DNA of 64,000 nt, from assembly GCA_964394305.1 (NCBI GenBank), contig CAYMWL010000021.1, positions 7,196 to 71,195 on the forward strand. Direction: 5' to 3'. The stretch is from an uncultured Pirellulaceae bacterium (GTDB taxonomy: Bacteria > Planctomycetota > Planctomycetia > Pirellulales > Pirellulaceae). The notes under the pieces were generated by a model. The model made no database searches. It saw only the letters and a list, made by a program, of their open reading frames with translations, and was not told the DNA's origin. Below, piece by piece: positions 1-64,000 of the stretch. The position numbers were made by a program, and so were the translations under genes. The number at the start of each line of letters is the position of its first letter. Within the stretch, counting starts at the first letter, position 1.

Positions 1-1
1 A

Positions 2-190
2 ACGAAAGAACCCGAAGCCGCGCAGTACGAACGAAGCGACGTGTGCGCTGTTTCCGCTGCGAGCGTGATTGTCGAGAACGTGGTTGCCTTTGAAGTGGCC
101 CGAGCGCTCGTCGAAAAATTCGGCAACGACAGCCTCGCTGAGATGCAGGCTCGCTTAGAACTGTTCAACAAGATGGCACGAGAGAGATAA
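2..190 (+). CDS. aroC: Chorismate synthase, C-terminal fragment (gene starts before the window)
   Basis: Frame 2 reads [48 protein letters not shown]...RER*; the ERSDVCAV...A..V.E...EKFG.DS motif is the AroC C-terminal signature. Not in the ORF track. Confidence 0.93.
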
Positions 191-222
191 ATTACCTTTC
201 GCAGAATTGTCGTCGAACAAGG

Positions 223-1575
223 ATGTTCGTCATGCACCGCAGACCAGCTCATTTCGTTTGCCGCGTCGGCTTTTTGCTGCTGTGCGTGTTGCCGACGGCC
301 GCTATTGCAGGTTGGATCGTGCATCGCTCGATGCCTGGCTTCATCCTGTCTGCCAAACAGGAATGGGAACAAGAACTGTCACGGCAGCTTGGCCTGCGTG
401 TGACGATTTCGGCCCTCGAATATGCGCGGCCTGATACGGCGGAACTGACGAACGTCACGCTGGTTGATCCCGAAACGGGAGCCGCAGTTGCCAGCGCGGC
501 GCTCTTGGAAGTGATACAATCGGCCGATCGCTGGAAGCTGGTGGGATCGCAGTGCGTTGTGGAAACTTCGCAATTGCCACTGCTACAAATGCAGTTGGAG
601 CAACGACTATTGCGGCGTGAGTCGGCGGCAACTCATCCGCCTTGTGAAGTCTGGTTACGTGAACTCACGTTCCGCGATGCCGCCAAAAGCCTGACCCTGG
701 TCGATGTCGCCGGCGAGTGGAAAATGAATGCCGCAGGGCCGCAGTGCTCACTCAACTTCCGTTTGCCGGAAGCGGATCCACAACTACCGCGCGGCCTATG
801 GCTGGTGCAGCGGAATCGGCAAGCCTCGCCACCGACAACTCGTTGGCAGTTGATTACCGGCGGGTTGCCTCTGCCGTGCTCATTTGCCGCTGCTGCCTGG
901 CCGGAAGTGCAACATCTGGGAGTCGGCGCACAATTTTCCGGCGAACTCGATGTGCTGCAAACTGCGAGCGAGTTTTCCGGCTCCGCGCGCGGGACGTTCG
1001 AGCACCTCGATCTCGACGCTCTGGTCAGCGAACAATTATCGCATCGGCTCAGCGGCCTGGCGCTTTGCAAAATCGAAGACGCTCGCTTCGAACACAATCG
1101 GCTGACACTCGTCCGCGGCACCTTGCAAGTTCGCGATGGCGGCGCGATCAGCCCATCGTTGCTCGCCGCCGCTGCTGAGCAACTGCAGCTGGCCGGACCG
1201 TCTACCGAGGCCGTCGCCAGCGGAAACGTCATACCCTTCCGTCAACTCTCTCTCGGGTTTGACTATCGCCCAACTGCATTGCAGCTCACCGGCAGCGCCG
1301 ATCCGCTCCGCGGTGGCGTGCTGATTGCAACGGCCACGGGCTCGCTGCTGCAAGCGCCGCCGCAACACCAGGCTCCGGCCGCTGCGCTGTTCGAAATGTT
1401 GATTCCTGCTAAAGATCGGCACACGCGCGAGGGGCAGTTTCTCGCGAACATTCTACCCGCTACATATCTGCAATCGCACAACGAACTTGCTCGTCAGCCC
1501 CAGCACACGCGCGTGCGGCTGCAGCCTCGCCACAATTCACAAAGCCCTGCGATCCGGCAACCTGAGTTGCGTTAA
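223..1575 (+). CDS. Hypothetical membrane-anchored protein, possibly AsmA-like
   Basis: 450-aa ORF directly after aroC. N-terminal hydrophobic helix, then EQELSRQLGLRVTISAL...LTNVTLVDP, which resembles AsmA-family N-termini; mostly beta-like sequence. Confidence 0.6.
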   Translation: MFVMHRRPAHFVCRVGFLLLCVLPTAAIAGWIVHRSMPGFILSAKQEWEQELSRQLGLRVTISALEYARPDTAELTNVTLVDPETGAAVASAALLEVIQSADRWKLVGSQCVVETSQLPLLQMQLEQRLLRRESAATHPPCEVWLRELTFRDAAKSLTLVDVAGEWKMNAAGPQCSLNFRLPEADPQLPRGLWLVQRNRQASPPTTRWQLITGGLPLPCSFAAAAWPEVQHLGVGAQFSGELDVLQTASEFSGSARGTFEHLDLDALVSEQLSHRLSGLALCKIEDARFEHNRLTLVRGTLQVRDGGAISPSLLAAAAEQLQLAGPSTEAVASGNVIPFRQLSLGFDYRPTALQLTGSADPLRGGVLIATATGSLLQAPPQHQAPAAALFEMLIPAKDRHTREGQFLANILPATYLQSHNELARQPQHTRVRLQPRHNSQSPAIRQPELR

Positions 1576-1613
1576 TTCATCACATCGGGCTGACGCCACG
1601 ACGCGCACCAATT

Positions 1614-2639
1614 TTACTTGGACGCAGGAAAAACTTGCATCCAATCTTTTTTCATATCCACCACTTGCCAGCCGCGATCGGGCGCTTCGGTTAGTGCTCG
1701 GTCCAACCGGCCGATGTGGGACTCACGGTCGTAGGAATATTCGCGCTCAGCATCCGTGTGATGTACGATCAAGCCTAAGCGAGGTCCCTTGCCCGCCGTC
1801 GTCCAGCGGAGCATCTCATAATCGCCATCAGAATTGCCGAATGCGAGCACCGGACGTCGGCCGATGAATTTCTGAATCGCGACAGGCTTACCTGCTTTAT
1901 CATCGTTGAATTCGAGTTCGGCCAATCGCATCAATACCGGCTGGCCATCGCGCAATTCATATTTCAGCTTGCCGGTGCTGCCGATGACTTGCTCAGGCGG
2001 AATGCCATACGCTTTCTCGGCAAAAGCCCGCATGAACTCGATGCCGCCACCGGACACGATGTACGTCTTGAAGCCGTTATCGCGCAGATACTCGAGTAGT
2101 TCGAGCATCGGTTGATAAACTACTTCCGTGTAAGGCCGCTGGTAACGCGGATGCTTCGCCGTCGCCAACCAATCCTTTACGGTCGTTTCAAACTCTTCGG
2201 TCGTCATGCTCGCGTGCGTCGCAGCGAGCAGCTGTAACATTCCTTTCTCACCGCGGGCAATCACCACTTTGAGGTCATTTTTCAGGACGGCAGCGAAGGG
2301 CTCGTATTCTTTCCATTCCGGATGTTTTGGCGCGAGCACTTTCACCCGGTCGAGCACAAATGCGAACTGGATATACAGCGGCTGTTCGCACCACAGCGTG
2401 CCGTCATTATCGTACACCGCGATCCGTTCCTCCGGCGGAATGTAGCTGCCGCAATCGGGATTGATCGCGCAAGCGACAAAATCGAGAATCGAGGACTTTG
2501 CCTTGCTTTCGTTCCAAGATGGCAACGGTTTTTCGTCGGCTTGATCTTGTGCGATGGCCGGCAGACTGACGATACTCCATGCGAACAAGAACGCTAACAG
2601 CGAGCCGTTGTTCATCGGAAAGCCCTCCCTTTCACTCAA
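1614..2639 (-). CDS. Exported HAD-family hydrolase (nonspecific acid phosphatase-like)
   Basis: Signal peptide; HAD motif I DNDGTLWCE; VSGGG; AFGNSDGD motif IV. Confidence 0.88.
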   Translation of the reverse strand: MSEREGFPMNNGSLLAFLFAWSIVSLPAIAQDQADEKPLPSWNESKAKSSILDFVACAINPDCGSYIPPEERIAVYDNDGTLWCEQPLYIQFAFVLDRVKVLAPKHPEWKEYEPFAAVLKNDLKVVIARGEKGMLQLLAATHASMTTEEFETTVKDWLATAKHPRYQRPYTEVVYQPMLELLEYLRDNGFKTYIVSGGGIEFMRAFAEKAYGIPPEQVIGSTGKLKYELRDGQPVLMRLAELEFNDDKAGKPVAIQKFIGRRPVLAFGNSDGDYEMLRWTTAGKGPRLGLIVHHTDAEREYSYDRESHIGRLDRALTEAPDRGWQVVDMKKDWMQVFPASK

Positions 2640-3661
2640 TTGACGATCTGCGGCACGGGTGCCTGCCAGGTGGCATCAAGCACTTCTTTTCGTGGCCGAT
2701 ACAGTCGCAGCAAATAGTTCCAGCCTGGCGTGATCGGCAGCATATTTGGACTGTCCGGCTCGCCACCGAATTGAATCGTGACACTCCCATTGGCGCTGGG
2801 CTTGGCGGTGACGTTGTTCAGCGTGTATGCGTTCTGCGGATTCTTTTCAAAGAAGCCAGATTTATTGTAGACGCTGATCGACCAGAAGCCATCGACGGGA
2901 ACGTCTTTGAGCGTGATGCGATAGACGGTATTCCCATCATTCTTCGCAGGTGTCTCGGCAACATACATAGCCGCCGACTTCGGATTGCCACCCCATCCAG
3001 CCGCAGTTCCCAGCAAATGTTGCACGGGATCAACCTGGTCCTTGCGGCCGAACATGCGAGCCGAATCCAAGCCGCCGTTGGCTGTGGTCACGGCCAGCAA
3101 CGCCTCACGCATTCTCGTGAGCGAAACTTGGTCCCAATTCGGCACTACCAGCGAACCAGTGGCCTTTTGTTCGACCTTGATTGCGTCCTGTAACGCGTGC
3201 ACTGCCCTTACGTCGGCCTCATCGCCGGGATTCACGAAAATGCGGATTGCCAGGCAAACGTAGCGCGTACCGATCTTGTCTTTCGTCAGCGTGTGTGCTC
3301 CCGCCGCATAGATTACATCAATGGCGTAATGCTCTTCGTTAATGATCTGCAGGCTTAGAAAGCGTTTGCCGGAATCAGGCAGAGTGACGGTCACTTCGCC
3401 CGCATCGAGATCAAATACACCGAATGAATAAAGCGTGTCGCGATTCATGCGAATGACGCTTTGCCGGTCGATGGGGGCCAATCCGCGCTCGTGAGCAATC
3501 TTGCCGAAACCGCCCTCCTTGGCAAACTTCGTGAAGTAATTGTCGGTTTCCGCCTGCTTGAAGTTGTCGACCGTCACGTGAATCGACTTCGAATCTTGAG
3601 CGTTAGCGACACAGCAAAACGCCGTTACAGCGAGGATGGAAACAAAAGTACACAGATTCAT
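2636..3661 (-). CDS. DUF1254/DUF1214 domain exported protein
   Basis: Signal peptide; RMNRDTLYS (DUF1254) and VPVDGFWSISVYN...NYLLRLYRP (DUF1214); 4-bp overlap with the HAD gene. Confidence 0.88.
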   Translation of the reverse strand: MNLCTFVSILAVTAFCCVANAQDSKSIHVTVDNFKQAETDNYFTKFAKEGGFGKIAHERGLAPIDRQSVIRMNRDTLYSFGVFDLDAGEVTVTLPDSGKRFLSLQIINEEHYAIDVIYAAGAHTLTKDKIGTRYVCLAIRIFVNPGDEADVRAVHALQDAIKVEQKATGSLVVPNWDQVSLTRMREALLAVTTANGGLDSARMFGRKDQVDPVQHLLGTAAGWGGNPKSAAMYVAETPAKNDGNTVYRITLKDVPVDGFWSISVYNKSGFFEKNPQNAYTLNNVTAKPSANGSVTIQFGGEPDSPNMLPITPGWNYLLRLYRPRKEVLDATWQAPVPQIVN

Positions 3662-3748
3662 TTGCCTCTCCAGATAAGGCAGCGCAGTCCGATACCAGAA
3701 ACAAATCCTAAGTCCATGCTGCGCCGCGCACCACTACCGCGGCGGAGA

Positions 3749-5431
3749 TCACTTGGCCGCTGGACTCTTTCCCTGTGTCACAAATTCATCGCGGGTGAGT
3801 TCGCCGTTTTTATCGACATCGAACTGAGTAAACCGCGCCGGCGCTTTGTCAGGATCAGGCTGGTTCGCAAGAAACTCAGCGCGAGTAAGCTTGCCATCCT
3901 TATCGGTGTCTTTGCGGGCGAATAGTTCGCTTCGATCAGTCGCCGGTTTGGCTGCCTGTTTGCCCTCTGCAGACTTGATTTGCGGTTTAGCCTCCGGCTG
4001 CCTGCTGAGAATGGCGCGCAATTCGGCGATGACATCAGGCCGCTCGACGGCGATGTTCTCGGTTTCGAGCGGATCTTTTTCGTAGTCGTACAATTCGAGT
4101 TCGGCGGATTCAGGGGGCGCGCCGATGACTTTCCATTCGACCAGTCGGTATCGCTCGTTGCGAACTGCTCGACCTAATCGATTGCCGCGCGGATAGACGT
4201 GAATGATCGCTTTTTTGGTCGTTGCCTTGGGATCGGCCAGTGCCGTCGCAAAACTGCGGCCGTCCAAGGTTGAGGGAACCGGCAGACCGGCCAGTTCGCA
4301 GAGCGAGGGGTAAAGGTCGACACTCTCTGCGAGCGACTGAGTGGCGACACCTGGCAATTTTCCGGGAGCCGAGACAATGAAGGGGATGCGAGCTGCCTGC
4401 TCGTAGTTAGTGTGTTTGCACCACATGCCGTGGTCGCCCAAATGCCAGCCGTGATCGCCCCAGAGGATGACAATGGTGTTCTTCACAAGCCCCGTTTCTT
4501 CCAACTTGCTCAGGACACGACCAAGTTGCGCATCCATATAACTGGTCGCAGCATAGTAGCCGTGAATGAGCGTTCGCTGCAAATCGGCGGGCAATTCGCC
4601 CTTTGTAGGAATGTCTTTGTAGTTCCGCAACTCGCCGCCGAACTGTGGCGCGTAGTCAGGAGCTTTCGCGGGAGGTGTTTTTTGTTCGGAGAGCGCGAAT
4701 TGCCGGGGATCGTATAGATCCCAATACTTTTTCGGCGCACAGAACGGCAAGTGCGGCTTTACAAAACCAACAGCGATGAAGAAGGGCTGATCCGGCCGAC
4801 CTTTTGCCGCTTGCAAACGTTGGATCGCTTCATCAGCGATCTTGCCATCGCCATACGTCGAATCGTCGACGTCAGCCGATTCGTACGCTGCACCTTTCGG
4901 TAGATTCGCGGCATTTTTGTTCTCGAAGAGCGCTCCTTCGCGCGTGGCGGTAGCAGAGTTTTCTTTCTGGGCGTAGGCGATGCTCTTGGCTTGAAAGTGC
5001 GGCACGCTCCAGGACGCGGCGTCTTCGTGGTTGCCGTGGCCGACGTGAAAGAGCTTGCCCATCGCTTCGGTTCGATAACCATGTTGTTTGAAATACTGCG
5101 GCAGCGTGACTGCTTCGGGAACCGCGCGGCGGAAGTTCGTCGCCAGGTCGTAGATGCCGAGCGTTTGCGAGCGCAGGCCAACCAGTAATGCATTGCGCGA
5201 CGGCGAACAAACAGCCTGGTTGCAATACGCGCGATCGAATCGCACGCCGCGAGCCGCAAGTTTGTCGATATTCGGTGATTTGGCAAGCTTGTCGCCGTAG
5301 CACCCCAGCACCGGCTTGAGATCGTCGACGCAGATTAGCAGTACGTTGGGTTTGGGATCGGCCGCGAGGAGTGAACTAGCCCAACAGAGTATGATCAAGC
5401 AACAAGAGAGTGTTTTCATGACAAGTTCCAA
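3749..5431 (-). CDS. Sulfatase (iduronate-2-sulfatase-like) with C-terminal EF-hand pair
   Basis: PNVLLICVDDL; formylglycine motif CSPSR; GKLFH; KPHLPF; WGDHGWHLG; EF-hand loops DTDKDGKLTRAEF and DVDKNGELTRDEF. Confidence 0.93.
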   Translation of the reverse strand: MELVMKTLSCCLIILCWASSLLAADPKPNVLLICVDDLKPVLGCYGDKLAKSPNIDKLAARGVRFDRAYCNQAVCSPSRNALLVGLRSQTLGIYDLATNFRRAVPEAVTLPQYFKQHGYRTEAMGKLFHVGHGNHEDAASWSVPHFQAKSIAYAQKENSATATREGALFENKNAANLPKGAAYESADVDDSTYGDGKIADEAIQRLQAAKGRPDQPFFIAVGFVKPHLPFCAPKKYWDLYDPRQFALSEQKTPPAKAPDYAPQFGGELRNYKDIPTKGELPADLQRTLIHGYYAATSYMDAQLGRVLSKLEETGLVKNTIVILWGDHGWHLGDHGMWCKHTNYEQAARIPFIVSAPGKLPGVATQSLAESVDLYPSLCELAGLPVPSTLDGRSFATALADPKATTKKAIIHVYPRGNRLGRAVRNERYRLVEWKVIGAPPESAELELYDYEKDPLETENIAVERPDVIAELRAILSRQPEAKPQIKSAEGKQAAKPATDRSELFARKDTDKDGKLTRAEFLANQPDPDKAPARFTQFDVDKNGELTRDEFVTQGKSPAAK

Positions 5432-5460
5432 ATGAAAATCGGTGGCACGCCGAGGGGCGA

Positions 5461-6867
5461 TTATGCAACGAGTTCTTTTACCACACTGCCTTGCACATCG
5501 GTCAGGCGGAACTCGCGGCCCTGATATTTGAACGTCAGTTTTTCGTGATCGAGTCCGAGCAAGTGCAGCACTGTGGCGTTCAGATCGTGCACATGTACGG
5601 GACGTTCGGCAATGTTAAAGCCGAACTCATCGGTTTGCCCGACGCTGCAGCCACCTTTCACGCCGCCGCCGGCCAGCCATATGGTGAATGCGTCTTTATG
5701 ATGATCGCGACCAGGCTTCGTTTTTTCCCCATTGCCGCCGATACCCTGCGCAAGAGGTGTGCGGCCGAATTCACTTCCCCAAATCACCAGCGTATCGTTC
5801 AGCAGGCCACGGTCTTTCAAGTCGGCGATTAACGCGGCCATGGGTTGATCGACATCGCGAGCTTTTTTGGGCAGACTGTTCTCGATGTTTGCATGATGAT
5901 CCCAATCGGCGTCGTACAACTCCACCACGCGCACGCCACGCTCCACAAGTCGCCTTGCTAACAAGCAGTTGTTGGCAAAACTGGCCTTGCCAGGCTGAGC
6001 GCCGTAGCGCGCGAGCGTTTCAGCCGACTCGGCCTTCAAGTCGATCAACTCGGGTACATTAGTCTGCATGCGATATGCCATTTCGTATTGGCTGATCCGC
6101 GTCGCAATTTCGGGATCGCCTACATCGGCGAGACGCGCTTCATTCAACGCTTTCGTCGCATCGAGTACACGGCGGCGACTTTGTGCGGAATGGCTGGCGG
6201 GATTCGAGAGGTATAACACCGCATCGCCCTGCGAGCGGAACTGCACGCCTTGATTCACGCTCGGCAGAAAACCGCTCGACCACATCGCGGTCCCGGCGCC
6301 ACCAGCATTGCCGCTGAGTAGCACTACATACGCGGGCAGATCGCTGTTGGCGGAGCCCAAGCCGTACGTCACCCAGGATCCAAAGCTGGGCCGATCGCCA
6401 CGGCCGAATCCGGTGTGCAGAAAGATCTGCGCCGGCGCGTGGTTGATCTCTTCTGTGTGCAGCGTGCGTACGACAGCAATATCATCCGCTACCTTCGACA
6501 AATGGGGCAGCAACTCGGAGAACTGCTGACCGCTTTCGCCATGTTGCGCGAACTTGAAACGCGAACCGGAGAGACGTTTTTCCGTACCGAGAAAAGCAAA
6601 GCGTTTGCCGGCCAGTAACGATTCCGGGCAGGGCTCGCCATCACGTTTGATAAGTTCCGGCTTCGGGTCGAACAAATCGAGTTGCGAAGGCGCGCCGATC
6701 ATGTGCAGATAAATCACCCGCTTGGCCCGCGGCTTGAAATACGGCGCTGATCGCGCGGATTCGCCTTGCAACAGTCCCCACAGCGCGAGCGAACTGAGTC
6801 CCATGCCACTGTGCTGGAAGAACTCTCGCCGACTGGCAGGAGTCAGATAGTTCCGATGACTGTCCAT
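5461..6867 (-). CDS. DUF1501 domain protein (planctomycete-expanded)
   Basis: Tat-like SRREFF; [23 protein letters not shown]; WDHH; GSEFGRTP; GRDHH; RLTDV..G.VV end. Confidence 0.93.
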
Positions 6868-6870
6868 GCG

Positions 6871-9756
6871 TCAGCCTTTGGTGATGGTTTCGTCCAAATT
6901 CAGCAGCGCGCTCGCCACGGCAAACCAGGCAGCATCTTCGCCAGCTGCATTACTTTCACCGATAAAGAGCGTTTTCAGAACCTGCAGTTCTTTGGCTTGT
7001 GGAGGTCGTGCGACTGCCAGCCGAAATGCATATTCCAGCTGTGCTTCGAGATCGGCGTCCGGCGTTTCCTTGCGAATTCGCTGTGCAAGGGCACGGGCAG
7101 TGCTGACGTAAACGGGATCGTTGAGAAGTGTGAGCGCCTGCAACGGTGTATTCGATCGCAGCCGCTTCACGCGACAAGACAATCGCGCAGTGGCATCGAA
7201 CGTAATCAAGCTTGGGTTCGGCGACATCCGTTTGAGCACGATGTAGATGCCGCGGCGGTACTGTTCGGAACCAGGGCTGACGGCATATTCGTAGCGTTCG
7301 CCACCGACTTTATTCCACAAGCCATCCGGTTGCGGTGGATAGATGGGCGGGCCGAATTGCTTCTTATCCAATAATCCTGAGATCGCGAGGGCATTATCCC
7401 GAATGCCTTCCGCGCTGAGCCGAAAGCTGGGGCCACGTGCGAGCAATCGATTCTGCGGATCACGCTCCCGTAACCCTGGCGTTTGATGGCTTTGCTGACG
7501 ATAAGTTTCGCTCGTCAGAATCAGCTTCAACAGCCTTTTCTGCGACCAGCCATTCTCGCGGAACTCGACGGCAAGCCAATCGAGCAACTCCGGGTGTGAC
7601 GGCAATTGTCCTTTCAAACCAACATCTTCCGGCGTGCTGACCAGTCCTTCGCCGAAGATCTCGAGCCAGAGGCGGTTAACGGCAACGCGTGCCGTGAGCG
7701 GATTCTCGGCCGCCATCAACCAGCGAGCGAGCGCACTGCGATCGCCGGCGTTTGTCGGCAGTTTCGGCAACACTGCTGGCGTAGCGGCTGAGACTTCTTC
7801 ACCAGGGGTTCGAAAGTCGCCGCGTTGCATGAGGTGAGTCGACCGGGCCTCAGTCACCTCTCGCATCACGAGCGTCCGTGGCGATTTAAGGCCTTTTAAC
7901 CTGGCCTCGGCAGCGGACAATTGCGACAGCAGTTCCCTTTCCCCGGCGGGCTGAGCTTTACTACTGCTCTGCGTGGCTGACGTGAGAGCGGTGATGCGCA
8001 CCCGCCCGATCGTGCGCGCTTGACCGAATTCCTGCACAAGCTTGATGGTCAGCTTCATTCCGTCGCTGCCCTTCAATGGCTCGGCGAACTGAAAATCCGC
8101 CCAGTGTGCCTGTTGAAATCGCGGCGCAATCGCCCAACCGGATTTCGGATCGCCATCGACAGCACCGGCGACATCCCACTTTTCTTGTGAGAAACTGGCT
8201 CCTGTCGCGGTCATCTTCAAAGACTTCGCATTGTCCGGAGACGAAATCGCAGCGGCAGTCGCGGTGAATTCATGCAAGACAAAATTCGTACGTTTCGGAT
8301 CTCCCCGGCCGGGCCCAGTTCCTGGCAACGAAGGATCCGTCAGCGCTTCCAACTTCAGTCCGACAATCTGCGGCAGCTTCGTTTCAAAGGTCAAAGTGTA
8401 CGTGTCAGTTGCGGGCGGATCCCCAACTAATAGCACGGAACCGTCGTGGAGAATCTTGTGCCCCGCATCCCCAGCAGAATCGAACTCGCTCGGCGTGAGG
8501 ACCTCTTCGTTAGACGTCTCACTCGTGTCGTTGCGAATCGCCTTCGCTCTTGTGAGTTGTTTCTGCAGCAAACCGATCTGCGTTTCCAGTTGCTGTCGAC
8601 TAGCTGCAGTCGCAGGATCGTTCAAGTCGAGATACGGGCCAATGAAGCGAATGGAGCCTGGCACTTTAGGATTTGATCGTTCCGCTTCGATTTCGGTTTG
8701 GTTGAAATAAGCGAACAGCGAGTAGTAGTCGCGCTGCGTGATGGGATCGTACTTGTGATCGTGGCACTGAGCACATTCAAGAGTCGTACCGAGCCAAATC
8801 GCGCCGAGCGTGTTTACCCGATCGAAAACCTGGTTGACGCGGTTTTCTTCTGGATCGGTCCCCGCTTCAACATTGCACGGCGCACAGCGATTGAATCCCG
8901 TGGCGACGCGCTGCGCCTCGGTTGCTTGGGGCAACAGGTCCCCCGCGAGTTGCTCAAGCGTGAATTGGTCAAAAGGCTTGTCGCCGTTTAGCGCGCGAAT
9001 CACCCAGTCGCGATAAGGCCAAAGATCGCGCAGATCATCGCGTTGAAAGCCGTGGGAATCGGCGTAGCGGGCCGCATCGAGCCAAGGCCGCGCCCATTTC
9101 TCGCCATATTGCGGTGACTGCAGCAGTTGATCGACCAACGCTTCGACAGCCTTTGGCAAGTCCTTAGTTGCAGCTTGTTCGAACGCTGTAACTTCAGCTG
9201 GTGAAGGCGGCAAACCGATGATGTCGAGATACAAACGCCGCGCGAGCACGGCAGGTTGAGCGGGCCGGGAGGGTTGCAGATCGGCGGCTTTTAGTTTCGC
9301 ACGCACGAATGCATCGACGGGATGCAGGTGAGCAATCGGCAACGCTGCTTTGCGTGGTGGCAGATAAGCCCAATGCGGCGCCGGCTTGGCCCCGTCAGGC
9401 CAGATTGCTCCTTCCTCGATCCAGGCTTTGATTTGAGCGACTTCGACCGCGGTCAGTGGCTCGCCGCGGTTCGGCATCACGTCGCGATCGGTCGTCGGCA
9501 GGGAAACTCGCCGCAGCAGTTCGCTGTCGGCCGCGTTCTTCGCGATCACCACCGCGCCGCTGTCGCCGCCTTTATTCAAGGCTGCCGCTGAATCGAGACG
9601 CAAACCGCCAGCTGCTTTCTTATCACCATGACATTCAAAGCAGCAACGCTGCAATATCGGGAGCACATCGCGCGCGAAATCGGTTTCCGCCGCGTTGATG
9701 CGGGGCAACGCGACGCCAATCAATCCCAACACAATCAGAAATCGCTGCAAACACAT
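6871..9756 (-). CDS. PSD1 / planctomycete cytochrome c / DUF1549 / DUF1553 protein
   Basis: Start moved to MCLQRF (9756), which gives a signal peptide and removes the overlap with the upstream gene. Heme motifs CFECH and CAQCH; YGEKWARPWLDAARYADS; NRLWLEIFGEGLV; NTPLQALTLLND. Confidence 0.92.
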   Translation of the reverse strand: MCLQRFLIVLGLIGVALPRINAAETDFARDVLPILQRCCFECHGDKKAAGGLRLDSAAALNKGGDSGAVVIAKNAADSELLRRVSLPTTDRDVMPNRGEPLTAVEVAQIKAWIEEGAIWPDGAKPAPHWAYLPPRKAALPIAHLHPVDAFVRAKLKAADLQPSRPAQPAVLARRLYLDIIGLPPSPAEVTAFEQAATKDLPKAVEALVDQLLQSPQYGEKWARPWLDAARYADSHGFQRDDLRDLWPYRDWVIRALNGDKPFDQFTLEQLAGDLLPQATEAQRVATGFNRCAPCNVEAGTDPEENRVNQVFDRVNTLGAIWLGTTLECAQCHDHKYDPITQRDYYSLFAYFNQTEIEAERSNPKVPGSIRFIGPYLDLNDPATAASRQQLETQIGLLQKQLTRAKAIRNDTSETSNEEVLTPSEFDSAGDAGHKILHDGSVLLVGDPPATDTYTLTFETKLPQIVGLKLEALTDPSLPGTGPGRGDPKRTNFVLHEFTATAAAISSPDNAKSLKMTATGASFSQEKWDVAGAVDGDPKSGWAIAPRFQQAHWADFQFAEPLKGSDGMKLTIKLVQEFGQARTIGRVRITALTSATQSSSKAQPAGERELLSQLSAAEARLKGLKSPRTLVMREVTEARSTHLMQRGDFRTPGEEVSAATPAVLPKLPTNAGDRSALARWLMAAENPLTARVAVNRLWLEIFGEGLVSTPEDVGLKGQLPSHPELLDWLAVEFRENGWSQKRLLKLILTSETYRQQSHQTPGLRERDPQNRLLARGPSFRLSAEGIRDNALAISGLLDKKQFGPPIYPPQPDGLWNKVGGERYEYAVSPGSEQYRRGIYIVLKRMSPNPSLITFDATARLSCRVKRLRSNTPLQALTLLNDPVYVSTARALAQRIRKETPDADLEAQLEYAFRLAVARPPQAKELQVLKTLFIGESNAAGEDAAWFAVASALLNLDETITKG

Positions 9757-9764
9757 CGGTTCGG

Positions 9765-11252
9765 CTATTCCTTCTTCTCTTGCTTCTTTTTTGCAGGCTG
9801 CTTTTTGTTCTTTCCTTCGTTTTGATAGGTCTTCCACCAGGTAGGGCCTTCGGCTTCGATCTCGGCATTGAGCTTTTTGAGCGCGGCCTGCATTTCAGCA
9901 AATTTGGCTGGCTCTTTGGTGGAGAGGTCCTTCTCTTCCTTTTGATCCGTACTTAAATCATACAATTCGAACTTCGTTAGCGGCTCATCAGCAACAAGCT
10001 TCCAATCGTCAATCCGCATTGCCGTCTTCATTGGCCCCGGGGCAATGACGCACCGCCAATAAAGGGGCCGATCGCGTTTCACCGGCTTATGCTCGAGAGC
10101 GGGTAGCAAATCACCGCCATCGAGGACTCGATCGGTGGGTAACTTTGCGCCGGCGACTTTCACTGCGGTCACAAAAATGTCCGAGCCAATTACCGGAATG
10201 TGGCTGGCCGTGCCTCCAATGACATTTTCGTTTTTCAGGGCTTTAGGCACGCGTACAATGCCCGGTACGCGAATGCCGCCTTCATACACTGCTCGCTTGC
10301 GACCGCGCAAGCCGCCGGTAGAACCGCGGCCGGGAGTTTTCACGCCGTCCCCTTCTGGGCCGTTGTCGGAGGTGAAAATCACCAAGGTATCGTCAGTCAG
10401 CCTCAACTCATCGAGCGTTTTCATCAACTTGCCAAACGCTGCGTCGAGCTGCGAAACATTTGCGTGATGCTCGCGCTGTACGTCGTCCGTCAGATTAGGA
10501 TAGAGCGCCTTGAACTCCGCCGCGGCCTTGATCGGATAGTGAGGCTCATGAGCCCATACCGAAAGTAAAAATGGCTTGGCAGAATTTCGTTTTTCCTTCA
10601 GCCACGTCGCGGCTTCATCGACAATGAGGTGCGATGAGTAGCCTTCGATCTTCCCCACAGATTTGCCGTTGCGTACGAAGTTAGTGGGGTTCTCATGGCT
10701 TGGCGCCGCGTTGTTTTGCGTGGCCAGCCAGTAGTCGTATCCGTGCTCGTTGGGTTGCGGCTGTGTGGGCTGATTGAAATGCGAGTTGAGATGCCACTTA
10801 CCGACGTGGCAAGTTTCGTAGCCCACGTCCTTCAGCAACTTCGGCAGCGTGATCTCGCTGGTTCGCAGATGGATTTCACGGTTTTCCGGAATCCAAGTGA
10901 ACACACCATTGCGGTAGGGCGTGCGACCCGTGAGGATCGCCGAACGCGACGGGCTGCAAACAGCACTCGCCGAGTAACACTGCATCAGCGTTACGCCGCG
11001 TTTAGCAAATTCATTCAGATTCGGCGTTTTGATCAGCGGATGGCCATACAACTCAAGATCGCCGTAACCGAGATCATCGGCAAGTATTAGCACTACATTT
11101 GGCACCCGATCGGTGCGCGGTTTCTGTTCGCAATTTGCCGTACGAACTGACACACAGAGGCAACAGGTGATAAGGATACACGTAGCTAACGAGTGCGTCT
11201 GACCGTCCAAATATTCGGCTGGGAAACGGGGTATTGTTTGGTGAAGGAGCAT
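9765..11252 (-). CDS. Arylsulfatase-family sulfatase
   Basis: PNVVLILADDLGYGDL; CSPSR; GKWHL; TSDNG; YEGGIRVP. Start uncertain; 11252 chosen over 11414. Confidence 0.92.
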   Translation of the reverse strand: MLLHQTIPRFPAEYLDGQTHSLATCILITCCLCVSVRTANCEQKPRTDRVPNVVLILADDLGYGDLELYGHPLIKTPNLNEFAKRGVTLMQCYSASAVCSPSRSAILTGRTPYRNGVFTWIPENREIHLRTSEITLPKLLKDVGYETCHVGKWHLNSHFNQPTQPQPNEHGYDYWLATQNNAAPSHENPTNFVRNGKSVGKIEGYSSHLIVDEAATWLKEKRNSAKPFLLSVWAHEPHYPIKAAAEFKALYPNLTDDVQREHHANVSQLDAAFGKLMKTLDELRLTDDTLVIFTSDNGPEGDGVKTPGRGSTGGLRGRKRAVYEGGIRVPGIVRVPKALKNENVIGGTASHIPVIGSDIFVTAVKVAGAKLPTDRVLDGGDLLPALEHKPVKRDRPLYWRCVIAPGPMKTAMRIDDWKLVADEPLTKFELYDLSTDQKEEKDLSTKEPAKFAEMQAALKKLNAEIEAEGPTWWKTYQNEGKNKKQPAKKKQEKKE

Positions 11253-11526
11253 GAACCACCAACTGGAAAGAAGAGTTGCCGACGAACGAGGGGCAGTATC
11301 CACCGAGAGAATTTGCCGGTCAACACGCTGCCAGGAACGACGAAGCGAATGCCCCTCCCTGACGACAAGGGTGAAAGAGTTCGGGCCCCAGCGATCTAGC
11401 GGCAGCAGAGCCACCCAAGCGACTTAAACAGACTCCATTTTCTAAGATGGCAATTAATCAAATAGTGATCGCCTCGGCACAATGAACCCATAGTTGCAGC
11501 AATTTGTTTATGGCACCGACCGACAC

Positions 11527-12090
11527 TTAACTCGCAAACGCTGCGTTCAAGTCATGCAGGCACTTCCGCTCGGCGTCCGAGATCGCATTGAAGCCCAGAA
11601 TTCCCCCCGCCGCCGCAGCGATTTTTTCGGCCCGGCCCATGATGCCGTCTTGAATCTTTACGGCCAGCACCGGCCCTGCCTTCGCCGTTAATTCCTTGAC
11701 GTACACCTTCCACAAGTCAAGTGCCGCAGCCGAAGGCCGGGCATCTAGCCAGTTCTGCAAAAAGACGTAGAACGGATGATCCTTTTGCACTCCCAAGTCA
11801 AGGGTTGCTTTGAGAATGGCGTTCTTCTCAGCAGCCGAAACCTGTCCATCGCACCAGGCGACTTCGACGAGTGGCAAAATTGCAATCGTTGGCGGCACAT
11901 CAAGCCCCGGGGCCAAGTGGGCCATTTCGTGCTCGGTCAGGCCGAGTGTCACCGCGAGCAAGCGTTTCTTTTCGGCCTCGTTCAATTCACTCCGCAGTTT
12001 CTCGATCAACTGCCGATCGCGTTCAGCAAAGTAAGCATCTTCGAGGCTTTTGCCACGGGCATGCAGGGAATCGAAATCGTGGGCAGACAT
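11527..12090 (-). CDS. Hypothetical protein with TerB-like domain
   Basis: LVEVAWCDGQVSAAEK...I resembles the TerB-like A.aDG.v...E motif; charged N-terminal helix. Confidence 0.6.
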   Translation of the reverse strand: MSAHDFDSLHARGKSLEDAYFAERDRQLIEKLRSELNEAEKKRLLAVTLGLTEHEMAHLAPGLDVPPTIAILPLVEVAWCDGQVSAAEKNAILKATLDLGVQKDHPFYVFLQNWLDARPSAAALDLWKVYVKELTAKAGPVLAVKIQDGIMGRAEKIAAAAGGILGFNAISDAERKCLHDLNAAFAS

Positions 12091-12173
12091 CGGATTATCT
12101 TTCTAGGGAGAGACTCAGTTGCTCAGCAATCAAATTAACCCGCAGACCGGAGCCCGCAAAGTAGGTACTGCCC

Positions 12174-12263
12174 GTAGTCGGAGCACTGCTCCGTCCAGAA
12201 TTGACGCAGACCGAATCTCAACGCTGGCACCCACCACCTGAACGGTGCAGTGCTCCGCTCTAC
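12174..12263. repeat. Inverted doublet of GTAG-type REP-like palindromes
   Basis: GTAGTCGGAGCACTGCTCCG at 12174 and, on the minus strand, GTAGAGCGGAGCACTGCACCGTTC ending at 12263; each is GTAG followed by a short palindrome. Confidence 0.55.
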
Positions 12264-13528
12264 AGCTTCGCCTCAGCCGCCGCGGCGTGTTGCAGTGCCT
12301 CTTCAATTTCCTTTTGCTTTACTCCTTCGCGGCCGTCGTAGCGCAAAAACTTTGGCAACAGCAAAGCCAGCCCAAGGATCGCAACAATGCACAACAACCC
12401 ACCGGAAACAACCGCCTGCTGCACGCCGTACTTCTCAGCCACGATGCCCATCTTCGCGTTCCCCAGCATCGGTCCTGCGAGGTATGAAATCATTTCGATG
12501 CTTGCCAGGCGGCCGCGCAGATAATTCGGAATCGTTTGATTCCAAATCGAGCCGCGAAAAATGCCGGAGATGGCATCGAAAAAACCGGCGAAAATTAAAA
12601 ACGACAATGCCAGCCAAACGTTCCCAGCCCAGCCAAACGCCAGAATGGCGACTCCCCACAACACAGCCGCTGCGGTAATCAGCAAGCCGTGGCGATGCGC
12701 GTGCCTGGCCCAGCCCGACGTCAGACTAGCGAGCAAAGCGCCGGTGGCGATCGCGGCAGGAAAGAGACCGGTGAACTGCTTCCCATAGATTTCCCCAAGC
12801 GCCGGATAAAGCGCCTGCGGCATCGCAAAAAACATCGCGGCAAAATCAACGAGATAAGTGCCGAGCAACTCCTGGCGGCGGAGAGCGTACGACCAGCCTT
12901 GCAAGGTGCCGCGCAGTGTCGGCCGCTCTGCATGTTCGCGACCGGGATCTGCCCGTAGCATAAACACCGCGACGAGTGACGCGAGAAACGTCAGCACGTC
13001 AAAAGCATACGCGGCTATCGCACTATATTGCGTAGCCACAATCGCACCGATAGCCGGACTGATGATCGCGCCCAGGCACCACCGCAACGAATTGAGTGCC
13101 ACCACTGCCGGCATGTGTTCGGCGGGAACGACCTTCTGAATGAACGACTCAAACGCGGGCCGTTGCACGGCCGCAAAGCCTGCATGCAGTGCGACCGCCA
13201 CGAACAACACCCACACCTGCGGCTGCGCGAAGCATGAATTCAGCAGCAGCAAGGCCGTCGCCAGCGTTTGACCGATCTCTGTGACACGCAAAATTTGCCG
13301 GCGATCGAACGCATCCGCGAGCGCGCCGCCGAAGAACGCCAGCAACACCATCGGCACGAACTCGGCGAGATAGATTAAGCCGACCATGCCATCGGATCCG
13401 GTCAGATTGCGCATTTGCACCGGCACGACGATGAAGGTCATCATCGAGCCAAAAAAAGAAATCAACTGCCCAAAGAACAGCAGTCGATAATCGCGCGAAA
13501 CCCGCAGCGGCGTAATGTCGAGAAGCAT
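12260..13528 (-). CDS. MFS transporter (EntS/DHA3-like)
   Basis: About 12 TM segments; GGALADAFDRR motif A; RDYRLLFFGQLIS start; QTIPNYLRGR. Confidence 0.9.
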   Translation of the reverse strand: MLLDITPLRVSRDYRLLFFGQLISFFGSMMTFIVVPVQMRNLTGSDGMVGLIYLAEFVPMVLLAFFGGALADAFDRRQILRVTEIGQTLATALLLLNSCFAQPQVWVLFVAVALHAGFAAVQRPAFESFIQKVVPAEHMPAVVALNSLRWCLGAIISPAIGAIVATQYSAIAAYAFDVLTFLASLVAVFMLRADPGREHAERPTLRGTLQGWSYALRRQELLGTYLVDFAAMFFAMPQALYPALGEIYGKQFTGLFPAAIATGALLASLTSGWARHAHRHGLLITAAAVLWGVAILAFGWAGNVWLALSFLIFAGFFDAISGIFRGSIWNQTIPNYLRGRLASIEMISYLAGPMLGNAKMGIVAEKYGVQQAVVSGGLLCIVAILGLALLLPKFLRYDGREGVKQKEIEEALQHAAAAEAKL

Positions 13529-13737
13529 GCGTTGGTTGCTAAATCAAGGGAGAGTGCCGAGTCGCCTATTGTACTTCTTGCCGCCGAAAAGGTTGCCCGA
13601 CAAGTGAGCCGAGGGCCTAGGAAGTTCTGCGAGTTGATGGTTCATCAACTCGCAGCGTTGCCTTGGCTCACGTGGCGGGCTAACTTCGTGCGCGTCTTCC
13701 GCCCTTTACTGTGCTCAATCCAATCCAAAAGCAATTC

Positions 13738-14154
13738 ATGAAAACCGCGCTACGCTTCATTTTGGCAATCATCGCCGGCTTGTTCGTATTGTTCGTACTA
13801 CTCGTGGCTGTCGAATTATTCAGCGCCGTGGTGCATCCGGTTCCTGCTGACTTCGGTCATACCGAGAAGGAAGTGATTGAGCACGTCGCGCGCTATCCGA
13901 CATGGGTCTTAGCAGTTGCCGCGCCCATGTGGGCGGCGGCCGCGTTTGCCAGCGTTTGGACGGCGCGACACATTGGCAACATCTACGCAGCGGCGATTGT
14001 GGGCCTGCTGCTGCTCGCAGCGCTGGTTTGCAATCTCTCGATGCTGCCTTATCCGCTTTGGTTCAAGGCGGTCTGTTTGCTACTCATTCCTCTGGCGGTG
14101 CTTGCGGGTAGTCGGCTTGGGAAGAGCACTGTCGCTGCCAATACTGCAAATTAA
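13738..14154 (+). CDS. Small hypothetical integral membrane protein
   Basis: About 4 hydrophobic segments; ends NLSMLPYPLWF. ATG at 13738 preferred. Confidence 0.65.
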   Translation: MKTALRFILAIIAGLFVLFVLLVAVELFSAVVHPVPADFGHTEKEVIEHVARYPTWVLAVAAPMWAAAAFASVWTARHIGNIYAAAIVGLLLLAALVCNLSMLPYPLWFKAVCLLLIPLAVLAGSRLGKSTVAANTAN

Positions 14155-14176
14155 ACCTTGGGAGTGCACGTTCAAA

Positions 14177-15193
14177 CTACTCGCGCGGCGCCGCAGCCTT
14201 TTGCAAGCGATCCCAAATCGCCGCATCGTGATTTTGCTTGTCGCGCTCGTGCACGACAAGCAATACCGCGTAGCCCGCATCATCGGCGGCCCGCAATGCA
14301 ATATAAAGTCGCTGCGCTCGAACCACGGGATCGGCAGACAATTTAAACCAATGAGCTTGATGCACATTGGCCGCTTTCGCGACGAGCGGATCGCAGATTA
14401 CGGCGAACCGCTGGCCGGCTTCTTCGCATTGCCTCATTGTTTTCGGCAGTTCGATAGGTTCGATGATCTGCACTTGAGCCTGCGGCGCATAATGGCTTTG
14501 CAAGCGGCCCGAAGCTCGCGTGGCACTGAGCAGCGGATCGCCCAAGTATTCGCCGATGACTGCTTGCATTTGCTCAACGCTGATCGCCCCCGGTCGCAGC
14601 AGGACGGCTTGCTCGCCGGTCAAATCGACGATGGTTGATTCCAGGCCGACTTGCGACGGCCCGCCGTCGAGGATCAGGTCCACACGATCGCCCAATTCCT
14701 GCCGCACGTGCGCTGCCAGTGTCGGGCTGAGTCGGCCGAAGCGATTCGCCGAAGGCGCCGCAATGCCGCGACCAAATTCTTTGAGCAACTGCAACGCGAC
14801 GGGATGATTTGGTACCCGCAGCCCCACGGTTTCCTGCCCGCCAGTCACGACATCGAGCGCTTTCGGGCTCCGTTTCAAAATCATGGTCAGCGGACCGGGC
14901 CAATAACATTCGGCAAGCCGCAATGCGCATTTGGGAATGTTGTACGACCAAGCGTGCATGTCCTGGGCTTCGGCGAGGTGGACAATTACTGGGTGGTCAG
15001 CAGGCCGTCCCTTGGCAGCAAAAATACGGCGGACCGCCGCTTCATTTTCGGCGTCGGCCCCCAATCCATAAACGGTCTCGGTGGGAAACGCCACCAGGCC
15101 GCCTCCGCGTAAAATCTTCGCTGCCGCCGCGATTTGCTCGGCAGAGGGGGCCATTGGCGAAGTGGGCAGCGGCGAATTCGGGGTGGAGTCCAC
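14177..15193 (-). CDS. sua5: L-threonylcarbamoyladenylate synthase (Sua5 type)
   Basis: VAFPTETVYGLGA; KGRP.DHPVIVH; WPGPLT; APSANRFG; GLEST; Sua5 C-terminal domain (SHYAP, RLQKAA). Confidence 0.95.
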   Translation of the reverse strand: MDSTPNSPLPTSPMAPSAEQIAAAAKILRGGGLVAFPTETVYGLGADAENEAAVRRIFAAKGRPADHPVIVHLAEAQDMHAWSYNIPKCALRLAECYWPGPLTMILKRSPKALDVVTGGQETVGLRVPNHPVALQLLKEFGRGIAAPSANRFGRLSPTLAAHVRQELGDRVDLILDGGPSQVGLESTIVDLTGEQAVLLRPGAISVEQMQAVIGEYLGDPLLSATRASGRLQSHYAPQAQVQIIEPIELPKTMRQCEEAGQRFAVICDPLVAKAANVHQAHWFKLSADPVVRAQRLYIALRAADDAGYAVLLVVHERDKQNHDAAIWDRLQKAAAPRE

Positions 15194-15381
15194 GCGAGTT
15201 AGTCAACCTCAAGTAGTGGCTGGATTTAGGTTTCGCACGATTCGTGTTGTCCTCGGCACTGGCGCGCGATAGAATTCGCGCGACTGGTCCTACCATTTAT
15301 CTGGATTACCTGACCCGCAATTTCTACCCCATCGTTGTACGATGCGGCCGAATTCAGCGGGTAAGGGGCGAGGAATCTCGA

Positions 15382-17493
15382 ATGCGACTGCTTTCTGGTG
15401 ACACGACGTTCCAAGCATTTCGTCCGCTTGGTCTGCTGCTTGGCTTAACCGTGCTGGGGGCTTCGTTCGGCAAACCGGCAGTGTTAGCCCAAGCGCCGGC
15501 GACGGTGGCCAAAGCCCCCGTGGCCGCTGCACTGGTGGCCCCGCGGACTACCGACCGTCAGATTACCAAAGCCGTGACGATGCTCGTAGGTGGGCAACAC
15601 CTCTCGAAGCACAAGTTGGATGACGAAATCTCGCAACGAGCTCTCGAGCAGTTCGCCAAGAAGCTCGACGCTATGAAGTTCTACTTCTACCAGTCCGACA
15701 TGGACGAATTCGCCAAGAGTCGCAACGACCTCGACGACATGGTCGGCGCCGGCGATATCTCGTTCGCATACACCGTGTTCAACGTGTTTTTGAAGCGGAT
15801 CGACGAACGGTTGGTCACGGTTGATGAATTGCTCAAGGAAAACCTCGACTTCACGATCGACGAAACGCTGATCACCGATCCCGACAAGTTGACCTATGCC
15901 AAGACTCCCGGCGAGGCCAAGGATCGTTGGCGGAAGCGGATCAAGTATGATTTGCTCACCTTGAAGAACGACAAGACTCTCAAAGGGGAAGATCCCAAGG
16001 CCCGCCTCAAGCGGCGTTATGCCAACTTTGCTCGCCGCATGCATCAGACTGATGCCGACGAGTTGCTGGAAATGTTTCTGACGTCGGTGACTGGTTCATA
16101 CGATCCGCACACCACGTTCATGTCCCCCAGCTCACTGGAAAACTTCCGCATTCTGATGACGCTGAACCTCGACGGCATCGGCGCTCAGTTGGAAGATCGC
16201 GACGGTTACACTGTGCTCAACAAGTTGATCCCCGGCGGTGCTGCCGAGAAAAGCGGCCAATTGAAGGCCGAAGATCGCATCGTCAGCGTTGGGCAGGGCG
16301 ACACCGGCGAAATGGTCGATGTCGTCGAGATGAAATTGAACGATGTCGTTTCCAAGATTCGCGGCAAAGCCGGCACCGTGGTCCGCCTGGGTGTAATTCC
16401 CGCTGCGGGTGGCGAAACAAAGATTGTTCGCATCGTCCGCGCCAAGATCGAACTCAAAGACAGCGAAGCCCGTGGCGTGATCTTTGAAGAAGGAAAGAAG
16501 CAAGACGGTTCGCCGTTCAAGATTGGTGTGATCGATCTCCCGAGCTTCTACATGGATATGGAAGGCGCTCGCGAGGGGCTCGCCGATTTCAAGAGCTCAA
16601 CCCGCGACGTGAAGAAGTTGCTCGACGATTTCAAGAGCAAGGGTGTCGATGTGGTGATGCTGGATCTTCGGCGTAACGGCGGTGGCAGCTTGACCGAAGC
16701 CATCAGCCTGACTGGCCTGTTCATTGACGAAGGCCCGGTAGTGCAAGTGAAGGACCCGAACGGCCGCGTGCAGATCTATGACGACATGGATGCTGGCGTG
16801 TATTGGAAGGGACCGCTTGTCGTGCTGGAAAGCAAGTTCAGCGCTTCGGCCAGCGAAATTCTTGCCGGTGCCATTCAGGATTATCAGCGCGGTTTGATCA
16901 TTGGTGACTCGACCTCGCACGGCAAAGGCACGGTGCAAAGCCTGCTCGATCTGGGCGAAACAATGTTCCGCGTCGGCAATCCGCCGAACCTCGGCGCTTT
17001 GAAGCTCACCATGCAGCAGTTCTATCGCCCCAACGGCGAGAGCACGCAACGTCGCGGTGTGCTGGCCGATGTGGTGTTGCCGTCGATCACCGATCACATG
17101 GACGTCAGCGAAGCTGATCTCGATCATGCGATTGCGTTCGACAAGATCCCGTCGGCCAAGTTCGACAAACTCGATCAGGTCAACCCAGGCCTGGTGAATC
17201 GCCTGAAGGCCGAATCGGCCGCGCGGCGTGAAAAATCGGAAGACTTCAACAAGCTGCAAAGCAACATCACGAAGTACATCGAGCAGAAGACGAAGAAAGA
17301 GATCCCGCTGAACGAAGCTAAGTTCATGGCTCGTCGTGCCGAACTCGATTCGGACAAGGAAGATCAAAAGATCGACGAGAAGCTGAACGATTCGTCGAAG
17401 GTGGTCGACCGCGACTTCTACTTCAACGAGTGCATCGGCATCACGCTCGATTACCTCCGCTCGCTGGGCAAGGACAAAGTTGCCGTGAAGTAA
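15382..17493 (+). CDS. prc: Carboxy-terminal processing (tail-specific) protease
   Basis: YDPHTTFMSP; GIGAQL; PDZ domain; DLRRNGGGSLTEA; catalytic SASASEI and HGKGTVQ. Start 15382 preferred over 15244. Confidence 0.93.
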   Translation: MRLLSGDTTFQAFRPLGLLLGLTVLGASFGKPAVLAQAPATVAKAPVAAALVAPRTTDRQITKAVTMLVGGQHLSKHKLDDEISQRALEQFAKKLDAMKFYFYQSDMDEFAKSRNDLDDMVGAGDISFAYTVFNVFLKRIDERLVTVDELLKENLDFTIDETLITDPDKLTYAKTPGEAKDRWRKRIKYDLLTLKNDKTLKGEDPKARLKRRYANFARRMHQTDADELLEMFLTSVTGSYDPHTTFMSPSSLENFRILMTLNLDGIGAQLEDRDGYTVLNKLIPGGAAEKSGQLKAEDRIVSVGQGDTGEMVDVVEMKLNDVVSKIRGKAGTVVRLGVIPAAGGETKIVRIVRAKIELKDSEARGVIFEEGKKQDGSPFKIGVIDLPSFYMDMEGAREGLADFKSSTRDVKKLLDDFKSKGVDVVMLDLRRNGGGSLTEAISLTGLFIDEGPVVQVKDPNGRVQIYDDMDAGVYWKGPLVVLESKFSASASEILAGAIQDYQRGLIIGDSTSHGKGTVQSLLDLGETMFRVGNPPNLGALKLTMQQFYRPNGESTQRRGVLADVVLPSITDHMDVSEADLDHAIAFDKIPSAKFDKLDQVNPGLVNRLKAESAARREKSEDFNKLQSNITKYIEQKTKKEIPLNEAKFMARRAELDSDKEDQKIDEKLNDSSKVVDRDFYFNECIGITLDYLRSLGKDKVAVK

Positions 17494-17544
17494 TTTCCGC
17501 TGCGAGTCATACGCAGCCGTTGTGGCTGTGTCAGCTACAACCTG

Positions 17545-17588
17545 GCCCCGGTGAGCTCAACGCATCTCGCCGGGGCTTTGTGTTTCGT
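17545..17588 (+). terminator. Rho-independent terminator after prc
   Basis: GCCCCGGTGAG...CTCGCCGGGGC stem followed by TTTGTGTTT. Confidence 0.75.
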
Positions 17589-17759
17589 TAGAACGTTCCT
17601 GCGGAACTTGAAAACACCTTAAGCATTTCGGCAAACGTGCTGCATTCGGCTTCCGGCCAGCACCTTGGCCAAAACGCCTCCGAGACCTAAAATCGCGGGA
17701 TTAGGCTGCAAAAACCGCAGCAGGCGACCTCCAGGCAGTAAGTACGGAAATAGACAACC

Positions 17760-19088
17760 ATGGCCGATGCAAAAAAATCCACCACCAGCCTTTCGGCGCC
17801 CACCAAGCAAGAGTCGCAGTTCAAACGGGTCGGCATTCTGTTCGCCGGCGGCCCGGCTCCCGCCGCAAATGCGGTGATTTCGACGGCCGCCAATTCCTTT
17901 TTGCGAAACGGTACCGAAGTCTACGGCATTCTGTATGGCTATTCAGGGTTGATTGAATACACGCCGGAAAAACCACTGGAAGAAGAAAAGCACTTTCGCA
18001 AACTCACGCCGCAGCACTTGAAGCGGAGTCGCAATTCACAAGGCATCTTGATTGGCACTGCGCGAAGCAATCCCGGCAAGAATATCTCCTCGCCGGCACA
18101 CTTGCATGATCCGCAGTTGAGCGCGCCGTTGCGTCGCGTCTATGAAGGCCTGTGCTCCCTCGGCATCGACGCGCTGATCTCAATTGGCGGCGACGACACG
18201 CTGAAGACGGCCAACAAGTTCAAGATGTATCAGGATACCTTGCCGGCCGGCTCGAAGAAGATTCCGGTGGTGCACCTGCCCAAGACCATCGATAACGACT
18301 ACATGGGCATTGACTTCACATTCGGCTATTTCACTGCCGTCGAAACGCTCGCGGCCGAAATTCGCAACCTGCTGGCCGACGCCGAAGCCTCGAAGTCGTA
18401 CTTCCTAACCGAGACGATGGGCCGCAGCGCCGGTTGGCTTAGTTATGGCGCCGCGATCGCCGGCGAGGCCAGCCTCGTCGTCAGCGTCGAAGACATTATC
18501 GGCAGTTATCGTTTGAAAGAAACCGTCGTCAATCCGAAGACGAATGAGTCCGAAGTTCGCGACATCATGGATGTCGATCGAGTCGTCGCTCGCATCGTCA
18601 AAACGATGATCGCCCGCGAAGAAGAGGGTAAACAATTTGGCGTGATCGTGATGGCCGAAGGGCTGGCGGAGTTGCTGCCACAAAAGTACTTGGAAGGTAT
18701 TCCACGCGACGATCACGGCCACATCTCGATCTCGCACGTCAATCTCGGCCGCATGTTCTCGAAGCTGGTCACCGAAGCTTTCAAAAAGCAAACAGGCCGC
18801 AGCCGGAAGATCACCGGCTTACAGCTCGGGTACGAGTCGCGCTGCGCCCGGCCACACGCGTTCGACGTGATGCTCGGCAGCCAACTGGGCGTCGGCGCCT
18901 ATCGCGCCCTAGTCGAAGAAAAGCTCAACGGCGTCATGGTTTCGGTCGTGGGTCAACTTCAACTGCACTACGTGCCGTTCGAGAAGTTGATCGATAAGGA
19001 AACGCTGGTGACTGTCGTGCGCTACATTGAGACGAGCAGCGATTTTCATCGACTGGCGCGGTTTCTAGAAACGTATGTTGATGAGTAG
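17760..19088 (+). CDS. pfp: 6-phosphofructokinase, PPi-dependent type
   Basis: GGPAPAAN; GGDDT and PKTIDND (Asp/Lys pair typical of PPi-PFK); ETMGRSAGW; GYESR. Confidence 0.88.
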   Translation: MADAKKSTTSLSAPTKQESQFKRVGILFAGGPAPAANAVISTAANSFLRNGTEVYGILYGYSGLIEYTPEKPLEEEKHFRKLTPQHLKRSRNSQGILIGTARSNPGKNISSPAHLHDPQLSAPLRRVYEGLCSLGIDALISIGGDDTLKTANKFKMYQDTLPAGSKKIPVVHLPKTIDNDYMGIDFTFGYFTAVETLAAEIRNLLADAEASKSYFLTETMGRSAGWLSYGAAIAGEASLVVSVEDIIGSYRLKETVVNPKTNESEVRDIMDVDRVVARIVKTMIAREEEGKQFGVIVMAEGLAELLPQKYLEGIPRDDHGHISISHVNLGRMFSKLVTEAFKKQTGRSRKITGLQLGYESRCARPHAFDVMLGSQLGVGAYRALVEEKLNGVMVSVVGQLQLHYVPFEKLIDKETLVTVVRYIETSSDFHRLARFLETYVDE

Positions 19089-19104
19089 AGGCGAGTTCCG
19101 CACC

Positions 19105-19692
19105 CTACAGAGCGCCTTTAGTGCTTGGAATCCCTGGCTGCCGTGGATCCGCTTCTACCGCCATCCGCAATGCTCGCGCTGTGCACTTGAAAATCGCTTC
19201 GCTAATGTGATGTGTATTCCGGCCGTATTGAATATTCACGTGCAGATTGCACAGCGCATTTGCCGCGACCGCTTGCCAGAAGTCTTCGACCAACTCGCTG
19301 TCGAAATCGCCGATCTTCGGGCTCGGCATCGGCGCGTTGAAGACGAGATAATATCGCCCCGATAGATCAATGGCCGTCGTGCAAAGTGTTTCTTCCATCG
19401 GCAACGTGAAGTGACCGTAGCGGCGGATGCCCTTTTTGTCGCCGAGCGCGGTGCGAATGGCCTGGCCGAGGCAGATGCCGACGTCTTCGACGGTATGATG
19501 CGCATCGACATGCAGATCGCCCTTGGCTTGCACGGTCAGGTCCAGCGAACCATGCCGCGCAAGCAATTCCAGCATGTGATCGAAGAAGCCGACGCCGGTG
19601 TTCAGGTTCACCTGGCCACTGCCATCAAGGTTCAAATCGAGGTGGATTTGAGTCTCACGGGTGCTGCGATCAAGAGATGCGGTGCGATCCAT
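19105..19692 (-). CDS. hisB: Imidazoleglycerol-phosphate dehydratase
   Basis: RSTRETQI; GFFDHML; DAHHTVED; [11 protein letters not shown]; IPSTKG. Confidence 0.97.
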
Positions 19693-19711
19693 TGTTGTCT
19701 TTCGAAAATCA

Positions 19712-20758
19712 TCAAACCATCGAACCCAGCAGTGCGAGCAGCACGTCCGTTTGTTCGTCGGTGCCGACGCTGATCCGCAAGCCGTCCTTCCAGCCTGGAT
19801 AATTCATATATCGAATCAATACCTTCTGCTCTTTGAGCTGTTCGTAAAGTGGCCGGGCAGCGCGGGTGGGATGATCGCACCAGACAAAGTTGGCCTGCGA
19901 CGGAATCACCGCAAAGCCAAGCTTCTCGAGCCCCGCTACCAACCGGCTGCGGGTCGCAACGATCTTGCGGCGGTTGTCGGCCTGCCAGGCTTCGTCGTGG
20001 ATCGCGGCCGTCGCGGCGCCAATCGCAAAGGCGTCGCAATTGTAAGAATCCTTTACTTTGATTAGTTGCTCAATGATTTGCGGCTGCGCCAACAGAAAAC
20101 CGAATCGCAGCCCCGCCAGGCCGTAAGCTTTGCTCAGCGTGCGCGAAACAATGATCTTTTCGTGCTGTTGCACCAGATCAACACAATTGAACTCCGCAAA
20201 ATCGGCATAAGCTTCGTCCACCAGCAACGGACAAGGTAGCCGCTCGGCGAGTTTCAAAACCTCCTCGCGCGAGACCATCGTGCCCGTCGGGCTGTTGGGA
20301 TTCGGCAGAAAGACAAGTTTCAAACCGTCAGCCGCATCTCCAAACGAAGCAGGCAGCGACCAATCGCCATTGAAACGCACTTCTTGCCACTTCGCCCCCT
20401 GAATCTGCGCCAGCGAGCGATACAAAATGTAACTCGGATAAGGTAGCCGCAGCAATTCGCCCGCGCCGACAAACGCCCGCGTGCAAATCGTCAGCAGATC
20501 GTCGCTCCCATTGCCGCACATCACCCATTCTTTGCTCGGCAGCTTGAATAGATCTGCCGCTCGCGTCCGAAACGCATTGGCCATCGGATCGGGATAGCGC
20601 TGCAAGCCACGATCGAGCACTTCCTCGATCGCGCGGCGAATGCCGGCCGGCGGTGGGTACGGATTTTCGTTCGTGTTCAGCTTGATGAACTTCCCCGCCT
20701 GCGGCTGTTCGCCGGGCGTGTAACCATCCATCGCGAGAATTTCGGGGCGGAAATACAT
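19712..20758 (-). CDS. hisC: Histidinol-phosphate aminotransferase
   Basis: KLNTNENPY; PNPNSPTG; VDEAYADF; [15 protein letters not shown]. Start MYFRPE at 20758. Confidence 0.96.
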
Positions 20759-20762
20759 GAGT

Positions 20763-20790
20763 GCGGATTGCGGATTGCGGAATGGAAAAT
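20763..20790. repeat. Short heptamer tandem repeat (GCGGATT)n in the hisD-hisC spacer
   Basis: GCGGATT GCGGATT GCGGAAT GGAAAAT. Confidence 0.7.
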
Positions 20791-22145
20791 TACTTCGTTC
20801 GCTTCGCCACGCTTTGTTCATGCGCGGTGAGGCCTTCGACTTGGGCGAGGTACTCGATGTCAGCGGAAATGTTCTTTAGAGCGTGCTGGTCGTATTGAAT
20901 GACGCTGCTGCTGCGGAGAAAGTGATTCGCCGACAGGCCCGAGGCCCAACGCGCCGTGCCGCCAGTGGGCAGCACGTGTGATGGTCCCGCCGCGTAATCG
21001 CCGAGAGCAACTGGGCTGTAGTTTCCGAGGAACGTCGCGCCGGAGTTGCGGATTTTTTTCAGCAGGTCGGCCGCGTTGTCAGTGGCAATGTGCAGATGCT
21101 CCGGCGCGATCAGGTCGGTCAAGCGGCAGGCTTCTTCCGCGTCGCGCACCAGGATCAAACAGCCGAAGTCGCGGAGCGACTGCAGCGTCAGATCACAGCG
21201 TGAAAGCTGTTGCACTTGCTTGTCGAGTTCAGCGGCAGTCGCTGCGAGCAATTTTTCGCTCCAAGTGATGAGGATACTCGCACCAGGCGCATGTTCCGCC
21301 TGCGCGAGCAAATCCGCCGCGGTGAAATCCGCACGCGTCGTATCGTCGGCGATCACGACCACTTCGCTGGGACCGGCGATCGAGTCGATATCGACGTCAC
21401 CGTACACATGCCGTTTGGCGAGGGCCACAAACAGATTACCGGGCCCAACGATTTTGTCGACCTTCGGCATCCCTTCGATTCCGTACGCGAGTGCGGCGAT
21501 CCCCTGCGCTCCGCCGACGCGATAGACCTCGCGAATGCCAATTTCATGGCACGTCGCGAGCACCACTGGATTGTGGGCACCGAACGCCGTCGGCGGCGAC
21601 ACGACAACGACTTCTTTCACACCCGCAGCCTGAGCAGGAAGTGCTGCCATCAACACCGTCGAAGGATAAGCCGCAGCGCCACCCGGCACGCATACGCCGG
21701 CGCGCTCTAGCGGAACATAACGCTGTGCGAGCAGCACGCCATCGCGGCGCAGTTCCTTGTCCTGATGCAGAATGTGTTTTTGAAACTCCAATACGTTTTT
21801 CCGCACGCGTCGCACGGCTGCGAGCAACCGTGGATCGGCTTCCGCGTGCGCCTTCGCTAGTTCCGCTGCAGAAACGCGGATCGTGTCCGCCGTCAGTTCC
21901 GCTCGATCCAGCTTGCGCGAATAATCGAGCACTGCGGCCAAACCTTGGTGTTTAACATCGGTACAAATCCGCTCGACCACCTGAACCGGCGTCAGCGGTT
22001 CGCCAAAAACTTCCAGCGTTCGCCTCTTACCTGCTTCGCTTACCACGTTGCCGCTCGGGCTGAGCTTAGCCCGCAGGGCATCGAGCGCGGCCGTCACATC
22101 GTCGCGGCGGGCATCGATGCGTTGGATTTGAAGGGAACTGGACAT
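20790..22145 (-). CDS. hisD: Histidinol dehydrogenase
   Basis: GVCVPGGAAAYPSTVLM; GGAQGIAALAYG; IVGPGN; IDSIAGPSE; QAEH; APEHL; GPSHVLPT. Confidence 0.97.
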   Translation of the reverse strand: MSSSLQIQRIDARRDDVTAALDALRAKLSPSGNVVSEAGKRRTLEVFGEPLTPVQVVERICTDVKHQGLAAVLDYSRKLDRAELTADTIRVSAAELAKAHAEADPRLLAAVRRVRKNVLEFQKHILHQDKELRRDGVLLAQRYVPLERAGVCVPGGAAAYPSTVLMAALPAQAAGVKEVVVVSPPTAFGAHNPVVLATCHEIGIREVYRVGGAQGIAALAYGIEGMPKVDKIVGPGNLFVALAKRHVYGDVDIDSIAGPSEVVVIADDTTRADFTAADLLAQAEHAPGASILITWSEKLLAATAAELDKQVQQLSRCDLTLQSLRDFGCLILVRDAEEACRLTDLIAPEHLHIATDNAADLLKKIRNSGATFLGNYSPVALGDYAAGPSHVLPTGGTARWASGLSANHFLRSSSVIQYDQHALKNISADIEYLAQVEGLTAHEQSVAKRTK

Positions 22146-22319
22146 AAGTGCAGAAATATCGCGACGAAAAGAAAAGCAGGTACTAACCGAAAGACACCGA
22201 ATCTCCCATTGTGTTCACTGCCGCCCCGTTGGGAAAGGGCCAGCGATGGCCCCTCCTGCAATACCTTGGCTCCTTTACAATGATGCAAACGACTTCCAAC
22301 TGCACCCAAGGGATCGCCG

Positions 22320-23429
22320 ATGAATGCCCGTTTTCCTGAGTCCATGCCTGCCCTGCGGAAAATTTACGATAAGCCCGGACTCTGGCTGCAGGAAGACACC
22401 CCGCTGCCGCGGATCGGGCCGCGCGAAGTGTTGATCGCGGTCACACATGCGGGCATTTGCGGCACGGATCGGCATATTTACGAATGGGACGCTTGGAGCA
22501 AGAGCCGAGTCGCAGTGGGTATCACTACCGGGCATGAGTTCGTTGGCAAGGTGGTGCAGCTCGGCTCCGCGGTGACACGGGCGCAGCTCGGCCAACGCGT
22601 GAGTGCCGAGGGGCACATCGGCTGCGGCGTTTGTCAGCCTTGTCGTACGGGCAACGGTCACATTTGCGAGCGTGTCGACATTCTTGGCATCGATTGCAAT
22701 GGCTGCTTTGCCACCTATGTTGCCGTGCCGGAGGAAAATGTCTGGCCGGTGCATCCGAAAATTCCGAATCACATTGCCGCGGTGTTTGATCCGCTCGGCA
22801 ATGCGGTTCATACGGTGATGGCAGCCGGCGTGAGTGGCCGCAGCGTTCTGATCACTGGCGTCGGCATCATTGGACTGATGGCCGTGACGGTTGCCCGCGC
22901 TGCCGGCGCTGGTTTGATCATGGTCACCGATCGTGATGAGCGCCGCTTGAAAGTGGCCAAGTCGATCGGCGCCGATCATGTCTTTCAAGCCAGCGACGAC
23001 ACCTGGCCCGCGCAGGCTCGACAATTGACGCACGATCAAGGGCCCGAAGTTTTGCTCGAAATGAGCGGCCATCCTAAGGCAATTCGTCAAGGCTTCACAG
23101 CGTTACGCAACGGCGGCACGGCAGCATTGCTGGGCTTGCCAGCCGAGCCGGTGGCATTCGATCTCGCCAACGACATCATCTTCAAAGGCGCGACGGTGCT
23201 TGGCATCAACGGCCGGCGGATGTTCGAAACCTGGTATCAGATGGAAAGCCTGCTCCTCAGCGGCCGGCTGGAACTCGATCAGATTGTGACGCACACGCTG
23301 CCGATGCGCGAATTCGAGCGCGGTTTCCAGCTGATGCAGTCGGGCGAAGGGATTAAGGTTGTACTCGAAATGCCGCAGGATACTTCGGCTGCAGCAGATC
23401 AACTGCAAGCCGCTGCTGTGGCGAAGTAG
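22320..23429 (+). CDS. tdh: L-threonine 3-dehydrogenase
   Basis: GICGTDRHIYEWD.W; GHEFVG; SAEGHIGCGVCQPCRTGNGHIC; DPLGNAVHT; GINGRRMFETWYQM. Confidence 0.92.
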   Translation: MNARFPESMPALRKIYDKPGLWLQEDTPLPRIGPREVLIAVTHAGICGTDRHIYEWDAWSKSRVAVGITTGHEFVGKVVQLGSAVTRAQLGQRVSAEGHIGCGVCQPCRTGNGHICERVDILGIDCNGCFATYVAVPEENVWPVHPKIPNHIAAVFDPLGNAVHTVMAAGVSGRSVLITGVGIIGLMAVTVARAAGAGLIMVTDRDERRLKVAKSIGADHVFQASDDTWPAQARQLTHDQGPEVLLEMSGHPKAIRQGFTALRNGGTAALLGLPAEPVAFDLANDIIFKGATVLGINGRRMFETWYQMESLLLSGRLELDQIVTHTLPMREFERGFQLMQSGEGIKVVLEMPQDTSAAADQLQAAAVAK

Positions 23430-23692
23430 TCAAAACCAGCGAGCGTGCATCTGGAACAAAAACTCCTTGGTGAGCGGAAAACCCGCTGCCGAGCCGATGA
23501 CGGAATCGATCCCGCAACGGGGGACACTACGCGGTGTCTTCTGGTCCGTTCCTGCGTAGAAACCCACTTCTTGATTCTGCTGGGTGAATAGGTCCCCAGG
23601 CAGTAGAAACATCCGCAGAGTTCACTGGCCAGAATTTCTTGCCGGTGATCAATCGAGTCCTGGTGGGCGCTTATGATGTTTGGGTGTTTCAT
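23430..23692 (-). pseudogene. Degraded gene for a small Cys-rich conserved protein (CGCFYC...CPxCGIDS type)
   Basis: MKHPNIISAHQDSIDHRQEILASELCGCFYCL...KKWV in one frame, EDTA*CP in a second, RCGIDSVIGSAAGFPLTKEFLFQMHARWF* in a third: two frameshifts plus an in-frame TAG. Confidence 0.75.
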
Positions 23693-23727
23693 TCCCCCCA
23701 TTTCATCCTCATGAAAGCGCGGAATCA

Positions 23728-24801
23728 ATGTTGCCCCGCACCTCTCGCCGTACATTTCTTGCTGCCAGCGCTGCCGCCATGACTGTGGCATCGTTCAATC
23801 GCCCCGCTTTCGCTCAAGCCAAGCCCAAGATCAAGGTTGGCCAGATCGGCACTGGCCACGCGCACGCGAGCAAGCTGAGTGTGTATCGCGCATCGCCCGA
23901 TTACGAAGTGGTCGGTATCGTCGAAGCCGATGAGAAACAGCGCGCGCGGGCGGAGAAGCAGGCCGTTTATCAAGACCTACCGTGGATGACGCGTGAGCAG
24001 TTGCTGAACACGCCCGGCCTGCAAGCCGTGTTGATCGAAACGGAAGTGCGTGACTCGCTCGAGAATGCCGCCGCAGCGATTGCCGCGGGAAAGCACGTCC
24101 ATTTGGATAAGCCGGCTGGCGTGCAACTGTCGAAGTATCGCAAGATTTTGAAGCAGGCCGAAGCCAAGAAACTGCTCGTGCAAATGGGCTACATGTTTCG
24201 CTACAGCCCCGCCGTGCTTCTGATGCGCAAGTTTCTCGCCGAAGGTTGGCTCGGCGATCTGTTCGAAGTGCATACGGTGATGAGCAAAGTTGTTGGCGCC
24301 GTAGAACGCAAGAATCTCGCGTTCTACGGCGGCGGCATCATGTTTGAACTCGGCTGCCACGTGATCGATCTCGTCATCAGCACGCTCGGAAAGCCGGAGC
24401 AGGTGCACCCGTTTGCTCGCAAAGTGTCGAAGCTCGAAGATAGCCTGGCTGATAACATGCTCGCTGTCCTCGAGTATCGCAACGCGACGGCGACGGTCAG
24501 GTCAGCAGCGATCGAAGTCGAAGGTGGCGCGCGGCGACACTTTGTCGTGTGCGGAACGCAGGGCTCCTTTCACATTCAGCCTCTCGATTCGCCGAATGTG
24601 ACGTATGCTCTCGATCGTGACTGCGGCGAATACAAAAAGGGCCGGCACGAAATCAAGTTCGGCAACTATCCGCGCTACGTCGGCGATGCGGCCGATATGG
24701 CCCAGATCATTCGCGGCGAAAAGGGTTCGGAATTTTCGTGTGCCCACGACCTCGCGGTGCAGGAAACCGTGTTGCGAGCCAGTGATCAAGATATTGACTA
24801 A
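23728..24801 (+). CDS. Gfo/Idh/MocA family oxidoreductase with Tat signal
   Basis: SRRTFL Tat motif; GQIGTGHAHA; HVHLDKP; GYMFRY; ELGCHVID. Confidence 0.9.
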   Translation: MLPRTSRRTFLAASAAAMTVASFNRPAFAQAKPKIKVGQIGTGHAHASKLSVYRASPDYEVVGIVEADEKQRARAEKQAVYQDLPWMTREQLLNTPGLQAVLIETEVRDSLENAAAAIAAGKHVHLDKPAGVQLSKYRKILKQAEAKKLLVQMGYMFRYSPAVLLMRKFLAEGWLGDLFEVHTVMSKVVGAVERKNLAFYGGGIMFELGCHVIDLVISTLGKPEQVHPFARKVSKLEDSLADNMLAVLEYRNATATVRSAAIEVEGGARRHFVVCGTQGSFHIQPLDSPNVTYALDRDCGEYKKGRHEIKFGNYPRYVGDAADMAQIIRGEKGSEFSCAHDLAVQETVLRASDQDID

Positions 24802-24802
24802 T

Positions 24803-24833
24803 CGCCCCCGCCGCAGGGGCAGGGGCGGGGGCG
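24803..24833. terminator. GC-rich hairpin between convergent genes
   Basis: CGCCCCCGCC / GGCGGGGGCG perfect 10-bp stem. Confidence 0.55.
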
Positions 24834-24838
24834 GTTGT

Positions 24839-27214
24839 TTACGCATCGTCGCGGACAAACCAACCGAGCAGCAACGGCAGAATAATCAAGTTCCCTGCCA
24901 GGCCGCCGATCATCGCCAGGCTTACCAGCGCGCCGAAATATACGGTCGGAATGAACTCGCTAGTGCAGAGCACGAGAAATCCCAGGTCGAGCGTAAGCGT
25001 CGTAAAGAGCATCGCCCGACCGACGCTGCTTTGCACTTCGGCGAGCGCATCGGCGACGGATTTTCCCAGGCGCCTTGCGTGTAGGAATGTATCGAGATAG
25101 TGAATCGAGCTGTCGACGGACAGGCCCATCGAAACGGCAGCGATCATCGCGGCGCCCATATTGATTCGCAGGCCGATCCAACCGATCAGGCCCATCACTA
25201 GAAAGATCGGTACGACGTTCGGCACGATGCCGATCACTGCCAGTTTGAAACTTCTAAAAATGACGAGCATGATGAATCCCATCGCCGCGGTCGCTACCGC
25301 GAATGTCATCCACTGATCGCGGAGCATGCTTTCGATCAAACTGGTGAGCAGCACGAAGAAGCCAGTCACCTCGGCGCCACTGCGTGGGTCGTTGCCTTTT
25401 GCCGGCAACGGAAATTCTTCGAGCGCAATCGTGCGCACCTGTTCGATCAGCCAACGTTTTTGTTCTGCCGACTGCCGTTCGCGAGCACGCAGCATGATTC
25501 GCAATCGACTTGGTTCCTTTTTCTCATCGGGAACCGAGCGAAGTGCGGCGGTAAAGACCGGCAGCTCTTCCATCATTTTTTGGATTTTGAAATCAATGGT
25601 CAGCGGCACCATTGACAGAAGCCCATCGACTTTAACCTCATCAATGGCATCGACTAGGCTGATGACTTTCGTCAATCCCGGTCGTGCTGCCTCCGTGTCG
25701 GTTGCTGGGAATTCGATCGCCCGTAGCCGCGTTTGCAACTTGCGCACGCGGTCGAGATACGCTTCGTCGAGCTTTCGCGGCGCGGGAATCATCACATCCC
25801 ATACACCCGCGCCACCGAGTCGCGTCTCGACGAACTCATACGACTTCACGACGTCGCTATCCGAATGAAAGTTGCGGGTGAAATCGGTTTCAACATCGAG
25901 TCGCAGCGTGCCAAACGCAATGAAGATGCCAAGCAACGTAATGACGATAGCGGCGGCAACCTGACGCGCTCGTAAAAACGCAAGCAGATCCGACAGGCCG
26001 CGGTGTAGCTGCCGGTCAATCCATGAGGTGTGCGCTGCTGTACTAGCGTTTGACGGTGTCGTTTCTTTTTGGCGAATGCCCAGTAACGAGATCGCCGGAA
26101 GCAGCAATGTAATCGCCGGGATGACCATCAGCGAGCCGATGAACATCATTGTGCCGAAGTCTTGGACGGGGCCGACCTTCGCCGACCAAAGAGAACCAAA
26201 GCCGCCGACGTCGGTGGCGATGGCGCCGGCAATGGGAATCGCCAGCGCCAGAATCGAAGTGCGAAACGCAGTGTATTTCGCGACGCCTTCGGCTTCGAGT
26301 TCGCGGCAGCGCACGATTAAGTGCACGACGCTCGCGACACCAACGACCGTGATGATTGCCGAGAGCATCGAACTGACCATGGTCAATTCCAACTGCGTCC
26401 AAACGAGCGTCGCTTGAGTGAGGAGCAACGCCCAGTTGACGACCGCCAGTGGTGCGATGAGCCAGCGGAAGCTGAAGAAGCAAACAACGACGGTTACCGC
26501 GAGCATGATCGTCGACCAGAGCCACAGCCGGCGGCCATCTTTTTCGAGCATGTCAAACCCTTCGACGACCATGACCGGTTCGCCAGCGAGCACGCCTCGT
26601 TGCAGTCCAGCGGGCAGATCTTTCACAATTGCGCGGAGCGAATCGATGGTGTTATTGCGGCGGCGCGCATCGAGTGCCTTCCCAGGTTGCGGCGGCTCGA
26701 GCATGCAAGCGAACGCGGCCGTCTTCTGATCGGGCCCATGGGTGTAACCCTCGAACAGCGCCAGAAAGTTCTGCGCCGTTTGATTGTTTACATCAACCAG
26801 CGGCGGGCTTTTCCGTTTGGGTTTCGTAACGTTGAATGCCTCGATCTTGGCAACGAGCGTGTTGATCTCTGCCAGGCTGAGCACATCGCGGACGCCGTCG
26901 ACTTTTTCCAAGCGGTCGCGAACGGCAGCCACGCGCTGCAAACCACTCCCATCAGGTTCGAGGAGTTTTGGGTCGGCATAAACGGCCAGGACAATTTCAT
27001 TGCCGCCGAATTCGGTCTTTAGCCGGTTATACGGTGCGAGCAGCGGATCGTCGGAAGCAAACATCCGCTCGACACTACGGTCGAACTTTACGCGCTGCGC
27101 TGCGGGGTAGGCAATCGCGGCGACGATCAGAGCAATAGTCAGCCAAATCCAGCGGCCTCGCAGATAGTAATCGACAATGCGATTTGACAGGCTGGCTCCC
27201 GGCGGTGATGACAT
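24839..27214 (-). CDS. MMPL/RND family transporter
   Basis: Two repeats of TM + large periplasmic loop + 5 TM; AGEPV; GLSVDSSIHY. ATG at 27214 preferred over TTG at 27244. Confidence 0.88.
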   Translation of the reverse strand: MSSPPGASLSNRIVDYYLRGRWIWLTIALIVAAIAYPAAQRVKFDRSVERMFASDDPLLAPYNRLKTEFGGNEIVLAVYADPKLLEPDGSGLQRVAAVRDRLEKVDGVRDVLSLAEINTLVAKIEAFNVTKPKRKSPPLVDVNNQTAQNFLALFEGYTHGPDQKTAAFACMLEPPQPGKALDARRRNNTIDSLRAIVKDLPAGLQRGVLAGEPVMVVEGFDMLEKDGRRLWLWSTIMLAVTVVVCFFSFRWLIAPLAVVNWALLLTQATLVWTQLELTMVSSMLSAIITVVGVASVVHLIVRCRELEAEGVAKYTAFRTSILALAIPIAGAIATDVGGFGSLWSAKVGPVQDFGTMMFIGSLMVIPAITLLLPAISLLGIRQKETTPSNASTAAHTSWIDRQLHRGLSDLLAFLRARQVAAAIVITLLGIFIAFGTLRLDVETDFTRNFHSDSDVVKSYEFVETRLGGAGVWDVMIPAPRKLDEAYLDRVRKLQTRLRAIEFPATDTEAARPGLTKVISLVDAIDEVKVDGLLSMVPLTIDFKIQKMMEELPVFTAALRSVPDEKKEPSRLRIMLRARERQSAEQKRWLIEQVRTIALEEFPLPAKGNDPRSGAEVTGFFVLLTSLIESMLRDQWMTFAVATAAMGFIMLVIFRSFKLAVIGIVPNVVPIFLVMGLIGWIGLRINMGAAMIAAVSMGLSVDSSIHYLDTFLHARRLGKSVADALAEVQSSVGRAMLFTTLTLDLGFLVLCTSEFIPTVYFGALVSLAMIGGLAGNLIILPLLLGWFVRDDA

Positions 27215-27240
27215 GGCTTCCGTTATACAGGCGAACCGCT

Positions 27241-29049
27241 TCAAGGTGCCATTGGGGCAGGAGCGGCTGCTGCAGGCACTGGTTTGTCGGCCGGCTTGGC
27301 CGGTTCCACCGTTTCGGCTTCTGCTTCCTTCTTTTCCTTTTGAGCAACCTTCCGTTCGGTTCGCTTGGCTTGTTTGACAAGCTTGGGAACGAGCTTGTTC
27401 AATTCTTCCGCAGGAATTGCATAGGTAGTCACTCGCCCCGCGCGGGCGATGTTCACGCCCACGACCTTGCCGTCGAGATCAAGCAGCGGGCTGCCGCAGG
27501 CTTGCGGAATGATCGCCGTGTCGTGTGCAAAGACGGCTGGAAAGCCTGCGCGACGCACACTGAGGTCGCCCGAATATTCTTCGTCTTCGTCGACAAACAG
27601 CACGAGTTCCAACTTCACATCTAGTTCTTTGTCGGCCCTCCTCAGCTTCACTCCCACTTGCTGGCCGGGCTTCGTTTTTTCCATGTGTTCAAACAGGGCC
27701 TCTGCATCGGCGATCTTCTTGCCTTCGAATTCGACCAGGCAGTCATCGACGCGAATGCCGGCTTTCGCCGCCGGGCCACCGAAGATGACTCGCTTGATCT
27801 TCACGCCGCCATCGTCGGCATCGGCGACTTCCACTTTCATGGCGCCACGCGGCGGCGACGTCGGCTCGACCTTGCAGACCGCATTGCTGACGACACCGAG
27901 CGACAATGGCGTGGCGTCGATATCCGGGGTGATCAGCCACGCGCCGGGTAGCGGCGATTTTTCGGCGAAAGTGACGGGCTTTAACTTGGGCGCAGCTTCG
28001 ATTTGTAGCAGCGCCAGATCGTGCTCTTCGCTGCGGGCGACAATCTTGGCCGCGAGCGGTTCGTCGTCGATGAGGCACTGAAGATCGCCTTGCAACACGC
28101 TCAGCTTTGTCATGATCAAGCCCCGGCGATTGACGGCCAGGCCCATGGCGACCGCATTTTCATCGGCGAGAACGTCGACAATCGAACGCTGCAGCGGCGA
28201 TGTGAGTGGCTCCACACTGCCCAGCGTTTCGGCGCTATCCTTCGCCAATCCATACCAATCGGGCGCATCGACAAACCAACTGGCAACGATGTCGTAGAAC
28301 GAAAGAATGGAATCCGGAATGAAGTTCAACAATTCGAATGCCGCGTCATAAGCCTCGGGATCGAAGGGTTCGCCGATTTCTTTGCTGGCGACGAAGTCGT
28401 CCCAGTTCTTTTGATAGATCTCGACCGGCACATGCTGATTCTCGAGGACATCGAGGCCGATGTTGGAATGAATGCCGATGACTTCGCCCTGCAAATTGAA
28501 CAGCGGGCCGCCCGAATCGCCGGGATATACCGTGGCATCGGTCTGCAGTCCCGCGAGTGGGTCGCTGCCATCGCCCACGACCAAAATTCGCCCCAGCCGC
28601 AGCGGCGGCTTGCGATCTTTGAAGATGCCGCCCGGATGCCCCGTCGCTAAGCACCATTCGCCGGCTTTGGGTTTGTCTTTGGCCATTTTTACATGCGGCC
28701 ACTTTTCATCTTTTTGGATTTTGGCGAGGCCCGCGTCCCACGCATGGTCCATGCCGAGCGACTTCGCCTTCACCTTGCGACCGTCGCTGAGTTCCACCTC
28801 AAAGATATCGCCCGGCACCATGATCACATGCGCGGCTGTGAGGATGTAACCATCATCGCTCACGATGACGCCGCTGCCGGAGGAGTCTTCCAGATGAATG
28901 CCGACGGTGGCGGCGATCATCTGATCGAGATGCTGGCGCGTTTGCTCTTGGGCCTTTTTCAAATCGGCGAGCGATGGTGGTTCGGCTGCCGCCGTAGCCA
29001 ACATTACGAAAGCTAGACACGCGGCGCCGAAGAATTTGCCGAACTTCAT
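27241..29049 (-). CDS. Exported trypsin-like serine protease with a second degenerate protease domain and PDZ
   Basis: Domain 1 has the full triad (LTAAHV, DAGL, GDSGGP). Domain 2 has TKLS, DLALL, QACGSP and is split by a PDZ (GGPAAKAGIRVDD). Start 29049 follows a GGGGAG RBS-like sequence. Confidence 0.88.
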   Translation of the reverse strand: MKFGKFFGAACLAFVMLATAAAEPPSLADLKKAQEQTRQHLDQMIAATVGIHLEDSSGSGVIVSDDGYILTAAHVIMVPGDIFEVELSDGRKVKAKSLGMDHAWDAGLAKIQKDEKWPHVKMAKDKPKAGEWCLATGHPGGIFKDRKPPLRLGRILVVGDGSDPLAGLQTDATVYPGDSGGPLFNLQGEVIGIHSNIGLDVLENQHVPVEIYQKNWDDFVASKEIGEPFDPEAYDAAFELLNFIPDSILSFYDIVASWFVDAPDWYGLAKDSAETLGSVEPLTSPLQRSIVDVLADENAVAMGLAVNRRGLIMTKLSVLQGDLQCLIDDEPLAAKIVARSEEHDLALLQIEAAPKLKPVTFAEKSPLPGAWLITPDIDATPLSLGVVSNAVCKVEPTSPPRGAMKVEVADADDGGVKIKRVIFGGPAAKAGIRVDDCLVEFEGKKIADAEALFEHMEKTKPGQQVGVKLRRADKELDVKLELVLFVDEDEEYSGDLSVRRAGFPAVFAHDTAIIPQACGSPLLDLDGKVVGVNIARAGRVTTYAIPAEELNKLVPKLVKQAKRTERKVAQKEKKEAEAETVEPAKPADKPVPAAAAPAPMAP

Positions 29050-29485
29050 TTGCGAACTCCCCCAAGGCAGATTCTTCGCGGGCAAGATCCCTGCAAAGCG
29101 GCCTTGGAACTGTCCTGAAAATGCGAATCAACGTCCGTGCGGCGAGGGAGAGAAGCCGAGTTCGCCGCCGATCAATGCAGCGGCAAAACTCGCCTGCGCC
29201 AGGCTCCTATTGTGATCGGAGGTGTGTAATTTGCCAAGAAGAGTGTGACTGCGGCGGACTGCGGAGCGGCGATGTGACTTGAATTATGCCAGGAGATGTT
29301 GTCGCTTATCAGCCAACTTCTTCGGCAATTGCGCATTGACGACCGGCCGAACAGTATGCAATTGATGCGTACTCGCGGGCAAACGCCACAAGCGATCGTG
29401 CCTTACCCCAGTTTGACCGCCGCTGATGACACCATCAGGCGGTTAAACGCTATTTCTTGTTGCCCGAATTGCACGTCGGCCACCA

Positions 29486-29668
29486 GTTATCGCGACGTTT
29501 TAAAGCGATGCTTGAAGCCAAATGATGGGGTAATCACGATGAAATCTACCAGTGACAAAACACGTTGCGAAGGGTTATCGTGCTGTTATCACCGCCGCTC
29601 GCCGAATTGCTGTAAATCACAATCAGCAATGCGGTTGCGACATTCAAAAGCGGCTCGAAAGTGTTATC
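29486..29668 (-). other. Non-coding GATAAC-box element, copy A
   Basis: GTTATC on the plus strand at 29486, 29574, 29585 and 29663; aligns with 45114-45299. Confidence 0.7.
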
Positions 29669-29706
29669 GCCCTGACCCCCGAAGGAGTTCGGCTCGGACT
29701 GCCGCA

Positions 29707-31083
29707 CTACCTGGGAGCTTCTGGCGGCGACTCGAGAATGGCGCGCTTGGCATCGAAGGGATTGCCGAGTGGATCGAGCAGTGCTTCGGTGATTCGGCGG
29801 CGGCGGACTTTGCGGACCTGAGCCCAGAGGCCGTCGAGTTCAACCATATCGCCACCCTTGAGGTTGTCGTCGCGGCCGGCGTTAAGCCAATCGTTGAGGG
29901 TCATGGCATCGGGGTTATCGCCGCCGAGTTCGGGGCGATTGAGTTGCGTGCGGAGTTGTGCGAGCGTCACTCCGCCACCCACGACCAGTTGCTGGCCGGC
30001 AGGGCTGATGTGCCGCGGCAGGCGATCGAATTCGTCCTGAATATCGCCGACCAGTTCTTCGAAAATATCTTCCTGCGTGATCATGCCGACGATGCGGCCA
30101 CCTTCGCCACGGACCAGGGCCAAGTGCTGGTGTTCGGTCGTCATGCGGCGGAGGGCTTCGCTGAGCGTCATGTTTTCCGACAGGCTGCTGATCTGGCGGA
30201 CGATTTCACGGATGACTGGATTGCCCGGATGCGTCTTGGCGAGCAGCACCATGTCTTTGAACGTGACATAGCCGATGATCTTTTGCGGGTCGCCCCGCTG
30301 CACGGTCACCGGAAACCGCGTGTGCAAGTCCATGTGGGCGATGATCAGGTTTTCGCTCAGCGTGGCGTCGGCGACGACCATCACGATGTCTTCTTCGGGA
30401 AGCATGATGTCGGCGACCTTCATCGCCGACAGGCGACTCGCCTGCAAAATGATCCGCTCTTCTTGCATACCGATGGCCTGGCTGGCACGGAGCAAGTTTA
30501 CCTGGGCCCGCAGTTCATGCAGTCCGACGGCCCGGTGATCTTCTTTTTGCTTCATGAACGGCAGGCGTTCGACGAGAGCGACAAACTGCGTGGTAATGGA
30601 CTCGAAGAACCAGACGGCTGGATAAAAAATCACCGAAAAGACCCACATCGTGGGGCTGAGCAGCAAGCAGACGAGTTCGGCGTTTTTGAGCGCGAAGACC
30701 TTGGGGATGAGTTCGCCGACCACAATGGTGAACGCCGAGATCGGCAGCACTACGCAAGTGATGGCGACGAAATCGGCGAAGTCCTTGTGGATGCCAACCT
30801 TGGCGAGGACACCTTCGAAATAGGGTGCTAGACTTTCTTCGGCCGAAGCGCCACCGAGGGCTGCCGCGATGGCCCCAACCAGCGTGATGCCCAATTGCAC
30901 CGCGGCCAGGCTGGCTTCCATGCGACCCTTCATGCGGAGCGAGACGCCGGCACCGCGGCGTTTTTGCTCGGCTAGCAGTCGCAAACGGTCAGTCCGAACC
31001 GAGGCCAAAGCCAATTCATAAGCGGCGAACATGCCGTTGAGTAACAGCATGACGATGATGACCAAAACGACCGTAAGACTCAT
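29707..31083 (-). CDS. Hemolysin/CorC-HlyC (CNNM + CBS) family membrane protein
   Basis: LNGMFAAYELALASVR; VQLGITLVG; GELIPK; HTRFPV; EDIFEELVGDIQDEFD. Start MSLTVV at 31083. Confidence 0.9.
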   Translation of the reverse strand: MSLTVVLVIIVMLLLNGMFAAYELALASVRTDRLRLLAEQKRRGAGVSLRMKGRMEASLAAVQLGITLVGAIAAALGGASAEESLAPYFEGVLAKVGIHKDFADFVAITCVVLPISAFTIVVGELIPKVFALKNAELVCLLLSPTMWVFSVIFYPAVWFFESITTQFVALVERLPFMKQKEDHRAVGLHELRAQVNLLRASQAIGMQEERIILQASRLSAMKVADIMLPEEDIVMVVADATLSENLIIAHMDLHTRFPVTVQRGDPQKIIGYVTFKDMVLLAKTHPGNPVIREIVRQISSLSENMTLSEALRRMTTEHQHLALVRGEGGRIVGMITQEDIFEELVGDIQDEFDRLPRHISPAGQQLVVGGGVTLAQLRTQLNRPELGGDNPDAMTLNDWLNAGRDDNLKGGDMVELDGLWAQVRKVRRRRITEALLDPLGNPFDAKRAILESPPEAPR

Positions 31084-31323
31084 TCCGCGCGATTTCCTGA
31101 AAGCCTTGAGGCAAAACGCCTTGGCAGCAGGATAATCGAAACCAAGGGATGGGATAAGGCGGGAGATTAGTGCGGGGGCATGTTCGCTGGAACGCCAAAA
31201 AGTGGCCCGACCAGAGAGGCGAGGGAGTGCAGGGTGAAGCATTCCCATCGCCAACCCTCGCGGCAGCAATATACTTAAAAGGTCCACCTTATTTACGTTG
31301 CATGCTGTACTCCAGCAAAGGTT

Positions 31324-31347
31324 CCTCGGCTCACGCTTCGGGCTTAC
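31324..31347. repeat. Single REP-like unit
   Basis: CCTCGGCTCACGCTTCGGGCTTAC resembles a CCTCGCTxACGCTTCGGGCT repeat that I recall from planctomycete intergenic DNA; only one copy in this window. Confidence 0.35.
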
Positions 31348-31496
31348 TGGAGGCGGGAGTAAGATAGGGAAAGAATTGTGACAGCATTTTCATGCCGAGA
31401 TTCGCCTTTCCTCAACTGCCAGCACCTTGGTACACTCCGCGCCGTCCTTGCACTTACGGATTTTTGCAAGACGACACTGCCTGTGAGGGACAAAGC

Positions 31497-33128
31497 ATGT
31501 CTGCCTGGATGTTGGTCTGTTTAGCACTCGCAGCCGATCCTGCTCCCGTGGCCGAAGCCGACGAAGCTCCTGATGTTGTCGTGGTCTGCCCGCGCGTGTT
31601 TGTCAGCGCGCTCGAGCCGTTGCTGGCCCATCGCCATGCGCAAGGACATCGCTTCGCGTATGTTCCCAACACTTGGAAGCCAGAAGAAATCAAAGCGGGC
31701 ATCAAAAAGGTAGCTGACCGCGGCAACCTGAAATACGTGCTGCTGGTCGGCGATTCCGAGCCGCAAGCAGCGACCAATGTGCTGACGCGGCAACGTTGCA
31801 TTCCTGCGCATTACGAGCCGGCCAAGGTAAACGTCAAGTTTGGCAGCGAACCGGAAATCGCTACGGACAATTGGTACGCCGATCTCGATGACGATGCGAT
31901 TCCGGATGTTGCGATCGGCCGACTGCCGGCGGACAACGCGAAACAAGTTTCCGATATGGTCGCGAAAATCATCGCCTACGAAAACTCGATTGACCACAGC
32001 GAATGGCGGCAGCGGATCAACTTCGTCGCCGGTGTGGGCGGATTCGGCGGCGTGATCGATCCGATGATCGAAGCGACCACGCGGAAGTTCCTCACCGACG
32101 GCATTCCAGCCGGATACACCACGAACATGACCTACGGCAGTTGGCGCAGCCCCTTCTGCCCCGATCCTCGCAAGTTTCACGACGTGTCACTGCAACAGCA
32201 TAACGATGGTTGCTTGTTCTGGGTTTACCTGGGGCACGGTCAGCACAACTCGCTTGACAAAATCGTCGTGCCAGGCGCGCGGTTTCACATTCTCGATAGC
32301 AACGATGGCCACAAGCTGAAGTGCCAGAACCGCGCGCCGATCGCGGTGATGCTCGCGTGCTATACAGCTGCCTTCGATGCCGAAGAAGATTGCCTCGCGG
32401 AAACGATGATTCACTCACCCGGCGGACCGGTCGCCGTGTATGGCGGTTCGCGCGTGACCATGCCTTACGCAATGGCCGTTATGGGCTCGGCGATGATGGA
32501 GCAATACTTCAAGCAACGTCCGGAGACGCTCGGCGAGGCAATGTTGAATGCCAAGAAGGAAATGGTTCTGCCGATCGACGAGACCAATCCGCTGAAGAAC
32601 ACCAACCGGCTGTTGCTCGACGGGCTGGCTTCGGTGATGAGTCCGACTCGCCAGCATCTGGCCGATGAGCGGAAAGAGCATTTGCATCTCTTCAACTTGA
32701 TTGGCGACCCAATGACCAAGCTCGCTCATCCGCAAATCGTGAAACTCACTTCGCCACGCGAAGCGAATCCCGGTCAAACGATTGAAGTCTCCGGCGAGTC
32801 GACGCTCGCGGGTCGGGCTGTGTTGGAACTCTGCTGCCGCCGCGATTGTTTCAAAGGTGAACTGCCACAGCGTGATCATTTCGATCCTTCGAACGCTGGC
32901 CTCGCCGCGCTGCAACCGGTATATGAACAAGCCAATGACCGCTCTTGGGCGAAGTATCAATTGCAACTGCCGGTGGGTGCCTTCACGACGAAGATCGTTG
33001 TTCCTGCTGAATGCCTCGGCGCTTGCCACGTTCGCATGTATGTGCAAGGCGACAAGGCTCATGCGCTGGGGAGTTCGAATCTGTACGTGAAGCCGGTGAA
33101 ACTGGTCGAGCACGTCGAAGCGAAGTAG
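31497..33128 (+). CDS. Peptidase C25 (gingipain) family cysteine peptidase
   Basis: YVLLVGD; ATDNWYADLD; IGRLP; catalytic YLGHG and LACYT; NLIGDP. Confidence 0.88.
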   Translation: MSAWMLVCLALAADPAPVAEADEAPDVVVVCPRVFVSALEPLLAHRHAQGHRFAYVPNTWKPEEIKAGIKKVADRGNLKYVLLVGDSEPQAATNVLTRQRCIPAHYEPAKVNVKFGSEPEIATDNWYADLDDDAIPDVAIGRLPADNAKQVSDMVAKIIAYENSIDHSEWRQRINFVAGVGGFGGVIDPMIEATTRKFLTDGIPAGYTTNMTYGSWRSPFCPDPRKFHDVSLQQHNDGCLFWVYLGHGQHNSLDKIVVPGARFHILDSNDGHKLKCQNRAPIAVMLACYTAAFDAEEDCLAETMIHSPGGPVAVYGGSRVTMPYAMAVMGSAMMEQYFKQRPETLGEAMLNAKKEMVLPIDETNPLKNTNRLLLDGLASVMSPTRQHLADERKEHLHLFNLIGDPMTKLAHPQIVKLTSPREANPGQTIEVSGESTLAGRAVLELCCRRDCFKGELPQRDHFDPSNAGLAALQPVYEQANDRSWAKYQLQLPVGAFTTKIVVPAECLGACHVRMYVQGDKAHALGSSNLYVKPVKLVEHVEAK

Positions 33129-33170
33129 ATCGGCTTTGGAAATTGAGAATTTGAGGGGAGCCTGCTGCCG

Positions 33171-34472
33171 ATGACGAACCCAACTTCCAAAGCCAAAGCG
33201 ACGGCCCCCAGTTCCGTTGCTCGTGAACTGCCCCGCGATAAAAGCGCACGGCCACTCGAGCACTTCATTCCAATTCGCAAGAGCGATCTCGTGCGCATGC
33301 TGCTGAATGATCCCGCACTCGAGTTGCACGAGCGCGAAGCATTCGCACATTTCTGCAAGCTCGTCGAGGCGACACTGCATCACGACTTCCATCGGCACCT
33401 AGATGAACTCAAAGACGCTTACGCTCCGTTCGATCCCGATGCCGAACCCAAGCCGCGGGAAGTGCTGACGGTTGAACAGCGCGAAACGCATGGGCAGCAT
33501 TTGTTCGATCACTTTGAAGAGCTAATGGCCAAGGCGAACTTTCGCCGGCTGTCGTCGGATGAACTTGACTATTCGCTCAGGACAAACAACGAATCGGGCG
33601 TTGACGTTCAGCCGAACCTCGATATTTTCGAGCGGCTCGAAATCTATGTCCGCGGCGACGTCATCGGCAAAAAAACCGTGCGTCACTGGTCCCGCATCGG
33701 CGCCGGCAAGGAAGTCGAAATCTGCACGTATCAGCGGCTCGCCATTATGTTCCGCTTAAAGCCGAGCAACATCGGCAAGCAGCCACTCGATTCGTCGGGT
33801 GTCGTGTTAAAGCTTTTCAAGAACATCCCGAAGTCCGATATCGAAATGTTGTTGCCGGGGACCAGCGTGCGAATGACGCTGATTGATCGCGGCAAGATCA
33901 TCATTCCAACACTCTCGGGCGTGGTCATTACGATCATGAAAGTGTTGCAGGGGGCTGTGGCCCTCGCCTTTGCGAGCATCAACGGCGCGTTGGCTTTTTT
34001 GGCTCTAGTTTGCGGCGTGTTTGGCTATGGGCTGCGGTCATTTTACGGCTACCTGAATACGCGCGATCGGTATCATCTTAATCTGACGCGCAGTTTGTAT
34101 TTTCAAAATCTCGACAGCAATGCAGGCGTGATTCATCGCTTGCTGGATGAAGCCGAGGAGCAAGAGTTCCGCGAAGTAATGCTGGCCTGGTGGTTGCTTA
34201 GGCAGAGCGGTTTTGCTGCCATCACCAGCGAACAACTCGATCGGGCCTGCGAAGTCTGGCTGCAAGCGAAGCTCGGGCTGCAAGTTGATTTCGAAGTCAG
34301 CGATGCTCTGGCGAAGTTGCAGCGGATGGGCCTTTGCCGAGAACTGCCGGGAAGCAAGTTTCGGGCAGTTGATCTGGAGGCCGCGCTCGTCGCTCTCGAT
34401 CGCGCCTGGGATGCGCAGTTCGAGTTCAGCAACAAAGCGCAGCCGACCATTCCGCTCCGCCGCGCTGCGTAA
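33171..34472 (+). CDS. TMEM143/DUF3754 family protein
   Basis: EHFIPIRKSDL; LKLFKNIPKSDIEMLLP; LYFQNLDSNAGV...AEEQEFRE; FEVSDALAKL. Confidence 0.82.
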   Translation: MTNPTSKAKATAPSSVARELPRDKSARPLEHFIPIRKSDLVRMLLNDPALELHEREAFAHFCKLVEATLHHDFHRHLDELKDAYAPFDPDAEPKPREVLTVEQRETHGQHLFDHFEELMAKANFRRLSSDELDYSLRTNNESGVDVQPNLDIFERLEIYVRGDVIGKKTVRHWSRIGAGKEVEICTYQRLAIMFRLKPSNIGKQPLDSSGVVLKLFKNIPKSDIEMLLPGTSVRMTLIDRGKIIIPTLSGVVITIMKVLQGAVALAFASINGALAFLALVCGVFGYGLRSFYGYLNTRDRYHLNLTRSLYFQNLDSNAGVIHRLLDEAEEQEFREVMLAWWLLRQSGFAAITSEQLDRACEVWLQAKLGLQVDFEVSDALAKLQRMGLCRELPGSKFRAVDLEAALVALDRAWDAQFEFSNKAQPTIPLRRAA

Positions 34473-34535
34473 ATGGCGGCGAACGCGCCAAGCACCGTTG
34501 GCCAAATCGCTGCTCCGCGCTAGAATAGTGTTGCC

Positions 34536-37500
34536 ATGACGGCAACTTTATCTGTCACAGCAACAGCGGCCGAAAACCTTCGGCAGCTGCCCGATGCGCT
34601 TCGGCGTTATGAGGGCTTTGCCGAAGCGACAGCGGCTTTGACCAAGGGTCAACCCGCCACGTTCGACGGAGTCTGGGGATCAAGCTGCGCACTGCTTGCG
34701 GCCTCGCTTGCGCGAGCTGGCAATCGCCCACTGCTGATTGCCACCGCGCACGACCGCGAAGCTGATGATCTGGTCGCTGACCTGCCGCTCTTTGACGCTC
34801 CACACGCAGAAATTTTTCCGGCCTGGGATCCTGACTCGGAAGAGCGCGGCCTGCGCGACGAGAATTACGGCGAACGGATTCGGCTGCTGAAAAAACTGGC
34901 TCTGCATGCCGATGCAAAAGATCCGCCACTCTTCGCAGCCAGCATCGGCGCGCTGATGCAACCCGTGCCGAGTGCCGAGCTGATCCGCGGTTCGACGCGC
35001 ACGATGCGCCGCGGCGAAAGGATCGATATCGATGCGCTCCTCAAGTGGTTCGTCGAAAGTGGCTTTCACCCGACGAGCGCCGTTGAACTGCCGGGCGAGT
35101 TTTCGCACCGCGGCGGCATTCTCGATATCTATGCGCCCGACTGGCTTGAACCCGTTCGCCTGGAACTCTTCGACGACGAAATCGAATCGCTCCGCTCTTT
35201 CGATGTGGCAACGCAGCGCAGTTTGGAAGTGCTGGAATTCATCGAAGTCACCGTGCTGCCTAAAGATCAGCCGTTCACCGCACATCTCGCCGATCACTTT
35301 CCTGCAAATGCGTGGGCGCTGCTCGTTGAGCCGCAACAGTTGAGCGACGAGGCAAAGAACGTCCTCACGCGAGCGGCGGACACGGCGGTGTTTCATTCCG
35401 TGCAAGCGGTACTGGCCAGCGTGAGTCGGCTTGGTGTCGCGACGGCGGCTCATCTTTCGCCCGGCACCTATGGCGCGAATTGCCACCTGCCGATTGAATC
35501 GGTCGAGCGGTTCAGCGGCGATCTGCAGCGAGTGCGCGATGAGTTGGATCACGTCGCGGTCAACAACAACGTCTATTTGATTGTTGCGACCGATGCGGAA
35601 ACCGAACGCCTCCGCGAGTTGCTCCGCGAAACAAAGTTGATGGCCACGGGCCGGCTGCATTTCGTCGTCGGCAGTTTGCGCGAAGGGTTTCGCCTGCCGC
35701 GTGATGAGGCGCTGATCATCACCGGCGGCGAGTTGTTTCATCGTGGTGAACTGCGGCGAATTCCGCGGCGGCATCTCGGCAAGGCAATCGACAGCTTTCT
35801 CGATCTCCGTGATGGCGATCTGGTCGTGCATCTCGCGCATGGCATTGGTCGCTATCGCGGCCTGAAGCAGATCAGCAAAAATGGCCAGGCCGAAGAGCAT
35901 CTGGAAATCGAGTTCGACGGCGGCACACGCATTTATGTGCCGGCGATCAAAATCGACCTCGTGCAGAAATACGTCGGCGGCACGAAGACGCGGCCGACGC
36001 TCGCCAAGATCGGCGGCAAGACCTGGATCAAGCAAAAAGAGGCTGCCGAAGAAGCCGTCAAAGACCTCGCGGTCGAAATGCTCGAAGTGCAGGCCATGCG
36101 CAGCAGCCGGCCCGGCATTTCGTTCACCGTCGACAGTGAATGGCAACGCGAGTTCGACGCGTCGTTTCCGTATCGCGAAACCGTCGATCAGCTCAGTGCG
36201 ATCCGTGCAATTAAGGGGGACATGCAAAAGCCGCGGCCCATGGACCGCCTCCTCTGCGGCGACGTCGGTTTCGGCAAAACCGAAGTCGCCATGCGGGCTG
36301 CGTTCAAGGCCGTCGATAACGGCTATCAAGTCGCGGTGCTCGTGCCAACGACGATCCTCTGCGAACAACACTACCACAGTTTCAGCGAGCGGATGTCCGA
36401 GTTCCCGTTCGACATCGGCAAGCTCAGCCGGTTTTGCACGGCGCAAGAAACGCGCGAGACAATTAAGGGAATCAAAAGCGGCAAGGTCGACATCGTCATC
36501 GGCACGCACCGCATCGCTTCCAAAGACATCGAGTTCCACAACCTGGGCTTGGTGATCATCGACGAAGAGCAACGCTTCGGCGTCGACGTTAAAGAGCGAT
36601 TGAAATTGCTCCGTGCGACGGTGGACGTGCTCACACTCAGTGCAACGCCGATTCCGCGCACGCTGCACATGTCGCTCGTCGGCGTGCGCGATATTTCGAA
36701 TCTCGAATCGCCGCCAGAAGATCGCGTCGCGGTGGAAACGCGCGTCACGCGCTGGGACAACGATCTGATCAAGCATGCGATCAATCGCGAATTGGCCCGT
36801 GGCGGTCAGGCTTATTTCGTGCACAACCGTGTGAACGATATCGAGCAAATCGTCACTCGCATCAACAGCATCGTGCCCGAGGCCCGCATTCGCATTGGCC
36901 ATGCGCAGATGGCCGACGACGAACTCGAACAAGTGATGATCGACTTCGTCGCACACAAGTTCGACATTCTGGTTGCGACGACGATTGTCGAAAGCGGCCT
37001 CGATATTCCCAATGCCAATACGATTTTTATCGACGAGGCAGATCGCTACGGCCTCGCCGATTTGCATCAGCTTCGCGGCCGCGTGGGCCGGTACAAACAT
37101 CGGGCTTACTGTTATTTGCTGACCGACCCCAACAAGCACATCACGCCGAATGCTTCGCGCCGCTTGCGGGCGATCGAGGAGTTCAGCGAAATGGGGGCCG
37201 GCTTCGCGATCTCAATGCGCGATCTGGAAATTCGCGGCGCCGGCAACTTGCTCGGCACCCAGCAGAGCGGGCACATCGCGACGGTCGGCTACGAGCTCTA
37301 TTGCCAGCTGCTGGAAAATGCGGTGAGAGCGCTGCAGAACGCCGCGCCGCGGCTGAAGCTCGATGTCGATATCAATCTTCCCGGCGAAGCCTATCTGCCT
37401 GACGAATACATTCCCGATATCCGTTTGAAAATTGACCTCTATCGCCGACTGACGCGGATCAATACTTACCAAGAGCTGGCTGATCTGCGGGCTGAATTTG

Positions 37501-37790
37501 TCGACCGCTTCGGCCCGCCGCCGCGGCCCGTCGAACGGCTGATGGAAATCATCGAGCTGCGTATGGACGCTGCCTTGTGGTTCATTTCGGCGATTTTTCG
37601 CGAAGATAAGTTTCTTGTCTTTCAGTATCGCGATCGCTCCCGCATCGAACAGTTGGCCCGGCAACACAAAGGGAAATTGCGGGTTGTCGACGATAAATCG
37701 GCCTATCTGCCGTTGCCGGCGCAGAATCTCGAGGCCGACCAAATGTTTGCGTTGGTGAAATCCGTCCTGGCAGGCTCGCTCGCGAAGTAG
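34536..37790 (+). CDS. mfd: Transcription-repair coupling factor
   Basis: UvrB-like N-terminus; CarD/RID domain (HGIGRY); DRLLCGDVGFGKTEVA; DEEQRFG; LSATPIPRTL; QLRGRVGR; TRCF C-terminus. Confidence 0.98.
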   Translation: MTATLSVTATAAENLRQLPDALRRYEGFAEATAALTKGQPATFDGVWGSSCALLAASLARAGNRPLLIATAHDREADDLVADLPLFDAPHAEIFPAWDPDSEERGLRDENYGERIRLLKKLALHADAKDPPLFAASIGALMQPVPSAELIRGSTRTMRRGERIDIDALLKWFVESGFHPTSAVELPGEFSHRGGILDIYAPDWLEPVRLELFDDEIESLRSFDVATQRSLEVLEFIEVTVLPKDQPFTAHLADHFPANAWALLVEPQQLSDEAKNVLTRAADTAVFHSVQAVLASVSRLGVATAAHLSPGTYGANCHLPIESVERFSGDLQRVRDELDHVAVNNNVYLIVATDAETERLRELLRETKLMATGRLHFVVGSLREGFRLPRDEALIITGGELFHRGELRRIPRRHLGKAIDSFLDLRDGDLVVHLAHGIGRYRGLKQISKNGQAEEHLEIEFDGGTRIYVPAIKIDLVQKYVGGTKTRPTLAKIGGKTWIKQKEAAEEAVKDLAVEMLEVQAMRSSRPGISFTVDSEWQREFDASFPYRETVDQLSAIRAIKGDMQKPRPMDRLLCGDVGFGKTEVAMRAAFKAVDNGYQVAVLVPTTILCEQHYHSFSERMSEFPFDIGKLSRFCTAQETRETIKGIKSGKVDIVIGTHRIASKDIEFHNLGLVIIDEEQRFGVDVKERLKLLRATVDVLTLSATPIPRTLHMSLVGVRDISNLESPPEDRVAVETRVTRWDNDLIKHAINRELARGGQAYFVHNRVNDIEQIVTRINSIVPEARIRIGHAQMADDELEQVMIDFVAHKFDILVATTIVESGLDIPNANTIFIDEADRYGLADLHQLRGRVGRYKHRAYCYLLTDPNKHITPNASRRLRAIEEFSEMGAGFAISMRDLEIRGAGNLLGTQQSGHIATVGYELYCQLLENAVRALQNAAPRLKLDVDINLPGEAYLPDEYIPDIRLKIDLYRRLTRINTYQELADLRAEFVDRFGPPPRPVERLMEIIELRMDAALWFISAIFREDKFLVFQYRDRSRIEQLARQHKGKLRVVDDKSAYLPLPAQNLEADQMFALVKSVLAGSLAK

Positions 37791-37910
37791 CCCAAGATTG
37801 CATTCACGCGAGTTCACTTGGCTCGCAGAATCAGCCATACTAGTTTCTGATTGCCCGCGTCGCCCGCTCATCGATCCGTTTCTACTATGAACAATCTTTG
37901 GTGCCTCACG

Positions 37911-39491
37911 ATGACAAAACGTCGCTGCCGGCAGGCGGCTGTCGATCGCACGTTGGTGGTGATCTTAGGTTCGCTTGTCGTGCTCGTGTTCCTTGTCGTG
38001 ACGCTGTTGCGGAATAAGCCCGGTGTCAAACCGCCGGGAAATCAAGCCGACGCGGCGAAGCAGGTTCAGCCGCTCGTCGTATATTGCGCCGCCAGCAACA
38101 AGAGCGTGATCGAAGCAATTCGCCGCGACTATGAACGCGAATTTCAAGTGCCGCTGGAGTTGCAATATGGTGCTTCGCAAACCTTGCTGGCTTCGTTGTC
38201 GGTAACCGGCACCGGTGACTTGTATCTGCCGGCGGACGACAGTTTTTTGATTGCGGCGCGCGAGAAGCAATTGATTGATGACGAGTATCAGCTCGCAACA
38301 ATGCAGGCCGTCGTCGCCGTAGCCAAGGGGAATCCGCTGCAGATCAAAACCTGGGGCGACCTTCTCAAACCAGAAGTGCGTATCGCCCAAGCCAATCCTG
38401 AAGCAGCTGCCATCGGCAAACTGGTGAAAGCTTCGCTCGATGAGCGAAGTTTGTGGAAGCCTCTGCATGAGCACACGACAGTCTTCAAAACAACCATCAC
38501 GGAAGTAGCCAACGATCTGAAAGCCAATGCCGTCGACGCCGGCATTGTCTTCGACGCAGTGCTGCACGATTACAAAACACTGGAAGGTGTCACGCTGCCG
38601 GAACTTGAGCCCGTGAAAGCCAACGTGGCCATTTCCGTTCTCAAGTCGAGCACGCAAGCCCGCCAGGCGCGGCACTTTGCCCGTTATGTCTCGGCGAGTG
38701 ACAAGGGCTTGAAACATTATCGCGAGTTCGGCTTTCAGCCTGTCGCGAGTGAAAAATGGAGCGAGGCGCCCGAACTTACGCTCTATTCCGGCTCGATGCT
38801 CCGCCCCGCCATCGAGCAGACAATCACGGACTTCGAAAAAGAAGAAGGCGTACGCGTGACCCGCGTCTACAACGGCTGCGGCATTCTCGTCGCCCAGATG
38901 AAAGCCGGGCAAGTTCCGGATGCATACTTTGCCTGCGACCTCGAATTCATGAAGCAGGTAAAGGAAATTTTCCCGGCGTACGAAAGCATCTCGCAGAATG
39001 AACTCGTCATTCTGGTGAAAAAGGGAAACCCTGCCGGCATTCGAAATTTGAAAGACCTTTCGAAGGATGGCCTGCGTATCGGCATTGGACATGAAAAGCA
39101 ATGTGCGATGGGCTGGCTGACGCAGCGCACGTTTGACGAAGGGGGCGTGCGCGAATCGGTGATGAAAAACGTCGTCGTACAAACGCCGACCGGCGACATG
39201 TTGGTGAATCAAATGCGTTCCGGATCGCTCGACGCGGCGGTCGCCTATTTGAGCAATGCCGCCGGCGCTAAGGATGATCTTGATGCGATTCGCATTCAGG
39301 GCATTCCCTGTTCCATCGCCAGTCAACCTTTCGGCATCGCTAAGGATACGCCGCACAAGCAGCTCGCCGCACGGTTGCTGACGGCCATCAAGGCCAAGGA
39401 ATCGCAGGAGCGATTTACCAAAGAGGGATTCCGCTTGGCGGATGAGGAAGCCGAGAAACCTGATGACGCGAAGGCTACTCCGGATGAGTGA
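37911..39491 (+). CDS. modA: Molybdate/tungstate-type ABC substrate-binding protein with two tandem ModA-like domains
   Basis: N-terminal TM anchor. Domain 1: YCAAS, YGASQTL, ANPEAAAIG. Domain 2: YSGSML, YNGCGIL, QCAMG. Start may be 37887. Confidence 0.85.
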   Translation: MTKRRCRQAAVDRTLVVILGSLVVLVFLVVTLLRNKPGVKPPGNQADAAKQVQPLVVYCAASNKSVIEAIRRDYEREFQVPLELQYGASQTLLASLSVTGTGDLYLPADDSFLIAAREKQLIDDEYQLATMQAVVAVAKGNPLQIKTWGDLLKPEVRIAQANPEAAAIGKLVKASLDERSLWKPLHEHTTVFKTTITEVANDLKANAVDAGIVFDAVLHDYKTLEGVTLPELEPVKANVAISVLKSSTQARQARHFARYVSASDKGLKHYREFGFQPVASEKWSEAPELTLYSGSMLRPAIEQTITDFEKEEGVRVTRVYNGCGILVAQMKAGQVPDAYFACDLEFMKQVKEIFPAYESISQNELVILVKKGNPAGIRNLKDLSKDGLRIGIGHEKQCAMGWLTQRTFDEGGVRESVMKNVVVQTPTGDMLVNQMRSGSLDAAVAYLSNAAGAKDDLDAIRIQGIPCSIASQPFGIAKDTPHKQLAARLLTAIKAKESQERFTKEGFRLADEEAEKPDDAKATPDE

Positions 39492-40323
39492 AGTGCCGCC
39501 CGCGCAGCGACCGCATAAGGCAGGTTCCGATTGGCCGTTCATGATTGTCCTCAGTATTCTGGGTGGCAGTTATGTCCTGCTGATCGTCGCGCTGCTGATC
39601 GCCGATTTGGCTTACACTTCACCACGTCATTTTTCTGCCGCACTCGCTAAACCGGAAATTCAGTATGCGATCTGGCTCACCATGGTGAGTTGTTCGATTT
39701 CTGCATTGCTCTCGGTGTGGGTTGCGACTCCGCTGGGATATTTGCTCTCGCGATTTACCTTTCGTGGCCGCTGGTTGATTGACACCATCATTGACATCCC
39801 CGTCGTGCTGCCCCCGCTCGTGATTGGTCTCAGCTTGTTGATTTTGTTCCATCTGCCGGTGGGTGGCACGAACCTCGAGCGACAGATGCAGCGTCTGCTT
39901 GGTCTGCGCATTACGTACGCAGAACCTGCCGTCGTGCTCGCGCAATTTGCGGTTGCTTGTGCATTCGCCGTGCAAACGATGCGAGTTACGTTCGACCAGA
40001 TTGATACCCGTGCGGAACAAGTCGCGCTCACGCTCGGCTGTCGACGGAGCCAGGCGTTTTTCCAAGTCACAATGCCGCAGGCGTGGCGTGGCATGATCGC
40101 TGCGTTGACGATTGCCTGGGCTCGTTCGCTCGGCGAATTCGGCCCGATTCTCGTTTTTGCCGGCGCCACGCGCATGCGGACGGAGGTGCTCTCGACGACC
40201 GTGTTCCTGGAACTCAGCGTGGGCCAACTCGAAGCTGCGGTCGCGGTTTCGTTGCTCATGGTCGTCGCCTCGATGTTGGTGCTCGGCGTCGTGCGATTGC
40301 TCGGGACCAAGGTGACCCGATGA
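39484..40323 (+). CDS. modB: Molybdate ABC transporter permease
   Basis: DIPVVLPPLVIGLSLL; EQVALTLG; WARSLGEFGPILVFAG; start overlaps the modA stop. Confidence 0.9.
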   Translation: MSEVPPAQRPHKAGSDWPFMIVLSILGGSYVLLIVALLIADLAYTSPRHFSAALAKPEIQYAIWLTMVSCSISALLSVWVATPLGYLLSRFTFRGRWLIDTIIDIPVVLPPLVIGLSLLILFHLPVGGTNLERQMQRLLGLRITYAEPAVVLAQFAVACAFAVQTMRVTFDQIDTRAEQVALTLGCRRSQAFFQVTMPQAWRGMIAALTIAWARSLGEFGPILVFAGATRMRTEVLSTTVFLELSVGQLEAAVAVSLLMVVASMLVLGVVRLLGTKVTR

Positions 40324-40997
40324 TCGAACTGCAAAATCTTTCGCTTCGCGCCGGCGCGTTCTCGCTGTTGAATGTAGACTTGCTGATTCCTCAGGGAACG
40401 TACGCGGTGCTGATGGGCGGTACGGGACAGGGAAAGACTTCGCTGCTCGAGGTTATCTGCGGCTTGAAGCCAGTCGCCGCGGGAAAAGTCCGACTTGCCG
40501 GACAGGACGTCACGCATTGGAAACCCGCCGACCGCGGCATTGGCTATGTGCCGCAGGACCTGGCGCTCTTTCCGACGATTTCGGTTCGTGGCCATTTGGA
40601 ATTTGCGCTCAAGTTGCGGAACTGGTCGACTGCGGCAATGCGCGACCGCGTCGCTCACCTCGCCAGCGTGCTCAGCATCGAACATTTGCTCGATCGAGGC
40701 GTGCGGCATTTGAGCGGCGGCGAAGCGCAGCGTGTGGCGATCGGCCGCGCGATTTCTTTCGAGCCTGAAGTGCTGCTGATGGATGAACCACTCAACGCGC
40801 TGGATGAAACGACTCGCGATCGACTCTGCAATTTGTTACGGACCATTCATGCCCAAATCAAGTTGACGACGTTGCATATCACACATAGCCGCTCAGAAGC
40901 TCGACAAGTCGCTGATAAGTTCTACTTTCTCGTGGCTGGCAAGCTGCAAGAACGCCCCGTGTCTGAACTTGATGGACTCGCCAACCACTTTCACTGA
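40320..40997 (+). CDS. modC: ABC transporter ATP-binding protein (ModC-like, no TOBE domain)
   Basis: GGTGQGKTS; YVPQD; LSGGEAQR; LLMDEP; ITHS; ATGA overlap with modB. Not separately listed in the ORF track. Confidence 0.88.
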   Translation: MIELQNLSLRAGAFSLLNVDLLIPQGTYAVLMGGTGQGKTSLLEVICGLKPVAAGKVRLAGQDVTHWKPADRGIGYVPQDLALFPTISVRGHLEFALKLRNWSTAAMRDRVAHLASVLSIEHLLDRGVRHLSGGEAQRVAIGRAISFEPEVLLMDEPLNALDETTRDRLCNLLRTIHAQIKLTTLHITHSRSEARQVADKFYFLVAGKLQERPVSELDGLANHFH

Positions 40998-41007
40998 TTC
41001 CGTCCCC

Positions 41008-41289
41008 ATGAAACTGATCGTCAAATATTCCGCACAACTTCGCACGGCCTTGCAACGGGCCGAGGAGGTGATTGAACTGCCGCCGGCGAGCCGGCTGTCC
41101 GAACTGCTGCTGCATCTCGCCGAACGCCATGACTCCGGCCGGCCGCACTTGCTGAACGCCAAGGGAAACGTCCAAGCCAGTTTGCTCGTTGTGGTGAACG
41201 AAGCTGCAGTGGCGGCGAACGACGCAACCACGTGGCAACTCAACGAAGGCGATGTGGTCCTTTTATTGCCGCCAATCGCGGGAGGATAG
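41008..41289 (+). CDS. MoaD/ThiS family sulfur-carrier protein
   Basis: 93 aa, ubiquitin-like fold pattern; ends LNEGDVVLLLPPIAGG with C-terminal GG. Confidence 0.92.
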   Translation: MKLIVKYSAQLRTALQRAEEVIELPPASRLSELLLHLAERHDSGRPHLLNAKGNVQASLLVVVNEAAVAANDATTWQLNEGDVVLLLPPIAGG

Positions 41290-41295
41290 TGGGCC

Positions 41296-42048
41296 ATGAC
41301 AGAGCTGCCTCCACTAACTCCCGAAGAACGCCGTCGATACGAATGGCAACTTTGGGTCCCCGATTTCGGCGAAGCCGGCCAGCAGCGATTGAAAGCCGCG
41401 ACGGTTTTGGTTTCCCGTATCGGCGGCGTCGGTGGCACCGCCGCATTGCAACTCGCGGCGGCGGGAGTGGGCAGATTGATACTTGCCCACGGCGGCGAAC
41501 TGCGGCTCAACGATCTCAATCGCCAGTTGCTCATGACGACCGCGGGCATCGGCGTGCGACGAGTCGAACTCGCAACCGAGCGTTTGCGCGAACTCAATCC
41601 GCATGTCGAGATTGAAACCGTCGCCGAAAATTTCAGCGAAGCCAATGCGGCCGAACTCGTCAGTCGCTGCAATTTGATCATCAGCGCGGCGCCACTCTTT
41701 GCCGAACGAATGCTGATGAATCGCGAAGCGGTTCGCCAACGCAAGCCGCTCATCGACTGTGCGATGTACGAGCTGGAAGGTCGCCTGACGACGATCATCC
41801 CCGGCCAAACTCCCTGTCTCGCTTGCATGTATCCTGAGCCTCCGGTCAATTGGAATCGCGAATTCCCGGTATTCAGCGCGGTTTCATCAACTGTGGGATC
41901 GATGGCAGGCATGGAAGCAATCAAGTTGCTGGCGAGCTTGGGTGAACCGCTGGCGGGGCGACTCCTCGTTTTCGATTTGCGCGACATGAGCTTTCGCAAG
42001 CTCTCGATCGCGCGCCGCGCTGACTGTGCCGTTTGCGGGGAACTGTAA
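41296..42048 (+). CDS. HesA/MoeB/ThiF family adenylyltransferase, HesA-like
   Basis: RYEWQLWVPDFGEAGQQRLK; GGVGG; ILAHGGELRLNDLNRQ; LTTIIPGQTPCLAC; CAVCG. Confidence 0.9.
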   Translation: MTELPPLTPEERRRYEWQLWVPDFGEAGQQRLKAATVLVSRIGGVGGTAALQLAAAGVGRLILAHGGELRLNDLNRQLLMTTAGIGVRRVELATERLRELNPHVEIETVAENFSEANAAELVSRCNLIISAAPLFAERMLMNREAVRQRKPLIDCAMYELEGRLTTIIPGQTPCLACMYPEPPVNWNREFPVFSAVSSTVGSMAGMEAIKLLASLGEPLAGRLLVFDLRDMSFRKLSIARRADCAVCGEL

Positions 42049-42059
42049 GGAATAGGGCG

Positions 42060-45000
42060 ATGACCAATAAATTGCTGCCGCTGTTGCTGTATCTGTTCGT
42101 TGGGACCGCGACCGCCGCCGATTGGCCGATGTATCGCGGCGATGCGGAGCGAACTGGCTACACGGCTGAACCGCTCCCTGCGAAGCTGTCGCTGGTGTGG
42201 ACTTATCGTCCCACGCATCCGCCGACTCCGGCGTGGCCACGAGACGATCGCATGCTCTTTGATCGTGCCAGCGATGTGGTCATCAGCGGCGGCGTGGCAA
42301 TCTTCGGCAGTTCCAGCGATAGCCAGGTGATCGCGCTCGATGCTGCAACCGGCGCGCATCGGTGGACTTTTTTTGCCGATGCTCCCGTCCGATTCGCGGC
42401 GGCCATCTGGCACGACAAAGCGTTCATCGTGAGCGACGACGGCATGTTGTATTGCCTCGCGGTTGCTGACGGCAAATTGTTGAACCAATGGCGCGGCGGT
42501 CCCACCGATGACTTGATCCTCGGCAACGGCCGGATGGTTTCGCGCTGGCCCGCGCGCGGTGGACCTGTCATTCGCGATGACATCGTCTATTTCGCCGCAG
42601 GCATCTGGCAGTCGGAGAGAATCTATCTGACTGCGATCAACGCGGAGACCGGCAAACAGATTTGGCAGAATGACAAGGCGGGGCAGATCTACATGCCGCA
42701 GCCGCACGGCGGCGCGATGGCCAACAGCGGTGTGTCGGCGCAGGGCTATCTGGTGGCGAATGACAACGAGTTGATCGTGCCCACCGGCCGTGCAGTCCCT
42801 GCCGGTTTCGCGCGGCGGAGTGGTGAGTTTCTTTACTATCACTTGCAAGCCAACGGACACATCGGCGGCACACAGACGGTCGTGGCCGATGACACGTTCT
42901 ACAACGGTGGCTCGGCGTTTCGAAACGAAAATGGCGCGCTCGTGGCCAAGTTGGGAGTTGGATCGATCGCGGCAACTCCAGCCGGCACGTTGTTTGGCAC
43001 GAAGAAAGATGTGCGGCTCGTCAAATTGATCGAGAAGACTGCGCCCGATCGCAAAGGGGTACCGACGAAAACAATGGACCACCAGGTGGAATGGTCCGTT
43101 GCTGATGTCGACGGCAGCGCGTCCCTCATTGTTGCTGGCCACGTCGTCGTCGCCGGAGGCAGCATTAGCGGAGGCAACGGCAAGGTGACAGCCATCGATG
43201 TGCAGTCGCAAAAAATACTCTGGTCCGCAGAAGTCGCGGGCATTCCGTATGGTTTGGCCGCAGCGAATGGCAAACTCTATGTCAGCACCGATCGCGGCGA
43301 AATTCATTGCTTTGCAACAGAAGCGAGTTCCAAACCAGCAGTTATTACTCTGCCGCAAACAAAGATCGTTGCGAATGCCCAAGCGACGAAGGCTGCGCAG
43401 GAGATCCTGCGGAAAACGAGCGTCACTGAAGGATTCTGCCTCGATCTCGATTGCGACGACGGCGAATTGGCCGTTGCCTTGGCTCAGCAATCGAAGTTGC
43501 AAATCTATGCCGTTCATTCCAGCGCTGAAGATGTCGCCGCGTTGCGAAAAAAGTTGGCCGCGGCCGGCTTGTACGGCACTCGCATCACTGTACATCAAGG
43601 CACCCGTGACAAGCTCCGCTACGGCAAGTACTTTGCGGACCTCGTGGTTTCCAGCCAATCGCTGAAGTCGGGACCAATCCCCTCGACGGCAGATAAGATT
43701 CCCTCGGCGCTTCGACCTGCTGGCGGGCAACTCTGCTCCGGCAAGGTTGGCAACATGGAAACGTTCCAACGCCCCGCCCTTGCTCGTGCGGGGAGTTGGA
43801 CGCATCAATACTCCGATCTCGGCAATAGCAGTTGCTCGACCGATGAGATTGTGAAAGGTGACTTGCGGGCCCTCTGGTTTCGCGATGTGGATCTCGAAAT
43901 GCCGCAACGGCATGGCCGCGGTCATGCGCCGCTGTTTCAAGACGGCCGAATGTTTGTCGAAGGAATGGGTGCCCTCCGCGCGGTCGATGGTTACAACGGC
44001 CGCAACTTGTGGGAGTTCCCGCTGCCGAACATTCAAGCTGCGTACAATGCCGACCATCTGTCGGGAACTTCGGTGACTGGCAGCAATTTCTGCGTGGCCG
44101 ACGGCAACGTGTATGTGCACGACAAGTTGCAATGTTACCGTCTCGATGCCGCAACTGGTCGCAAACTGGGGGAATTCAAGACGCCCGTCAATAAGGACCG
44201 CAAGCCTGGTTCGTGGGGCTATATCGCCAGCGACGGCAAGTTGCTGTTTGGCTCGGTCGCCAATCCGCAGCATGTTGCTCGCTTTGCTTGGAAGTTCGCC
44301 GATGTGAGCGAGTTGTGGGGCGAATCGGCGACGTTTTTCGCGCTCGATGCCAAGTCCGGCGAACTGCGCTGGAAATACGACGCCGAGGAATCGATCCGTC
44401 ACAATGCGATCACGATCGGCAACGGCCACGTTTATTTGATCGACCGCGCCATCGCCAAAGAAGACAAGCTGACAACGGTCGACAAGGCCGGTAAGTTGCC
44501 GGCCGTCGCGGCGGTGAAGCATTCGCCGGGACAGATCGTCGCGCTCGATATCAATACGGGAGAGATTGCTTGGAAAGGGGAACGCGATGCCTTCGGCACT
44601 GTTCTCTCGCTTAGTCCGCAGCACGACACGCTGCTGATGAGTTATCAATCGACGCGGTTCAAGTTGCCTTCGGAAGTCGGCGGCAAGTTGGCTGCCTATC
44701 GCGCAAGCACGGGCAAACCTCTGTGGCAAAAAGAAGCCAAGTACGTTACCCGTCCGCTGATTAACGATCGCACCATCTACGCCCAAGGAGGCTCTTGGGA
44801 TCTGATCACTGGCGAAGAAAAAGGCTTCACGTTGAACCGCTCGTACGGCTGCGGACAGTTCGCGGGCTCGAAGCACATGCTGCTGTTCCGTTCCGCAACA
44901 CTTGGCTATTTGGACCTGTCTCGCGGCTCGGGCGTCGAAAACTACGGTGGTATCCGCCCCGGCTGTTGGATCAACGCGCTTCCCGTCGGCGGCCTGGTGC

Positions 45001-45083
45001 TGGTGCCCGATGCCTCGGCGGGCTGTGCCTGCAGCTATCAGAATCGAAGTTGGATGGCGCTGTCGGGGACGGGGGATGAGTGA
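42060..45083 (+). CDS. Exported PQQ-binding-like beta-propeller protein with central methyltransferase-like domain
   Basis: Signal peptide + DWPMYRGD; Trp-docking repeats (ALDAATG..RW); LDLDCDDG insert; second propeller starting WTHQYSD; C-terminal YGCG, RPGCW, GCACSY. Confidence 0.85.
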   Translation: MTNKLLPLLLYLFVGTATAADWPMYRGDAERTGYTAEPLPAKLSLVWTYRPTHPPTPAWPRDDRMLFDRASDVVISGGVAIFGSSSDSQVIALDAATGAHRWTFFADAPVRFAAAIWHDKAFIVSDDGMLYCLAVADGKLLNQWRGGPTDDLILGNGRMVSRWPARGGPVIRDDIVYFAAGIWQSERIYLTAINAETGKQIWQNDKAGQIYMPQPHGGAMANSGVSAQGYLVANDNELIVPTGRAVPAGFARRSGEFLYYHLQANGHIGGTQTVVADDTFYNGGSAFRNENGALVAKLGVGSIAATPAGTLFGTKKDVRLVKLIEKTAPDRKGVPTKTMDHQVEWSVADVDGSASLIVAGHVVVAGGSISGGNGKVTAIDVQSQKILWSAEVAGIPYGLAAANGKLYVSTDRGEIHCFATEASSKPAVITLPQTKIVANAQATKAAQEILRKTSVTEGFCLDLDCDDGELAVALAQQSKLQIYAVHSSAEDVAALRKKLAAAGLYGTRITVHQGTRDKLRYGKYFADLVVSSQSLKSGPIPSTADKIPSALRPAGGQLCSGKVGNMETFQRPALARAGSWTHQYSDLGNSSCSTDEIVKGDLRALWFRDVDLEMPQRHGRGHAPLFQDGRMFVEGMGALRAVDGYNGRNLWEFPLPNIQAAYNADHLSGTSVTGSNFCVADGNVYVHDKLQCYRLDAATGRKLGEFKTPVNKDRKPGSWGYIASDGKLLFGSVANPQHVARFAWKFADVSELWGESATFFALDAKSGELRWKYDAEESIRHNAITIGNGHVYLIDRAIAKEDKLTTVDKAGKLPAVAAVKHSPGQIVALDINTGEIAWKGERDAFGTVLSLSPQHDTLLMSYQSTRFKLPSEVGGKLAAYRASTGKPLWQKEAKYVTRPLINDRTIYAQGGSWDLITGEEKGFTLNRSYGCGQFAGSKHMLLFRSATLGYLDLSRGSGVENYGGIRPGCWINALPVGGLVLVPDASAGCACSYQNRSWMALSGTGDE

Positions 45084-45113
45084 AAAACACCGCCGCCTTG
45101 TACGGGGGAATTT

Positions 45114-45374
45114 GATAACACTTTTTGTGTCTGCTTGAAAGTTGCAACGGGTGAATTGCGCAATACTTGCGCATGAACAGGGAACAAGTTTGATAACATC
45201 GCGACCCTGGTTTCGGAGGACCGAAAACCGACGCAAGCGGTGTTTTATTAAGGACTTATGTCGCAGTCGGCATATCTTCGTTGTTAACATCGCGATAACC
45301 CGTGATAACCACTGACAAGTGCTCAATAAGCCTTCGTGCCAATTTGATAACGCTCTCTGATAACACCTGATAAC
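45114..45374 (+). other. Non-coding GATAAC-box element, copy B (convergent intergenic region)
   Basis: GATAAC at 45114, 45192, 45294, 45304, 45346, 45359 and 45369, plus GTTAAC at 45283; all on one strand. Confidence 0.75.
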
Positions 45375-45537
45375 AGGCTCCCGCCGCCAATTGCCGCAGT
45401 GCTTGGTGAAGCGCGCAGCAACAACCAGCCTCAGGCACGTCTAGCGCCAGGGTGATGGATATCTGATCTTTTGTATATATTGCCCAGATCCCAGGGCACG
45501 TCAAGATTGGCTGGCCAATTACACCTGGAATTAGCAG

Positions 45538-46218
45538 CTAGTTCCCTGGCACTCGCGCCGTTTCCACGCGCGGCGGAATGAGCAGCGTTACGCCCAGCGG
45601 CAAGATCTCGGGATCCGCGAGGCGATCGAGATTGGCCACGTGGATTTCTCCCGCGCGGCCGCCATCGCCTAGATAGCGTTGCGCTAAAGCAGTCAGCGTG
45701 TCCCCTTCGACGATACGATGTTTCCGCCACAGCGGACCTGGTTTGGCTTGAGCTTCTTTGGCCGCAGCAACCTCATCGGCCGACGGGAGTAAGGGTTCAT
45801 GCACCGGCAAGTTCGTGTTGGGACCGTGGCTGATTTTGGTCGGACCGGGCACTTGCGGCGAAGAACCGGGATCCGAGCCCACCGGCACGAGCAGCGATTC
45901 GTACGACATGGGTAAGAACGGCGGCGCGGGCAATGCTTCCAGCGGCGGTTCTGTGGCCGGCACGGTTTGAAATGCGGCGGGCCGTGTCAACCGCCCCGGA
46001 GAAGTAGAAACCGGTGGCAGTTCTGGAGCAGGCGACTGACCGGGCTGCGAATGAACTTGCAGCGTCAAATCCTGCGGCGGCGACCAGGTGAGCGCGGGGC
46101 TCTCGTGATCGACGGACAAGGGCTGCGGCGCGACGGGCCGCGCATGACGAAAGGGCCACGCGAGCGCCACGCCGCCGGCCATCACCGCGCCGGCAATGAC
46201 AAATCGTTTGTAACTCAC
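45538..46218 (-). CDS. LysM peptidoglycan-binding protein
   Basis: N-terminal TM, Pro-rich linker, C-terminal LysM (HRIVEGDTLTALAQRYLG...N...L.DP..LPLGVTLLIP). GTG start at 46218 preferred. Confidence 0.85.
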   Translation of the reverse strand: MSYKRFVIAGAVMAGGVALAWPFRHARPVAPQPLSVDHESPALTWSPPQDLTLQVHSQPGQSPAPELPPVSTSPGRLTRPAAFQTVPATEPPLEALPAPPFLPMSYESLLVPVGSDPGSSPQVPGPTKISHGPNTNLPVHEPLLPSADEVAAAKEAQAKPGPLWRKHRIVEGDTLTALAQRYLGDGGRAGEIHVANLDRLADPEILPLGVTLLIPPRVETARVPGN

Positions 46219-46423
46219 AGCACCGCTCCACGCACAACTTGCTTGGAACGGCCTTGTTCCGCAGCGATCAACGCCTTTGGGATAGATTCCGCAGCAAATT
46301 CCCACACTGCGGCAACTCGCTTTCGCGGCGAGCTGATTCGTCCGTGGCTGTCATCGGCGCGTGCGAGCGTGCGGAGCGAATGATTTTTCGCGCAGCGAAA
46401 GTACCGCTAAAGAGCGAAGAGTT

Positions 46424-47278
46424 TCACAAACCGATTGCATAAGGCTTAACGAGCGGCGCGAGAACTGCGTAGGCCTGGGCGGCCGCTACGGGAGCCATGT
46501 GACTGTGCCGGCTGAGCTCCACATGCACGCCGCCGCGATAATTCGCGGAGCCCAGGGCGGCAATGATCGGCGGAAACTCCATCTCTCCTTCGCCAAACAT
46601 CAGGTGTTCGTGCACGCCGGCCCGCATGTCTTCGACGTGCACGTTGACGATGTACGAACTCCAGCGGGTGATGTAATCGGCGATCGGCACTTCCCCTTGG
46701 CAGTAGAGATGCCCCAGGTCGAGCGTCAATTTCAACTGCGGCGAATCGACCCACTGCAACAACCGTTGAAAGCGGCTCATCGAATCGATGAACATGCCCG
46801 GCTCTGGCTCGAAGCCGATAGGCGTGCCGAGTTTCTCCGCCTCACGCAGCAAAGGTTGCAGGCCGTTGGCGAGGCGATCGAGCAAGGTTTGATCATCGGC
46901 AACCGACTCTGCATCAGGCGTTCCTGACCAGAGCGAGACGCAATCGCTTTCGAGTTCTGCGGCAGCTTGGAGCGAGCGCACTAAGAAATCGATTCGTCGT
47001 TCACGATCAACCTCCGCAACCGACAGCAGCGTGGGTTGATGCTTGCGACGCGGATCGAGCAGAAAGCGTGCACCGGTTTCAATGACCGATGAAAGTTGCA
47101 AGCGGCGAAGCGTGGAGCGCAAACGCTGCAAGTTGGCAGGCCAATCGGCGGCAAACGGATTCAGATCACCGTGATCGAGTGTAATCGCCACGCTGCGATA
47201 ACCGAGTTCGGCGATCAGTTCGAGCGCTGCAAACGGGTCGTGATGAGCCCAGCCATTCGTGTTGTAGCCGAGCCGCAT
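46424..47278 (-). CDS. Sugar phosphate isomerase/epimerase (TIM barrel), ebo-cluster type
   Basis: MRLGYNTNG; ITLDH; IETGARFLLDPRRKHQPTL; FEPEPGM; DLGH; HVEDM...HEHLMFGEGE; ELSRH. Confidence 0.88.
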   Translation of the reverse strand: MRLGYNTNGWAHHDPFAALELIAELGYRSVAITLDHGDLNPFAADWPANLQRLRSTLRRLQLSSVIETGARFLLDPRRKHQPTLLSVAEVDRERRIDFLVRSLQAAAELESDCVSLWSGTPDAESVADDQTLLDRLANGLQPLLREAEKLGTPIGFEPEPGMFIDSMSRFQRLLQWVDSPQLKLTLDLGHLYCQGEVPIADYITRWSSYIVNVHVEDMRAGVHEHLMFGEGEMEFPPIIAALGSANYRGGVHVELSRHSHMAPVAAAQAYAVLAPLVKPYAIGL

Positions 47279-47311
47279 GCCTGAATCCTGATTGCTTTCT
47301 GACAGAACAGA

Positions 47312-48337
47312 TTACGTAGAATAAACCCATTTGCCGAGGAGCACCGCGGGCCCGAGCAGCATGACGACGACAATCGCATAGACCGGAGGGCCGGCAGCCA
47401 GACAGACCGCGGCGTCAAGCATGATGATTGACAGGATCGCATGTTTCACAGCGCCTTGCACCAAGGCAGAAGAACCATCGAGGGCCGCGGCCACCGCGCG
47501 GCGGAGGATCGTGACCGTTAACAAGGCGAGCAATGCCGGATAAACCCAGTTGGGTCGAATTTGCAACTTCGTCAGCCATGCGGCCGAGCCCATTAGCATC
47601 ACGCCGCAGAGCATCACCATCACTCCCAGCAGCAACTTGAGTGTTTGGCTTTTTTCTTCGGCTTCGGACTTGGCGTAAACAGTAATGCCAACGACATAAA
47701 CCCCGATGCCTACCGCGATCAACCATTCAGCGTGAGTGTATCCCAGCCAGAAAAGGTCTTTGCCGACGTACGGACCAGCCAGACTCATTCCCAGCAACAC
47801 ATTCAGCAGCCGGCAGCAGCCCATGGCGAGGGGACCGACCAACGTTTTTTTCAGAATCGCGTCGTACGCCAAGACGGCAACCGCCAGCAGCGTGGCGATC
47901 ACGCCGCTCCGCCAAGGATGGGCGACGGGCAGGATCGGATCGTTTTGATAGAGATATCCGGCCAGCCAACCAAACCCAACTCCTAGCAACAACATGACAA
48001 ATCCCAAGGCCCGAGCCTGAGCAATGGCAATCTGGCCGGACGGGAGCGGGCGGAAGGGGCGTTCCTTTTTATCCACCTCCAGGTCAAACACGTCGTTCAG
48101 CACCATGCCCGCGGTATAGAGCAGCGCAGACGCCAGAACCAGGCAGGCGAGGGCTCCACCAGGGCTGAAGGAATGACGCGTAAAGACATACCCCATCAGC
48201 ACATCGGATACAGCCGTAAACACGTTGGGCAGCCGCATTAACCGCAGTAGCGGCAGGAGCGGCCCCAGGGGAGAACGCCGCGGCCGCTGAAAGTCGGCCG
48301 TTTCCAAGGGGGTGCCAGTTTCGGCAGGGTTATTCAC
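47312..48337 (-). CDS. UbiA family prenyltransferase (EboC-like)
   Basis: LMRLPNVFTAVSD; GMVLNDVFDLEVDKKERPFRPLPSG; YD...K; MGCCRLLNVLLG; multiple TM segments. Confidence 0.88.
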   Translation of the reverse strand: MNNPAETGTPLETADFQRPRRSPLGPLLPLLRLMRLPNVFTAVSDVLMGYVFTRHSFSPGGALACLVLASALLYTAGMVLNDVFDLEVDKKERPFRPLPSGQIAIAQARALGFVMLLLGVGFGWLAGYLYQNDPILPVAHPWRSGVIATLLAVAVLAYDAILKKTLVGPLAMGCCRLLNVLLGMSLAGPYVGKDLFWLGYTHAEWLIAVGIGVYVVGITVYAKSEAEEKSQTLKLLLGVMVMLCGVMLMGSAAWLTKLQIRPNWVYPALLALLTVTILRRAVAAALDGSSALVQGAVKHAILSIIMLDAAVCLAAGPPVYAIVVVMLLGPAVLLGKWVYST

Positions 48338-48719
48338 AGCAAATTCGTTTCTTCAGGTTTGGTTCGCTTCCCCTGGGTGGAGCCCAGTCTGGCGCAAAGC
48401 AAAAGCGATGACAATCCGGGGAAAATGATTTGCCAGCCAGAAAATGCGGAGCTGACATTAGGTACTTTTGCAGCTTTCGCACGTTTAGGAAGTTGGAGTT
48501 TGAGGTAGCGGGACTGTAGAATTGGTATGAAAGCGGAAATTCTTTCCAGATCAAAGGTTAGAAACGCTTGCATTGTCAATTTCAGTCGGCGAGAATACCG
48601 ATGTTTTGCAGGTAGGTATTTGTGCGTAAACTGCTGGCGTGCCGATGGTTTGGGTGCGTCTGATCGAGTGATAGCTTGCATTCCTGCTGGTTGGGTCGGA
48701 CGGAACAGGAGAGTCAACC

Positions 48720-50738
48720 GTGAAGCTGCTGGAAAGTTTGAAGCGGTCTTGGCGTCAACAGACGGGCGAAGATGAAACGCCCTTGGATGGCGATTCGCCG
48801 TCGTTTCTCATCAGCTTCGTAGTGCACTTGATCCTGCTGGTGATCATGGGCCTGGTCGTTGTGGTACCTCCCGACGGCCAAATCACGCTCACCATCACAC
48901 AAGTGACCGAAGAAGAGCAAAAAGAAGAAGTCGAAATTAAGATTCCTGAAGAATTCTTCTTCAGCGAACAACAAACGCCCGAAGTCGGCGCCAACAGCTT
49001 CGATGGCGTCGCAGTAGCCATGTCACTGGCTCCCGTGGTCTCGGATGTATCGGAGGTTCCGAATCAAGAAACGTTCGTCGAAGAGACCGAAGTCGGCGTC
49101 CAAGTGAACGAAGCCATCGCCGTGGCGACCGGTTTGAATTATAGCGCCAATCAGGTCGTTCGCGGCGCTGCTGGCGAGGGGACAACGGGTGCCGAAGGTG
49201 CCATTGATCGCATCACCCACGAAATTCTGTTGTCGCTCGAAGAACGAAAGACTCTCGTGGTCTGGTTGTTCGACTCCACTGCCAGCCTGGTCCCACAACG
49301 CAAGTCCATTCATGATCGCTTCGATCGCATTTACAAAGAGCTGGGGATCATTGAAGCCAGCGGCAACGAGAAATTTACGAAGCACAGCGATTCGCCATTG
49401 CTGACTTCCATCATCTCGTTCGGCGCGGGTGTGGAATTGCTGACGAAAGAACCAACCGACAATTTGGCCGAACTGAAGCAAGCCATCGCGGGCATTAAGA
49501 ACGACGAATCGGGCACCGAGAACGTCTTTTTGGCTGTTCACGACGCTGCGAAGAAGTTTGCGCCCTTCCGCTATACCACGGAAGAGAAGCCCACTCCTGA
49601 ACGAAATGTGATGATCATTGCCATCACCGACGAAGTGGGTTCCGATTGGAAAAACGGCTTGGAACCGACCATTCGCATGTGCCGCCGTTGGCAAATGCCG
49701 GTGTACGTGATTGGTGTGCCAGCTCCATTCGGCCGCCAAGAAACGCAGATGAAGTGGGTCGATCCCGATCCGAAGTACGACCAAACCGCACAATGGGGCG
49801 TGGTCGATCAGGGGCCGGAAACGCTCTATCCAGAGCGGATCAAACTAGCCTTCTCAGGGAACAAGCTCGACGACGATCCGATTGATTCGGGCTTCGGTCC
49901 TTACGGCCTCACTCGCTTGTCGGTAGAAACCGGCGGCATTTATTTCGCCGTGCACCCGAATCGCAATGTCACGAAGTCGGTGAATCGCGCCGACACCGCA
50001 GCTTACTCTTCGCACATCAAGCACTTCTTCGATCCCTCGGTGATGCGGAAGTACAAACCCGAATACGTTTCGGTGCAGGAATACGACAAGCGGGTCAGCT
50101 CGAACATGGCTCGCCGCAAGCTGATCGAAGCGGCTCTGATTCCTGAAATGCAACAAATGGAAAAGCCCGAGATGCGGTTCGTCAAGCGTGACGAAGGTTC
50201 ATTCTCGAATGCGTTGTCGGAGGCTCAGAAGGCCGCCGCCGTTCTCGAACCACGCGTGCGGGCCTTGGTCGAACTTCTCAAGCAGGGTGAGGCCGATCGT
50301 GAAAAGGAAACCGTTCTCCGCTGGCAAGCTGGCTACGACCTGGCCATGGGCCGCGCCCTCGCGGTGCAAGCCCGGACCGAGTCGTACAACGCGATGCTGG
50401 CCGCTGCCAAGCGTGGCTTGAAGCCCAAAGATCCTAAGAGCAACACGTGGACGCTCGAACCCGCTGATGAAATCAGCGTCGGTAGCGCTCTGCAAAAGAC
50501 GGCGGACCGCGCCAAGATGTACCTGGAACGCGTGATCAAGGATCACGAAGGGACACCCTGGGCAATGCTCGCCGCTGCCGAGCTGAAGGATCCAATCGGC
50601 TGGAAGTGGAAGGAGTCGTACACCGACCTGAACCCCATGCGTGAAGGCGCCGGCAACGGCAATGCACCAGCGCCAGCCAACGATCAGCGCATGATGTTGC
50701 AAAAGGGACCACCGAAGCGGCCTGCTCCTAAGCTGTAA
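48720..50738 (+). CDS. Membrane-anchored vWA domain protein
   Basis: N-terminal TM, acidic linker, MIDAS-like VWLFDSTAS, ITDE.G, YGLTRL..ETGG. GTG start after GGAG. Confidence 0.8.
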   Translation: MKLLESLKRSWRQQTGEDETPLDGDSPSFLISFVVHLILLVIMGLVVVVPPDGQITLTITQVTEEEQKEEVEIKIPEEFFFSEQQTPEVGANSFDGVAVAMSLAPVVSDVSEVPNQETFVEETEVGVQVNEAIAVATGLNYSANQVVRGAAGEGTTGAEGAIDRITHEILLSLEERKTLVVWLFDSTASLVPQRKSIHDRFDRIYKELGIIEASGNEKFTKHSDSPLLTSIISFGAGVELLTKEPTDNLAELKQAIAGIKNDESGTENVFLAVHDAAKKFAPFRYTTEEKPTPERNVMIIAITDEVGSDWKNGLEPTIRMCRRWQMPVYVIGVPAPFGRQETQMKWVDPDPKYDQTAQWGVVDQGPETLYPERIKLAFSGNKLDDDPIDSGFGPYGLTRLSVETGGIYFAVHPNRNVTKSVNRADTAAYSSHIKHFFDPSVMRKYKPEYVSVQEYDKRVSSNMARRKLIEAALIPEMQQMEKPEMRFVKRDEGSFSNALSEAQKAAAVLEPRVRALVELLKQGEADREKETVLRWQAGYDLAMGRALAVQARTESYNAMLAAAKRGLKPKDPKSNTWTLEPADEISVGSALQKTADRAKMYLERVIKDHEGTPWAMLAAAELKDPIGWKWKESYTDLNPMREGAGNGNAPAPANDQRMMLQKGPPKRPAPKL

Positions 50739-50760
50739 CGCGGCCGGTGGTTGATTGATC

Positions 50761-50800
50761 AAAAAGGGCCGTCACCTTCTGGGGTGGCGGCCCTTTTTTT
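50761..50800. terminator. Bidirectional intrinsic terminator
   Basis: AAAAAGGGCCGTCACC-TTCTG-GGGTGGCGGCCC-TTTTTTT between convergent genes. Confidence 0.88.
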
Positions 50801-50819
50801 ATTGATCACGCTGCGGTGG

Positions 50820-51713
50820 TTATTTCCGTTCTTCCCACTCTTCAATCGTGCGCGGCCAATCATCTTTCAGGAGCCGCGACAACGAGCGATCGGCGAGCAG
50901 CTTGCCGGCGGTTTGGCAGCGCGGGCAATAGTTACATTCATTCTCCGCATACACGATGCGCTGCACGCGGCCGCCACATACCGGGCATGGTTCGCCAAAC
51001 TTGCCGTGCACGGCCATTTCGGGGCGAAAGGCCGTCACCTTCTCGGGGAACCGCGCGGCTGCTTCTGCGCACAAGCGATCTCGCCAAAGCGTGAGGATCT
51101 GCTGCGTGCAGCGATAGAGTCGTTCTAACTCTTCCTCGTTTAACCGCGACGTCCACTGCAACGGCGACAAGCCTGCGGCGTGCAAGATTTCATCGCTGTA
51201 CGCGTTGCCGATCCCCGCGAATAATCTTGGGTCCACCAAGGCGCGCTTCAGCGTATGATTCTCGCGTTGCGTGGCTTCTTGGAATTCCGCCAGCGAACAG
51301 GTCAGGGGTTCGAGCCCGCCGCGATTTTGCGCCTGCACCGCGGACAGCGCCGAAAACAGATGCATGGATGCTCGTTTTTTGGGGCTGGCTTCGGTTAGCA
51401 AAAGGGTCCCGTTGTCAAAATGAAGAGCGGCGAGATCGTTTTTGCCTTTCGCTGTTGCGCCTACTTTCTTCCAATGAAATCGTCCGGCGATCATCAGGTG
51501 AAAGACCAAAAAACGATCCTCTGAAAATTGCCAAACAATCCGTTTCTCTTGCCGCCAAATGTGCTCAGTGCGTTGGCCGATTAATGATTCCAGCGGCGGG
51601 TCAAACGTCCGCAACACGAAGGGGCTGCGCACGACGACTTGCTCCAAGCGCTGTCCGCCAGTCAGCCGCCGCAGCGCGAGCAGATAGCACTCCAGATCAG
51701 GCAACTCGGGCAT
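50820..51713 (-). CDS. Fpg/Nei family DNA glycosylase
   Basis: N-terminal PELPD; H2TH GIGNAYSDEIL; zinc finger CPVC...CPRCQ. HLMIAGR suggests a paralog rather than canonical MutM. Confidence 0.9.
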   Translation of the reverse strand: MPELPDLECYLLALRRLTGGQRLEQVVVRSPFVLRTFDPPLESLIGQRTEHIWRQEKRIVWQFSEDRFLVFHLMIAGRFHWKKVGATAKGKNDLAALHFDNGTLLLTEASPKKRASMHLFSALSAVQAQNRGGLEPLTCSLAEFQEATQRENHTLKRALVDPRLFAGIGNAYSDEILHAAGLSPLQWTSRLNEEELERLYRCTQQILTLWRDRLCAEAAARFPEKVTAFRPEMAVHGKFGEPCPVCGGRVQRIVYAENECNYCPRCQTAGKLLADRSLSRLLKDDWPRTIEEWEERK

Positions 51714-51748
51714 CGGCAGAAAGTGTCCGCAGAAATTCGGGCGACAAC

Positions 51749-54640
51749 TTATTCCGTTGGCGGGACTGGCTCGGCAGCCTCCGACTTTGGCGAGGTAGTT
51801 GTCGCACTGGGATTTACCGGCATCGGAGCCCCCGGCGGTGTGACAACTTCGGGGACTGCTTCTGGATCGGGCTTCAGCAATTTGGCCGACGGCTCGGTGG
51901 GACGTGGGATGTCATCCAGGCGAGCGCCTGCGGAGTGAGGAGAAGTTTCTGACAATTGATAGTGCTCGGGGAGTTGTGAATGGGGCGGCAAATCCGCTGC
52001 CGGCGGCGATTGCCAGATCACGCCGAAATCGGCCGAGCGTTCGGCAGATGCCCAACGGCTGCGATTGTCGAGATTGAAATCAACCATCCCTTCGCCAGCC
52101 GCGACAGATCGGGCGCGAACGAACAGCATCTCTTCGCGCGGATAACAATTGTCAGTGCCGCTGAAGCTGAAGCGAATTTCGTCAAGGTTCGGCATGCCCG
52201 CGAACTCGAACAGCGGAGATTCGCTGCCGACGGTGAAGATGCTGCGATCGCTGGTCACTTCCAAATCGAGTTGATGGGCAGCGTCACTGCGCCGCTTCAT
52301 TTGAAACACACCCTGCTGTGCGGCAACCGTAACGCGATTGAGCGCGAGTTCCAAGCGGCCATGCCACCGCGGCTTGGCGATGGTGCCACCGGTTTCAATC
52401 AGCCGCTTTGAAGAAATGAACAGCCCTTGATCCCATTCCAGACGGACGGGCAACTCTTCGGGGACGGAAAGGAACGTCGCTTCACCACGGACAAAGCAAT
52501 CGGAAAGATAGATCGACGTGGCCGCAATCATTGCCATGTCGTCTTCCATTTTCATCATTTCGGTCAGCCGCCGCGTTTGCAGTTGCACCACGCTTACTTG
52601 ATCGTGTACCGCGGCGCCGTTGCTCCCTTGATCAACGACGGTGACCACGCAGCGAGAAATATCGAGCGACTGCCCCTGATGCACGGCGAACATCGTCCAG
52701 CCGAACGATGGTTCGGCGGGGAGTTCCAGCCGCACATCCAAATCTTGCAGCGATAACCGCGAGCTACTGCCGAGCAAGCGAATCATCTGCCGTTGATCGA
52801 CCACCGTCGACAGTTCAGGTTGAAACACAATGCGGGGTTTGCGGCCTGGCGCGGCATGCACCAACATGCGGCCGGCAGGGATTTCGAACGGATGCTCGAC
52901 ACTATCGCCGTTGAAATCGAGCTCGACTTCGGTGATCCCTTTTTCCGCCGCGCGGCGGATGGCTTGAGCCAGCGAGCCGACAACGTCTGTCTCGGCACTC
53001 ATGATGCCGCCCGGGCGGACAATCACTTTTGGCACCGGCGGCTTGGGCGGGACGTCAGCAACTTCGGTCGGCAGTGTCGGACTCGGCGTCACTCGGTTAG
53101 CTACCGTATCCGGCGGCGGTCCCACTTGCGGCGGATTTTCGAGCAACGCTGCGACACCAGGCTGATCAATCATCGGCACACGATTTCCGCTGCCTGAATT
53201 CGTCGGCTCGTTGCCATTTGCTCTGGGCGGCACGACCGTGTTGGAATTGCCGTTCTCGCTGCTATTGCCTGGTGCAACTGGATCTTCCTCAGGCACCTCA
53301 ACTTTCGGAACTTCGGTCGCTGGGATGGAAGGTGAAGTCGCCATCGCAGGCTGCAATTGCCAATGCGTCTCATGGGCCGGCGGCCGCGTGGCATATTCCA
53401 GCACTGCCAAAGCAAAACCCAGCACGACAACAGGTGCGATGATGGTCGCAGCCCAATTCATCCACACCGGACGAGGCGCCCCATGCGCATGGGAAAGCTC
53501 TACGGCAGCGTTGCCGATGTCGTAACCCAGGTCACGGGCAATGCGTTCAATTTCGTTGACCAATTCTTCGGCCGACTGCTGCCGCTGCACGGGCCGCTTG
53601 GCAAGCATCTTGCCGAGTAACGGACCGATTGCCGGCGGCAACTCGGGGCGGAACAAGCGGACGTCGGGTGGATCCACGCCGTTGTGCCGCAGCAGTTTTT
53701 GCAGCGCGCTACCATCCGGAAATGGTGGCTTGCCGACCAGCATGAAATAGAGCGTGCAGCCGAGCGAGTAAATGTCGCTGCGCACATCCGCGGCACGTGG
53801 ATCACGCGCCTGCTCCGGCGAAATGTAATCGAAGGTACCGAGTGTCACACCGCTGGCCGTCAAATCGTCGAACGACGAATCGACCTGGTGCAAACGGGCC
53901 AGGCCCATGTCGACGACCTTCACCTGGCCAGCCGGAGTAATGAGCACGTTCGAAGGCTTGATATCACGATGAACCACATCGCGGGCAGATGCATGCGCCA
54001 GCGCTTCGGCTACTTCCATCGTGTAGCGGAGCGCTTCATCAATGGGCAGCGGACCTTTTTGCTGCACCAGTTCGCGGAGGTTGATCCCTTCGATGAATTC
54101 GAAAACGATGAAGTTCAGGCCGGCATCTTCGCCCACATAATGGACGCGGGCGATGTAGCGATGATCGAGCCGGGCGGCGCTTTGGGCTTCGTTGCGAAAG
54201 CGGCGGACATTTTCTTCCGACGATTGATCGCGCGACAGCACCTTCACGGCGACTGTTCGTCCGAGCCGCGTGTCATTGGCGCGAAACACAGCGCCCATAC
54301 CGCCGCCACCGACGAACTCGACGAGGTTATAGTGCTCCAGCCGTTGACCGACGAGCGTTTCGCCCAGATGATGGGCCGCATGTTTTCCGCCAAAAGGGAC
54401 GGGGAGTTCCACGTGCGGCGCACTCGACTTTGCCGCGGAGATCACGGTCTTCTCGTCGGGCAAAACATCCCCCGGCATGATCCCTTCCCCGGGACTGGAG
54501 GGGATCACCACCACGCGCGAATCGGTCGGCCGTTTTTTGCGCGTGCGGGTACCGCTGCCATCACTGCTGGGATGGTCGCCGTCGGGAAGTTGATTCCCCG
54601 GCAATTCCGCCGTCCCCGATTCAGGTGGTTGGCTGGCCAT
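51749..54640 (-). CDS. Hanks-type Ser/Thr protein kinase with TM and large extracytoplasmic domain
   Basis: VGGGGMGAVF; VAVKVL; HRDIKPSN; DMGLAR; GTFDYISPEQ; DIYSLG; TM around aa 395-415; Pro-rich linker. Confidence 0.92.
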   Translation of the reverse strand: MASQPPESGTAELPGNQLPDGDHPSSDGSGTRTRKKRPTDSRVVVIPSSPGEGIMPGDVLPDEKTVISAAKSSAPHVELPVPFGGKHAAHHLGETLVGQRLEHYNLVEFVGGGGMGAVFRANDTRLGRTVAVKVLSRDQSSEENVRRFRNEAQSAARLDHRYIARVHYVGEDAGLNFIVFEFIEGINLRELVQQKGPLPIDEALRYTMEVAEALAHASARDVVHRDIKPSNVLITPAGQVKVVDMGLARLHQVDSSFDDLTASGVTLGTFDYISPEQARDPRAADVRSDIYSLGCTLYFMLVGKPPFPDGSALQKLLRHNGVDPPDVRLFRPELPPAIGPLLGKMLAKRPVQRQQSAEELVNEIERIARDLGYDIGNAAVELSHAHGAPRPVWMNWAATIIAPVVVLGFALAVLEYATRPPAHETHWQLQPAMATSPSIPATEVPKVEVPEEDPVAPGNSSENGNSNTVVPPRANGNEPTNSGSGNRVPMIDQPGVAALLENPPQVGPPPDTVANRVTPSPTLPTEVADVPPKPPVPKVIVRPGGIMSAETDVVGSLAQAIRRAAEKGITEVELDFNGDSVEHPFEIPAGRMLVHAAPGRKPRIVFQPELSTVVDQRQMIRLLGSSSRLSLQDLDVRLELPAEPSFGWTMFAVHQGQSLDISRCVVTVVDQGSNGAAVHDQVSVVQLQTRRLTEMMKMEDDMAMIAATSIYLSDCFVRGEATFLSVPEELPVRLEWDQGLFISSKRLIETGGTIAKPRWHGRLELALNRVTVAAQQGVFQMKRRSDAAHQLDLEVTSDRSIFTVGSESPLFEFAGMPNLDEIRFSFSGTDNCYPREEMLFVRARSVAAGEGMVDFNLDNRSRWASAERSADFGVIWQSPPAADLPPHSQLPEHYQLSETSPHSAGARLDDIPRPTEPSAKLLKPDPEAVPEVVTPPGAPMPVNPSATTTSPKSEAAEPVPPTE

Positions 54641-55102
54641 CCAATTCTCTCCACAGGTCTGACAAGTGGCATCCTGCCACTCTCACACGCGCAGCACACT
54701 AAAAGTGCCCTGATGCACGCGCCAGGAGCATATGCCCTAGCAAAGCGAATCGCTAACTGAATAGAAGCAAAGAAAAGACTGCTGTGATTATAGTTGCCGC
54801 TGCTGGGCAGGGTCAATAAATTGTGCACTTCGGCAGGCGACAATCTCCGCTGTTAAATGGCAGAAACTTCTCCGCACACGCCACTGAATGGCCTTCACTG
54901 CTACTTGCGTTACTCTTTGCCAAAAAGAAGCTGCGTTCCAGCTAAAACCCCCATAAAGAACTGCGCAAAGTGGTGTTTTGCGAAGCTTGCGAAGAACAGG
55001 TTGTTTCGGGTCACTTTGCCGTTTGTAGCAATCGAATTCGATTTGCGGCCTATAGCGGTCGAAATGATTATCGGGCAACCAGTTTTACGGGGGAGATTTC
55101 AC

Positions 55103-56200
55103 ATGCGTATCACGAATCTTTGGATCTTGGCGGCCGCGTGTGCCGCAGTCTTAATGTCCGGGGAATGGTCGATGGCTCAGATGGGCGCTGCGCCACCGAT
55201 GGCACCGATGTCACCCATGGCAGGTGCTGCCACTTACGGCTGCTCCGACGGCATGTGCGGCATGGGCTGCGACAGCTGCGACGACTGCGGCTGGTCGAAC
55301 CGCTGGAACGTCTTCGGCGAGTTCCTCTACTTGCGTCCTCGCGATGCAGAAACCGCTTACGCTACGATCCTCAATGGTCCAATCGTCGCCGGTGCTCCTG
55401 GCGTGCAAGTCGGTCGCACGGGCGTGCTCGATTACGACTATCAACCTGGCTTCCGCGTGGGGGCGGGGTTTACGTTGGATAATTGCAACCAGATCCAAGT
55501 CAGTTACTCGCAACTCGACGCCACGTCGAACGATACGATCGGCACGGCAGCTCCGTTCGTGCTGCGTTCTCTAGTCGATCATCCCAATGCACTGAACGCC
55601 GGCGCCAACTGGCTCGACGCAACTGCCACAGGCGACGTTCGCTTTCAACTGCTCGATGCAGCTTACCGCGGTTTGCTGGCCAGTTGCAGTGATTACGAAG
55701 TAGGTTATTTGGTCGGCGTGCGTTCGACCCGCTTCGAACAATACTTCCAAGCCACCTACACCAACGTGGGTTCGGAAACCGTGACTTCGTCGGTCGACTT
55801 CGATGGTGTGGGTATGCGGTTTGGTATGGACTTCGAACGTTATGGCCGCAACCGTCAATGGTTCGTTTATGGAAAAGGCTACGCCAGCTTGATCGGTGGT
55901 CGGTTTGAAACCGACTACCTGCAAGTCGACCAGGCTAACGCGGTGATTGCCTCGACCCAATGGGAAGCTGGCCGTGTCGTCACGATGATGGACCTCGAAG
56001 CTGGCATCGGCTGGCAGAACTGCGGTGGCAACCTCCGCTTGTCGCTGGGTTACCTCTACAGTGGCTGGTTCAACACGATCCGCAACAACGAATGGATCTC
56101 GGCCGTGCAGAACAACAACTTCGTTGCCAACGGCATGAGCACGTACGACTCGGGCATCACCTTCGACGGTTTGACCGCCCGCGTCGAACTGCTGTGGTAA
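55103..56200 (+). CDS. Outer-membrane beta-barrel protein (Lpg1974/BBP7-like)
   Basis: Signal peptide; Cys-rich spacer; FGEFLYLRPR; PGFRVGAG; alternating amphipathic strands; FDGLTARVELLW end. ATG at 55103 follows GGGGAG. Confidence 0.82.
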   Translation: MRITNLWILAAACAAVLMSGEWSMAQMGAAPPMAPMSPMAGAATYGCSDGMCGMGCDSCDDCGWSNRWNVFGEFLYLRPRDAETAYATILNGPIVAGAPGVQVGRTGVLDYDYQPGFRVGAGFTLDNCNQIQVSYSQLDATSNDTIGTAAPFVLRSLVDHPNALNAGANWLDATATGDVRFQLLDAAYRGLLASCSDYEVGYLVGVRSTRFEQYFQATYTNVGSETVTSSVDFDGVGMRFGMDFERYGRNRQWFVYGKGYASLIGGRFETDYLQVDQANAVIASTQWEAGRVVTMMDLEAGIGWQNCGGNLRLSLGYLYSGWFNTIRNNEWISAVQNNNFVANGMSTYDSGITFDGLTARVELLW

Positions 56201-56226
56201 TAGCAAACGACTCTCGCTCAAACTGA

Positions 56227-56271
56227 AAGCCTAAGCCGGTTGCGTTCAAACGTAACCGGTTTTTGGCTTTT
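56227..56271 (+). terminator. Intrinsic terminator after the beta-barrel gene
   Basis: GCCGGTTGCGTT-CAA-ACGTAACCGGT followed by TTTT, with outer AAGCC/GGCTT pairing. Confidence 0.8.
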
Positions 56272-56414
56272 CTTGGACTACGCCCAGTCACAGCGGCGAA
56301 ATTTGCCTCCGCTTCTAAACCATTCGAGCCTCAAGTCGGATAACTCGCCTAACCGATACTTCTTACCTGAATGACCGTCCCTGCCAAGTTCTATTCAAAT
56401 AATGGTGTGACAGC

Positions 56415-57314
56415 ATGACTAGCGTCCACGCTCGCGGCCGGTTTGGACCGCTGCAACGTGCGGATCGTCCCAATTGCTACCTCAACACGGTAAGCGATGG
56501 ACGACAGCGGATGGCCGATGCGCGCATTGTCTTTTGCGGGCTGGCTCGCAATGTCGCCGACATCTTACCGCTCACCCGAACCCGCTTAGAGCGGACGGGC
56601 GCCTTGTTTCGAGACTATCGGATTTTTCTCTACGAGAATGATTCGCATGATTGCACCTCGCGTTTGCTGGCAGACTGGCATTCAGCCAATTCGCGAATGA
56701 GTTTTCGCAGCGATGGCCTGGGGCGACCACAGCATCCCTCCATCCGCTGCCTGAACCGTGCGGCAGACATGGCCGAGTATCGCAATCGCTGTCAGCAAGA
56801 AGTTGCTGAGCGGTGGAGTGATTTTGATTTTGTCTGCGTTGTCGATACCGACCTCCTCGGAGGCTGGAGCGACGAAGGCCTGGCCCATTCGTTCGGTTCG
56901 CAACCATGGGACTTTGTGGGTGCATACGGCACGATTAATCGCCGCCGCCATCTGACGCTGAAAGCCTTGCATTACGATGTGTGGGCGTATCGCGAATTCG
57001 GCGACTACACACCGGTCGATGGTCGCGTCGGCAATGCGCTGTCGTGGAACTGTGGCGAACCGCTGGTTCCAGTTTATTCTTGTTTTGGCGGGTTGGGTGT
57101 CTATTTGATGCCTGCCTGGCTATCGGCTCGATATTCCGGCGAGGACTGTGAGCACGTCACCTTGCATCGCAGCATGCGCGCTGCGGGTTATGGCCGGCAG
57201 TTTCTCAATCCCAGCCAGCGAACCTGCTACGGACGCAAGCCGCGGCGGTTCGACAGCCTGTTGCTGCCACTCGGCCGCGCCATCCATTCCACAGCGGCCA
57301 TCTTCGTGTTTTAG
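56415..57314 (+). CDS. Glycosyltransferase-like protein (GT-A; CAP59/GT69-like motifs)
   Basis: FCGLARN; LYENDSHDCT; MAEYRN; VVDTDL; VYSCFGGLGVY; DCEHV. Confidence 0.7.
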   Translation: MTSVHARGRFGPLQRADRPNCYLNTVSDGRQRMADARIVFCGLARNVADILPLTRTRLERTGALFRDYRIFLYENDSHDCTSRLLADWHSANSRMSFRSDGLGRPQHPSIRCLNRAADMAEYRNRCQQEVAERWSDFDFVCVVDTDLLGGWSDEGLAHSFGSQPWDFVGAYGTINRRRHLTLKALHYDVWAYREFGDYTPVDGRVGNALSWNCGEPLVPVYSCFGGLGVYLMPAWLSARYSGEDCEHVTLHRSMRAAGYGRQFLNPSQRTCYGRKPRRFDSLLLPLGRAIHSTAAIFVF

Positions 57315-57336
57315 CGTGCAAATTCGAGTAGGAATC

Positions 57337-58443
57337 ATGCAGAAGCCGCGTATTTCCATCATCGTTCCCTTGCCCGATCATCGCGGGCACGCGCTGGCTG
57401 GAATCGGCTCTTGGCTGCAACAAACCGTCGATCGTGATTGGGTGCAGGTCATTGTGATTGCCGACGGGCGAGAACCGGAACTCGAACGCGACATTGATAA
57501 TTTGCTTGGTCCGCACGATCTGAGATTGAGTGTTGAACGCGGCTCTTTGCATGATTGCTACAATGCCGGCGCGCACGCCGCCGCTGCCGATTTGTTCCTC
57601 TTCACCGAATCGCACGTGCAGGCTGATTCCGATTGCGTCGAGCAAGTTCTAAAGGGCCTGGCCGAATCGGATGTGGCCGCACTCGCCAGTGGCGGCATCG
57701 ACAAGGATCGTTTTGCCGCACAAGAGCAAGCGATCTACGATGAGGCATTAGAAACGCGTGTTGCTACAGGTTGGAACCTATGCACGGTTCGCGGCTTTGT
57801 CGCTCGCCGCGCCGCGTTTGCACGCTCGGGTGGATTCCAAGTCCGCTACGGTCATTTTTCCGAGCTGCTCTTGGGTGCCATGTTTAAGTCGCAAGGCGCA
57901 CGGATGGGCTATTTGCGCCGAGCGCGCGTGTCGCACTTCAATGACGGGACAATCGAGCACTTGGCACGCGAACTCGCTGAGTTTGGTCGAGAAGAGATTC
58001 ACTTTCGTGCCACGCAGCCGAACTCGCCCGTGTTGAACCATCTTGGCCCTTGTCCTATCTGGGAACAGCGGAAAACTTTTCACCGGGGTGCCGCACTCCA
58101 CGCAGCTGGTAAAGCACTGATACGAGGGGCTCGTGCGCTGCTGCAAGGAAAGGCGAAGGAGTTTGGCCGCAGTGCAGAAGCAGCCATTCGCGCGATCCCC
58201 TTCGTTTTCTTTGGTCCCCAGTGGCTCCAATGGCGAAGCGCGGCCAGCAGTGCTCTGGCGCGAAACTTGCTGAAAGTTAGCTATGTCCCAGACCGGTGGT
58301 ACTACGCCAATTTTTGCAACTTTTGGAATTGCGAAATCCGTCGCGGACGCGCCGCAGCAGTGGCCGAATGGCTGGCTCGTTCAAGATCTGTGCCGAGCAA
58401 AGAAGCAGCGACGCCGACGGTGCATTATAAATCGGCAGCATAA
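57337..58443 (+). CDS. GT2-like glycosyltransferase
   Basis: PRISIIVPL; VIVIADG; CYNAGAHAA..D..LFTESH; GGF...YGHFSE. ATG at 57337 after AGGA. Confidence 0.72.
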   Translation: MQKPRISIIVPLPDHRGHALAGIGSWLQQTVDRDWVQVIVIADGREPELERDIDNLLGPHDLRLSVERGSLHDCYNAGAHAAAADLFLFTESHVQADSDCVEQVLKGLAESDVAALASGGIDKDRFAAQEQAIYDEALETRVATGWNLCTVRGFVARRAAFARSGGFQVRYGHFSELLLGAMFKSQGARMGYLRRARVSHFNDGTIEHLARELAEFGREEIHFRATQPNSPVLNHLGPCPIWEQRKTFHRGAALHAAGKALIRGARALLQGKAKEFGRSAEAAIRAIPFVFFGPQWLQWRSAASSALARNLLKVSYVPDRWYYANFCNFWNCEIRRGRAAAVAEWLARSRSVPSKEAATPTVHYKSAA

Positions 58444-58458
58444 CGAGTAGGCCGACGC

Positions 58459-59298
58459 TTACGAAGTTTTCCACCCCGCTGCTTCTTCACCATCCAATCG
58501 CAGCGTCAAACACTTCGCGCTGCCACCTGCTTTTACAAATTCACTGAGTGGCGTTTCGTGTGCTGTGTAGCCTGCTGCGGTTAGATCGCGATGTAGTTGC
58601 GGGCACCCCGTGTTCGTCACCACGTGCTTGCCGACAACAACGGCATTGCACGCAAAACTGTGCGCCTCGTCTGCCGAGACTTCAATCAACTTCGGCACCG
58701 CCTCGCGCAACGCCGCGCGGCCGTAATCGTCGAATGCGCCGGGAAACCAAATCGCTTCACCCGCCGCGAGCGGGCAACAGCAGGTATCAAGGTGATAATA
58801 ATGTGTGTCGAACAGTTCCAAGGGAATCACGCGACTGTCGACCAACTTGGCTACCAGCTGCTGACTGTGAATGTCACTCCGAATGCGATAGCCGGCAAGC
58901 AACGTCTCGCCGCAGAAGAGGGCATCGCCGGCACCTTCGAAATATCGGCCATTGGGCAAACGTTGCACCGCGAAGCCGTGTTCGCTCAGCCAGCGTTCGC
59001 AGAGCTGCTCTTCGCCTTGGCGTTGTTCGTGCCGAAAATGCGCGAGGATCGCTTGCTGGCGATAAATCATCGCCGCGTTGGCAGTGAAGACTAAGTCGGG
59101 CAGCCCTGCGGCGGGTTCCAGCAGTGAAATCCGCGCGCCGACTCCTTCCAGCAGGGCTTTCAGGTCCTTCCACTGCTGCTTTGCTAACTCACGATCCGCC
59201 TGCCGGCTGCGACTCATCCAAGGATTGATTTCATACTCAATGCCGTAGAAATCGGGCGGACACATGAGAATATGGGGTGTCCCGCTCATGAAACTCAC
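58459..59298 (-). CDS. Amidinotransferase / DDAH (arginine deiminase-related) family protein
   Basis: YEINPWM; PDLVFTAN; FEGAGD; YHLDT; GGSAKCLTL. Confidence 0.9.
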   Translation of the reverse strand: MSFMSGTPHILMCPPDFYGIEYEINPWMSRSRQADRELAKQQWKDLKALLEGVGARISLLEPAAGLPDLVFTANAAMIYRQQAILAHFRHEQRQGEEQLCERWLSEHGFAVQRLPNGRYFEGAGDALFCGETLLAGYRIRSDIHSQQLVAKLVDSRVIPLELFDTHYYHLDTCCCPLAAGEAIWFPGAFDDYGRAALREAVPKLIEVSADEAHSFACNAVVVGKHVVTNTGCPQLHRDLTAAGYTAHETPLSEFVKAGGSAKCLTLRLDGEEAAGWKTS

Positions 59299-59409
59299 CC
59301 TTCGCTAGCATGTGGCCTGAAATCGCTGAACGCAAGCAATCTTGTGACAAATGAGCGAATCTTCTAGTATTCGTCGCCCAGTCTCTCGAACCTTTCTATC
59401 ATTGTACTG

Positions 59410-59901
59410 ATGATCGACTACGAAGTTTCTCGCTGTACCCGCCGCTGCGCCGCGACCGATCGCGAACTGCAGCCCGGTGAGGCGTTTTACTCTGTGCTCG
59501 TTCCTCAGGGGGGACAGGTGCTGCGACACGACTATTCGGTTGCCGCTTGGAAAGGCCCACCGGAGAACGCGCTGGGCTGGTGGAAGTCGACGATGGCCGA
59601 CGCCAGTCGCAAGCCACAATGGGCGCCGCACGATGTGATGCTCGAGTTCTTCGAAGGGCTCGAGCAAGATCCAACCCGCGAGGATCTGCGTTATGTCCTC
59701 GCGCTGCTGCTGGTGCGCCGCCGCGTGTTGCGGCTCGAAGGCGAAGAAACTGATCACCTCGGCCGCACGGTGCAAGTGCTCGATTGTGCGAAGAAGGAAA
59801 TGCAATATCGCGTCGCCGTTGTGCTGCCCGAAGCCCATCGCGCTGCGGAGTTGCAAGCGCAGCTCGCTCAACTCCTGACCCAGCCCGGCAGTTCGACCTG
59901 A
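59410..59901 (+). CDS. Conserved hypothetical protein
   Basis: 163-aa ORF with normal codon usage; N-terminal CTRRC; YVLALLLVRRRVLRL. Confidence 0.7.
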   Translation: MIDYEVSRCTRRCAATDRELQPGEAFYSVLVPQGGQVLRHDYSVAAWKGPPENALGWWKSTMADASRKPQWAPHDVMLEFFEGLEQDPTREDLRYVLALLLVRRRVLRLEGEETDHLGRTVQVLDCAKKEMQYRVAVVLPEAHRAAELQAQLAQLLTQPGSST

Positions 59902-59937
59902 ACGAATCCTGAAAAATCCAGTTGCAAGGATGCAACG

Positions 59938-60966
59938 TTGAATCGCTCACTCCAACTGCTGCTCATCGCACTCGTCGCTCTCAGCGCTGCGGGTTGTCGT
60001 AGTTGGCCGGGATTCGTTTCTCCTTGGGCACAGCGGCAACAAGATGCACCGCCGGTCCTATTCAGCTCGATCCCTGCCAAAGAAGAGTTAGTCGCGGCGC
60101 TCAATATTCCCAGCAGCAAGATCCAATCGCTACAGACACAAGGCGCCACGGTTTCAATTTCCGGTGTGCCCAACATCGCGACGGATATCTCGCTGCAACG
60201 CCCCGGCCGTTTTCGCTTCAAGGCTTCGTCGAGTTTCCTAGGTCAACTGGTCGACATGGGTTCGAACGACGAGATGTTGTGGTTCTGGACCTCGCAGGGA
60301 AGTCCACCGGATGTCTTCTTCGCCCGGCATGATCGCCTCGCGCAAAGCTCCATTCGCCAGCGCTTGGCCGTCGATCCCAGCATGATCATTGAAGCGTTCG
60401 GCTTGCTCGATCTCAAACCCGAGCAGGTCATCGGTGAACCAACGGCGGCGGGCAAAGATCGTCTGCAACTCGTCTGCCGCCAACTCACACCGGCTGGCGA
60501 ATGCACACGCACGCTGCTTGTTCATAACAAGCATGGTTACTTGCTCGAACAACGATTGACCGATGCTGCCGGTCGCCCGCTGCTCCATGCCCGCTTGTCC
60601 AATCAACAACATTACGCGCTCGATGGTGTAACGCTGCCGCAGGAGATCGACTTGCACATTCCGAGTGGCGAAAACATGCGGGTGCAACTACATGTGCCGC
60701 GTTACTCGATCAATCAGCCGCTCCCCAACGGCGATGCCACGTTTGCCTTTCCGCAGGAGCAATTGGCTCAGCATCGCATGATCGACATTGCCGACCCCAA
60801 CTTCTTGCCGCCTGGACAGCAGGCACCCGCACAGTATTCTTCCCCAGGCTATCCTCCGCCAACCGCTCAACCCGGATATCCGCAACCAACTTACCCGCAG
60901 CCTGCCTATTCGACGCCCCGAGCCAGCCAGACGCCGGCGCAGCCCTATCGCGGTCGACTATACTAA
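59938..60966 (+). CDS. Hypothetical lipoprotein (possible LolA/LolB-like fold) with Pro/Gln/Tyr-rich tail
   Basis: TTG start; lipobox LSAAGC; DMGSNDEMLWFW; YPQP repeats at the C-terminus. Confidence 0.68.
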   Translation: MNRSLQLLLIALVALSAAGCRSWPGFVSPWAQRQQDAPPVLFSSIPAKEELVAALNIPSSKIQSLQTQGATVSISGVPNIATDISLQRPGRFRFKASSSFLGQLVDMGSNDEMLWFWTSQGSPPDVFFARHDRLAQSSIRQRLAVDPSMIIEAFGLLDLKPEQVIGEPTAAGKDRLQLVCRQLTPAGECTRTLLVHNKHGYLLEQRLTDAAGRPLLHARLSNQQHYALDGVTLPQEIDLHIPSGENMRVQLHVPRYSINQPLPNGDATFAFPQEQLAQHRMIDIADPNFLPPGQQAPAQYSSPGYPPPTAQPGYPQPTYPQPAYSTPRASQTPAQPYRGRLY

Positions 60967-61044
60967 GCAAACGCGAACTCGTTGCGCGGCAACGAGGCAC
61001 GACTGAGTTCGCGATCAGGGGCAGAACTTTTCTTGAGTCCTCGC

Positions 61045-62205
61045 ATGACTTCATCCACTCTGAATCTGCCTTTCCAATTCCTGTGCGCTTTGTGCGCAGG
61101 ATTGCTTATCGCAAATAGTGTCTCGGCCGTCGAACTGATCACCGTCAAAAAAGGCGGCGTCACGCGGATCTTGAAGGGCAAGGTGCTCGTCGAAGCTGAA
61201 GATGGTGGCGTGCTCTTGCTCACACAAGACGGCAAACACTGGCCGCTTCCCAAAGAAGAGATTCAATCGCGAAAGTCCGACGAAAAACTATTCCAGCCGC
61301 TAACCAAAGCAGAATACAACAAGCAACTGCTGGCCGCATTGCCGCAGGGTTTCAAGATTCATCAGACCAAGCATTATTCAATTTGTTACAACACATCGAC
61401 CGGTTATGCCCAATGGGTCGGCGCACTCTATGAGCGGCTCTACTCGGCGTTTTATGTCTACTGGCCCAGCAAAGGGGCCGAGCTTAGAGAGCCGGAGTTC
61501 CCCCTCGCCGCGGTTGTGTTCGATACGCGGGCTAACTACGAGCAATATGCTCGCGGCGAGCTCGGCGCGTCGACCTCGACCATCATGGGCTTCTACAGTC
61601 TGCATACGAACATGGTCACGATGTACGACCTGACCGGGCACGAAGAACTCCACTTTGTCGGCGATCGCAATTCGCAAGCCCGCATTAGCCAGGTGTTGTC
61701 GCAGCCCAATGCCGAGCGGAATGTTGCAACCATCGTGCACGAAGCGACCCATCAGCTGGCCTTCAACAGCGGCTTGCAGCAGCGTTTCACCGATACGCCG
61801 TTCTGGGTCAGCGAAGGCCTGGCTGTGTTTTTTGAAACGCCGGATCTCGACAACGCCAAAGGCTGGCGAAAAATCGGCGCCGTAAATCGCTACAACTTGA
61901 TCAACTTCCGCAAGTACTTGCGGACACGCGAACCGGGCGCGCTATCGAAGCTGCTTTCCGACGACAAACGCTTCCGCGATCCAGCCTCGATGGCTGATGC
62001 CTATTCCGAAGCTTGGGCGCTGAACTATTACCTGATCAACACGCAAGCCCAAACTTATTCGAAATATCTCAAGGTCTTGAGCGAACAAACGCCGCTCGTG
62101 ATGCAAGACCCCGCCGCCCGCCAAGAACAATTCCTGAAGCTCTTTGGCCGGAGTTTGGAAGAGCTCGAAACGGACTTCTTGAAATACATGCGCAACGTCG
62201 AATAG
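61045..62205 (+). CDS. DUF1570 domain protein (putative zinc metallopeptidase)
   Basis: Signal peptide; TIVHEATHQLAFNSG (HExxH); FWVSEGLAVFFE; YSEAWAL. Confidence 0.85.
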   Translation: MTSSTLNLPFQFLCALCAGLLIANSVSAVELITVKKGGVTRILKGKVLVEAEDGGVLLLTQDGKHWPLPKEEIQSRKSDEKLFQPLTKAEYNKQLLAALPQGFKIHQTKHYSICYNTSTGYAQWVGALYERLYSAFYVYWPSKGAELREPEFPLAAVVFDTRANYEQYARGELGASTSTIMGFYSLHTNMVTMYDLTGHEELHFVGDRNSQARISQVLSQPNAERNVATIVHEATHQLAFNSGLQQRFTDTPFWVSEGLAVFFETPDLDNAKGWRKIGAVNRYNLINFRKYLRTREPGALSKLLSDDKRFRDPASMADAYSEAWALNYYLINTQAQTYSKYLKVLSEQTPLVMQDPAARQEQFLKLFGRSLEELETDFLKYMRNVE

Positions 62206-62217
62206 CGCGACTACTGG

Positions 62218-63210
62218 TTACTTGGGCGCTGCCGGGTTGACCGTCACTTCGCTGTCAGGCAGCGCCTCGATCTTGGCATCGACACCTTTCAGATGCTTGT
62301 CGAAGAAGGCAACGGTCAGTTTGACAACCGCTGGCATCGCGAACGAAGCGCCACCATGGCCCGCACCGGGCAGCTTCTGCAGCGTGGTTTCGACGCCTGC
62401 TTTCGCGAGCAGATTGTTCAGCTCCACGCTTTGCTCGTAAGGCACCAGCGTGTCGTGATCGCCGTGCAGAATCAAAAAGGGCGGGTTGTCCTTGCTGACG
62501 TACTGTACCGGGCTCACTGCGTCGCATTTCGCTTTGTCTTCGCCGAGCTTCGCGGCGATCAAACGCGAATAGGGATCGCCGTTGTTCCACTTGAAGATGT
62601 TTTTAACGTTCTTGTCTTCTTCGGCTTGCTTGATCACGGTCCAAAAATTCGTGGGCCCGAAGATATCGCAAACCGCCTGTACGCGATCTGACTGATCTTC
62701 GTTGCCGCCGATCGCGGGAAACGCCTTCTTTCCGCCACTCGTTCCCACGAGCGCCGCAAGATGGCCGCCGGCCGATGCGCCGCCGACGCCGACTCGCTCT
62801 GGATCGATGCTGTACCTCTTGGCGTTGGCTCGCAAAAAGCGAATGGCTGCCTGGCAGTCTTGAATCTGCGCTGGGAACGGCGCCTTTTGGCTGAAGCGAT
62901 ACTCGATGCTGGCCGCCACATAACCGCGAGGCAACTGACTTAGATAAGGCATGCCGGCCTTGCTGCCACCGCTCCAACCGCCGCCGTGAATCCAGATAAG
63001 CAGCGGCAGCGGCTTCTCGGCTACAGTTTCCGGATAGTAGATGTCTAGCGCTTGGGCGTCGTCTCCATCCGGCACGTACTTCACGTCGTACTCGGCCGTG
63101 AAACCCTTCGGCAACGCGGGCCGCTGCGGCGCTTGCTTCTGCGCAATCGCCGTTCCGCTCCAGCAACAATAAACGGCAAGCACAATGGCGAACAGACGCA
63201 GCGAGCGCAT
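62218..63210 (-). CDS. Exported alpha/beta hydrolase (carboxylesterase, BD-FAE-like)
   Basis: IHGGGWSGGSK; GASAGGHL; LILHGDHD; GAGHG. Confidence 0.9.
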   Translation of the reverse strand: MRSLRLFAIVLAVYCCWSGTAIAQKQAPQRPALPKGFTAEYDVKYVPDGDDAQALDIYYPETVAEKPLPLLIWIHGGGWSGGSKAGMPYLSQLPRGYVAASIEYRFSQKAPFPAQIQDCQAAIRFLRANAKRYSIDPERVGVGGASAGGHLAALVGTSGGKKAFPAIGGNEDQSDRVQAVCDIFGPTNFWTVIKQAEEDKNVKNIFKWNNGDPYSRLIAAKLGEDKAKCDAVSPVQYVSKDNPPFLILHGDHDTLVPYEQSVELNNLLAKAGVETTLQKLPGAGHGGASFAMPAVVKLTVAFFDKHLKGVDAKIEALPDSEVTVNPAAPK

Positions 63211-63385
63211 TGAGTAATTCCTCGTGATTAGAAATTAGGTGAAGACAGCATGGTAACAACGCCGCGACACGTCGGGAACTATCAAATTCACAAACGTTGA
63301 TATCAAGGTCCGCCGCGGTGTAGATTGACGCAACTTGAAGCCGCCGCGCCCGCCTGGTCGTCGCTGGCTTTGAACAGGAGTCACC

Positions 63386-64000
63386 ATGAAGTACGCGTCA
63401 CTTTTGTTGTTCACTTGGCTTGCGTTTTTCCTTTCCGCTGCAGCTGCCGACCGTTGGCCGCAGTTGCAGGGGGATGCGCTTCGTTCGGGAAATGCGCCCG
63501 AAGTGGTGTTGCCGGAAAAAATTGGATTGCTTGGCGCTGTCCCGCTGACTGATGGCATTTACGCGGCGCCAGTCGTCGCGGACGGCCTGGTTTATGTGGT
63601 CGACGGCGCTGGCGTGGTAAGTTGCGTCGACACCAAGTCGCTGGAAGTGCGCTGGCGGTTTGCAACTCGCGGCGGAGCGGGAAATTGTAACAACGTCGCG
63701 ACTCCGGCGCTCAGCGGACCTTATCTGCATGTGGGCACGACGGCCGGTTACTACTACGTGCTGAAACGCGACAGCGGCGAAGTGGTGCGCGAAATCGATT
63801 GCCGCGAACCGATTTTCTCGGCGCCGGCGGTGGGAAACAATCGCGTTTATTTTGCGACGCTCGGTGCGCAGATCTATGCGTTGGAGCCGGACGGCAATAC
63901 GGTTTGGACCTGGGACTTCGTCAAGGAAGTGGTCAAGTTCAATGGAAATCGCTGGAGCGGCGAAGATTGGTTGAAGGACCGCCAAGGCCGCGTGAACTGG
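63386..64000 (+). CDS. PQQ-binding-like beta-propeller protein, 5' part (runs off the window)
   Basis: AGGAG RBS, ATG at 63386; MKYASLLLF...DRWPQLQGDALRSG; APVVADGLVY; SAPAVGNNRVYF; open to the end of the window. Not in the ORF track. Confidence 0.85.
   Translation, partial: MKYASLLLFTWLAFFLSAAAADRWPQLQGDALRSGNAPEVVLPEKIGLLGAVPLTDGIYAAPVVADGLVYVVDGAGVVSCVDTKSLEVRWRFATRGGAGNCNNVATPALSGPYLHVGTTAGYYYVLKRDSGEVVREIDCREPIFSAPAVGNNRVYFATLGAQIYALEPDGNTVWTWDFVKEVVKFNGNRWSGEDWLKDRQGRVNW

Follow-up and report, generated by a model that had tools for sequence, protein, structure and literature searches.

Two arrays of GATAAC boxes, copies A and B, are located in the window (the whole stretch of 64,000 nucleotides that was analysed, from an Anatilimnocola genome), and both belong to an apparently undescribed family of dispersed, non-coding intergenic cassettes, which is restricted, among the genomes sampled, to some species of one freshwater genus, Anatilimnocola. 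Regarding their nature, the best explanation, to which we give about an even chance, is that A and B are members of a genus-restricted set of modular cassettes that would act as operator- or iteron-like arrays for one candidate DNA-binding protein. Dispersed intergenic repeats are common in bacteria, and what such repeats bind is usually unknown. To our knowledge, almost all described dispersed bacterial repeat families are hairpin-forming (REP, BIME, ERIC, BOX, Correia and MITEs). The present family differs in kind from hairpin repeats, as short direct-repeat boxes in helical phase are a protein-binding signature. The first-pass annotation had not recognised the element as any named one, and it can still be given no name, as there was no Rfam match and no relevant paper; literature searches on the GATAAC motif and on repeats in Anatilimnocola returned nothing.

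Copy A lies on the minus strand at 29486..29668 and possesses four same-strand GATAAC boxes, as seen by direct reading. The boxes occupy 29663-29668, 29585-29590, 29574-29579 and 29486-29491, with offsets of 0, 78, 89 and 177 bp. Its head (29634..29668), which has the layout named module I below, comprises box 1 with a T-rich flank, GATAACACTTT (29658-29668), a free 10-nt linker and the mid-block TTGAATGTCGCAAC (29634-29647), reading GATAAC ACTTT cgagccgctt TTGAATGTCGCAAC on the minus strand. Copy B lies on the plus strand at 45114..45374 and possesses seven same-strand boxes, starting at 45114, 45192, 45294, 45304, 45346, 45359 and 45369 (offsets of 0, 78, 180, 190, 232, 245 and 255 bp). Its module-I head (45114..45148) again presents GATAACACTTT, a free 10-nt linker and a mid-block, TTGAAAGTTGCAAC (45135-45148), and reads GATAAC ACTTT ttgtgtctgc TTGAAAGTTGCAAC on the plus strand. 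A distal box of copy B, GCGCGCAGCAACAACC (45411..45426, plus strand), is found within a near-palindromic GCTGCGCRGC block; other cassettes place this block between promoter and array, and it has five array-linked copies in the genome and is also present in A. aquadivae.

Between the two copies, the box with its T-rich flank agrees at 11 of 11 positions and the mid-block at 12 of 14, with 0 of 10 in the spacer; the next GATAAC is 78 bp away in both (29668 to 29590 in A, 45114 to 45192 in B), and the last block, TTTAAAACGTCGCGATAAC at +177 in A and TTGTTAACATCGCGATAAC at +180 in B, agrees at 15 of 19 positions. All of these matches had been reported by the first-pass annotation and were confirmed by direct reading. 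When A and B were aligned by an ordinary gapped local method, the result did not exceed chance, the score being 26 where shuffled sequences gave 18 ± 2.5 and a maximum of 30. The likeness between A and B is one of short boxes at matched distances, with no continuous homology. The same head layout recurs in arrays C75, C107, C160, C2, C104, C12 and C44 of the genome. When an nhmmer profile was built from seven other module-I genomic copies, with A and B excluded, and run against the 8-Mb genome, it recovered B with an E-value of 1.3e-10 and A with 7.4e-8. The observation of a dispersed element is confirmed, as this leave-out profile recovers both copies genome-wide. The window itself has 24 GATAAC against 12.9 expected, a count reached by none of 100 shuffles, and 11 of the 24 sit in the two same-strand clusters A and B.

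The Anatilimnocola genome was then surveyed as a whole (7.96 Mb in 162 contigs, 57.8% G+C, 85% coding; here and in the compared loci, genes were called with a crude codon-score caller). Genome-wide there are 37 clusters with at least three GATAAC boxes, a minimum, given that several arrays are close to the end of a contig, and 36 of the clusters are outside called genes. The conserved unit is a 7-8-bp box, yTGATAAC(A/C/G), repeated three to seven times per array and mostly head-to-tail; besides the boxes, a few short blocks are conserved, and the intervening linkers are free. The flanks of the box also set clustered and isolated copies apart, with T at -1 in 73% against 23% and A at +1 in 53% against 18%. 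Many clusters follow one of two layouts. In module I, some 10 free bases lie between GATAACACTTTyg and ttgaaagtyGCAA, and a second box follows at 78-80 bp; module II consists of GTTATC-N12-GATAACGACCTGTTCGGGTGG, continued by a further box at 67 bp. Inverted boxes are conserved within the modules as well, GTTATC-N12-GATAAC occurring eight times and GATAAC-N1-GTTATC four times.

The distances between consecutive boxes on the same strand have peaks at 10-11, 20-22, 32, 42-44, 53, 67 and 78-80 bp, those up to 53 bp amounting to whole helical turns and the other two being fixed long distances. Same-strand spacings of 8-60 bp follow a period of 10.6-10.8 bp with phase 0 (Rayleigh R 0.59, n=65, p ~2e-10), and none of 2000 null sets reached this periodicity. 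Such a period corresponds to one helical turn of B-DNA and indicates a protein bound along a single face of the duplex. Thus, what the first-pass annotation had postulated from two copies, a dispersed element that is functional and conserves its boxes and their spacing but not its linkers, is supported by the 37 arrays, the flanks of the clustered boxes, the helical phasing and the ntrC-like locus described below. Its further view that the copies do not derive from a recent duplication is supported too. The arrays of the genome share a module architecture. Among the genes that flank the arrays, those for DUF1501, DUF1549/1553, sulfatase and FGE are 3.8-fold over-represented, beyond which no single functional theme was found. 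Arrays occur in every type of intergenic gap. When positions were set against gene orientation, as had been proposed for the element, a gene start lay ahead of box 1 in 23 of 33 arrays of this genome and in only 6 of 19 cassettes of A. aquadivae, the remainder of which run into the 3' end of a gene.

At the level of sequence, a strong, near-consensus sigma-70 promoter accompanies part of the family. In 13 of the 37 arrays, TTGACA-N16-18-TAnnAT is present on the opposite strand, 136-272 bp past the last box, firing back through the array, against a background of 6.7% in 500-nt intergenic strands and of 1-3 of 37 in the other three combinations of strand and side. Conversely, 9 of the 56 consensus promoters of the genome have at least two GTTATC within 650 nt downstream, and none of the 56 has them upstream. 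This pattern suggests a coupling of promoter and array in about a third of the arrays of the Anatilimnocola genome. Ten of the 13 promoter-bearing cassettes have a gene start 25-230 bp beyond box 1 in the same direction, and these genes include ProRS, three DUF1501 genes, a sulfatase, a methyltransferase and a monooxygenase. Most of the arrays inspected in A. aquadivae likewise have a near-consensus sigma-70 promoter, about 140-460 bp from the far end of the array. It reads TTGACA-N17-GATAAT or AATAAT with A/T-rich DNA upstream, and is followed by TTGGTGGAAAG and GCTGCGCRGC before the array.

The two copies of the window are atypical of the family: both begin 31-39 bp past a stop codon, and A is without an inward-firing promoter while B has only a weak candidate. 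They belong with the arrays that point into the 3' end of a gene and not towards a gene start. Copy A starts 39 bp past the stop codon of a CNNM/CorC-type gene (CNNM/CBS/CorC, 29707..31287, minus strand), whose 3' end abuts box 1. Downstream of it and in the same direction are the genes of an HtrA-like trypsin/PDZ protease (27241-29085, minus strand) and then of an MMPL transporter (24839-27244, minus strand). The first-pass annotation had placed copy A about 440 bp upstream of these protease-MMPL genes, which was roughly right, the distance from the last box to the htrA-like start being 401 bp. In the stretch from copy A to the start of the htrA-like gene (29085), a scan gave three sigma-70-like sites against 0.3 expected; two of them, on the minus strand at 29312-29283 (with a TG extension) and 29237-29209, are likely the promoters of the protease-MMPL operon. 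Copy A is at least 174 bp upstream of these two htrA-proximal sites, and no inward-firing promoter was detected for it.

Copy B starts 31 bp past the stop of a PQQ beta-propeller and methyltransferase gene (42033..45083, plus strand), in a convergent gap of 454 bp, and a LysM-domain gene (45538..46305, minus strand) converges on it from the other side. In three congeners, this LysM gene has a different gene as its neighbour and a gap of about 60 bp. The weak candidate for an inward promoter of copy B is at 45476..45504 on the minus strand, with TTGACG (45504-45499), 17 nt and AATATA (45481-45476). The promoter scan rejects it as sub-threshold, and it is listed because 13 of the 37 other arrays have a strong promoter at that position and on that strand.

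The cassettes of A. aquadivae are more stereotyped units. Each comprises TGATAACcacTTTTGATAACcTTTTcg.cgaTTTTTTcgcGATAACC, about 55 variable bases with gTTGCGA, and then TGATAACCgTTTGATAACCA, the tandem-box sequence being TGATAACCGTTTGATAACCA and the whole unit 135 bp; the loci were picked by the tandem-pair pattern, which guarantees the pair and not the other boxes. A- and T-tracts flank the boxes, the first three of which are at 0, 13 and 39 bp and are not helically phased, and units also occur in tandem multiples about 290 bp apart. The sequence GATAACCNNTTGATAAC has 151 copies in this species, most of them as GATAACCRTTTGATAAC. When 19 copies were compared, the best pairs were 71-76% identical outside the boxes, with the boxes intact; the exception is one pair at 95%, a segmental duplication that includes the neighbouring gene. 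Old copies with intact boxes are unlike the dead copies of a selfish element.

As for the distribution of the family, tandem pairs were counted in five genomes of the genus as GATAAC-N3-7-GATAAC, with a reversed pattern as control. The genome under study (G000) has 20 pairs (control 1), another Anatilimnocola MAG (G002) 30 (control 0), A. aquadivae NA78 (G003) 251 (control 2), A. floriformis (G001) 4 (control 2) and A. aggregata (G004) 4 (control 0). With a stricter pattern, applied to 150 Pirellulaceae genomes of 126 genera, more than one match was obtained only here (7) and in A. aquadivae (121), and the remaining 148 sampled genomes, which cover 125 other genera, stayed at background level. 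The A. aquadivae-type unit is also carried by eight contigs of the metagenome Ga0138256. The remaining metagenome matches to the tandem pair were rejected as members, being mostly chance matches in AT-rich DNA; only the Ga0138256 contigs belong to the family.

Orthologous conservation has been observed at one locus, where a cassette lies upstream of a gene for an NtrC-type sigma-54 regulator, followed by mutL. It is carried by A. aquadivae, the metagenome species and G002, with the same promoter, array, gene order and direction in all three genomes. The first-pass annotation had named the lack of further copies and of orthologous conservation as what would speak against it; there are many copies, and this cassette is conserved in three species. 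The metagenome species and A. aquadivae are 83% identical over the aligned gene-plus-cassette stretch and 60% identical in the intergenic DNA of the locus, where identity is complete in blocks at the boxes, the mid-block cagttaccg.gacaacc, TGAACAGCCGCCCG, the -10 GATAAT and the -35. The linkers have drifted, whereas boxes, spacing and promoter hexamers persist, so that the retained cassette is under purifying selection on the parts that define the family. In the genome under study, this divergent gene pair is separated by 60 bp, and G002 has about 500 bp more between the two genes; A. floriformis holds a different hairpin insert at this site and A. aggregata none.

Elsewhere, the arrays were not found at the orthologous sites of ProRS, AhcY, CNNM, htrA, LysM and the PQQ gene in four congeners. 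Any regulatory role is therefore dispensable or recent. The cassettes are gained and lost between species. The gene order of Anatilimnocola is too shuffled for empty sites of A and B to be defined. A conserved regulatory site of the neighbours of A and B was rejected on the same ground, as the htrA, CNNM, LysM and PQQ orthologues of the four congeners have no arrays.

In the explanation that we prefer, the boxes would dock one sequence-specific DNA-binding protein, which would occupy a single face of the helix and either form oligomers along the array or bridge it, in the style of an operator or iteron. The bound array could then gate the read-through of the promoter as a roadblock or as a loop. 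An extension of this reading, in our judgement unlikely, takes the cassettes as movable regulatory wiring, made of promoter plus operator array, whose gain and loss before unrelated genes would rewire one genus-specific circuit; if true, it would be a bacterial counterpart of the rewiring of regulons by transposable elements in eukaryotes. The genes behind the cassettes are unrelated ones, such as ProRS, the ntrC-like regulator with mutL, DUF1501/DUF1549 pairs and sulfatases. If the binder were a regulator, the family would offer a worked case of a bacterial regulon spreading via copies of a cis-element, and if it were a recombinase, it would define a non-autonomous element of a new kind, one that lacks inverted repeats. 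The system is tractable, as more than 150 copies are present in a cultured type strain, A. aquadivae NA78, and the cultured congener A. aggregata has none.

Among the other readings, the main rival, a non-autonomous mobile element that would spread by transposition or recombination and whose boxes would bind the moving enzyme and serve propagation with only incidental effects of the promoters, is somewhat unlikely. The patchy occurrence is what such an element would leave, with tandem-pair counts running from background (4) to 251 among congeners, the rest of the sampled Pirellulaceae without the family and arrays missing at the orthologous sites of seven genes. The same can be said of the insertion-like presence pattern at the ntrC-like locus (the 60-bp gap of G000 against about 500 bp more in G002), of the tandem multiples about 290 bp apart and of the arrays in all types of intergenic gap and near contig ends. 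However, the cassettes have no terminal inverted repeats, their ends being direct repeats, and no target-site duplication was visible at the single junction compared (G000 and G001 against G002, at the ntrC-like locus). Young copies are missing as well, those sampled being old with intact boxes, and similar DNA was not found in phage or plasmid collections. Moreover, no transposase tracks the arrays, since Y1/RAYT is present in all five genomes and the TnsA/Mu-type only in A. aggregata, which is array-less. This reading overlaps with that of operator arrays, in the form of a mobile carrier of such arrays.

An element acting at the RNA level, in which repeated GUUAUC in long 5' leaders or non-coding RNAs would be bound by an RNA-binding protein or an RNase, is improbable, even though the arrays are on the transcribed side of their associated promoters in one sense and most of them have their boxes on one strand. 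A periodicity of 10.6-10.8 bp with phase 0 belongs to B-DNA and not to RNA, the modules conserve inverted boxes, no consensus fold was found and two thirds of the arrays are without a detectable promoter. We give equally little credit to architectural sites for a bending protein of the IHF/HU type, as in RIP/BIME-1 and Correia. The IHF consensus is WATCAANNNNTTR, which is matched exactly by TATCAAacggTTA, the opposite-strand reading of the 11-bp tandem pair in A. aquadivae; the consensus is likewise carried by the complement of GATAACCRTTTGATAAC, the form of most of the 151 GATAACCNNTTGATAAC copies, and A- and T-tracts lie beside the boxes. The fit needs 11-bp pairs preceded by TT, and it fails for A, B and most arrays of this genome (9, 10 and 13 bp; cacGATAAC), while the invariant G and the final C of the box are outside the IHF core. 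Chance clustering or a compositional artefact without function has a negligible probability. Its one point of agreement is the plain local alignment of A against B, which stays within the range of shuffles, and it is refuted by the leave-out E-values, the spacing periodicity, the orthologous conservation, the window count (24 against 12.9) and the excess of tandem pairs (20 against 1 here, 251 against 2 in A. aquadivae).

Several identities were tried and rejected. For a structured RNA there is neither an Rfam match nor a consensus fold: Rfam gave no match at gathering score in the window and none of relevance at E<=5 for A and B or at E<=0.01 for 12 cassettes, and RNAalifold on 11 A. aquadivae units gave -0.3 kcal/mol for one strand and -1.2 kcal/mol for the other, values that column shuffles produce as well. 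A coding role was dismissed, as the only open reading frame across copy B (82 aa, 45256-45504, minus strand) meets the boxes in different frames; small open reading frames in the array gaps match in all six frames, and their similarity is thus at the DNA level only. A and B are inverted and 15.6 kb apart, and were considered as the two termini of a transposon of 16 kb, but mfd and other housekeeping genes lie between them, as do genes for a C25 peptidase and a solute-binding protein. Ends of the Tn7 or Mu type were discarded, PF08722 (TnsA) and PF09299 (the C-domain of Mu-type transposases) being found only in the array-less A. aggregata. A MITE was discarded for the lack of terminal inverted repeats, of a duplication at one junction and of near-identical burst copies among the 19 A. 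aquadivae copies. A link to RAYT was set aside, as PF01797 is present in all five genomes of the genus with 5-12 matches each, including the two array-less ones, and no array lies beside the copies in this genome. Nothing relevant was found for a phage or plasmid origin, and a paralogous gene family with a shared upstream region was rejected because the neighbours are mostly unrelated.

The same holds for the DNA-binding sites of known type. A sigma-54 promoter in the mid-block (TTGCAA) lacks the GG at -24, and a GATA zinc finger had no match here, nor in the control genomes. A DnaA-box cluster was rejected, since the box shares only TTATC with TTATCCACA and the gaps flanking dnaA are without GATAAC and show CACCACA repeats. 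A Fur 7-1-7 box (TGATAATnATTATCA) was rejected as well, TGATAACnGTTATCA occurring only four times and the arrays being direct repeats at least 9-13 bp apart and not contiguous.

Compared with described systems, the cassettes have partial counterparts. BIMEs consist of imperfect palindromes of about 35 bp in alternating orientation, linked to RAYT transposases, and are REP mosaics with IHF- or gyrase-binding motifs. Like BIME/RIP, the GATAAC cassettes are dispersed, extragenic and mosaic, with short motifs in variable number and protein-binding sites, and they vary between related species; unlike them, they are direct repeats with no conserved hairpin, no correlation with RAYT and no sequence similarity. 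BOX of Streptococcus pneumoniae and Correia of Neisseria either fold into hairpins that are stable or are bounded by terminal inverted repeats and a TA duplication, and some carry promoters or an IHF site altering the next gene. The GATAAC cassettes are similarly modular and intergenic and often aim a strong promoter at the next gene; however, such hairpins or terminal inverted repeats were not seen in them, and their helically phased 6-8-bp boxes have no counterpart in BOX or Correia.

Iteron and centromere-like arrays, such as parC of R1 and sopC of F, occur once or twice per replicon, beside the gene of the binding protein. They are built of head-to-tail boxes that keep to the helical phase, the linkers being free, and often overlap a promoter which is shut off when the protein binds. 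The GATAAC arrays resemble them in this layout and differ in occupying from 37 to over 150 loci of the chromosome, in lacking an adjacent Rep or Par gene and in having no similar plasmid DNA. Thus, of the features of plasmid-type iterons, direct repeats in helical phase were found, and an adjacent initiator gene and a small number of loci were not. Pho boxes (of the OmpR/PhoB type) are 7-bp direct repeats with a 4-bp A/T spacer at -35, to which a winged-helix dimer binds, and their regulon has a functional theme. In A. aquadivae, GATAACC-GTTT-GATAACC has the same 7+4+7 layout with an 11-bp period, and 10-11 bp is the commonest short spacing in the genome under study; unlike Pho boxes, the GATAAC arrays are downstream of promoters or far from them and lie beside unrelated genes. 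As neither the 7+4+7 layout nor the fit to IHF holds for A and B, both may serve only as leads.

Along the chromosome of A. aquadivae, a polarity by replichore of the KOPS, Chi or Ter type was rejected, 79 copies being forward and 72 reverse and mixed along its length. The arrays thin two-fold over 3-5 Mb (chi-square 16.6, 5 df), given which, in a variant of the reading as movable regulatory wiring, they could be landing pads of a chromosome-organising protein.

Among the genes adjoining the GATAAC arrays of the source genome, the planctomycete families DUF1501, DUF1549/DUF1553, sulfatase and FGE-sulfatase are enriched 3.8-fold, as they account for 11 of the 66 array neighbours compared to 4.4% of called genes. 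This enrichment may be related to a shared regulon, or merely to the long gaps adjoining these gene families. Regarding the gene order, when positions 29707-46305 of the window are compared with relatives, the order of the genus is broken at nearly all gene boundaries examined, and a single 3.3-kb segment from A. floriformis has its matches spread over three contigs of the source genome.

At least 12 near-consensus promoters across the source genome possess a common palindrome-like insert between the -35 and -10 elements, following the layout TTGAC-N4-GTGAACAnnTGTATACAAT, as seen (contig:position) at C20:96798, C22:100041, C4:27420, C10:72, C18:92953, C80:244, C85:7812 and C111:15261. The cyanobacterial-type LexA box is RGTAC-N3-DGTWC, and the insert resembles this consensus, so that it may mark an SOS-like or another single regulon.

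Both the source genome (C8:53784-55403 and C17:91053-91496) and A. aquadivae NA78 (at 7138194 and at 103) carry a full-length DnaA and, in addition, another DnaA-like gene that is shorter. Upstream of dnaA, the intergenic gap contains CACCACA repeats in place of canonical DnaA boxes. In A. aggregata, 17 dispersed sites match the DnaA ATPase-domain model (PF00308), all with an identical score, and are read as IS21-type helper (IstB-like) ATPases; this genome also encodes a pair formed by a Tn7-like TnsA and a Mu-type transposase at 15.5-17.7 kb, and both features were seen, among congeners, only in A. aggregata.

Tandem repeats were also noticed. On contig 1 of A. aquadivae NA78, positions 4720071-4720312 hold an array of at least 11 units with a 21-bp period, whose units share 97% identity with a stretch of the query taken from the ntrC-like region. 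The same period is found in the metagenome contig Ga0224510_10012172, with 14 matches to the tandem-pair pattern at 2874-3341 of the extracted locus; this is unrelated AT-rich DNA (34% G+C), and looks like an iteron-type tandem array from another organism. In the 5468300 region of A. aquadivae, a hexanucleotide microsatellite (cctctggcc/cctggcc runs; L076:2000-2150) immediately follows a triple cassette.

A second dispersed palindromic repeat, ccctctcctcggtacacgtggtactccac...gggtgagggg, observed in A. aquadivae at L040:890-970, is found in all five genus genomes and is abundant in the Anatilimnocola MAG (more than 40 places). The third repeat family consists of long hairpins, ggggtcggcgagtctttggcga...tcgccatagactcccgacccc, flanking several A. 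aquadivae cassettes (loci L044, L048 and L049); in loci L046 and L050 of this species, catctcgctccgccgagatga hairpins are present in repeated copies.

Follow-up and report, generated by a model that had tools for sequence, protein, structure and literature searches.

We found that a cluster of six genes from an Anatilimnocola species (Pirellulaceae) is the form taken in this genus by a conserved and uncharacterised module that occurs in Planctomycetota and in related PVC bacteria. The window that we analysed, a stretch of 64,000 nucleotides from one contig, carries an importer, a pair formed by a MoaD-like protein and a HesA-type enzyme, and a large exported propeller protein (PROP1); two further core components, the propeller PROP2 and the Cys protein X400, were found on another contig of the same genome (C25). 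The module is widespread but undescribed, being present in roughly one-sixth of the sampled Planctomycetota genomes and also in Verrucomicrobiota. It constitutes a real system independent of Moco, and we consider it plausible that its chemistry involves molybdenum or tungsten and sulfur.

The six open reading frames are packed tightly on the plus strand between positions 37911 and 45083 (Table 1), with junctions of -8, -4, +10, +6 and +11 bp, and both the frames and these distances agreed with the first-pass annotation of this DNA. The permease and ATPase genes share an ATGA overlap. A gene caller based on codon usage chose the same starts with two exceptions, placing that of the importer gene at 37887 and that of the MoaD-like gene at 40969; orthologue alignments favoured position 41008 for the MoaD-like gene, and the tandem ModA-like gene has alternative starts at 37851 and 37887. 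The same annotation had reported that moaACE/moeA, Mo/W-enzyme and nif genes were missing from the window, and this also held, with genome searches placing such genes on other contigs or finding none.

Table 1. Features of the six-gene cluster, in coordinates of the window.
Feature	Position	Strand	Characteristics
Tandem ModA-like substrate-binding protein (SBP)	37911..39491	+	Two SBP_bac_11 domains, N-terminal TM anchor
ABC importer permease, ModB/NifC-like	39484..40323	+	BPD_transp_1; 8 bp overlap with SBP gene
ABC ATPase, ModC/WtpC-like, 225 aa	40320..40997	+	ABC_tran; without C-terminal TOBE/Mop domain
MoaD/ThiS-fold small protein, Gly-Gly end	41008..41289	+	Pfam ThiS 43 bits; sulfur-carrier type
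HesA-clade E1-like (ThiF-family) protein, 250 aa	41296..42048	+	Pfam ThiF 169 bits; without rhodanese domain
PROP1, 1007 aa, Sec-type signal peptide	42060..45083	+	PQQ-like propellers, Methyltransf_25-like middle domain

The core of the module consists of a large PQQ-like double propeller that is exported, X400, sometimes a MacB/FtsX-type ABC pair, the tandem-ModA importer, and the MoaD-like protein with its HesA-clade E1-like partner. We evaluated 80 HesA-like loci drawn from MAGs of Pirellulales, Planctomycetales, Gemmatales and Verrucomicrobiota, and observed ModABC-like genes beside 52 of them, X400 in 27, a propeller in 28 and FtsX in 16. The same partners recurred around the tandem-ModA genes of 61 relatives, in varying order and orientation, and in split modules the X400, ABC and HesA genes remained together. 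In co-occurrence counts, which were made on related genomes with hand-set thresholds, 30 of the 61 relatives had both the HesA-like gene and X400 (one or the other alone in 2 and 2, neither in 27), and 30 had both the propeller family and the HesA-like gene (3 and 2 alone, 26 neither). Across 301 Planctomycetota genomes, the corresponding numbers were 42 both, 8 and 10 alone and 241 neither for HesA-like and X400; 44, 6 and 6, and 245 for tandem ModA and HesA-like; and 52, 10 and 8, and 231 for propeller and module. The presence or absence of module parts agreed perfectly within five genera. The window's genome itself carries the module as defined, encoding X400 and a large propeller in addition to the clustered importer, carrier and E1.

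The identification of the E1-like activator as HesA-type, made in the first-pass annotation, was borne out. The protein shared 49% identity with the nif-linked HesA from Okeania and 24-30% with the products of the MoeB/MoeZ-type genes in the same genome, and in an IQ-TREE phylogeny it formed a clade with nif-linked HesA (support 100/99), represented by just two sequences closely related to each other, apart from MoeB, ThiF and MoeZ. In common with the MoeB-MoaD and ThiF-ThiS systems of E. coli (1JW9, 1ZFN), it has the ThiF fold, the Gly-rich nucleotide loop ('GGVGG'), equivalents of MoeB Arg73/Arg135 (R76, R138), the Zn CxxC pairs (C174/C177 and C244/C247) and, encoded by the adjacent gene, a beta-grasp partner with a Gly-Gly end. 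However, it scored below every MoeB/ThiF equivalog cut-off (152.9 bits against TIGR02355, cut-off 376), and relative to E. coli MoeB it has His65 for Asp62, Gly67 for Asp64 and Pro133 for Asp130. These three residues were invariant in 23 orthologues, so that the MoeB acidic residues Asp62 and Asp130 are gone family-wide. The role of MoeB Asp130 was reportedly the subject of work by Lake et al. in 2001. With the loss of the Asp on which Mg-ATP chemistry depends in MoeB, adenylation by the E1-like enzyme is not assured. A further difference from the E. coli systems is that neither MoaE nor ThiG is encoded near the cluster, and that distinct MoeB/MoeZ-type genes, as well as a canonical moaD, occur in the genome.

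The nearest relative that we found, the HesA encoded in nif clusters of cyanobacteria, Paenibacillus and Frankia, shows the same active-site substitutions and has likewise lost the MoeB acidic residues. Unlike nif HesA, the E1-like gene does not lie in the nif cluster of a diazotroph but in a genome without nitrogenase (no match to the nifDK family in an assembly that is 96% complete), beside an importer and with a MoaD-like partner of its own; a cyanobacterial orthologue of this subfamily also lies outside the nif cluster. To our knowledge, no reaction has been assigned to HesA, although genetics has for decades shown that nitrogenase depends on it in cyanobacteria and in Paenibacillus. In Paenibacillus, hesA mutants lose the activity of nitrogenase yet retain that of nitrate reductase, and either cystine or a high molybdate supply rescues them; this ties HesA by genetics to molybdenum and sulfur supply and not to Moco (PMC6361004).

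In PROP1, a degenerate SAM-methyltransferase-like domain separates a PQQ-like propeller at the N-terminus from a second propeller at the C-terminus (Pfam PQQ_2, PQQ, Methyltransf_25). The top Foldseek matches of its AlphaFold model (pLDDT 87.6) were PQQ alcohol dehydrogenases, BamB and tetrathionate hydrolase, with which it shares the propeller fold at 13-16% identity, and its N-terminal 'DWPMYRGD' region gave weak matches to Pfam PQQ and TIGR03075. In contrast to these proteins, PROP1 combines two propellers with the methyltransferase-like domain and has an invariant Cys/Arg/His set of its own, and its scores against TIGR03075 (64.9 bits, cut-off 480) and TIGR03300 (71.8 bits, cut-off 285) place it outside the PQQ dehydrogenases and BamB. 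We found no pqqC, in a search whose control gave no match either. The clustered Cys residues described earlier are present and conserved, with C931, C969, C989 and C991 invariant in 60 homologues and in PROP2 paralogues. The conserved propeller partner of the module is PROP2, which is accompanied by X400, a component missed by the first-pass annotation. X400 is membrane-anchored and periplasmic, consists of thioredoxin-like folds, and carries a CxC motif together with an N-terminal Cys that is invariant.

We tentatively propose, with somewhat less than even confidence, that the module joins an oxyanion importer to HesA-type carrier sulfuration outside pterin-cofactor synthesis, and that it serves the exported propellers via X400. 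According to this model, the importer would take up a tetrahedral oxyanion of the molybdate/tungstate type, and the HesA-type enzyme would activate the Gly-Gly end of the MoaD-like protein to a thiocarboxylate. The carrier's sulfur would then enter a non-pterin step, most simply the conversion of the imported oxyanion to a sulfur-bound form, which is the role that genetics has suggested for nif HesA. The exported propeller family would depend on the product, with X400 acting in the periplasm to carry out the thiol chemistry or the hand-over. The combination of one helper set with many scattered propellers looks like a maturation system with its client enzymes. A more specific version, in which the HesA and MoaD-like proteins make a non-pterin Mo/W-S (or other thiolate-bound) centre that X400 installs in the propellers, maturing a new kind of periplasmic enzyme, appears doubtful to us. 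The first-pass annotation had suggested that the operon may build a non-pterin Mo/W-S species or else thiolate a substrate. Arguing against the proposed model, the carrier and E1 are cytoplasmic and the propellers Sec-exported, so that a route for the product back across the membrane is missing; we know of no MacB-type pump that carries such a product, and the MacB-type pair is missing from many loci. In addition, the malectin or LamG modules found in propeller paralogues point to glycan substrates rather than metal chemistry. The assembly of NosZ by NosDFY-NosL, in which an exported propeller is likewise combined with an ABC system and a small periplasmic Cys/metal handler, resembles the module in its way of working only: we detected no homology, NosFY belongs to the ABC-2 type of exporters, unlike the SBP importer or the MacB type, Nos lacks an E1/Ubl pair, and the module lacks an evident copper site.

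Non-diazotrophs that carry a sister family of HesA, together with a dedicated Gly-Gly carrier and a molybdate-like importer, offer a second and simpler setting for working out HesA-type function. If the non-pterin metal-sulfur maturation proved true, the long-unexplained nif HesA would be accounted for biochemically as an enzyme of molybdenum-sulfur processing. Solving the module could bring to light a new cofactor or a new route for sulfur. As the module rises and falls with an expanded, unstudied family of exported propellers, solving it would also bring annotation to thousands of 'BamB-like' genes. Even if it were just a specialised branch of Mo/W or sulfur uptake, it would correct routine modABC, moaD, moeB and bamB annotation.

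The importer shares with ModABC, WtpABC and NifC-type importers the three-part, SBP-dependent layout, and its three parts all had their best matches in Mo/W families (modA, NifC-like and WtpC). It had been labelled ModA-ModB-ModC in the first-pass annotation; our results instead place the SBP in a divergent ModA-like family. Pfam SBP_bac_11 matched it with 254 bits over two stretches, and against TIGR01256 (modA, cut-off 62.5) the membrane-anchored, two-domain fusion scored 100.1 bits but its domains singly 57.7 and 47.3, compared with 150-200 bits for the canonical ModA of relatives. Because each domain by itself falls below the modA cut-off, the imported ion could be other than molybdate or tungstate. 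Its PDB sequence matches (E 1e-9 to 1e-3) were all molybdate-binding proteins with one exception, a marginal match to the sulfate-binding protein 1sbp. Domain 1 keeps the Ser of 'YGASQ', and domain 2 differs from the known importers in having conserved Cys ('NGCG', 'faCD') at oxyanion-contact positions occupied by Ser/Ala in ModA. The permease was best matched by TIGR01581 'NifC-like' (194.4 bits, cut-off 210.3), with 146.2 bits against modB (TIGR02141, cut-off 182.6), and the ATPase by WtpC (202 bits, cut-off 440, model positions 1-210 of 347), with 160.8 bits against modC (TIGR02142, cut-off 285, positions 5-212 of 353). With scores below the curated cut-offs, and an ATPase that, unlike those of the known systems, lacks a TOBE/Mop domain, these two proteins fall outside ModB and ModC as the models define them. 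The tandem importer also differs from the known systems in travelling with HesA, X400 and propellers rather than with Moco genes, and canonical ModA coexists with it in three relatives (G004, G046 and G056).

The Cys residues conserved in SBP domain 2 and in X400 would also suit sulfur acquisition, in which the periplasmic propellers would release a sulfur oxyanion (e.g. thiosulfate) from external substrates, the ModA-like importer would take it up, and HesA/MoaD would capture its sulfur as a thiocarboxylate, as in CysO, for assimilation. The rescue of hesA mutants by cystine is consistent with such a pathway, as are the position of the cyanobacterial paralogue of the HesA/MoaD pair, which has an ABC system of NMT1 type (sulfonate/nitrate-like) on one side and an anion transporter of the ChrA family on the other, and the tetrathionate hydrolase among the structural matches of PROP1. 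However, this match was no better than those to BamB and quinoproteins, both SBP domains are ModA-sized and ModA-like with short and weak matches to sulfate/thiosulfate-binding models, a separate CysT/W-type sulfate permease pair is present on C48, and the 80 loci contained no recurrent CysM, Mec/JAMM, rhodanese or desulfurase gene. We regard sulfur acquisition as unlikely.

The MoaD-like protein ends in ...PPIAGG, with the GG end present in 37 of 40 orthologues, and scored 45.4 bits against moaD_arch (cut-off 49.5), 42.3 against SAMP1 (cut-off 60) and 27.4 against the bacterial moaD equivalog TIGR01682 (cut-off 66.15), below the threshold in each case. The ThiS family has four genes in this genome, the MoaD-like one included. 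The canonical moaD adjoins moaE on C110, together with moaA, and as this moaE is the sole one in the genome, the cluster's MoaD-like protein has no MoaE partner of its own; nor was MoaE found in any of the 80 related loci. Among the 61 relatives, MoaE was present in 60, as a single copy, and the MoaD-like/E1 pair in about half. The first-pass annotation had set this pair apart from a dispersed Moco pathway, and, with the genome's own moaD-moaE-moaA set and these distributions, the pair is indeed no fragment of one.

These observations also bear on the explanation that the cluster is ordinary metal supply, a high-affinity Mo/W importer whose accompanying MoaD/E1 pair would be a second sulfur branch to molybdopterin synthase, serving for example the AOR tungsten cofactor or certain molybdoenzymes, with the propeller and X400 as functionally unrelated neighbours. 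The Mo/W families matched by the transporter parts fit this explanation, as does the genome (G000) itself, which encodes AOR (C46) and 5-6 molybdoenzymes, with Mo-bisPGD enzymes on C1, C8, C91, C11 and C15, and in which the tandem gene is the sole ModA-type gene found. Extra AOR-linked MoaD/MoeB pairs are known (PMC1779556), and in G033 both AOR genes adjoin module parts. However, AOR tracked the module weakly in the 61 relatives (20 both, 11 AOR only, 12 module only, 18 neither), and the full cluster is present in A. aggregata (G004), which lacks AOR. The single-copy, near-universal MoaE against a patchy pair, the coexistence of canonical and tandem ModA, and an E1-like protein outside the MoeB clade and without Asp130 likewise speak against metal supply, which would leave the tight co-occurrence with exported X400 and propellers unexplained; we judge it quite improbable.

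The first-pass annotation had also linked the propeller to the importer and carrier pair, and this link stood at the level of the family, in synteny and phylum-wide co-occurrence; for PROP1 itself it was confined to close relatives. PROP1 follows hesA in G004 (78% identity) and in three MAG loci (61-71%), and its orthologues in eight other genera (46-54%) are unlinked, with no mod or thiF genes and no conserved neighbours whatever nearby. PROP1 is a recent, lineage-specific extra propeller paralogue, and its linkage, limited to near relatives, counts against the model of sulfuration for exported propellers. The unlinked orthologues, and the presence of the five other genes without PROP1 in G002, of the same genus, would fit a newly inserted paralogue with an unrelated job beside a real operon modA2-modB-modC-moaD-hesA, but we think this improbable, given that PROP1 lies just 11 bp from hesA on the same strand in an arrangement kept in G004 and the three MAG loci, that the invariant Cys/Arg/His set of its C-terminal propeller is common to the module-linked PROP2, and that the whole propeller family is confined almost wholly to module-bearing genomes.

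The first-pass annotation had described six genes at 37.9-45.1 kb with junctions of -8, -4, +10, +6 and +11 bp, and had proposed that they may build a non-pterin Mo/W-S species or thiolate a substrate for the exported propeller. The six-gene observation was confirmed, and the interpretation was supported in part. A codon-usage gene caller, trained on the window genes with Pfam support, agreed with the starts of four of the six genes, and family searches gave the domain assignments listed in the table. From their spacing alone, the six genes appear to be co-transcribed. A promoter scan of the cluster returned no promoter-like site, and the terminator scan gave a count at chance level. An Rfam search found no match in the cluster and only tRNAs in 14 related loci; the result for the cluster is uninformative, because the Moco riboswitch is absent from the entire genome. 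The flanking genes are unrelated, with Mfd upstream and genes for a LysM protein, a TIM-barrel protein and a UbiA protein downstream. The names of homologues assign the window genome to the genus Anatilimnocola, to which A. aggregata (G004) also belongs.

The mfd gene directly precedes the cluster, and in two verrucomicrobial loci it follows the HesA-like gene at a distance of about 3-4 kb; this proximity is probably due to chance. A 1477-aa ORF opposite the hesA-like and propeller genes was rejected by codon-usage scoring, as were comparable long shadow ORFs opposite modA and mfd, and antisense ORFs of this length would mislead longest-ORF gene calling in this GC-rich genome. A dense GATAAC array, as described in a separate first-pass note, lies in the gap past the propeller gene, just beyond the cluster.

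Features of the cluster and of related loci (window positions, or positions in the locus or contig named)
Feature	Location	Strand	Description	Basis
Binding protein	cluster	+	membrane-anchored fusion, two SBP_bac_11/ModA-like domains	family searches
Permease	cluster	+	BPD_transp_1; nearest model 'NifC-like'	family searches
ABC ATPase	cluster	+	225 aa; nearest WtpC; without TOBE domain	family searches
Small carrier protein	cluster	+	ThiS/MoaD fold, Gly-Gly end	family searches
E1-like protein	cluster	+	ThiF family, 250 aa, without rhodanese domain	family searches
PROP1 (exported propeller)	cluster	+	1007 aa; Sec-type signal peptide, PQQ-like propellers, degenerate methyltransferase-like domain	family searches
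Mfd	window 34536-37790			
Antisense ORF	window 40893-45326	-		
GATAAC array	window 45114-45374			
Mfd, verrucomicrobial loci	L145 14721-17828; L151 12691-15804			
HesA-clade genes, diazotrophic cyanobacteria	L148 9166-12797 (Okeania sp. SIO2C9); L155			
MoeZ-like gene beside HesA-like gene	L165 11036-11794; L177, L189, L191, L199, L201; also G020, G028, G032			
PROP2 + X400 pair, window genome	C25:13425-18363 (L059 11926-16864)		PROP2, then X400 directly	
Circularly permuted propeller	L158 1287-5189; L091 1002-4958; L103 15073-19029			
Fused ModB-like permease	L163 6775-8424; L187 7633-9558			
AOR genes, G033	L222 6692-11093; L223 5835-11151			

Our preferred reading, which we hold tentatively, is that these genes belong to a Moco-independent system. 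A Mo/W-type oxyanion would be brought in by the candidate importer, the HesA-type sulfur-carrier pair would work alongside it, and both would serve a family of exported propellers through periplasmic thiol chemistry.

The E1-like protein shares with E. coli MoeB the glycine loop, Arg73, Arg135 and both CxxC pairs, and in it MoeB's Asp62, Asp64 and Asp130 are replaced by His, Gly and Pro. The three replacements show no variation among 23 orthologues and are conserved in 81. For a comparison with HesA, we took two cyanobacterial genomes that the locus search had returned, found their nif clusters and then their ThiF-family genes. A nif-linked gene of this family, 4 kb from nifEN, encodes a protein with 49% identity to the window protein and with identical substitutions; identity to the MoeB/MoeZ-type genes of the window genome itself is 24-30%. 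A maximum-likelihood tree grouped both nif HesA sequences with the module proteins in one clade (support 100/99), apart from E. coli MoeB, E. coli ThiF and the MoeZ-type proteins. The label 'HesA' given to this gene in the first pass was borne out, and this test of the relationship is new. Genetic work links HesA to how nitrogenase is supplied with molybdenum and sulfur, not to Moco (PMC6361004).

In diazotrophic cyanobacteria (Okeania sp. SIO2C9, locus L148; also locus L155) the HesA clade has two members. One lies within the nif cluster; the other, 59% identical to the window protein, lies outside it with its own MoaD-like partner, flanked by an NMT1-type ABC system and a ChrA-family anion transporter. 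Genomes of the Rhodopirellula/Rubripirellula type have a second ThiF gene directly adjoining the HesA-like gene; its product is MoeZ-like, about 385-400 aa long and 35-38% identical, and it grouped in the tree with cyanobacterial 390-aa MoeZ-type proteins.

Gene neighbourhoods were mapped for tandem ModA in 33 genomes and, in 80 public loci (many of them short contigs), for the HesA-like gene, and they revealed a larger recurrent set. It consists of a 1200-1400-aa propeller paralogue (PROP2, or the circularly permuted PROP3 with a LamG domain), directly followed by X400, a protein of about 400 aa without a Pfam match, often by a MacB/FtsX-type permease and ATPase, and then by the tandem ModA, ModB, ModC, MoaD-like and HesA-like genes. 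Of the 80 loci, 52 had Mod genes, 27 had X400, 28 a propeller and 16 FtsX, and no further recurrent partner (rhodanese, desulfurase, JAMM, MoaE, CysM) was found; where modules are split, the X400, ABC and HesA genes remain together. The PROP2 of the window genome has 1262 aa, with propellers and a malectin-like tail, and its pair with X400 lies apart from the cluster, whereas in A. aggregata and in G002, of the same genus, the pair is convergent to the cluster and adjoins it. A search of the full-text literature found no description of this module, only papers on HesA. In Planctomycetales and some Pirellulales, the propeller beside X400 is circularly permuted relative to PROP1: it opens with the methyltransferase-like domain and the propeller that carries the Cys residues, and the 'DWPxYR' propeller, interrupted by a LamG domain, comes after them. 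Some lineages have a ModB-like permease with an additional domain fused to it, and in others inserts of 150-370 aa, or genes without a Pfam match, lie between the importer genes; Pfam searches of the longer ModB variants gave no informative match to the inserts except a third SBP_bac_11-like domain in one variant (L163).

The structural model of PROP1, a confident one (pLDDT 87.6), has two propellers around a Rossmann-type middle domain. In the PDB it comes closest to PQQ alcohol dehydrogenases, BamB and tetrathionate hydrolase, with identities of 13-16%; a pqqC search gave no match in the window genome, and none in the control genomes either. Eleven residues (W580, H582, R617, H618, R927, C931, R944, R966, C969, C989 and C991) are invariant in 60 homologues and five PROP2 sequences. 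The model of X400 (pLDDT 81) ends in a C-terminal membrane helix and predicts thioredoxin-like folds, new for this protein, that resemble PDI a-b and QSOX fragments. X400 also has an invariant N-terminal Cys and an invariant CxC motif.

These parts also occur together across the phylum, a four-way co-occurrence that is new here. Among 61 relatives, the HesA-like gene and X400 were both present in 30, alone in 2 and 2, and both missing in 27. The propeller family was present in 33, of which 30 had the HesA-like gene, and the two HesA-positive relatives without that family had a divergent PROP3 beside X400. We extended the counts to an even sample of 301 Planctomycetota genomes by profile searches, in which true HesA-like proteins scored above 320 bits and MoeB-type proteins about 205-260 bits. 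HesA-like gene and X400 were found together in 42 genomes (8 and 10 alone, 241 neither), tandem ModA and HesA-like gene in 44 (6 and 6 alone, 245 neither), and propeller family and module in 52 (10 and 8 alone, 231 neither); all these counts were made by hand from tables, with thresholds of our choosing and on related genomes. In one family (f26), the HesA-like gene, X400 and the propeller family were all in the identical 15 of 24 genomes. Within five genera (g1, g63, g66, g67 and g70), some species had all parts and their congeners none, even though the parts frequently lay at a distance from one another on the carriers' chromosomes; the co-occurrence support is strongest in these within-genus contrasts. 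A genome with one set of helpers and as many as dozens of dispersed propeller genes has the pattern of a maturation system with its clients. An uptake route shared by the products of many enzymes would suit this pattern as well. We regard a route of sulfur acquisition as an unlikely, though not negligible, explanation.

That PROP1 is a bystander to a five-gene operon would be favoured by its synteny taken alone. The exact six-gene order recurs in A. aggregata, with a propeller 78% identical, and the propeller also follows hesA in three MAG loci (61-71% identity). PROP1 orthologues of 46-54% identity in eight other genera had no mod or thiF genes nearby, no conserved neighbours were found for the unlinked orthologues and paralogues, and G002 has the other five genes and lacks PROP1. 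PROP1 is a paralogue that was added to the window's cluster recently. The larger recurrent gene set nevertheless weighs against the bystander explanation, which we consider improbable.

It is similarly improbable that the cluster is an ordinary Mo/W-cofactor branch. The window genome has a canonical moaD-moaE-moaA cluster (contig C110), two 390-aa MoeB/MoeZ-type genes, five or six Mo-bisPGD enzymes and one AOR. MoaE is present in 60 of the 61 related genomes, against 32 for the orthologue of the cluster's E1-like gene. The MoaD/E1 pair therefore comes on top of Moco synthesis and is not a scattered piece of it, which removes one half of the case that the first pass had named as refuting its proposal, namely that the pair completes a dispersed Moco pathway. 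No nifDK-family gene was found in the window genome. The cluster's binding protein, judged by modA-model scores, likewise appears distinct from ordinary ModA: its two domains scored 57.7 and 47.3 bits, both below the cut-off, against 150-200 bits for the canonical single-domain ModA of relatives. The two forms coexist in A. aggregata (G004), G046 and G056, and no canonical ModA was found in the window genome. This separation from Moco, and the apparent one of the tandem ModA from canonical ModA, are also new.

Two further candidates were rejected. Flags of an 'in-frame TGA' in several orthologue matches, which might have indicated selenocysteine in the binding protein, were true stops or upstream stops at match ends. 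AOR, a tungsten enzyme, was considered as a client, and its association with the module across genomes was weak. In one genome, G033, both AOR genes adjoin module parts: X400 with its ABC ATPase, to which one is divergent, and a propeller paralogue, which the second lies beside.

Follow-up and report, generated by a model that had tools for sequence, protein, structure and literature searches.

A membrane-anchored tandem ModA-type protein of Planctomycetota with a predicted cysteine-lined second pocket

Introduction

In the textbook form of molybdate uptake, one small periplasmic protein, ModA, binds the anion only via hydrogen bonds. Canonical ModA, represented by structures from E. coli (PDB 1AMF and 1WOD), P. 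aeruginosa (7T4Z) and Y. pestis (6NIO), is a free single-domain periplasmic protein. In A. baumannii ModA, molybdate is held by main-chain NH groups and a Tyr OH only (0.18 nM), and a redox-sensitive Cys141-Cys189 disulfide changes molybdate affinity (PDB 8ZJ6/8ZJ8; PMC11734730). Disulfides at or near the pocket have also been engineered, in E. coli ModA A11C/R153C (PDB 3AXF) and in A. ferrooxidans ModA/WtpA G9C/A166C, and they alter oxyanion selectivity and affinity. Archaeal WtpA/ModA proteins (A. fulgidus, 2ONR; P. furiosus, 3CG1) provide a precedent for side-chain ligands, as two carboxylates coordinate the metal directly. Two binding domains on one polypeptide serving a single ABC translocator are found in GlnPQ (PDB 6H30), where the paired domains differ in specificity and affinity.

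Here we describe a ModA-type protein from an uncultured Pirellulaceae bacterium that carries two binding domains per chain behind a membrane anchor. Its gene lies in a 64-kb window, the whole stretch of DNA that was analysed. In literature searches neither a tandem ModA nor a ModA with cysteines in its pocket came up, and by its sequence the protein, with its Cys-lined second pocket, is an undescribed ModA variant of putative chemistry.

Results

Architecture of the tandem protein

The gene and the segments of its product are as follows.

37887..39491, plus strand: membrane-anchored tandem ModA-type substrate-binding protein (Pfam SBP_bac_11 twice; TIGR01256)
37947..38012, plus strand: N-terminal transmembrane anchor, residues 33-54 (a single long helix in the full-length AF2 model; hydrophobicity kept in homologs)
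38073..38738, plus strand: domain 1, residues 75-296, canonical-type ModA pocket (profile and structure-based alignments)
38739..38771, plus strand: linker, residues 297-307, GDxWxExPE, short and conserved (Trp303, Asp301 and Pro307 nearly invariant)
38772..39440, plus strand: domain 2, residues 308-530, ModA/PEB3 fold with a Cys-lined pocket (AF2 pLDDT 90; Foldseek)

The open reading frame (37851..39491, plus strand) opens with a TTG at 37851 and yields a 546-aa translation. The ATG at 37887 is the likely start, with the equivalent Met beginning the homologs, including one that is 89% identical (P0002). Both halves of the protein match Pfam SBP_bac_11 (PF13531; 254 bits over two full-length stretches, cut-off 25). 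The NCBIfam modA model TIGR01256 gives 100 bits for the whole tandem against a cut-off of 62.5, but each single domain, unlike a canonical ModA, falls below it (57.9 bits for domain 1 and 47.3 for domain 2). The AF2 models (pLDDT 89-90) have the cluster D type II bilobal binding-protein fold, with ModA and PEB3 as best PDB matches. This fold is shared with the canonical ModAs (Foldseek target-normalised TM up to 0.85), and the match to the archaeal WtpA/ModA structures is weaker (TM ~0.6). Searches with the model of domain 2 likewise placed PEB3 and ModA on top, the three best E values ranging from 4e-18 to 1e-17.

Basic residues directly precede the anchor helix, and the N-terminal anchor places both ModA-type domains outside the cytoplasm. 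A twin-arginine signal, and with it the loading of a cofactor ahead of export, was set aside, as only ~60% of close homologs have RR (N-termini read by eye). In some relatives an ABC ATPase is fused ahead of the anchor.

The full-length AF2 model (pTM 0.78 for the whole protein) predicts the linker with high confidence (pLDDT 93-97), which suggests that the tandem is probably a fixed two-domain unit. This arrangement differs from that of GlnPQ, in which cluster F amino-acid domains are fused to the permease via flexible linkers; the tandem is ModA-type, with its own N-terminal helix anchor, a short conserved linker and the permease as a separate gene. The domain arrangement of 6H30 does not superpose on the tandem (TM 0.31, rmsd 21 Å).

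Operon and neighboring genes

Four genes follow the tandem gene.

39484..40323, plus strand: ModB/CysT-type permease (Pfam BPD_transp_1; 8-nt overlap with the stop of the substrate-binding protein gene)
40320..40997, plus strand: ABC ATPase of 225 aa without a C-terminal regulatory domain (4-nt overlap with the permease stop)
41008..41289, plus strand: MoaD/ThiS-family small carrier with a GG C-terminus, encoded besides the canonical moaD at another site in the genome
41296..42048, plus strand: ThiF/MoeB-family E1-like adenylyltransferase, third best of seven ThiF-family matches in the genome

The genes for the substrate-binding protein, permease and ATPase are translationally coupled. The trio is kept in most homologous loci, and the 8-nt overlap recurs in homologous loci. 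The tandem appears to have ModB/ModC-type operon partners in common with canonical ModA. The permease scores 194 bits against the NifC-like Mo porter model TIGR01581 (cut-off 210) and 146 against modB, TIGR02141 (cut-off 182.6). The best NCBIfam matches of the ATPase are to WtpC, sulfate and ModC ATPases, every one under its cut-off. The MoaD/ThiS carrier adjoins the tandem operon only in the closer homolog clade, and loci of the Rhodopirellula/Rubripirellula/Stieleria type have no ThiS/ThiF link. No Moco riboswitch or other Rfam element was found upstream within the 64-kb window.

The tandem takes the place of canonical ModA

The genome encodes Moco synthesis, four to six molybdopterin oxidoreductase-family matches and one AOR-family gene, which points to a demand for Mo or W, and it has no second TIGR01256 match besides the tandem. 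Sulfate or thiosulfate is an unlikely substrate given the separate canonical Sbp/CysP-CysT system in the same genome (453 bits). To place the protein in its phylum we checked 401 Planctomycetota genomes for the tandem and for canonical ModA. The tandem is carried by ~12% of the sample. A strong canonical ModA accompanies it in only 3-4 of the 47 other tandem-bearing genomes, whereas ~145 of 353 tandem-free genomes, including both from the same family, have one. The tandem takes the place of canonical ModA in this complementary distribution, which is silent on which domain binds. Since canonical ModA is so rare in genomes with the tandem, this indirect evidence makes the tandem the most likely molybdate receptor of Planctomycetota that lack a canonical ModA. 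It has more than 2,400 matches among database proteins, and at least 544 species genomes have a relative.

Domain 1 has an ordinary ModA pocket

The sequence-only reading had described the motifs of domain 1 as canonical, and alignment bears this out: AAS at residue 80, YGASQTL at 106 and AAIG at 186 belong to an O-donor pocket. By alignment, the Ser and main-chain NH pocket of canonical ModA is retained in domain 1, with Ser82, Ser109 and Ala128 at the positions of E. coli Ser12, Ser39 and Ala58, and Ile188 and Ile216 at the main-chain NH positions of Ala125 and Val152. The Tyr170 position is Phe233 here and Trp in most homologs. In a PDB profile search, domain 1 was the half that aligned best to solved ModAs (104 bits). 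It also contains one Cys.

38085..38087, plus strand: Cys79 codon, domain 1 (Cys in 75 of 84 homologs)

Cys79 aligns with E. coli Ala9 on strand beta-1, one residue ahead of the pocket-lining alanines.

Cysteines at the pocket of domain 2

Five codons of domain 2 are central to the comparison with solved ModAs.

38877..38879, plus strand: Cys343 codon (TGC), G-C-G motif; invariant, aligned to solved ModAs
38934..38936, plus strand: Cys362 codon, C-D motif; invariant, aligned to solved ModAs
39102..39104, plus strand: Cys418 codon (TGT); Cys confined to its own clade, Ser predominant across the family
39246..39248, plus strand: Tyr466 codon, aligned with the side-chain OH donors E. coli Tyr170 and A. 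baumannii Tyr195
39309..39311, plus strand: Cys487 codon, GIPCS; clade-specific, nearly always alongside Cys418

The first three Cys had been noticed in the sequence, two of them in segments matched to the ligand site. Translation places them exactly where they were reported, in YNGCGIL (residue 340), YFACD (residue 359) and QCAMG (residue 417), and by homology all three occupy oxyanion-contact positions of solved ModAs. In the alignment Cys343 falls on E. coli Ser39, P. aeruginosa Thr60 and A. baumannii Ser66, an oxyanion hydrogen-bond position. Cys362 is at the position of E. coli Ala58 and of P. aeruginosa Ala79, a residue of the beta3-alpha3 loop in hydrophobic contact with the bound oxyanion. 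Cys418 corresponds to E. coli Val123 and to Ala139 of P. aeruginosa, at a van der Waals contact two residues before the NH donor. Both Ala79 and Ala139 are among the anion-contacting residues of P. aeruginosa ModA. The proposed equivalence of QCAMG to the VPAG loop needs adjustment: the loop corresponds, but Cys418 aligns with the Val of VPAG, and the NH-donating Ala125 aligns with Met420. Cys487 is a fourth Cys of domain 2 that had gone unmentioned.

The alignment to A. baumannii ModA, used as a check, returned the five ligand residues and the two Cys of the published work at the expected indices. Met316, Cys343, Met420, Gly448 and Tyr466 of domain 2 correspond to Ser39, Ser66, Val150, Val177 and Tyr195, respectively. 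By this alignment domain 2 retains four main-chain NH donor positions (Met316, Cys343, Met420 and Gly448) and the Tyr170-type hydroxyl of Tyr466, the same donors that bind molybdate in A. baumannii ModA. In contrast, the side-chain donors Ser12 and Ser39 are both replaced. With respect to E. coli ModA, domain 2 has Cys in place of Ser39, Ala58 and Val123, and the Ser12 equivalent is hydrophobic (Met, Val or Leu), a change that alters the pocket relative to classical ModAs. Gly is found at three positions where ModA carries Ala or Val.

The non-canonical Cys pair invites comparison with that of A. baumannii ModA. However, the A. baumannii Cys are in lobe B, remote from the anion and confined to that species, whereas the pair in the tandem lines the pocket and is invariant family-wide. 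A disulfide switch of the A. baumannii type was rejected, with Cys141 and Cys189 aligning with Gly411 and Leu460 of domain 2. The engineered ModA disulfides are artificial and inter-lobe; the natural Cys343/Cys362 pair is within one lobe and at other positions. The archaeal proteins, which are single-domain, use carboxylates rather than thiols, again at other positions.

Conservation of the Cys pair

The proposal of a special second pocket was to fall if the Cys proved not to be conserved across tandem homologs. We aligned 84 diverse tandem homologs (30-74% identity; mean column identity 29%). Cys343 and Cys362 are present in 84 of 84, as are Gly314, Gly342 and Gly344, so that this ground for refutation does not apply to the pair. 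Only 10 columns of the alignment are invariant, and the two Cys are among them, a pattern that at this level of identity is judged to be beyond chance. Ser never substitutes for either residue. Position 418 is more variable (Ser in 57 homologs, Cys in 20, Thr in 5 and Ala in 2). The suggestion of Cys at pocket positions of domain 2 is therefore upheld, with an invariant pair, but position 418 behaves like a Ser-type wall position that does not require an S-donor. An Fe-S or four-Cys metal site was rejected, since just two of the four Cys are conserved family-wide. Most homologs have Val, Leu or Ile in place of Met316 and Met420, and a soft-metal shell including these two was likewise rejected.

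Domain 2 is the more conserved half of the protein, at 79% identity to homologs compared with 66% for domain 1, and 137 of its 225 columns are conserved at ≥95%, as opposed to 84 of 229 in domain 1. Its pocket residues Tyr466, Asn469, Gln492 and Gly421 are invariant or nearly so, Tyr466 being retained in 125 of 134 domain-2 sequences. Among database homologs, the Cys-pair form of domain 2 was not found outside the tandem. Short matches that resembled stand-alone Cys-type domains proved to be contig-end fragments still bearing the tail of domain 1, and the only genuine single-domain relative (P0195) has neither Cys.

The two Cys nearly always occur together: 142 domains have both and only 2-3 have one. 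Extracytoplasmic paired Cys are usually oxidised. The location of the domains behind the N-terminal anchor thus makes a constitutive Cys343-Cys362 disulfide a serious alternative, although on balance we consider it somewhat unlikely. A permanent bond of this kind would staple the beta2-alpha2 and beta3-alpha3 loops over Gly314 with no sulfur-donor chemistry, and domain 2 would bind molybdate as domain 1 does or mainly dock on the permease. The near-strict co-occurrence fits such a bond. The invariant Gly that flank Cys343 and end strand beta-1 could let the loops close over, natural and engineered disulfides are known near ModA pockets, and the higher conservation of domain 2 would be expected of a docking partner. 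Three observations argue against it. From the topology, Cys343 and Cys362 follow strands that flank beta-1 and are non-adjacent, with Met316 between them, so that a loop rearrangement would be needed. In solved ModAs the anion is touched from both positions, and a disulfide would intrude into the site. Finally, Tyr466 is Phe in both relatives that lost both Cys, which links the pair with the Tyr that binds ligand; such a joint loss would not be expected of a staple with a structural role only.

Discussion

From their positions and conservation we infer a functional role for Cys343 and Cys362 in the pocket. Our preferred reading, held tentatively and at somewhat less than even odds, is that the tandem is the rigid anchored receptor of a ModBC-type importer in which domain 2 provides a second oxyanion site with a functional Cys pair. 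Domain 1 would bind through a Ser and main-chain NH pocket of the ordinary type, and domain 2 would most likely serve as another functional site, one that takes a tetrahedral oxyanion (molybdate or tungstate). As free thiols, Cys343 and Cys362 would line this site and tune its size, selectivity or affinity; upon oxidation, a disulfide between them would fill or distort it. The site in domain 2 would thus be thiol-dependent or redox-sensitive, rather than dedicated to a separate soft ligand.

A separate soft ligand for domain 2 is possible but less likely, and we regard as improbable the specific proposal of a thiophilic species (a thiometallate, a selenite/arsenite-type species or a soft metal ion) with the two thiols as direct donors. 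The invariance of the pair at ligand-contact positions, never replaced by Ser, agrees with this proposal, the three Gly in place of Ala or Val suggest a larger or different cavity, and GlnPQ offers a precedent for tandem domains of different specificity. In this clade the operon also includes the extra MoaD-like and ThiF-like sulfur-carrier pair, but that link is missing in the Rhodopirellula/Rubripirellula/Stieleria-type loci. Moreover, the residues at 316, 420 and 418, mostly Val/Leu for the two Met and Ser for the Cys, mean that, the two Cys apart, no shell of soft donors is conserved. Since domain 2 keeps the main-chain donors and the Tyr hydroxyl, and the permease, like the ATPase, is of the ModB/CysT oxyanion type, an oxyanion is favored over a soft metal. 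We also know of no need for a thiophilic ligand in these organisms, which counts against this proposal.

Domain 2 might instead be a regulatory or pseudo-binding module without a transported ligand, such as a redox-sensing gate on delivery by domain 1. Loss of the Ser12 and Ser39 side-chain donors and the predicted rigid coupling to domain 1 are compatible with such a role, and redox control of ModA affinity has its precedent in A. baumannii. We nevertheless consider it very unlikely, as the better conservation of domain 2, the (near-)invariance of its four pocket residues and the retained main-chain donor geometry are typical of a working site.

A bolder reading, for which we see only a small chance, is that Cys343 and Cys362 act in this extracytoplasmic domain as direct thiolate ligands, or as a reversible dithiol/disulfide gate, for Mo(VI)/W(VI). 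The domain would then achieve chemoselective capture as the sulfur analogue of WtpA carboxylate coordination. Such a site could single out molybdate where sulfate is in large excess, or make metal uptake depend on redox conditions outside the cell, and a canonical domain 1 followed by a thiol domain 2 would form a fixed two-site relay.

A large lineage has swapped ModA for a fixed two-domain receptor with, by homology, two obligatory Cys set against the anion site of its more conserved half. Should the pair prove to be no more than a structural staple, the result is still a useful annotation of an unrecognised ModA architecture whose single domains stay below threshold in equivalog models. If the thiols bind or gate, they would represent a new recognition chemistry for Mo/W oxyanions and a natural case of redox-tuned metal import. 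They could then guide the design of selective binders for molybdate, tungstate or perrhenate, where engineered pocket disulfides already help.

A tandem ModA-type protein with cysteines in its second domain

A single open reading frame spans the region, and its likely start codon is ATG 37887, which matches the start of P0002, a homolog with 89% identity. The frame, its product and the cysteine codons considered here are listed below.

Features of the tandem ModA gene and protein
37851..39491, + strand: tandem ModA open reading frame
Residues 33-54: single long hydrophobic helix, with a basic N-terminus
Residues about 75-296: domain 1
11 residues: conserved linker between domains 1 and 2
Residues about 308-530: domain 2
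38085-38087, + strand: codon of Cys79, domain 1 (E. coli Ala9 position, strand 1)
38877, + strand: codon of Cys343, domain 2
38934, + strand: codon of Cys362, domain 2
39102, + strand: codon of Cys418, domain 2
39309, + strand: codon of Cys487, domain 2

Pfam SBP_bac_11 matched the protein twice (254 bits). The NCBIfam modA model TIGR01256 scored 100 bits against the whole protein (cut-off 62.5), and 57.9 and 47.3 bits against the separate halves containing domains 1 and 2, both below the cut-off. A sequence-only reading had placed cysteines in the domain-2 pocket, and on translation all of its quoted motifs and codon positions proved correct; Cys487 is a fourth domain-2 cysteine that it did not list. 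In full-text literature searches neither a tandem ModA nor a ModA with pocket cysteines turned up, and in the alignments examined Cys is absent from these pocket positions in every solved ModA.

Mapping of the domain-2 pocket

Full-length domain 2 was aligned by HMMER with A. baumannii ModA (PDB 8ZJ6), for which chain index + 20 gives the published numbering. With this offset the published ligand residues, five in all (S39, S66, V150, V177 and Y195), and the two published cysteines (C141 and C189) were all recovered, and we therefore trusted the register.

Domain-2 equivalents of ModA ligand residues (alignment)
Met316: A. baumannii S39, E. coli Ser12
Cys343: A. baumannii S66, E. coli Ser39
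Met420: A. baumannii V150, E. coli Ala125
Gly448: A. baumannii V177, E. coli Val152
Tyr466: A. baumannii Y195, E. coli Tyr170

The P. aeruginosa ModA paper describes Thr60 as a hydrogen-bond donor to the oxyanion and counts Ala79 (beta3-alpha3 loop) and Ala139 (beta6-alpha5 loop) among its hydrophobic contacts. With constant offsets these residues correspond to Cys343, Cys362 and Cys418, respectively; by alignment, all three cysteines thus fall where solved ModAs contact the anion. In the VPAG loop, Cys418 matches the Val and not the NH donor. Pairwise alignment of the two domains (25% identity, E 8e-15) paired Ser109 with Cys343, Ala128 with Cys362 and Phe233 with Tyr466, in agreement with the mapping to solved ModAs. 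An AF2 model of domain 2 (pLDDT 90) has Cys343 in the N-terminal turn of helix 2, and Cys362 lies two residues past strand 3; Foldseek searches with this model returned PEB3 and ModA structures.

Conservation of the cysteine pair

The Cys-pocket tandem is real and conserved. The family exceeds 2,400 proteins at E <1e-5, nearly all of them between about 500 and 550 residues in length. They come from Planctomycetota, Pirellulales among them, and relatives occur in at least 544 species genomes. All four domain-2 cysteines are invariant among 121 close homologs. Across 84 diverse tandem representatives (30-74% identity, mean column identity 29%) just ten columns are invariant, including Gly314, Gly342, Cys343, Gly344, Cys362, Gly421 and Gln492. 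The absolute requirement for Cys at positions 343 and 362 suggests that the sulfur itself matters there. Position 418 is Ser in 57 of the 84, Cys in 20, Thr in 5 and Ala in 2, an exchange that suggests a small polar wall residue. Cys487 is limited to one clade and nearly always accompanies Cys418. At the positions of Cys343 and Cys362, domain-1-type sequences carry Ser/Thr and Ala/Gly, respectively; Cys is essentially never found there, the exception being the aberrant relative P0244 with Cys at the second position.

Domain 2 is better conserved than domain 1, with identities of 79% versus 66% in the close set and 43% versus 37% in the diverse set; at least 95% conservation is reached in 137 of 225 versus 84 of 229 columns. 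We saw no Cys-type domain on its own: short matches were contig-end fragments retaining the C-terminal tail of domain 1, and 49 of 51 matches in the genome sample lay in frames of at least 497 residues. Two relatives depart from the Cys pair, P0195 (Asp at 343, Ser at 362) and P0201 (Thr and Gly), and both have Phe at the Tyr466 position. In this small sample, the coincidence links the pair to the ligand-binding tyrosine and not to fold stability alone. P0195 is a true single-domain relative of domain 2 with a signal peptide, and could represent a sister type that binds a different ligand. Other architectures include fusions with an ABC ATPase domain ahead of the anchor and two ModA domains (P0128 and P0134, 705-727 residues) and 400-residue N-terminal extensions lacking a Pfam match (P0123 and P0155).

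Neighboring genes

The tandem gene is directly followed by a ModB/CysT-type permease (8-nt overlap) and a 225-residue ABC ATPase (4-nt overlap), and then by a GG-terminated MoaD/ThiS-family protein, a ThiF/MoeB-family E1 and a large propeller protein. This set of six genes recurs in three distant complete or long assemblies. Across 80 loci, the conserved part is the core of binding protein, permease and ATPase; the ThiS/ThiF pair adjoins it in the closer clade but elsewhere in just a few cases. Some loci (L030, L038, L048, L070, L075 and L089) have no ModB-like permease in the flanks examined (up to 7 kb on each side).

The ATPase (40320-40997) has no counterpart of the TOBE/Mop-type regulatory domain found at the C terminus of ModC and CysA. 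Some ModC proteins are subject to trans-inhibition by intracellular molybdate, which is therefore not expected here. The region 41008-42048 encodes the extra MoaD/SAMP-like carrier ending in GG and the 250-residue ThiF/MoeB-like E1. Judged by gene content, this pair is not the housekeeping molybdopterin synthase pair, since the genome has a separate canonical moaD-moaE-moaA cluster (locus L010, contig C110), together with further ThiF/MoeB-family genes, of which two outscore the operon copy. The sixth gene (42033-45083) encodes a PQQ-like beta-propeller protein of roughly 1,000 residues with a methyltransferase-like insert; it follows ThiF in the three distant assemblies and is not conserved in the wider family.

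The sequence-only reading had also suggested either two ligands, with domain 2 binding, for example, a thiometallate or soft metal, or a redox-gated site. We consider a separate soft ligand improbable: the transporter resembles oxyanion importers, linkage to the sulfur-carrier genes does not extend throughout the family, and beyond the Cys pair there is no conserved soft-donor shell, Met316 and Met420 being Val or Leu elsewhere.

Proposed working of the two domains

In the full-length model (pLDDT 89, pTM 0.78) the linker is well defined, and its residues Trp303, Asp301 and Pro307 are nearly invariant. The modeled domains are probably held rigidly together on their membrane tether; those of GlnPQ, by contrast, are flexibly linked, and the two arrangements do not superpose. 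The classical donor set appears complete in domain 1. In domain 2 both serine hydroxyls are missing, but the Tyr466 hydroxyl is kept together with the four NH-donor positions of the main chain, exactly the set with which A. baumannii ModA binds molybdate at 0.18 nM (PMC11734730). Because this set is retained, we take domain 2 to be a putative working oxyanion site, walled by the obligatory Cys pair and by Ser or Cys at 418.

Cys343 and Cys362 could act in this site as free thiols that shape and tune it. They might instead form a reversible disulfide whose oxidation closes off the site, for which A. baumannii ModA and disulfides engineered into the pocket set a precedent, or their thiolates might coordinate Mo(VI) or W(VI) directly, in analogy to the carboxylate ligands of WtpA. 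A permanent structural disulfide between them is possible, though we think it rather unlikely. The extracytoplasmic location favors oxidation and the invariant glycines around both residues could let the loops close, but the topology speaks against an easily formed bond: the two cysteines come after strands 2 and 3, on either side of strand 1, and the Ser12-equivalent Met316 lies between them. Cys79 of domain 1 is kept in 75 of the 84 diverse homologs, and the family-wide number of conserved extracytoplasmic cysteines is therefore odd (three).

Distribution and role

The genome encodes four to six molybdopterin oxidoreductase-family matches, an AOR-family gene and a canonical sulfate system. 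Its only TIGR01256-like matches are the two halves of the tandem. Two paralogous binding proteins of 285-295 residues lie on contigs C9 and C85 (loci L008 and L009). The C9 copy, the one scanned, matched the tungstate-binding TupA distantly (46 bits, far below the cut-off) and adjoins an HTH regulator with a binding-protein-like domain.

Among 401 genomes sampled evenly across the phylum, the Cys-type domain was found in 48 (tandem threshold E 1e-30 or better), with two tandem copies in some (G226, G337 and G395). Setting aside the genome studied here, a strong canonical ModA accompanies the tandem in only three of the 47 tandem genomes (G167, G301 and G399; weakly in G355). Of the 353 genomes without the tandem, about 145 have a canonical ModA (E 1e-32 or better), among them both others from the family of the organism studied here. 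Although related genomes do not count as independent, this complementarity is repeated in several families. We read the tandem as the functional replacement of ModA, that is, as the probable receptor for molybdate (or tungstate).

Follow-up and report, generated by a model that had tools for sequence, protein, structure and literature searches.

The window analysed here is a stretch of 64,000 nucleotides from the genome of an uncultured Pirellulaceae bacterium (GCA_964394305.1, CAYMWL010000021.1:7196-71195), the assembly of which measures 7.96 Mb and is 96% complete. Direct reading of the window reveals, on the plus strand, six tightly packed genes that are bounded by Mfd (34536-37790) on one side and by a convergent gap on the other. 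The first (37911..39491; SBP_bac_11, TIGR01256) encodes a membrane-anchored protein of 546 aa with two ModA-type oxyanion-binding domains in tandem, and its reading frame is open already from 37851. It is followed by a ModB-type permease that is nearest to the NifC-like clade (39484..40323; TIGR01581, TIGR02141) and by an ABC ATPase (40320..40997; PF00005; 225 aa) that lacks a TOBE/Mop domain. The fourth gene (41008..41289; PF02597, ThiS) encodes a beta-grasp carrier of 93 aa with the C-terminus Pro-Ile-Ala-Gly-Gly, and the fifth (41296..42048; PF00899, ThiF) an E1-fold protein of 250 aa without a rhodanese domain, which is HesA-like and is termed W-type below. The last gene (42060..45083; PQQ_2, Methyltransf_25) encodes an exported PQQ-type beta-propeller of about 1000 aa in which a methyltransferase-like domain is embedded. 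The junctions are -8 nt (ModA/ModB), -4 (ModB/ATPase), +10 (ATPase/carrier), +6 (carrier/E1) and +11 (E1/propeller). The interval 41008-42048, on which an earlier sequence-only reading was centred, takes in two of these genes, those of the carrier and the E1-fold protein.

What would the first three proteins transport? The binding protein matches Pfam SBP_bac_11 in two stretches (254 bits) and as a whole scores 100 bits against the NCBIfam modA model TIGR01256 (cut-off 62.5); its halves taken singly give 57.7 and 47.3 bits, each below that cut-off. These two halves are the sole ModA-family matches in the genome. The permease scores 194 bits against TIGR01581 (cut-off 210) and 146 against the modB model TIGR02141 (cut-off 182.6). 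The ATPase (107 bits to PF00005) has WtpC (202), sulfate (182) and ModC (161; cut-off 285) models as its top NCBIfam matches, all below cut-off. In its three subunits the system thus belongs with the molybdate/tungstate/sulfate ABC family and resembles ModABC, WtpABC and NifC-type importers, but it differs from them in its membrane-anchored ModA tandem, in an ATPase lacking TOBE and in permease and ATPase scores below all equivalog cut-offs, and its oxyanion specificity is accordingly only putative. A sulfate/thiosulfate system was considered as the main reading and rejected, since a complete Sbp-CysT-CysW-CysA set, above cut-offs, is present at C48 of the genome. The genome also encodes three MoeA proteins and at least five Mo-bisPGD enzymes and, apart from the carrier and a MoaD beside MoaE, two further ThiS-family proteins. 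Because the operon holds the only ModA-family protein of a Moco-using genome that has a separate sulfate system, it is most probably the Mo/W importer of the cell, to which the E1/carrier pair is an addition. No Moco riboswitch or any other Rfam family was found upstream of the operon in the window or at four other W-type loci. A scan of 37400-45600 gave no promoter-like site for sigma-70, and terminator-like sites in the same interval were at or below shuffle expectation and are uninformative on the operon limits.

The GG-ending neighbour proposed by the sequence-only reading is a real ORF (41008-41289, plus strand), which ends in LLLPPIAGG and a stop codon. It scores 43.9 bits against Pfam ThiS (PF02597; cut-off 22.5) and stays below the cut-offs of both MoaD models, the archaeal-type TIGR01687 (46 against 49.5) and TIGR01682 (28 against 66). 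Its closest solved relative is Pyrococcus MoaD (1VJK, E 3.8e-7). UbaA-SAMP1 and archaeal-type MoaD systems resemble it in that they give the carrier's top profile matches (TIGR01687 and NF041918, 46 and 43 bits), but both scores are below cut-off and no JAMM protease is encoded close by. It aligns with 44 carriers from orthologous loci; the 45 proteins form a single family, are about 92 aa long and all have the GG end, with the C-terminal pattern (P/A/S)(I/M/V)(S/A)GG. A GG carrier lies immediately 5′ of the orthologous E1 gene at 20 of 29 planctomycete loci and at 18 of 38 full-flank loci from other genomes, and such recurrence shows that the pairing of the E1-fold protein with its own carrier, as had been claimed, is no product of chance.

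The E1-fold protein matches Pfam ThiF (PF00899) with 169 bits. Both motifs quoted in the sequence-only reading, GVGRLILAHGGELRLNDLNRQLLM and LTTIIPGQTPCLACMYPEPPVNWNREFPVF, are found in the 250-aa ORF (41296-42048, plus strand) by direct reading, and residue alignment with E. coli MoeB (1JW9) bears out that the canonical MoeB/ThiF motif is missing, LLDFDTVSLSNLQRQ being replaced by ILAHGGELRLNDLNRQ. The protein is 49% identical to Calothrix HesA over the full length versus about 32% to E. coli MoeB. The HesA signature, (x)GG(D/E)LRLxDxNRQ plus LTTIIPGxTPCLxC..PE, appears as AHGGELRLNDLNRQ and LTTIIPGQTPCLACMYPE in the window protein and as VRGGDLRLDDMNRQ and LTTIIPGVTPCLSCLFPE in Calothrix HesA. 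Its nearest named homologue, at 80% identity, is from Anatilimnocola aggregata, and close homologues are annotated publicly as 'molybdopterin-synthase adenylyltransferase', a routine label that calls for caution in W-type genes. An AF2 model (pLDDT 94.4) superimposes on MoeB (1JW9_B) with a TM of 0.93 and an rmsd of 1.3 A; the model and the fold search speak to the fold only and not to the geometry of the pocket. Like MoeB-MoaD (1JW9/1JWA/1JWB), the pair combines this fold with zinc CxxC pairs (C174/C177 and C244/C247, equivalent to MoeB C172/C175 and C244/C247), the equivalents of R73/Q74 and a beta-grasp GG partner; unlike it, the pair replaces R14, D62, N70 and the Mg-binding Asp130, and its carrier gene is not beside MoaE, the canonical set being separate in the genome. 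ThiF-ThiS, the top match in the structural comparison (TM 0.92), is likewise similar in fold and in the logic of the gene pair, but no thiamine genes are close by (a separate ThiS-like gene is at C85 of the genome) and the position of the crossover-loop Cys is occupied by Trp.

The differences from MoeB are concentrated in the nucleotide pocket. Counting from MoeB to the window protein, R14 becomes W17, G38 becomes R41, D62 becomes H65, D64 becomes G67, N70 becomes D73, K86 becomes R89 and D130 becomes P133, and C187 of the crossover loop becomes W186. The GGxG loop, Arg76/Gln77 (MoeB R73/Q74) and Arg138 (MoeB R135) are retained. The six residues of the ATP/Mg site, R14, D62, N70, R73, K86 and D130, thus read W, H, D, R, R and P: only R73 is kept, the exchange of K86 for Arg is conservative, and the other four are replaced. 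In MoeB, according to what Lake and co-workers reportedly described in 2001, R14 serves as an arginine finger in trans, D62 contacts the ribose and N70 the phosphates. Asp130, G41, R73 and K86 form a machinery that is shared by enzymes from MoeB to human UBA1, and in it the conserved Asp and Mg2+ stabilise the transition state of adenylation (PMC12355090); in MccB, too, Mg2+ is bound by this Asp (PMC12596934). Among 88 distinct W-type sequences from six phyla, the substituted pocket positions are 98-100% invariant (R14W, G38R, D62H, D64G, N70D, K86R and D130P), and the mean frequency of the top residue is 0.70. Since the substituted residues are near-invariant against this mean, the pocket appears to be a remodelled working site rather than a decayed one. 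The combinations of N70D with the loss of D130, and of G38R with the loss of R14, look, as far as an alignment can suggest this, as if the metal ligand and the arginine finger, respectively, had moved to new positions. The sequence-only reading had taken HesA proteins for activators of sulfur carriers; because the universal Mg-binding Asp is gone, adenylation of the carrier by the W-type protein is not to be assumed, and the activator role would be an assumption.

The relation to HesA was examined by phylogeny. An Anabaena HesA sequence was used only as a probe to retrieve real proteins, and it retrieved proteins at 95% identity that are HesA by their source names; in Calothrix NIES-22 the context is nifEN-nifX-DUF269-nifW-hesA-hesB-fdxH. 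Two trees were made, one of 159 rows and a second, careful one of 75 rows (44 HesA-like and 31 canonical MoeB/ThiF/MoeZ). In the latter a HesA superclade is split from the 31 canonical rows with a UFBoot/SH-aLRT support of 100/100, and the 159-row tree gives the same split. The window protein belongs to the superclade and stands apart from ordinary MoeB/ThiF, in agreement with the kinship to HesA that had been proposed. The label 'nif-type' has to be given up: the protein falls into a W-type clade (100/97) inside the superclade, whereas every nif-cluster HesA examined is in another branch (99/91) without it. Thus the window protein is HesA-like and is a member of a distinct and widespread W-type subfamily of the HesA branch. 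Placement of the Paenibacillus and Frankia proteins, which are outside the trees, in the HesA branch rests on published identities (Liu et al., 2019; PMC6361004), namely 49% to Anabaena HesA and 26% to E. coli MoeB.

Within 10 kb of the cyanobacterial genes of the nif branch are NifX (16/17) and NifW (15/17) and no carrier (0/17), and two Anaeromyxobacteraceae genes of this branch are in the contexts nifDK-EN-X-B-W-hesA and nifX-W-Z-B-U-hesA-nifS. The idea that the branch is wholly nif-linked was rejected, as one member, from Thermodesulfovibrio (L114), follows a radical-SAM gene and has nif genes in its genome but none within 10 kb. HesAs of nif clusters (cyanobacteria, Paenibacillus, Frankia, Anaeromyxobacteraceae and others) are, like the window protein, single-domain ThiF-family proteins of 250-270 aa of the same superclade, with D62, D64, N70 and D130 lost, with D64G, N70D and K86R, and with LTTIIPGxTPCLxC..PE. 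Unlike the W-type, in which R14 and G38 are W and R, they retain both residues, and they have R instead of H at 62 and H instead of P at 130. The GG carrier and the Mod-like importer, frequent beside W-type genes, are both missing within 8-10 kb of the nif-cluster HesAs examined. In two small sister clades that are HesA-like and non-nif (P0254 and P0394 types), a ThiS-family gene is directly 3′ of the E1 gene.

How widespread is the W-type? Of 301 Planctomycetota genomes sampled evenly, 35 encode a W-type protein, with scores from 243 bits upwards and identities of 47-64%; after these, the best matches are canonical E1s and score no more than 185 bits. A scan of species-representative genomes added 61 W-type loci, assigned by their record titles to Planctomycetota, Verrucomicrobiota, Kiritimatiellota, Bacteroidota, Poribacteria and Acidobacteriota. 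Neighbours were counted as clustered ORFs wherever both flanks measured at least 5 kb, which was so at 38 loci. The tandem ModA and ModB are present at 22 of them (about 58%); at 21, in records from several phyla, ModB is encoded directly upstream and on the strand of the W-type gene. An adjacent GG carrier is present at 18 (about 47%); at least one of importer, propeller and carrier is present at 29. With 1.5-kb flanks, the planctomycete sample gave an upstream ModB at 15 of 29 loci and a carrier at 20. This synteny, together with the presence of the only ModA-family protein of the genome in the operon, upholds the molybdenum link that the sequence-only reading had drawn from a neighbouring transporter. 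Co-occurrence with MoeA is enriched weakly (33 of 35 W-type genomes versus 208 of 266 others, genomes that are related to each other), and co-occurrence with MoeA or the Moco pathway was discarded as evidence, the enrichment being too weak and the genomes too related.

The protein had been described as lying outside a nif cluster and as being independent of nitrogenase, and both descriptions hold. The 96%-complete genome of the window contains no PF00148 protein (NifD/K/E/N), and its NifH matches do not exceed 32 bits, against a cut-off of 394. PF00148 is absent from 30 of 33 W-type genomes and is present in all four nif-branch control genomes. The three W-type genomes that have it contain four PF00148 genes each, and in G301/L050 these are on a contig other than that of the W-type gene. 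The W-type subfamily thus shares operons with a Mod-like importer, and in about half of the cases with a carrier of its own, in hosts without nitrogenase.

The role of HesA has been a question since 1990, and its sole functional clue is the rescue of a Paenibacillus mutant by excess molybdate or cystine. HesA is required there for nitrogenase activity at low Mo, a phenotype known only in Paenibacillus; high molybdate or cystine rescues the mutant, E. coli moeB does so incompletely, and a Mo/S link of HesA has been proposed (Liu et al., 2019; PMC6361004). Mutants of nifQ, whose product is the Mo donor for FeMo-co, are suppressed by excess molybdate or cystine as well, but K. oxytoca nifQ fails to complement hesA (PMC6361004); the two proteins share a class of phenotype and have no sequence relation. 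Our literature search found no HesA biochemistry later than that study. The Mo/S link of the W-type loci agrees with these genetics, the only ones available for HesA.

The reading that we prefer, to which we give a little less than an even chance, is that the W-type protein activates the carrier in a rewired site and that the sulfur is fed to imported Mo or W. The 93-aa Gly-Gly protein would be the dedicated beta-grasp partner of the E1-fold protein, both being co-translated with the only ModA-type importer of the cell. The E1-fold dimer would bind a nucleotide in its rewired and strictly conserved pocket, in which Asp73 (at the position of MoeB Asn70) may assume the metal binding of the lost Asp130, Arg41 (at that of Gly38) may stand in, in cis, for the lost trans Arg14, and His65 may replace the ribose-binding Asp62. 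The Gly-Gly tail of the carrier would be bound and activated by the dimer and then converted to a thiocarboxylate via a persulfide donor encoded elsewhere. The sulfur of the thiocarboxylate could be used on the newly imported Mo(W) oxyanion in a Mo-S hand-over, which would make the scarce metal available, for Moco enzymes here and for FeMo-co in the nif-linked cousins. The intact fold, the invariant pocket, the recurrence of the carrier (20/29 and 18/38), the ThiS genes of the sister clades, the importer at 21 of 38 loci, the sole ModA in a Moco-using genome and the rescue of the Paenibacillus hesA mutant speak for it. Against it are counted the replacement of Asp130 by Pro, of Arg14, Asp62 and Asn70 by other residues and of C187 by Trp, the lack of an adjacent carrier at about half of the loci and of a Moco riboswitch, the scores of the importer B and C subunits below cut-offs and the weak MoeA co-occurrence. 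A sulfur-donor gene is likewise missing, neither rhodanese nor cysteine desulfurase being found in the conserved W-type neighbourhood.

The loci without a carrier bear on another reading, in which the W-type pocket acts directly on the oxyanion, by binding molybdate, activating it with a nucleotide, or gating or receiving the metal from the ABC importer, and the carrier is a lineage-specific accessory. At many carrier-less loci, mainly of Verrucomicrobiota, the ATPase and E1 genes abut (-14 to +55 nt), which leaves a carrier no space between them. A carrier profile, calibrated in six control genomes at 109-122 bits, was searched against 16 genomes without an adjacent carrier: it found a carrier elsewhere in three (70-105 bits), and in the other 13 no match exceeded 42 bits. 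As 13 of 16 carrier-less genomes are without such a carrier anywhere, the carrier is either dispensable or replaceable by a housekeeping MoaD. W-type genes are linked to the importer no less often than to the carrier (22 versus 18 of 38), no carrier is beside the nif-cluster HesAs at the loci examined, and the invariant Arg41 would add a positive charge at the phosphate/anion site. However, where carriers are present they are translationally coupled and their GG end is invariant, an adjacent ThiS-family gene is kept in the two other non-nif HesA-like clades, and a housekeeping MoaD could serve the carrier-less genomes; we know of no E1 fold that acts on an inorganic anion. On balance we consider direct handling of the oxyanion unlikely.

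The propeller gene suggests a third reading, that of a relay delivering sulfur to the exported propeller, in which a metal-sulfur or Cys-rich centre would be matured in the periplasm as NosDFY/NosL do for NosZ, with the MacB-type pump of many loci as the export route. An orthologue of the propeller (124 bits to PQQ_2 and 27.8 to Methyltransf_25 in the window) is encoded at 21 of the 38 full loci, sometimes in the order propeller-carrier-E1 without an importer. Recurrent in the vicinity are an FtsX/MacB-type permease with its own ATPase (11/38), an anchored protein designated x17 (8/38) and a Trx/Grx-like anchored protein (4/38, by Pfam). The window cluster itself has no MacB-type pump, and its own genome yielded only distant FtsX homologues of the pump and no homologue of the Trx-like gene x34 of the wider cluster. 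The relay would also leave unexplained the Mod-like importer and the need of nitrogenase for nif-cluster HesA at low Mo (PMC6361004), and the probability that we assign to it is small. A paralogue of the propeller is encoded in the same genome at G000:C25:13449-16655.

Is the pocket perhaps no longer catalytic? A pseudo-E1 that has lost adenylation could bind the carrier or another partner as a scaffold or adaptor, for example by pairing with the canonical E1 as the inactive half of eukaryotic heterodimeric E1s does, and the loss of the catalytic Asp130, Arg14, Asp62 and Asn70 and of the first Gly of the nucleotide loop fits such a role. But the replacing residues are invariant across six phyla (by record titles), unlike those of a decayed site; the phosphate contacts of MoeB are preserved in Arg76, Gln77, Arg89 and the GGxG loop; and Arg14, the residue that an inactive partner would donate, is Trp. 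We regard this as improbable. Least probable by far is an ordinary, redundant MoeB-MoaD pair for molybdopterin synthesis, which the MoeB names of the top NCBIfam models, the MoaD-type top matches of the carrier and the public annotations would suggest: the E1-like protein is below every curated MoeB/ThiF/MoeZ/UbaA cut-off (195 versus 449 for NF006444, 189 versus 266 for NF004281, 153 versus 377 for TIGR02355 and 158 versus 450 for the UbaA model), is split at 100/100 from the 31 canonical sequences and leaves one of six ATP-site residues (R73) unchanged, the genome has a canonical MoaD directly beside MoaE at C110 and, at C2, a canonical E1 of 390 aa with all MoeB active-site residues, and E. 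coli moeB replaces Paenibacillus hesA incompletely (PMC6361004).

Beyond carrier activation at this locus, one may speculate that the HesA family as a whole is a separate class of E1 fold whose catalytic residues have migrated (Asp from 130 to 70, the Arg finger from 14 in trans to 38 in cis) and which acts at the Mo-S interface, where a nucleotide, with or without a carrier thiocarboxylate, would activate imported molybdate for cofactor assembly, by sulfur ligation or in some other way. We consider this generalisation doubtful, though possible. If true, it would supply a missing 'Mo processing' step between ModABC and the synthesis of both Moco and FeMo-co, and it would account for the need of NifQ-less diazotrophs for HesA.

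HesA-like proteins are thus a large family outside diazotrophs, joined in operons to a molybdate-type importer and often to a Gly-Gly carrier, and the pocket of the W-type is invariant yet devoid of the Asp held essential in all E1-like enzymes. The carrier provides a defined candidate substrate and the rewired residues specific points for testing. Proteins of the HesA type become approachable without nitrogenase, also in cultured organisms such as Anatilimnocola aggregata and, among the Bacteroidota hosts of the W-type gene, Rapidithrix thailandica JCM 23209. Gimesia and Rubripirellula MAGs are also among the W-type records and matches.

W-type genes, which encode the HesA-like E1-fold subfamily that includes the window's 250-aa protein, also belong to a bigger conserved cluster found in several phyla (loci L070, L068, L082, L095, L052, L064 and L078). 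In Rapidithrix thailandica (L070:6393-18513), as at the six further loci, the first block of this cluster is the tandem ModA-ModB-ATPase-carrier-E1, and E1 is followed by an FtsX/MacB-type permease with a dedicated ATPase; the other members are an exported PQQ propeller of 1000-1500 aa and membrane-anchored proteins that are either Trx/Grx-like (x34) or unknown (x17). The window's propeller has a full-length paralogue elsewhere in the same genome, at 33% identity, and directly 3′ of that paralogue lies an x17 homologue with 47% identity to that of locus L081 (L137, G000:C25:13449-18213). The adjoining positions of these two genes indicate that a second part of the module is located beyond the window.

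The W-type protein itself varies in its zinc site: about 9% of members (those of L037, L038, L040, L069, L076, L099, L104, L106 and L109) lack both CxxC pairs and are shorter, stopping at about 235-240 aa, and they fully keep the rewired pocket. The carrier encoded upstream of E1 has residues beyond Gly-Gly at L029, L033, L071 and L076 (endings GGSK, GGCGGDERSVGLE, GG plus about 19 aa, and GGSS). For these carriers C-terminal trimming would be required, yet no JAMM protease was seen near these four loci.

Four NifDKEN-type genes are present in each of three W-type genomes, G301, G318 and G333, which are Gemmataceae, Pirellulales and Verrucomicrobiales MAGs containing L050, L079 and L111, respectively. 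This co-occurrence would point to candidate diazotrophs among the PVC bacteria, or else to binning artefacts; in G301, the W-type gene and the NifDKEN-type genes are on separate contigs.

Two sister HesA-like clades (L132:8001-9965 and L133:4644-5729) have R38, H62 and proline at the D130 position (E. coli MoeB numbering) and keep R14. Their gene order is E1 followed by a ThiS-family gene, with a PpoB2 (PF09948) gene after the pair in L132, and neither a Mod importer nor nif is present at either locus. In a Thermodesulfovibrio MAG (L114:9046-10741), a 297-aa radical-SAM gene lies directly 5′ of a HesA-branch gene, whose product has H62 and proline at the D130 position and keeps N70; this gene is outside the nif cluster that the same genome has. 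At 12 of the 17 cyanobacterial loci, a TOBE/Mop (molbindin) gene is found about 1.6 kb downstream of the hesA end on the opposite strand, as exemplified by a 69-aa gene at L017:12367-12576.
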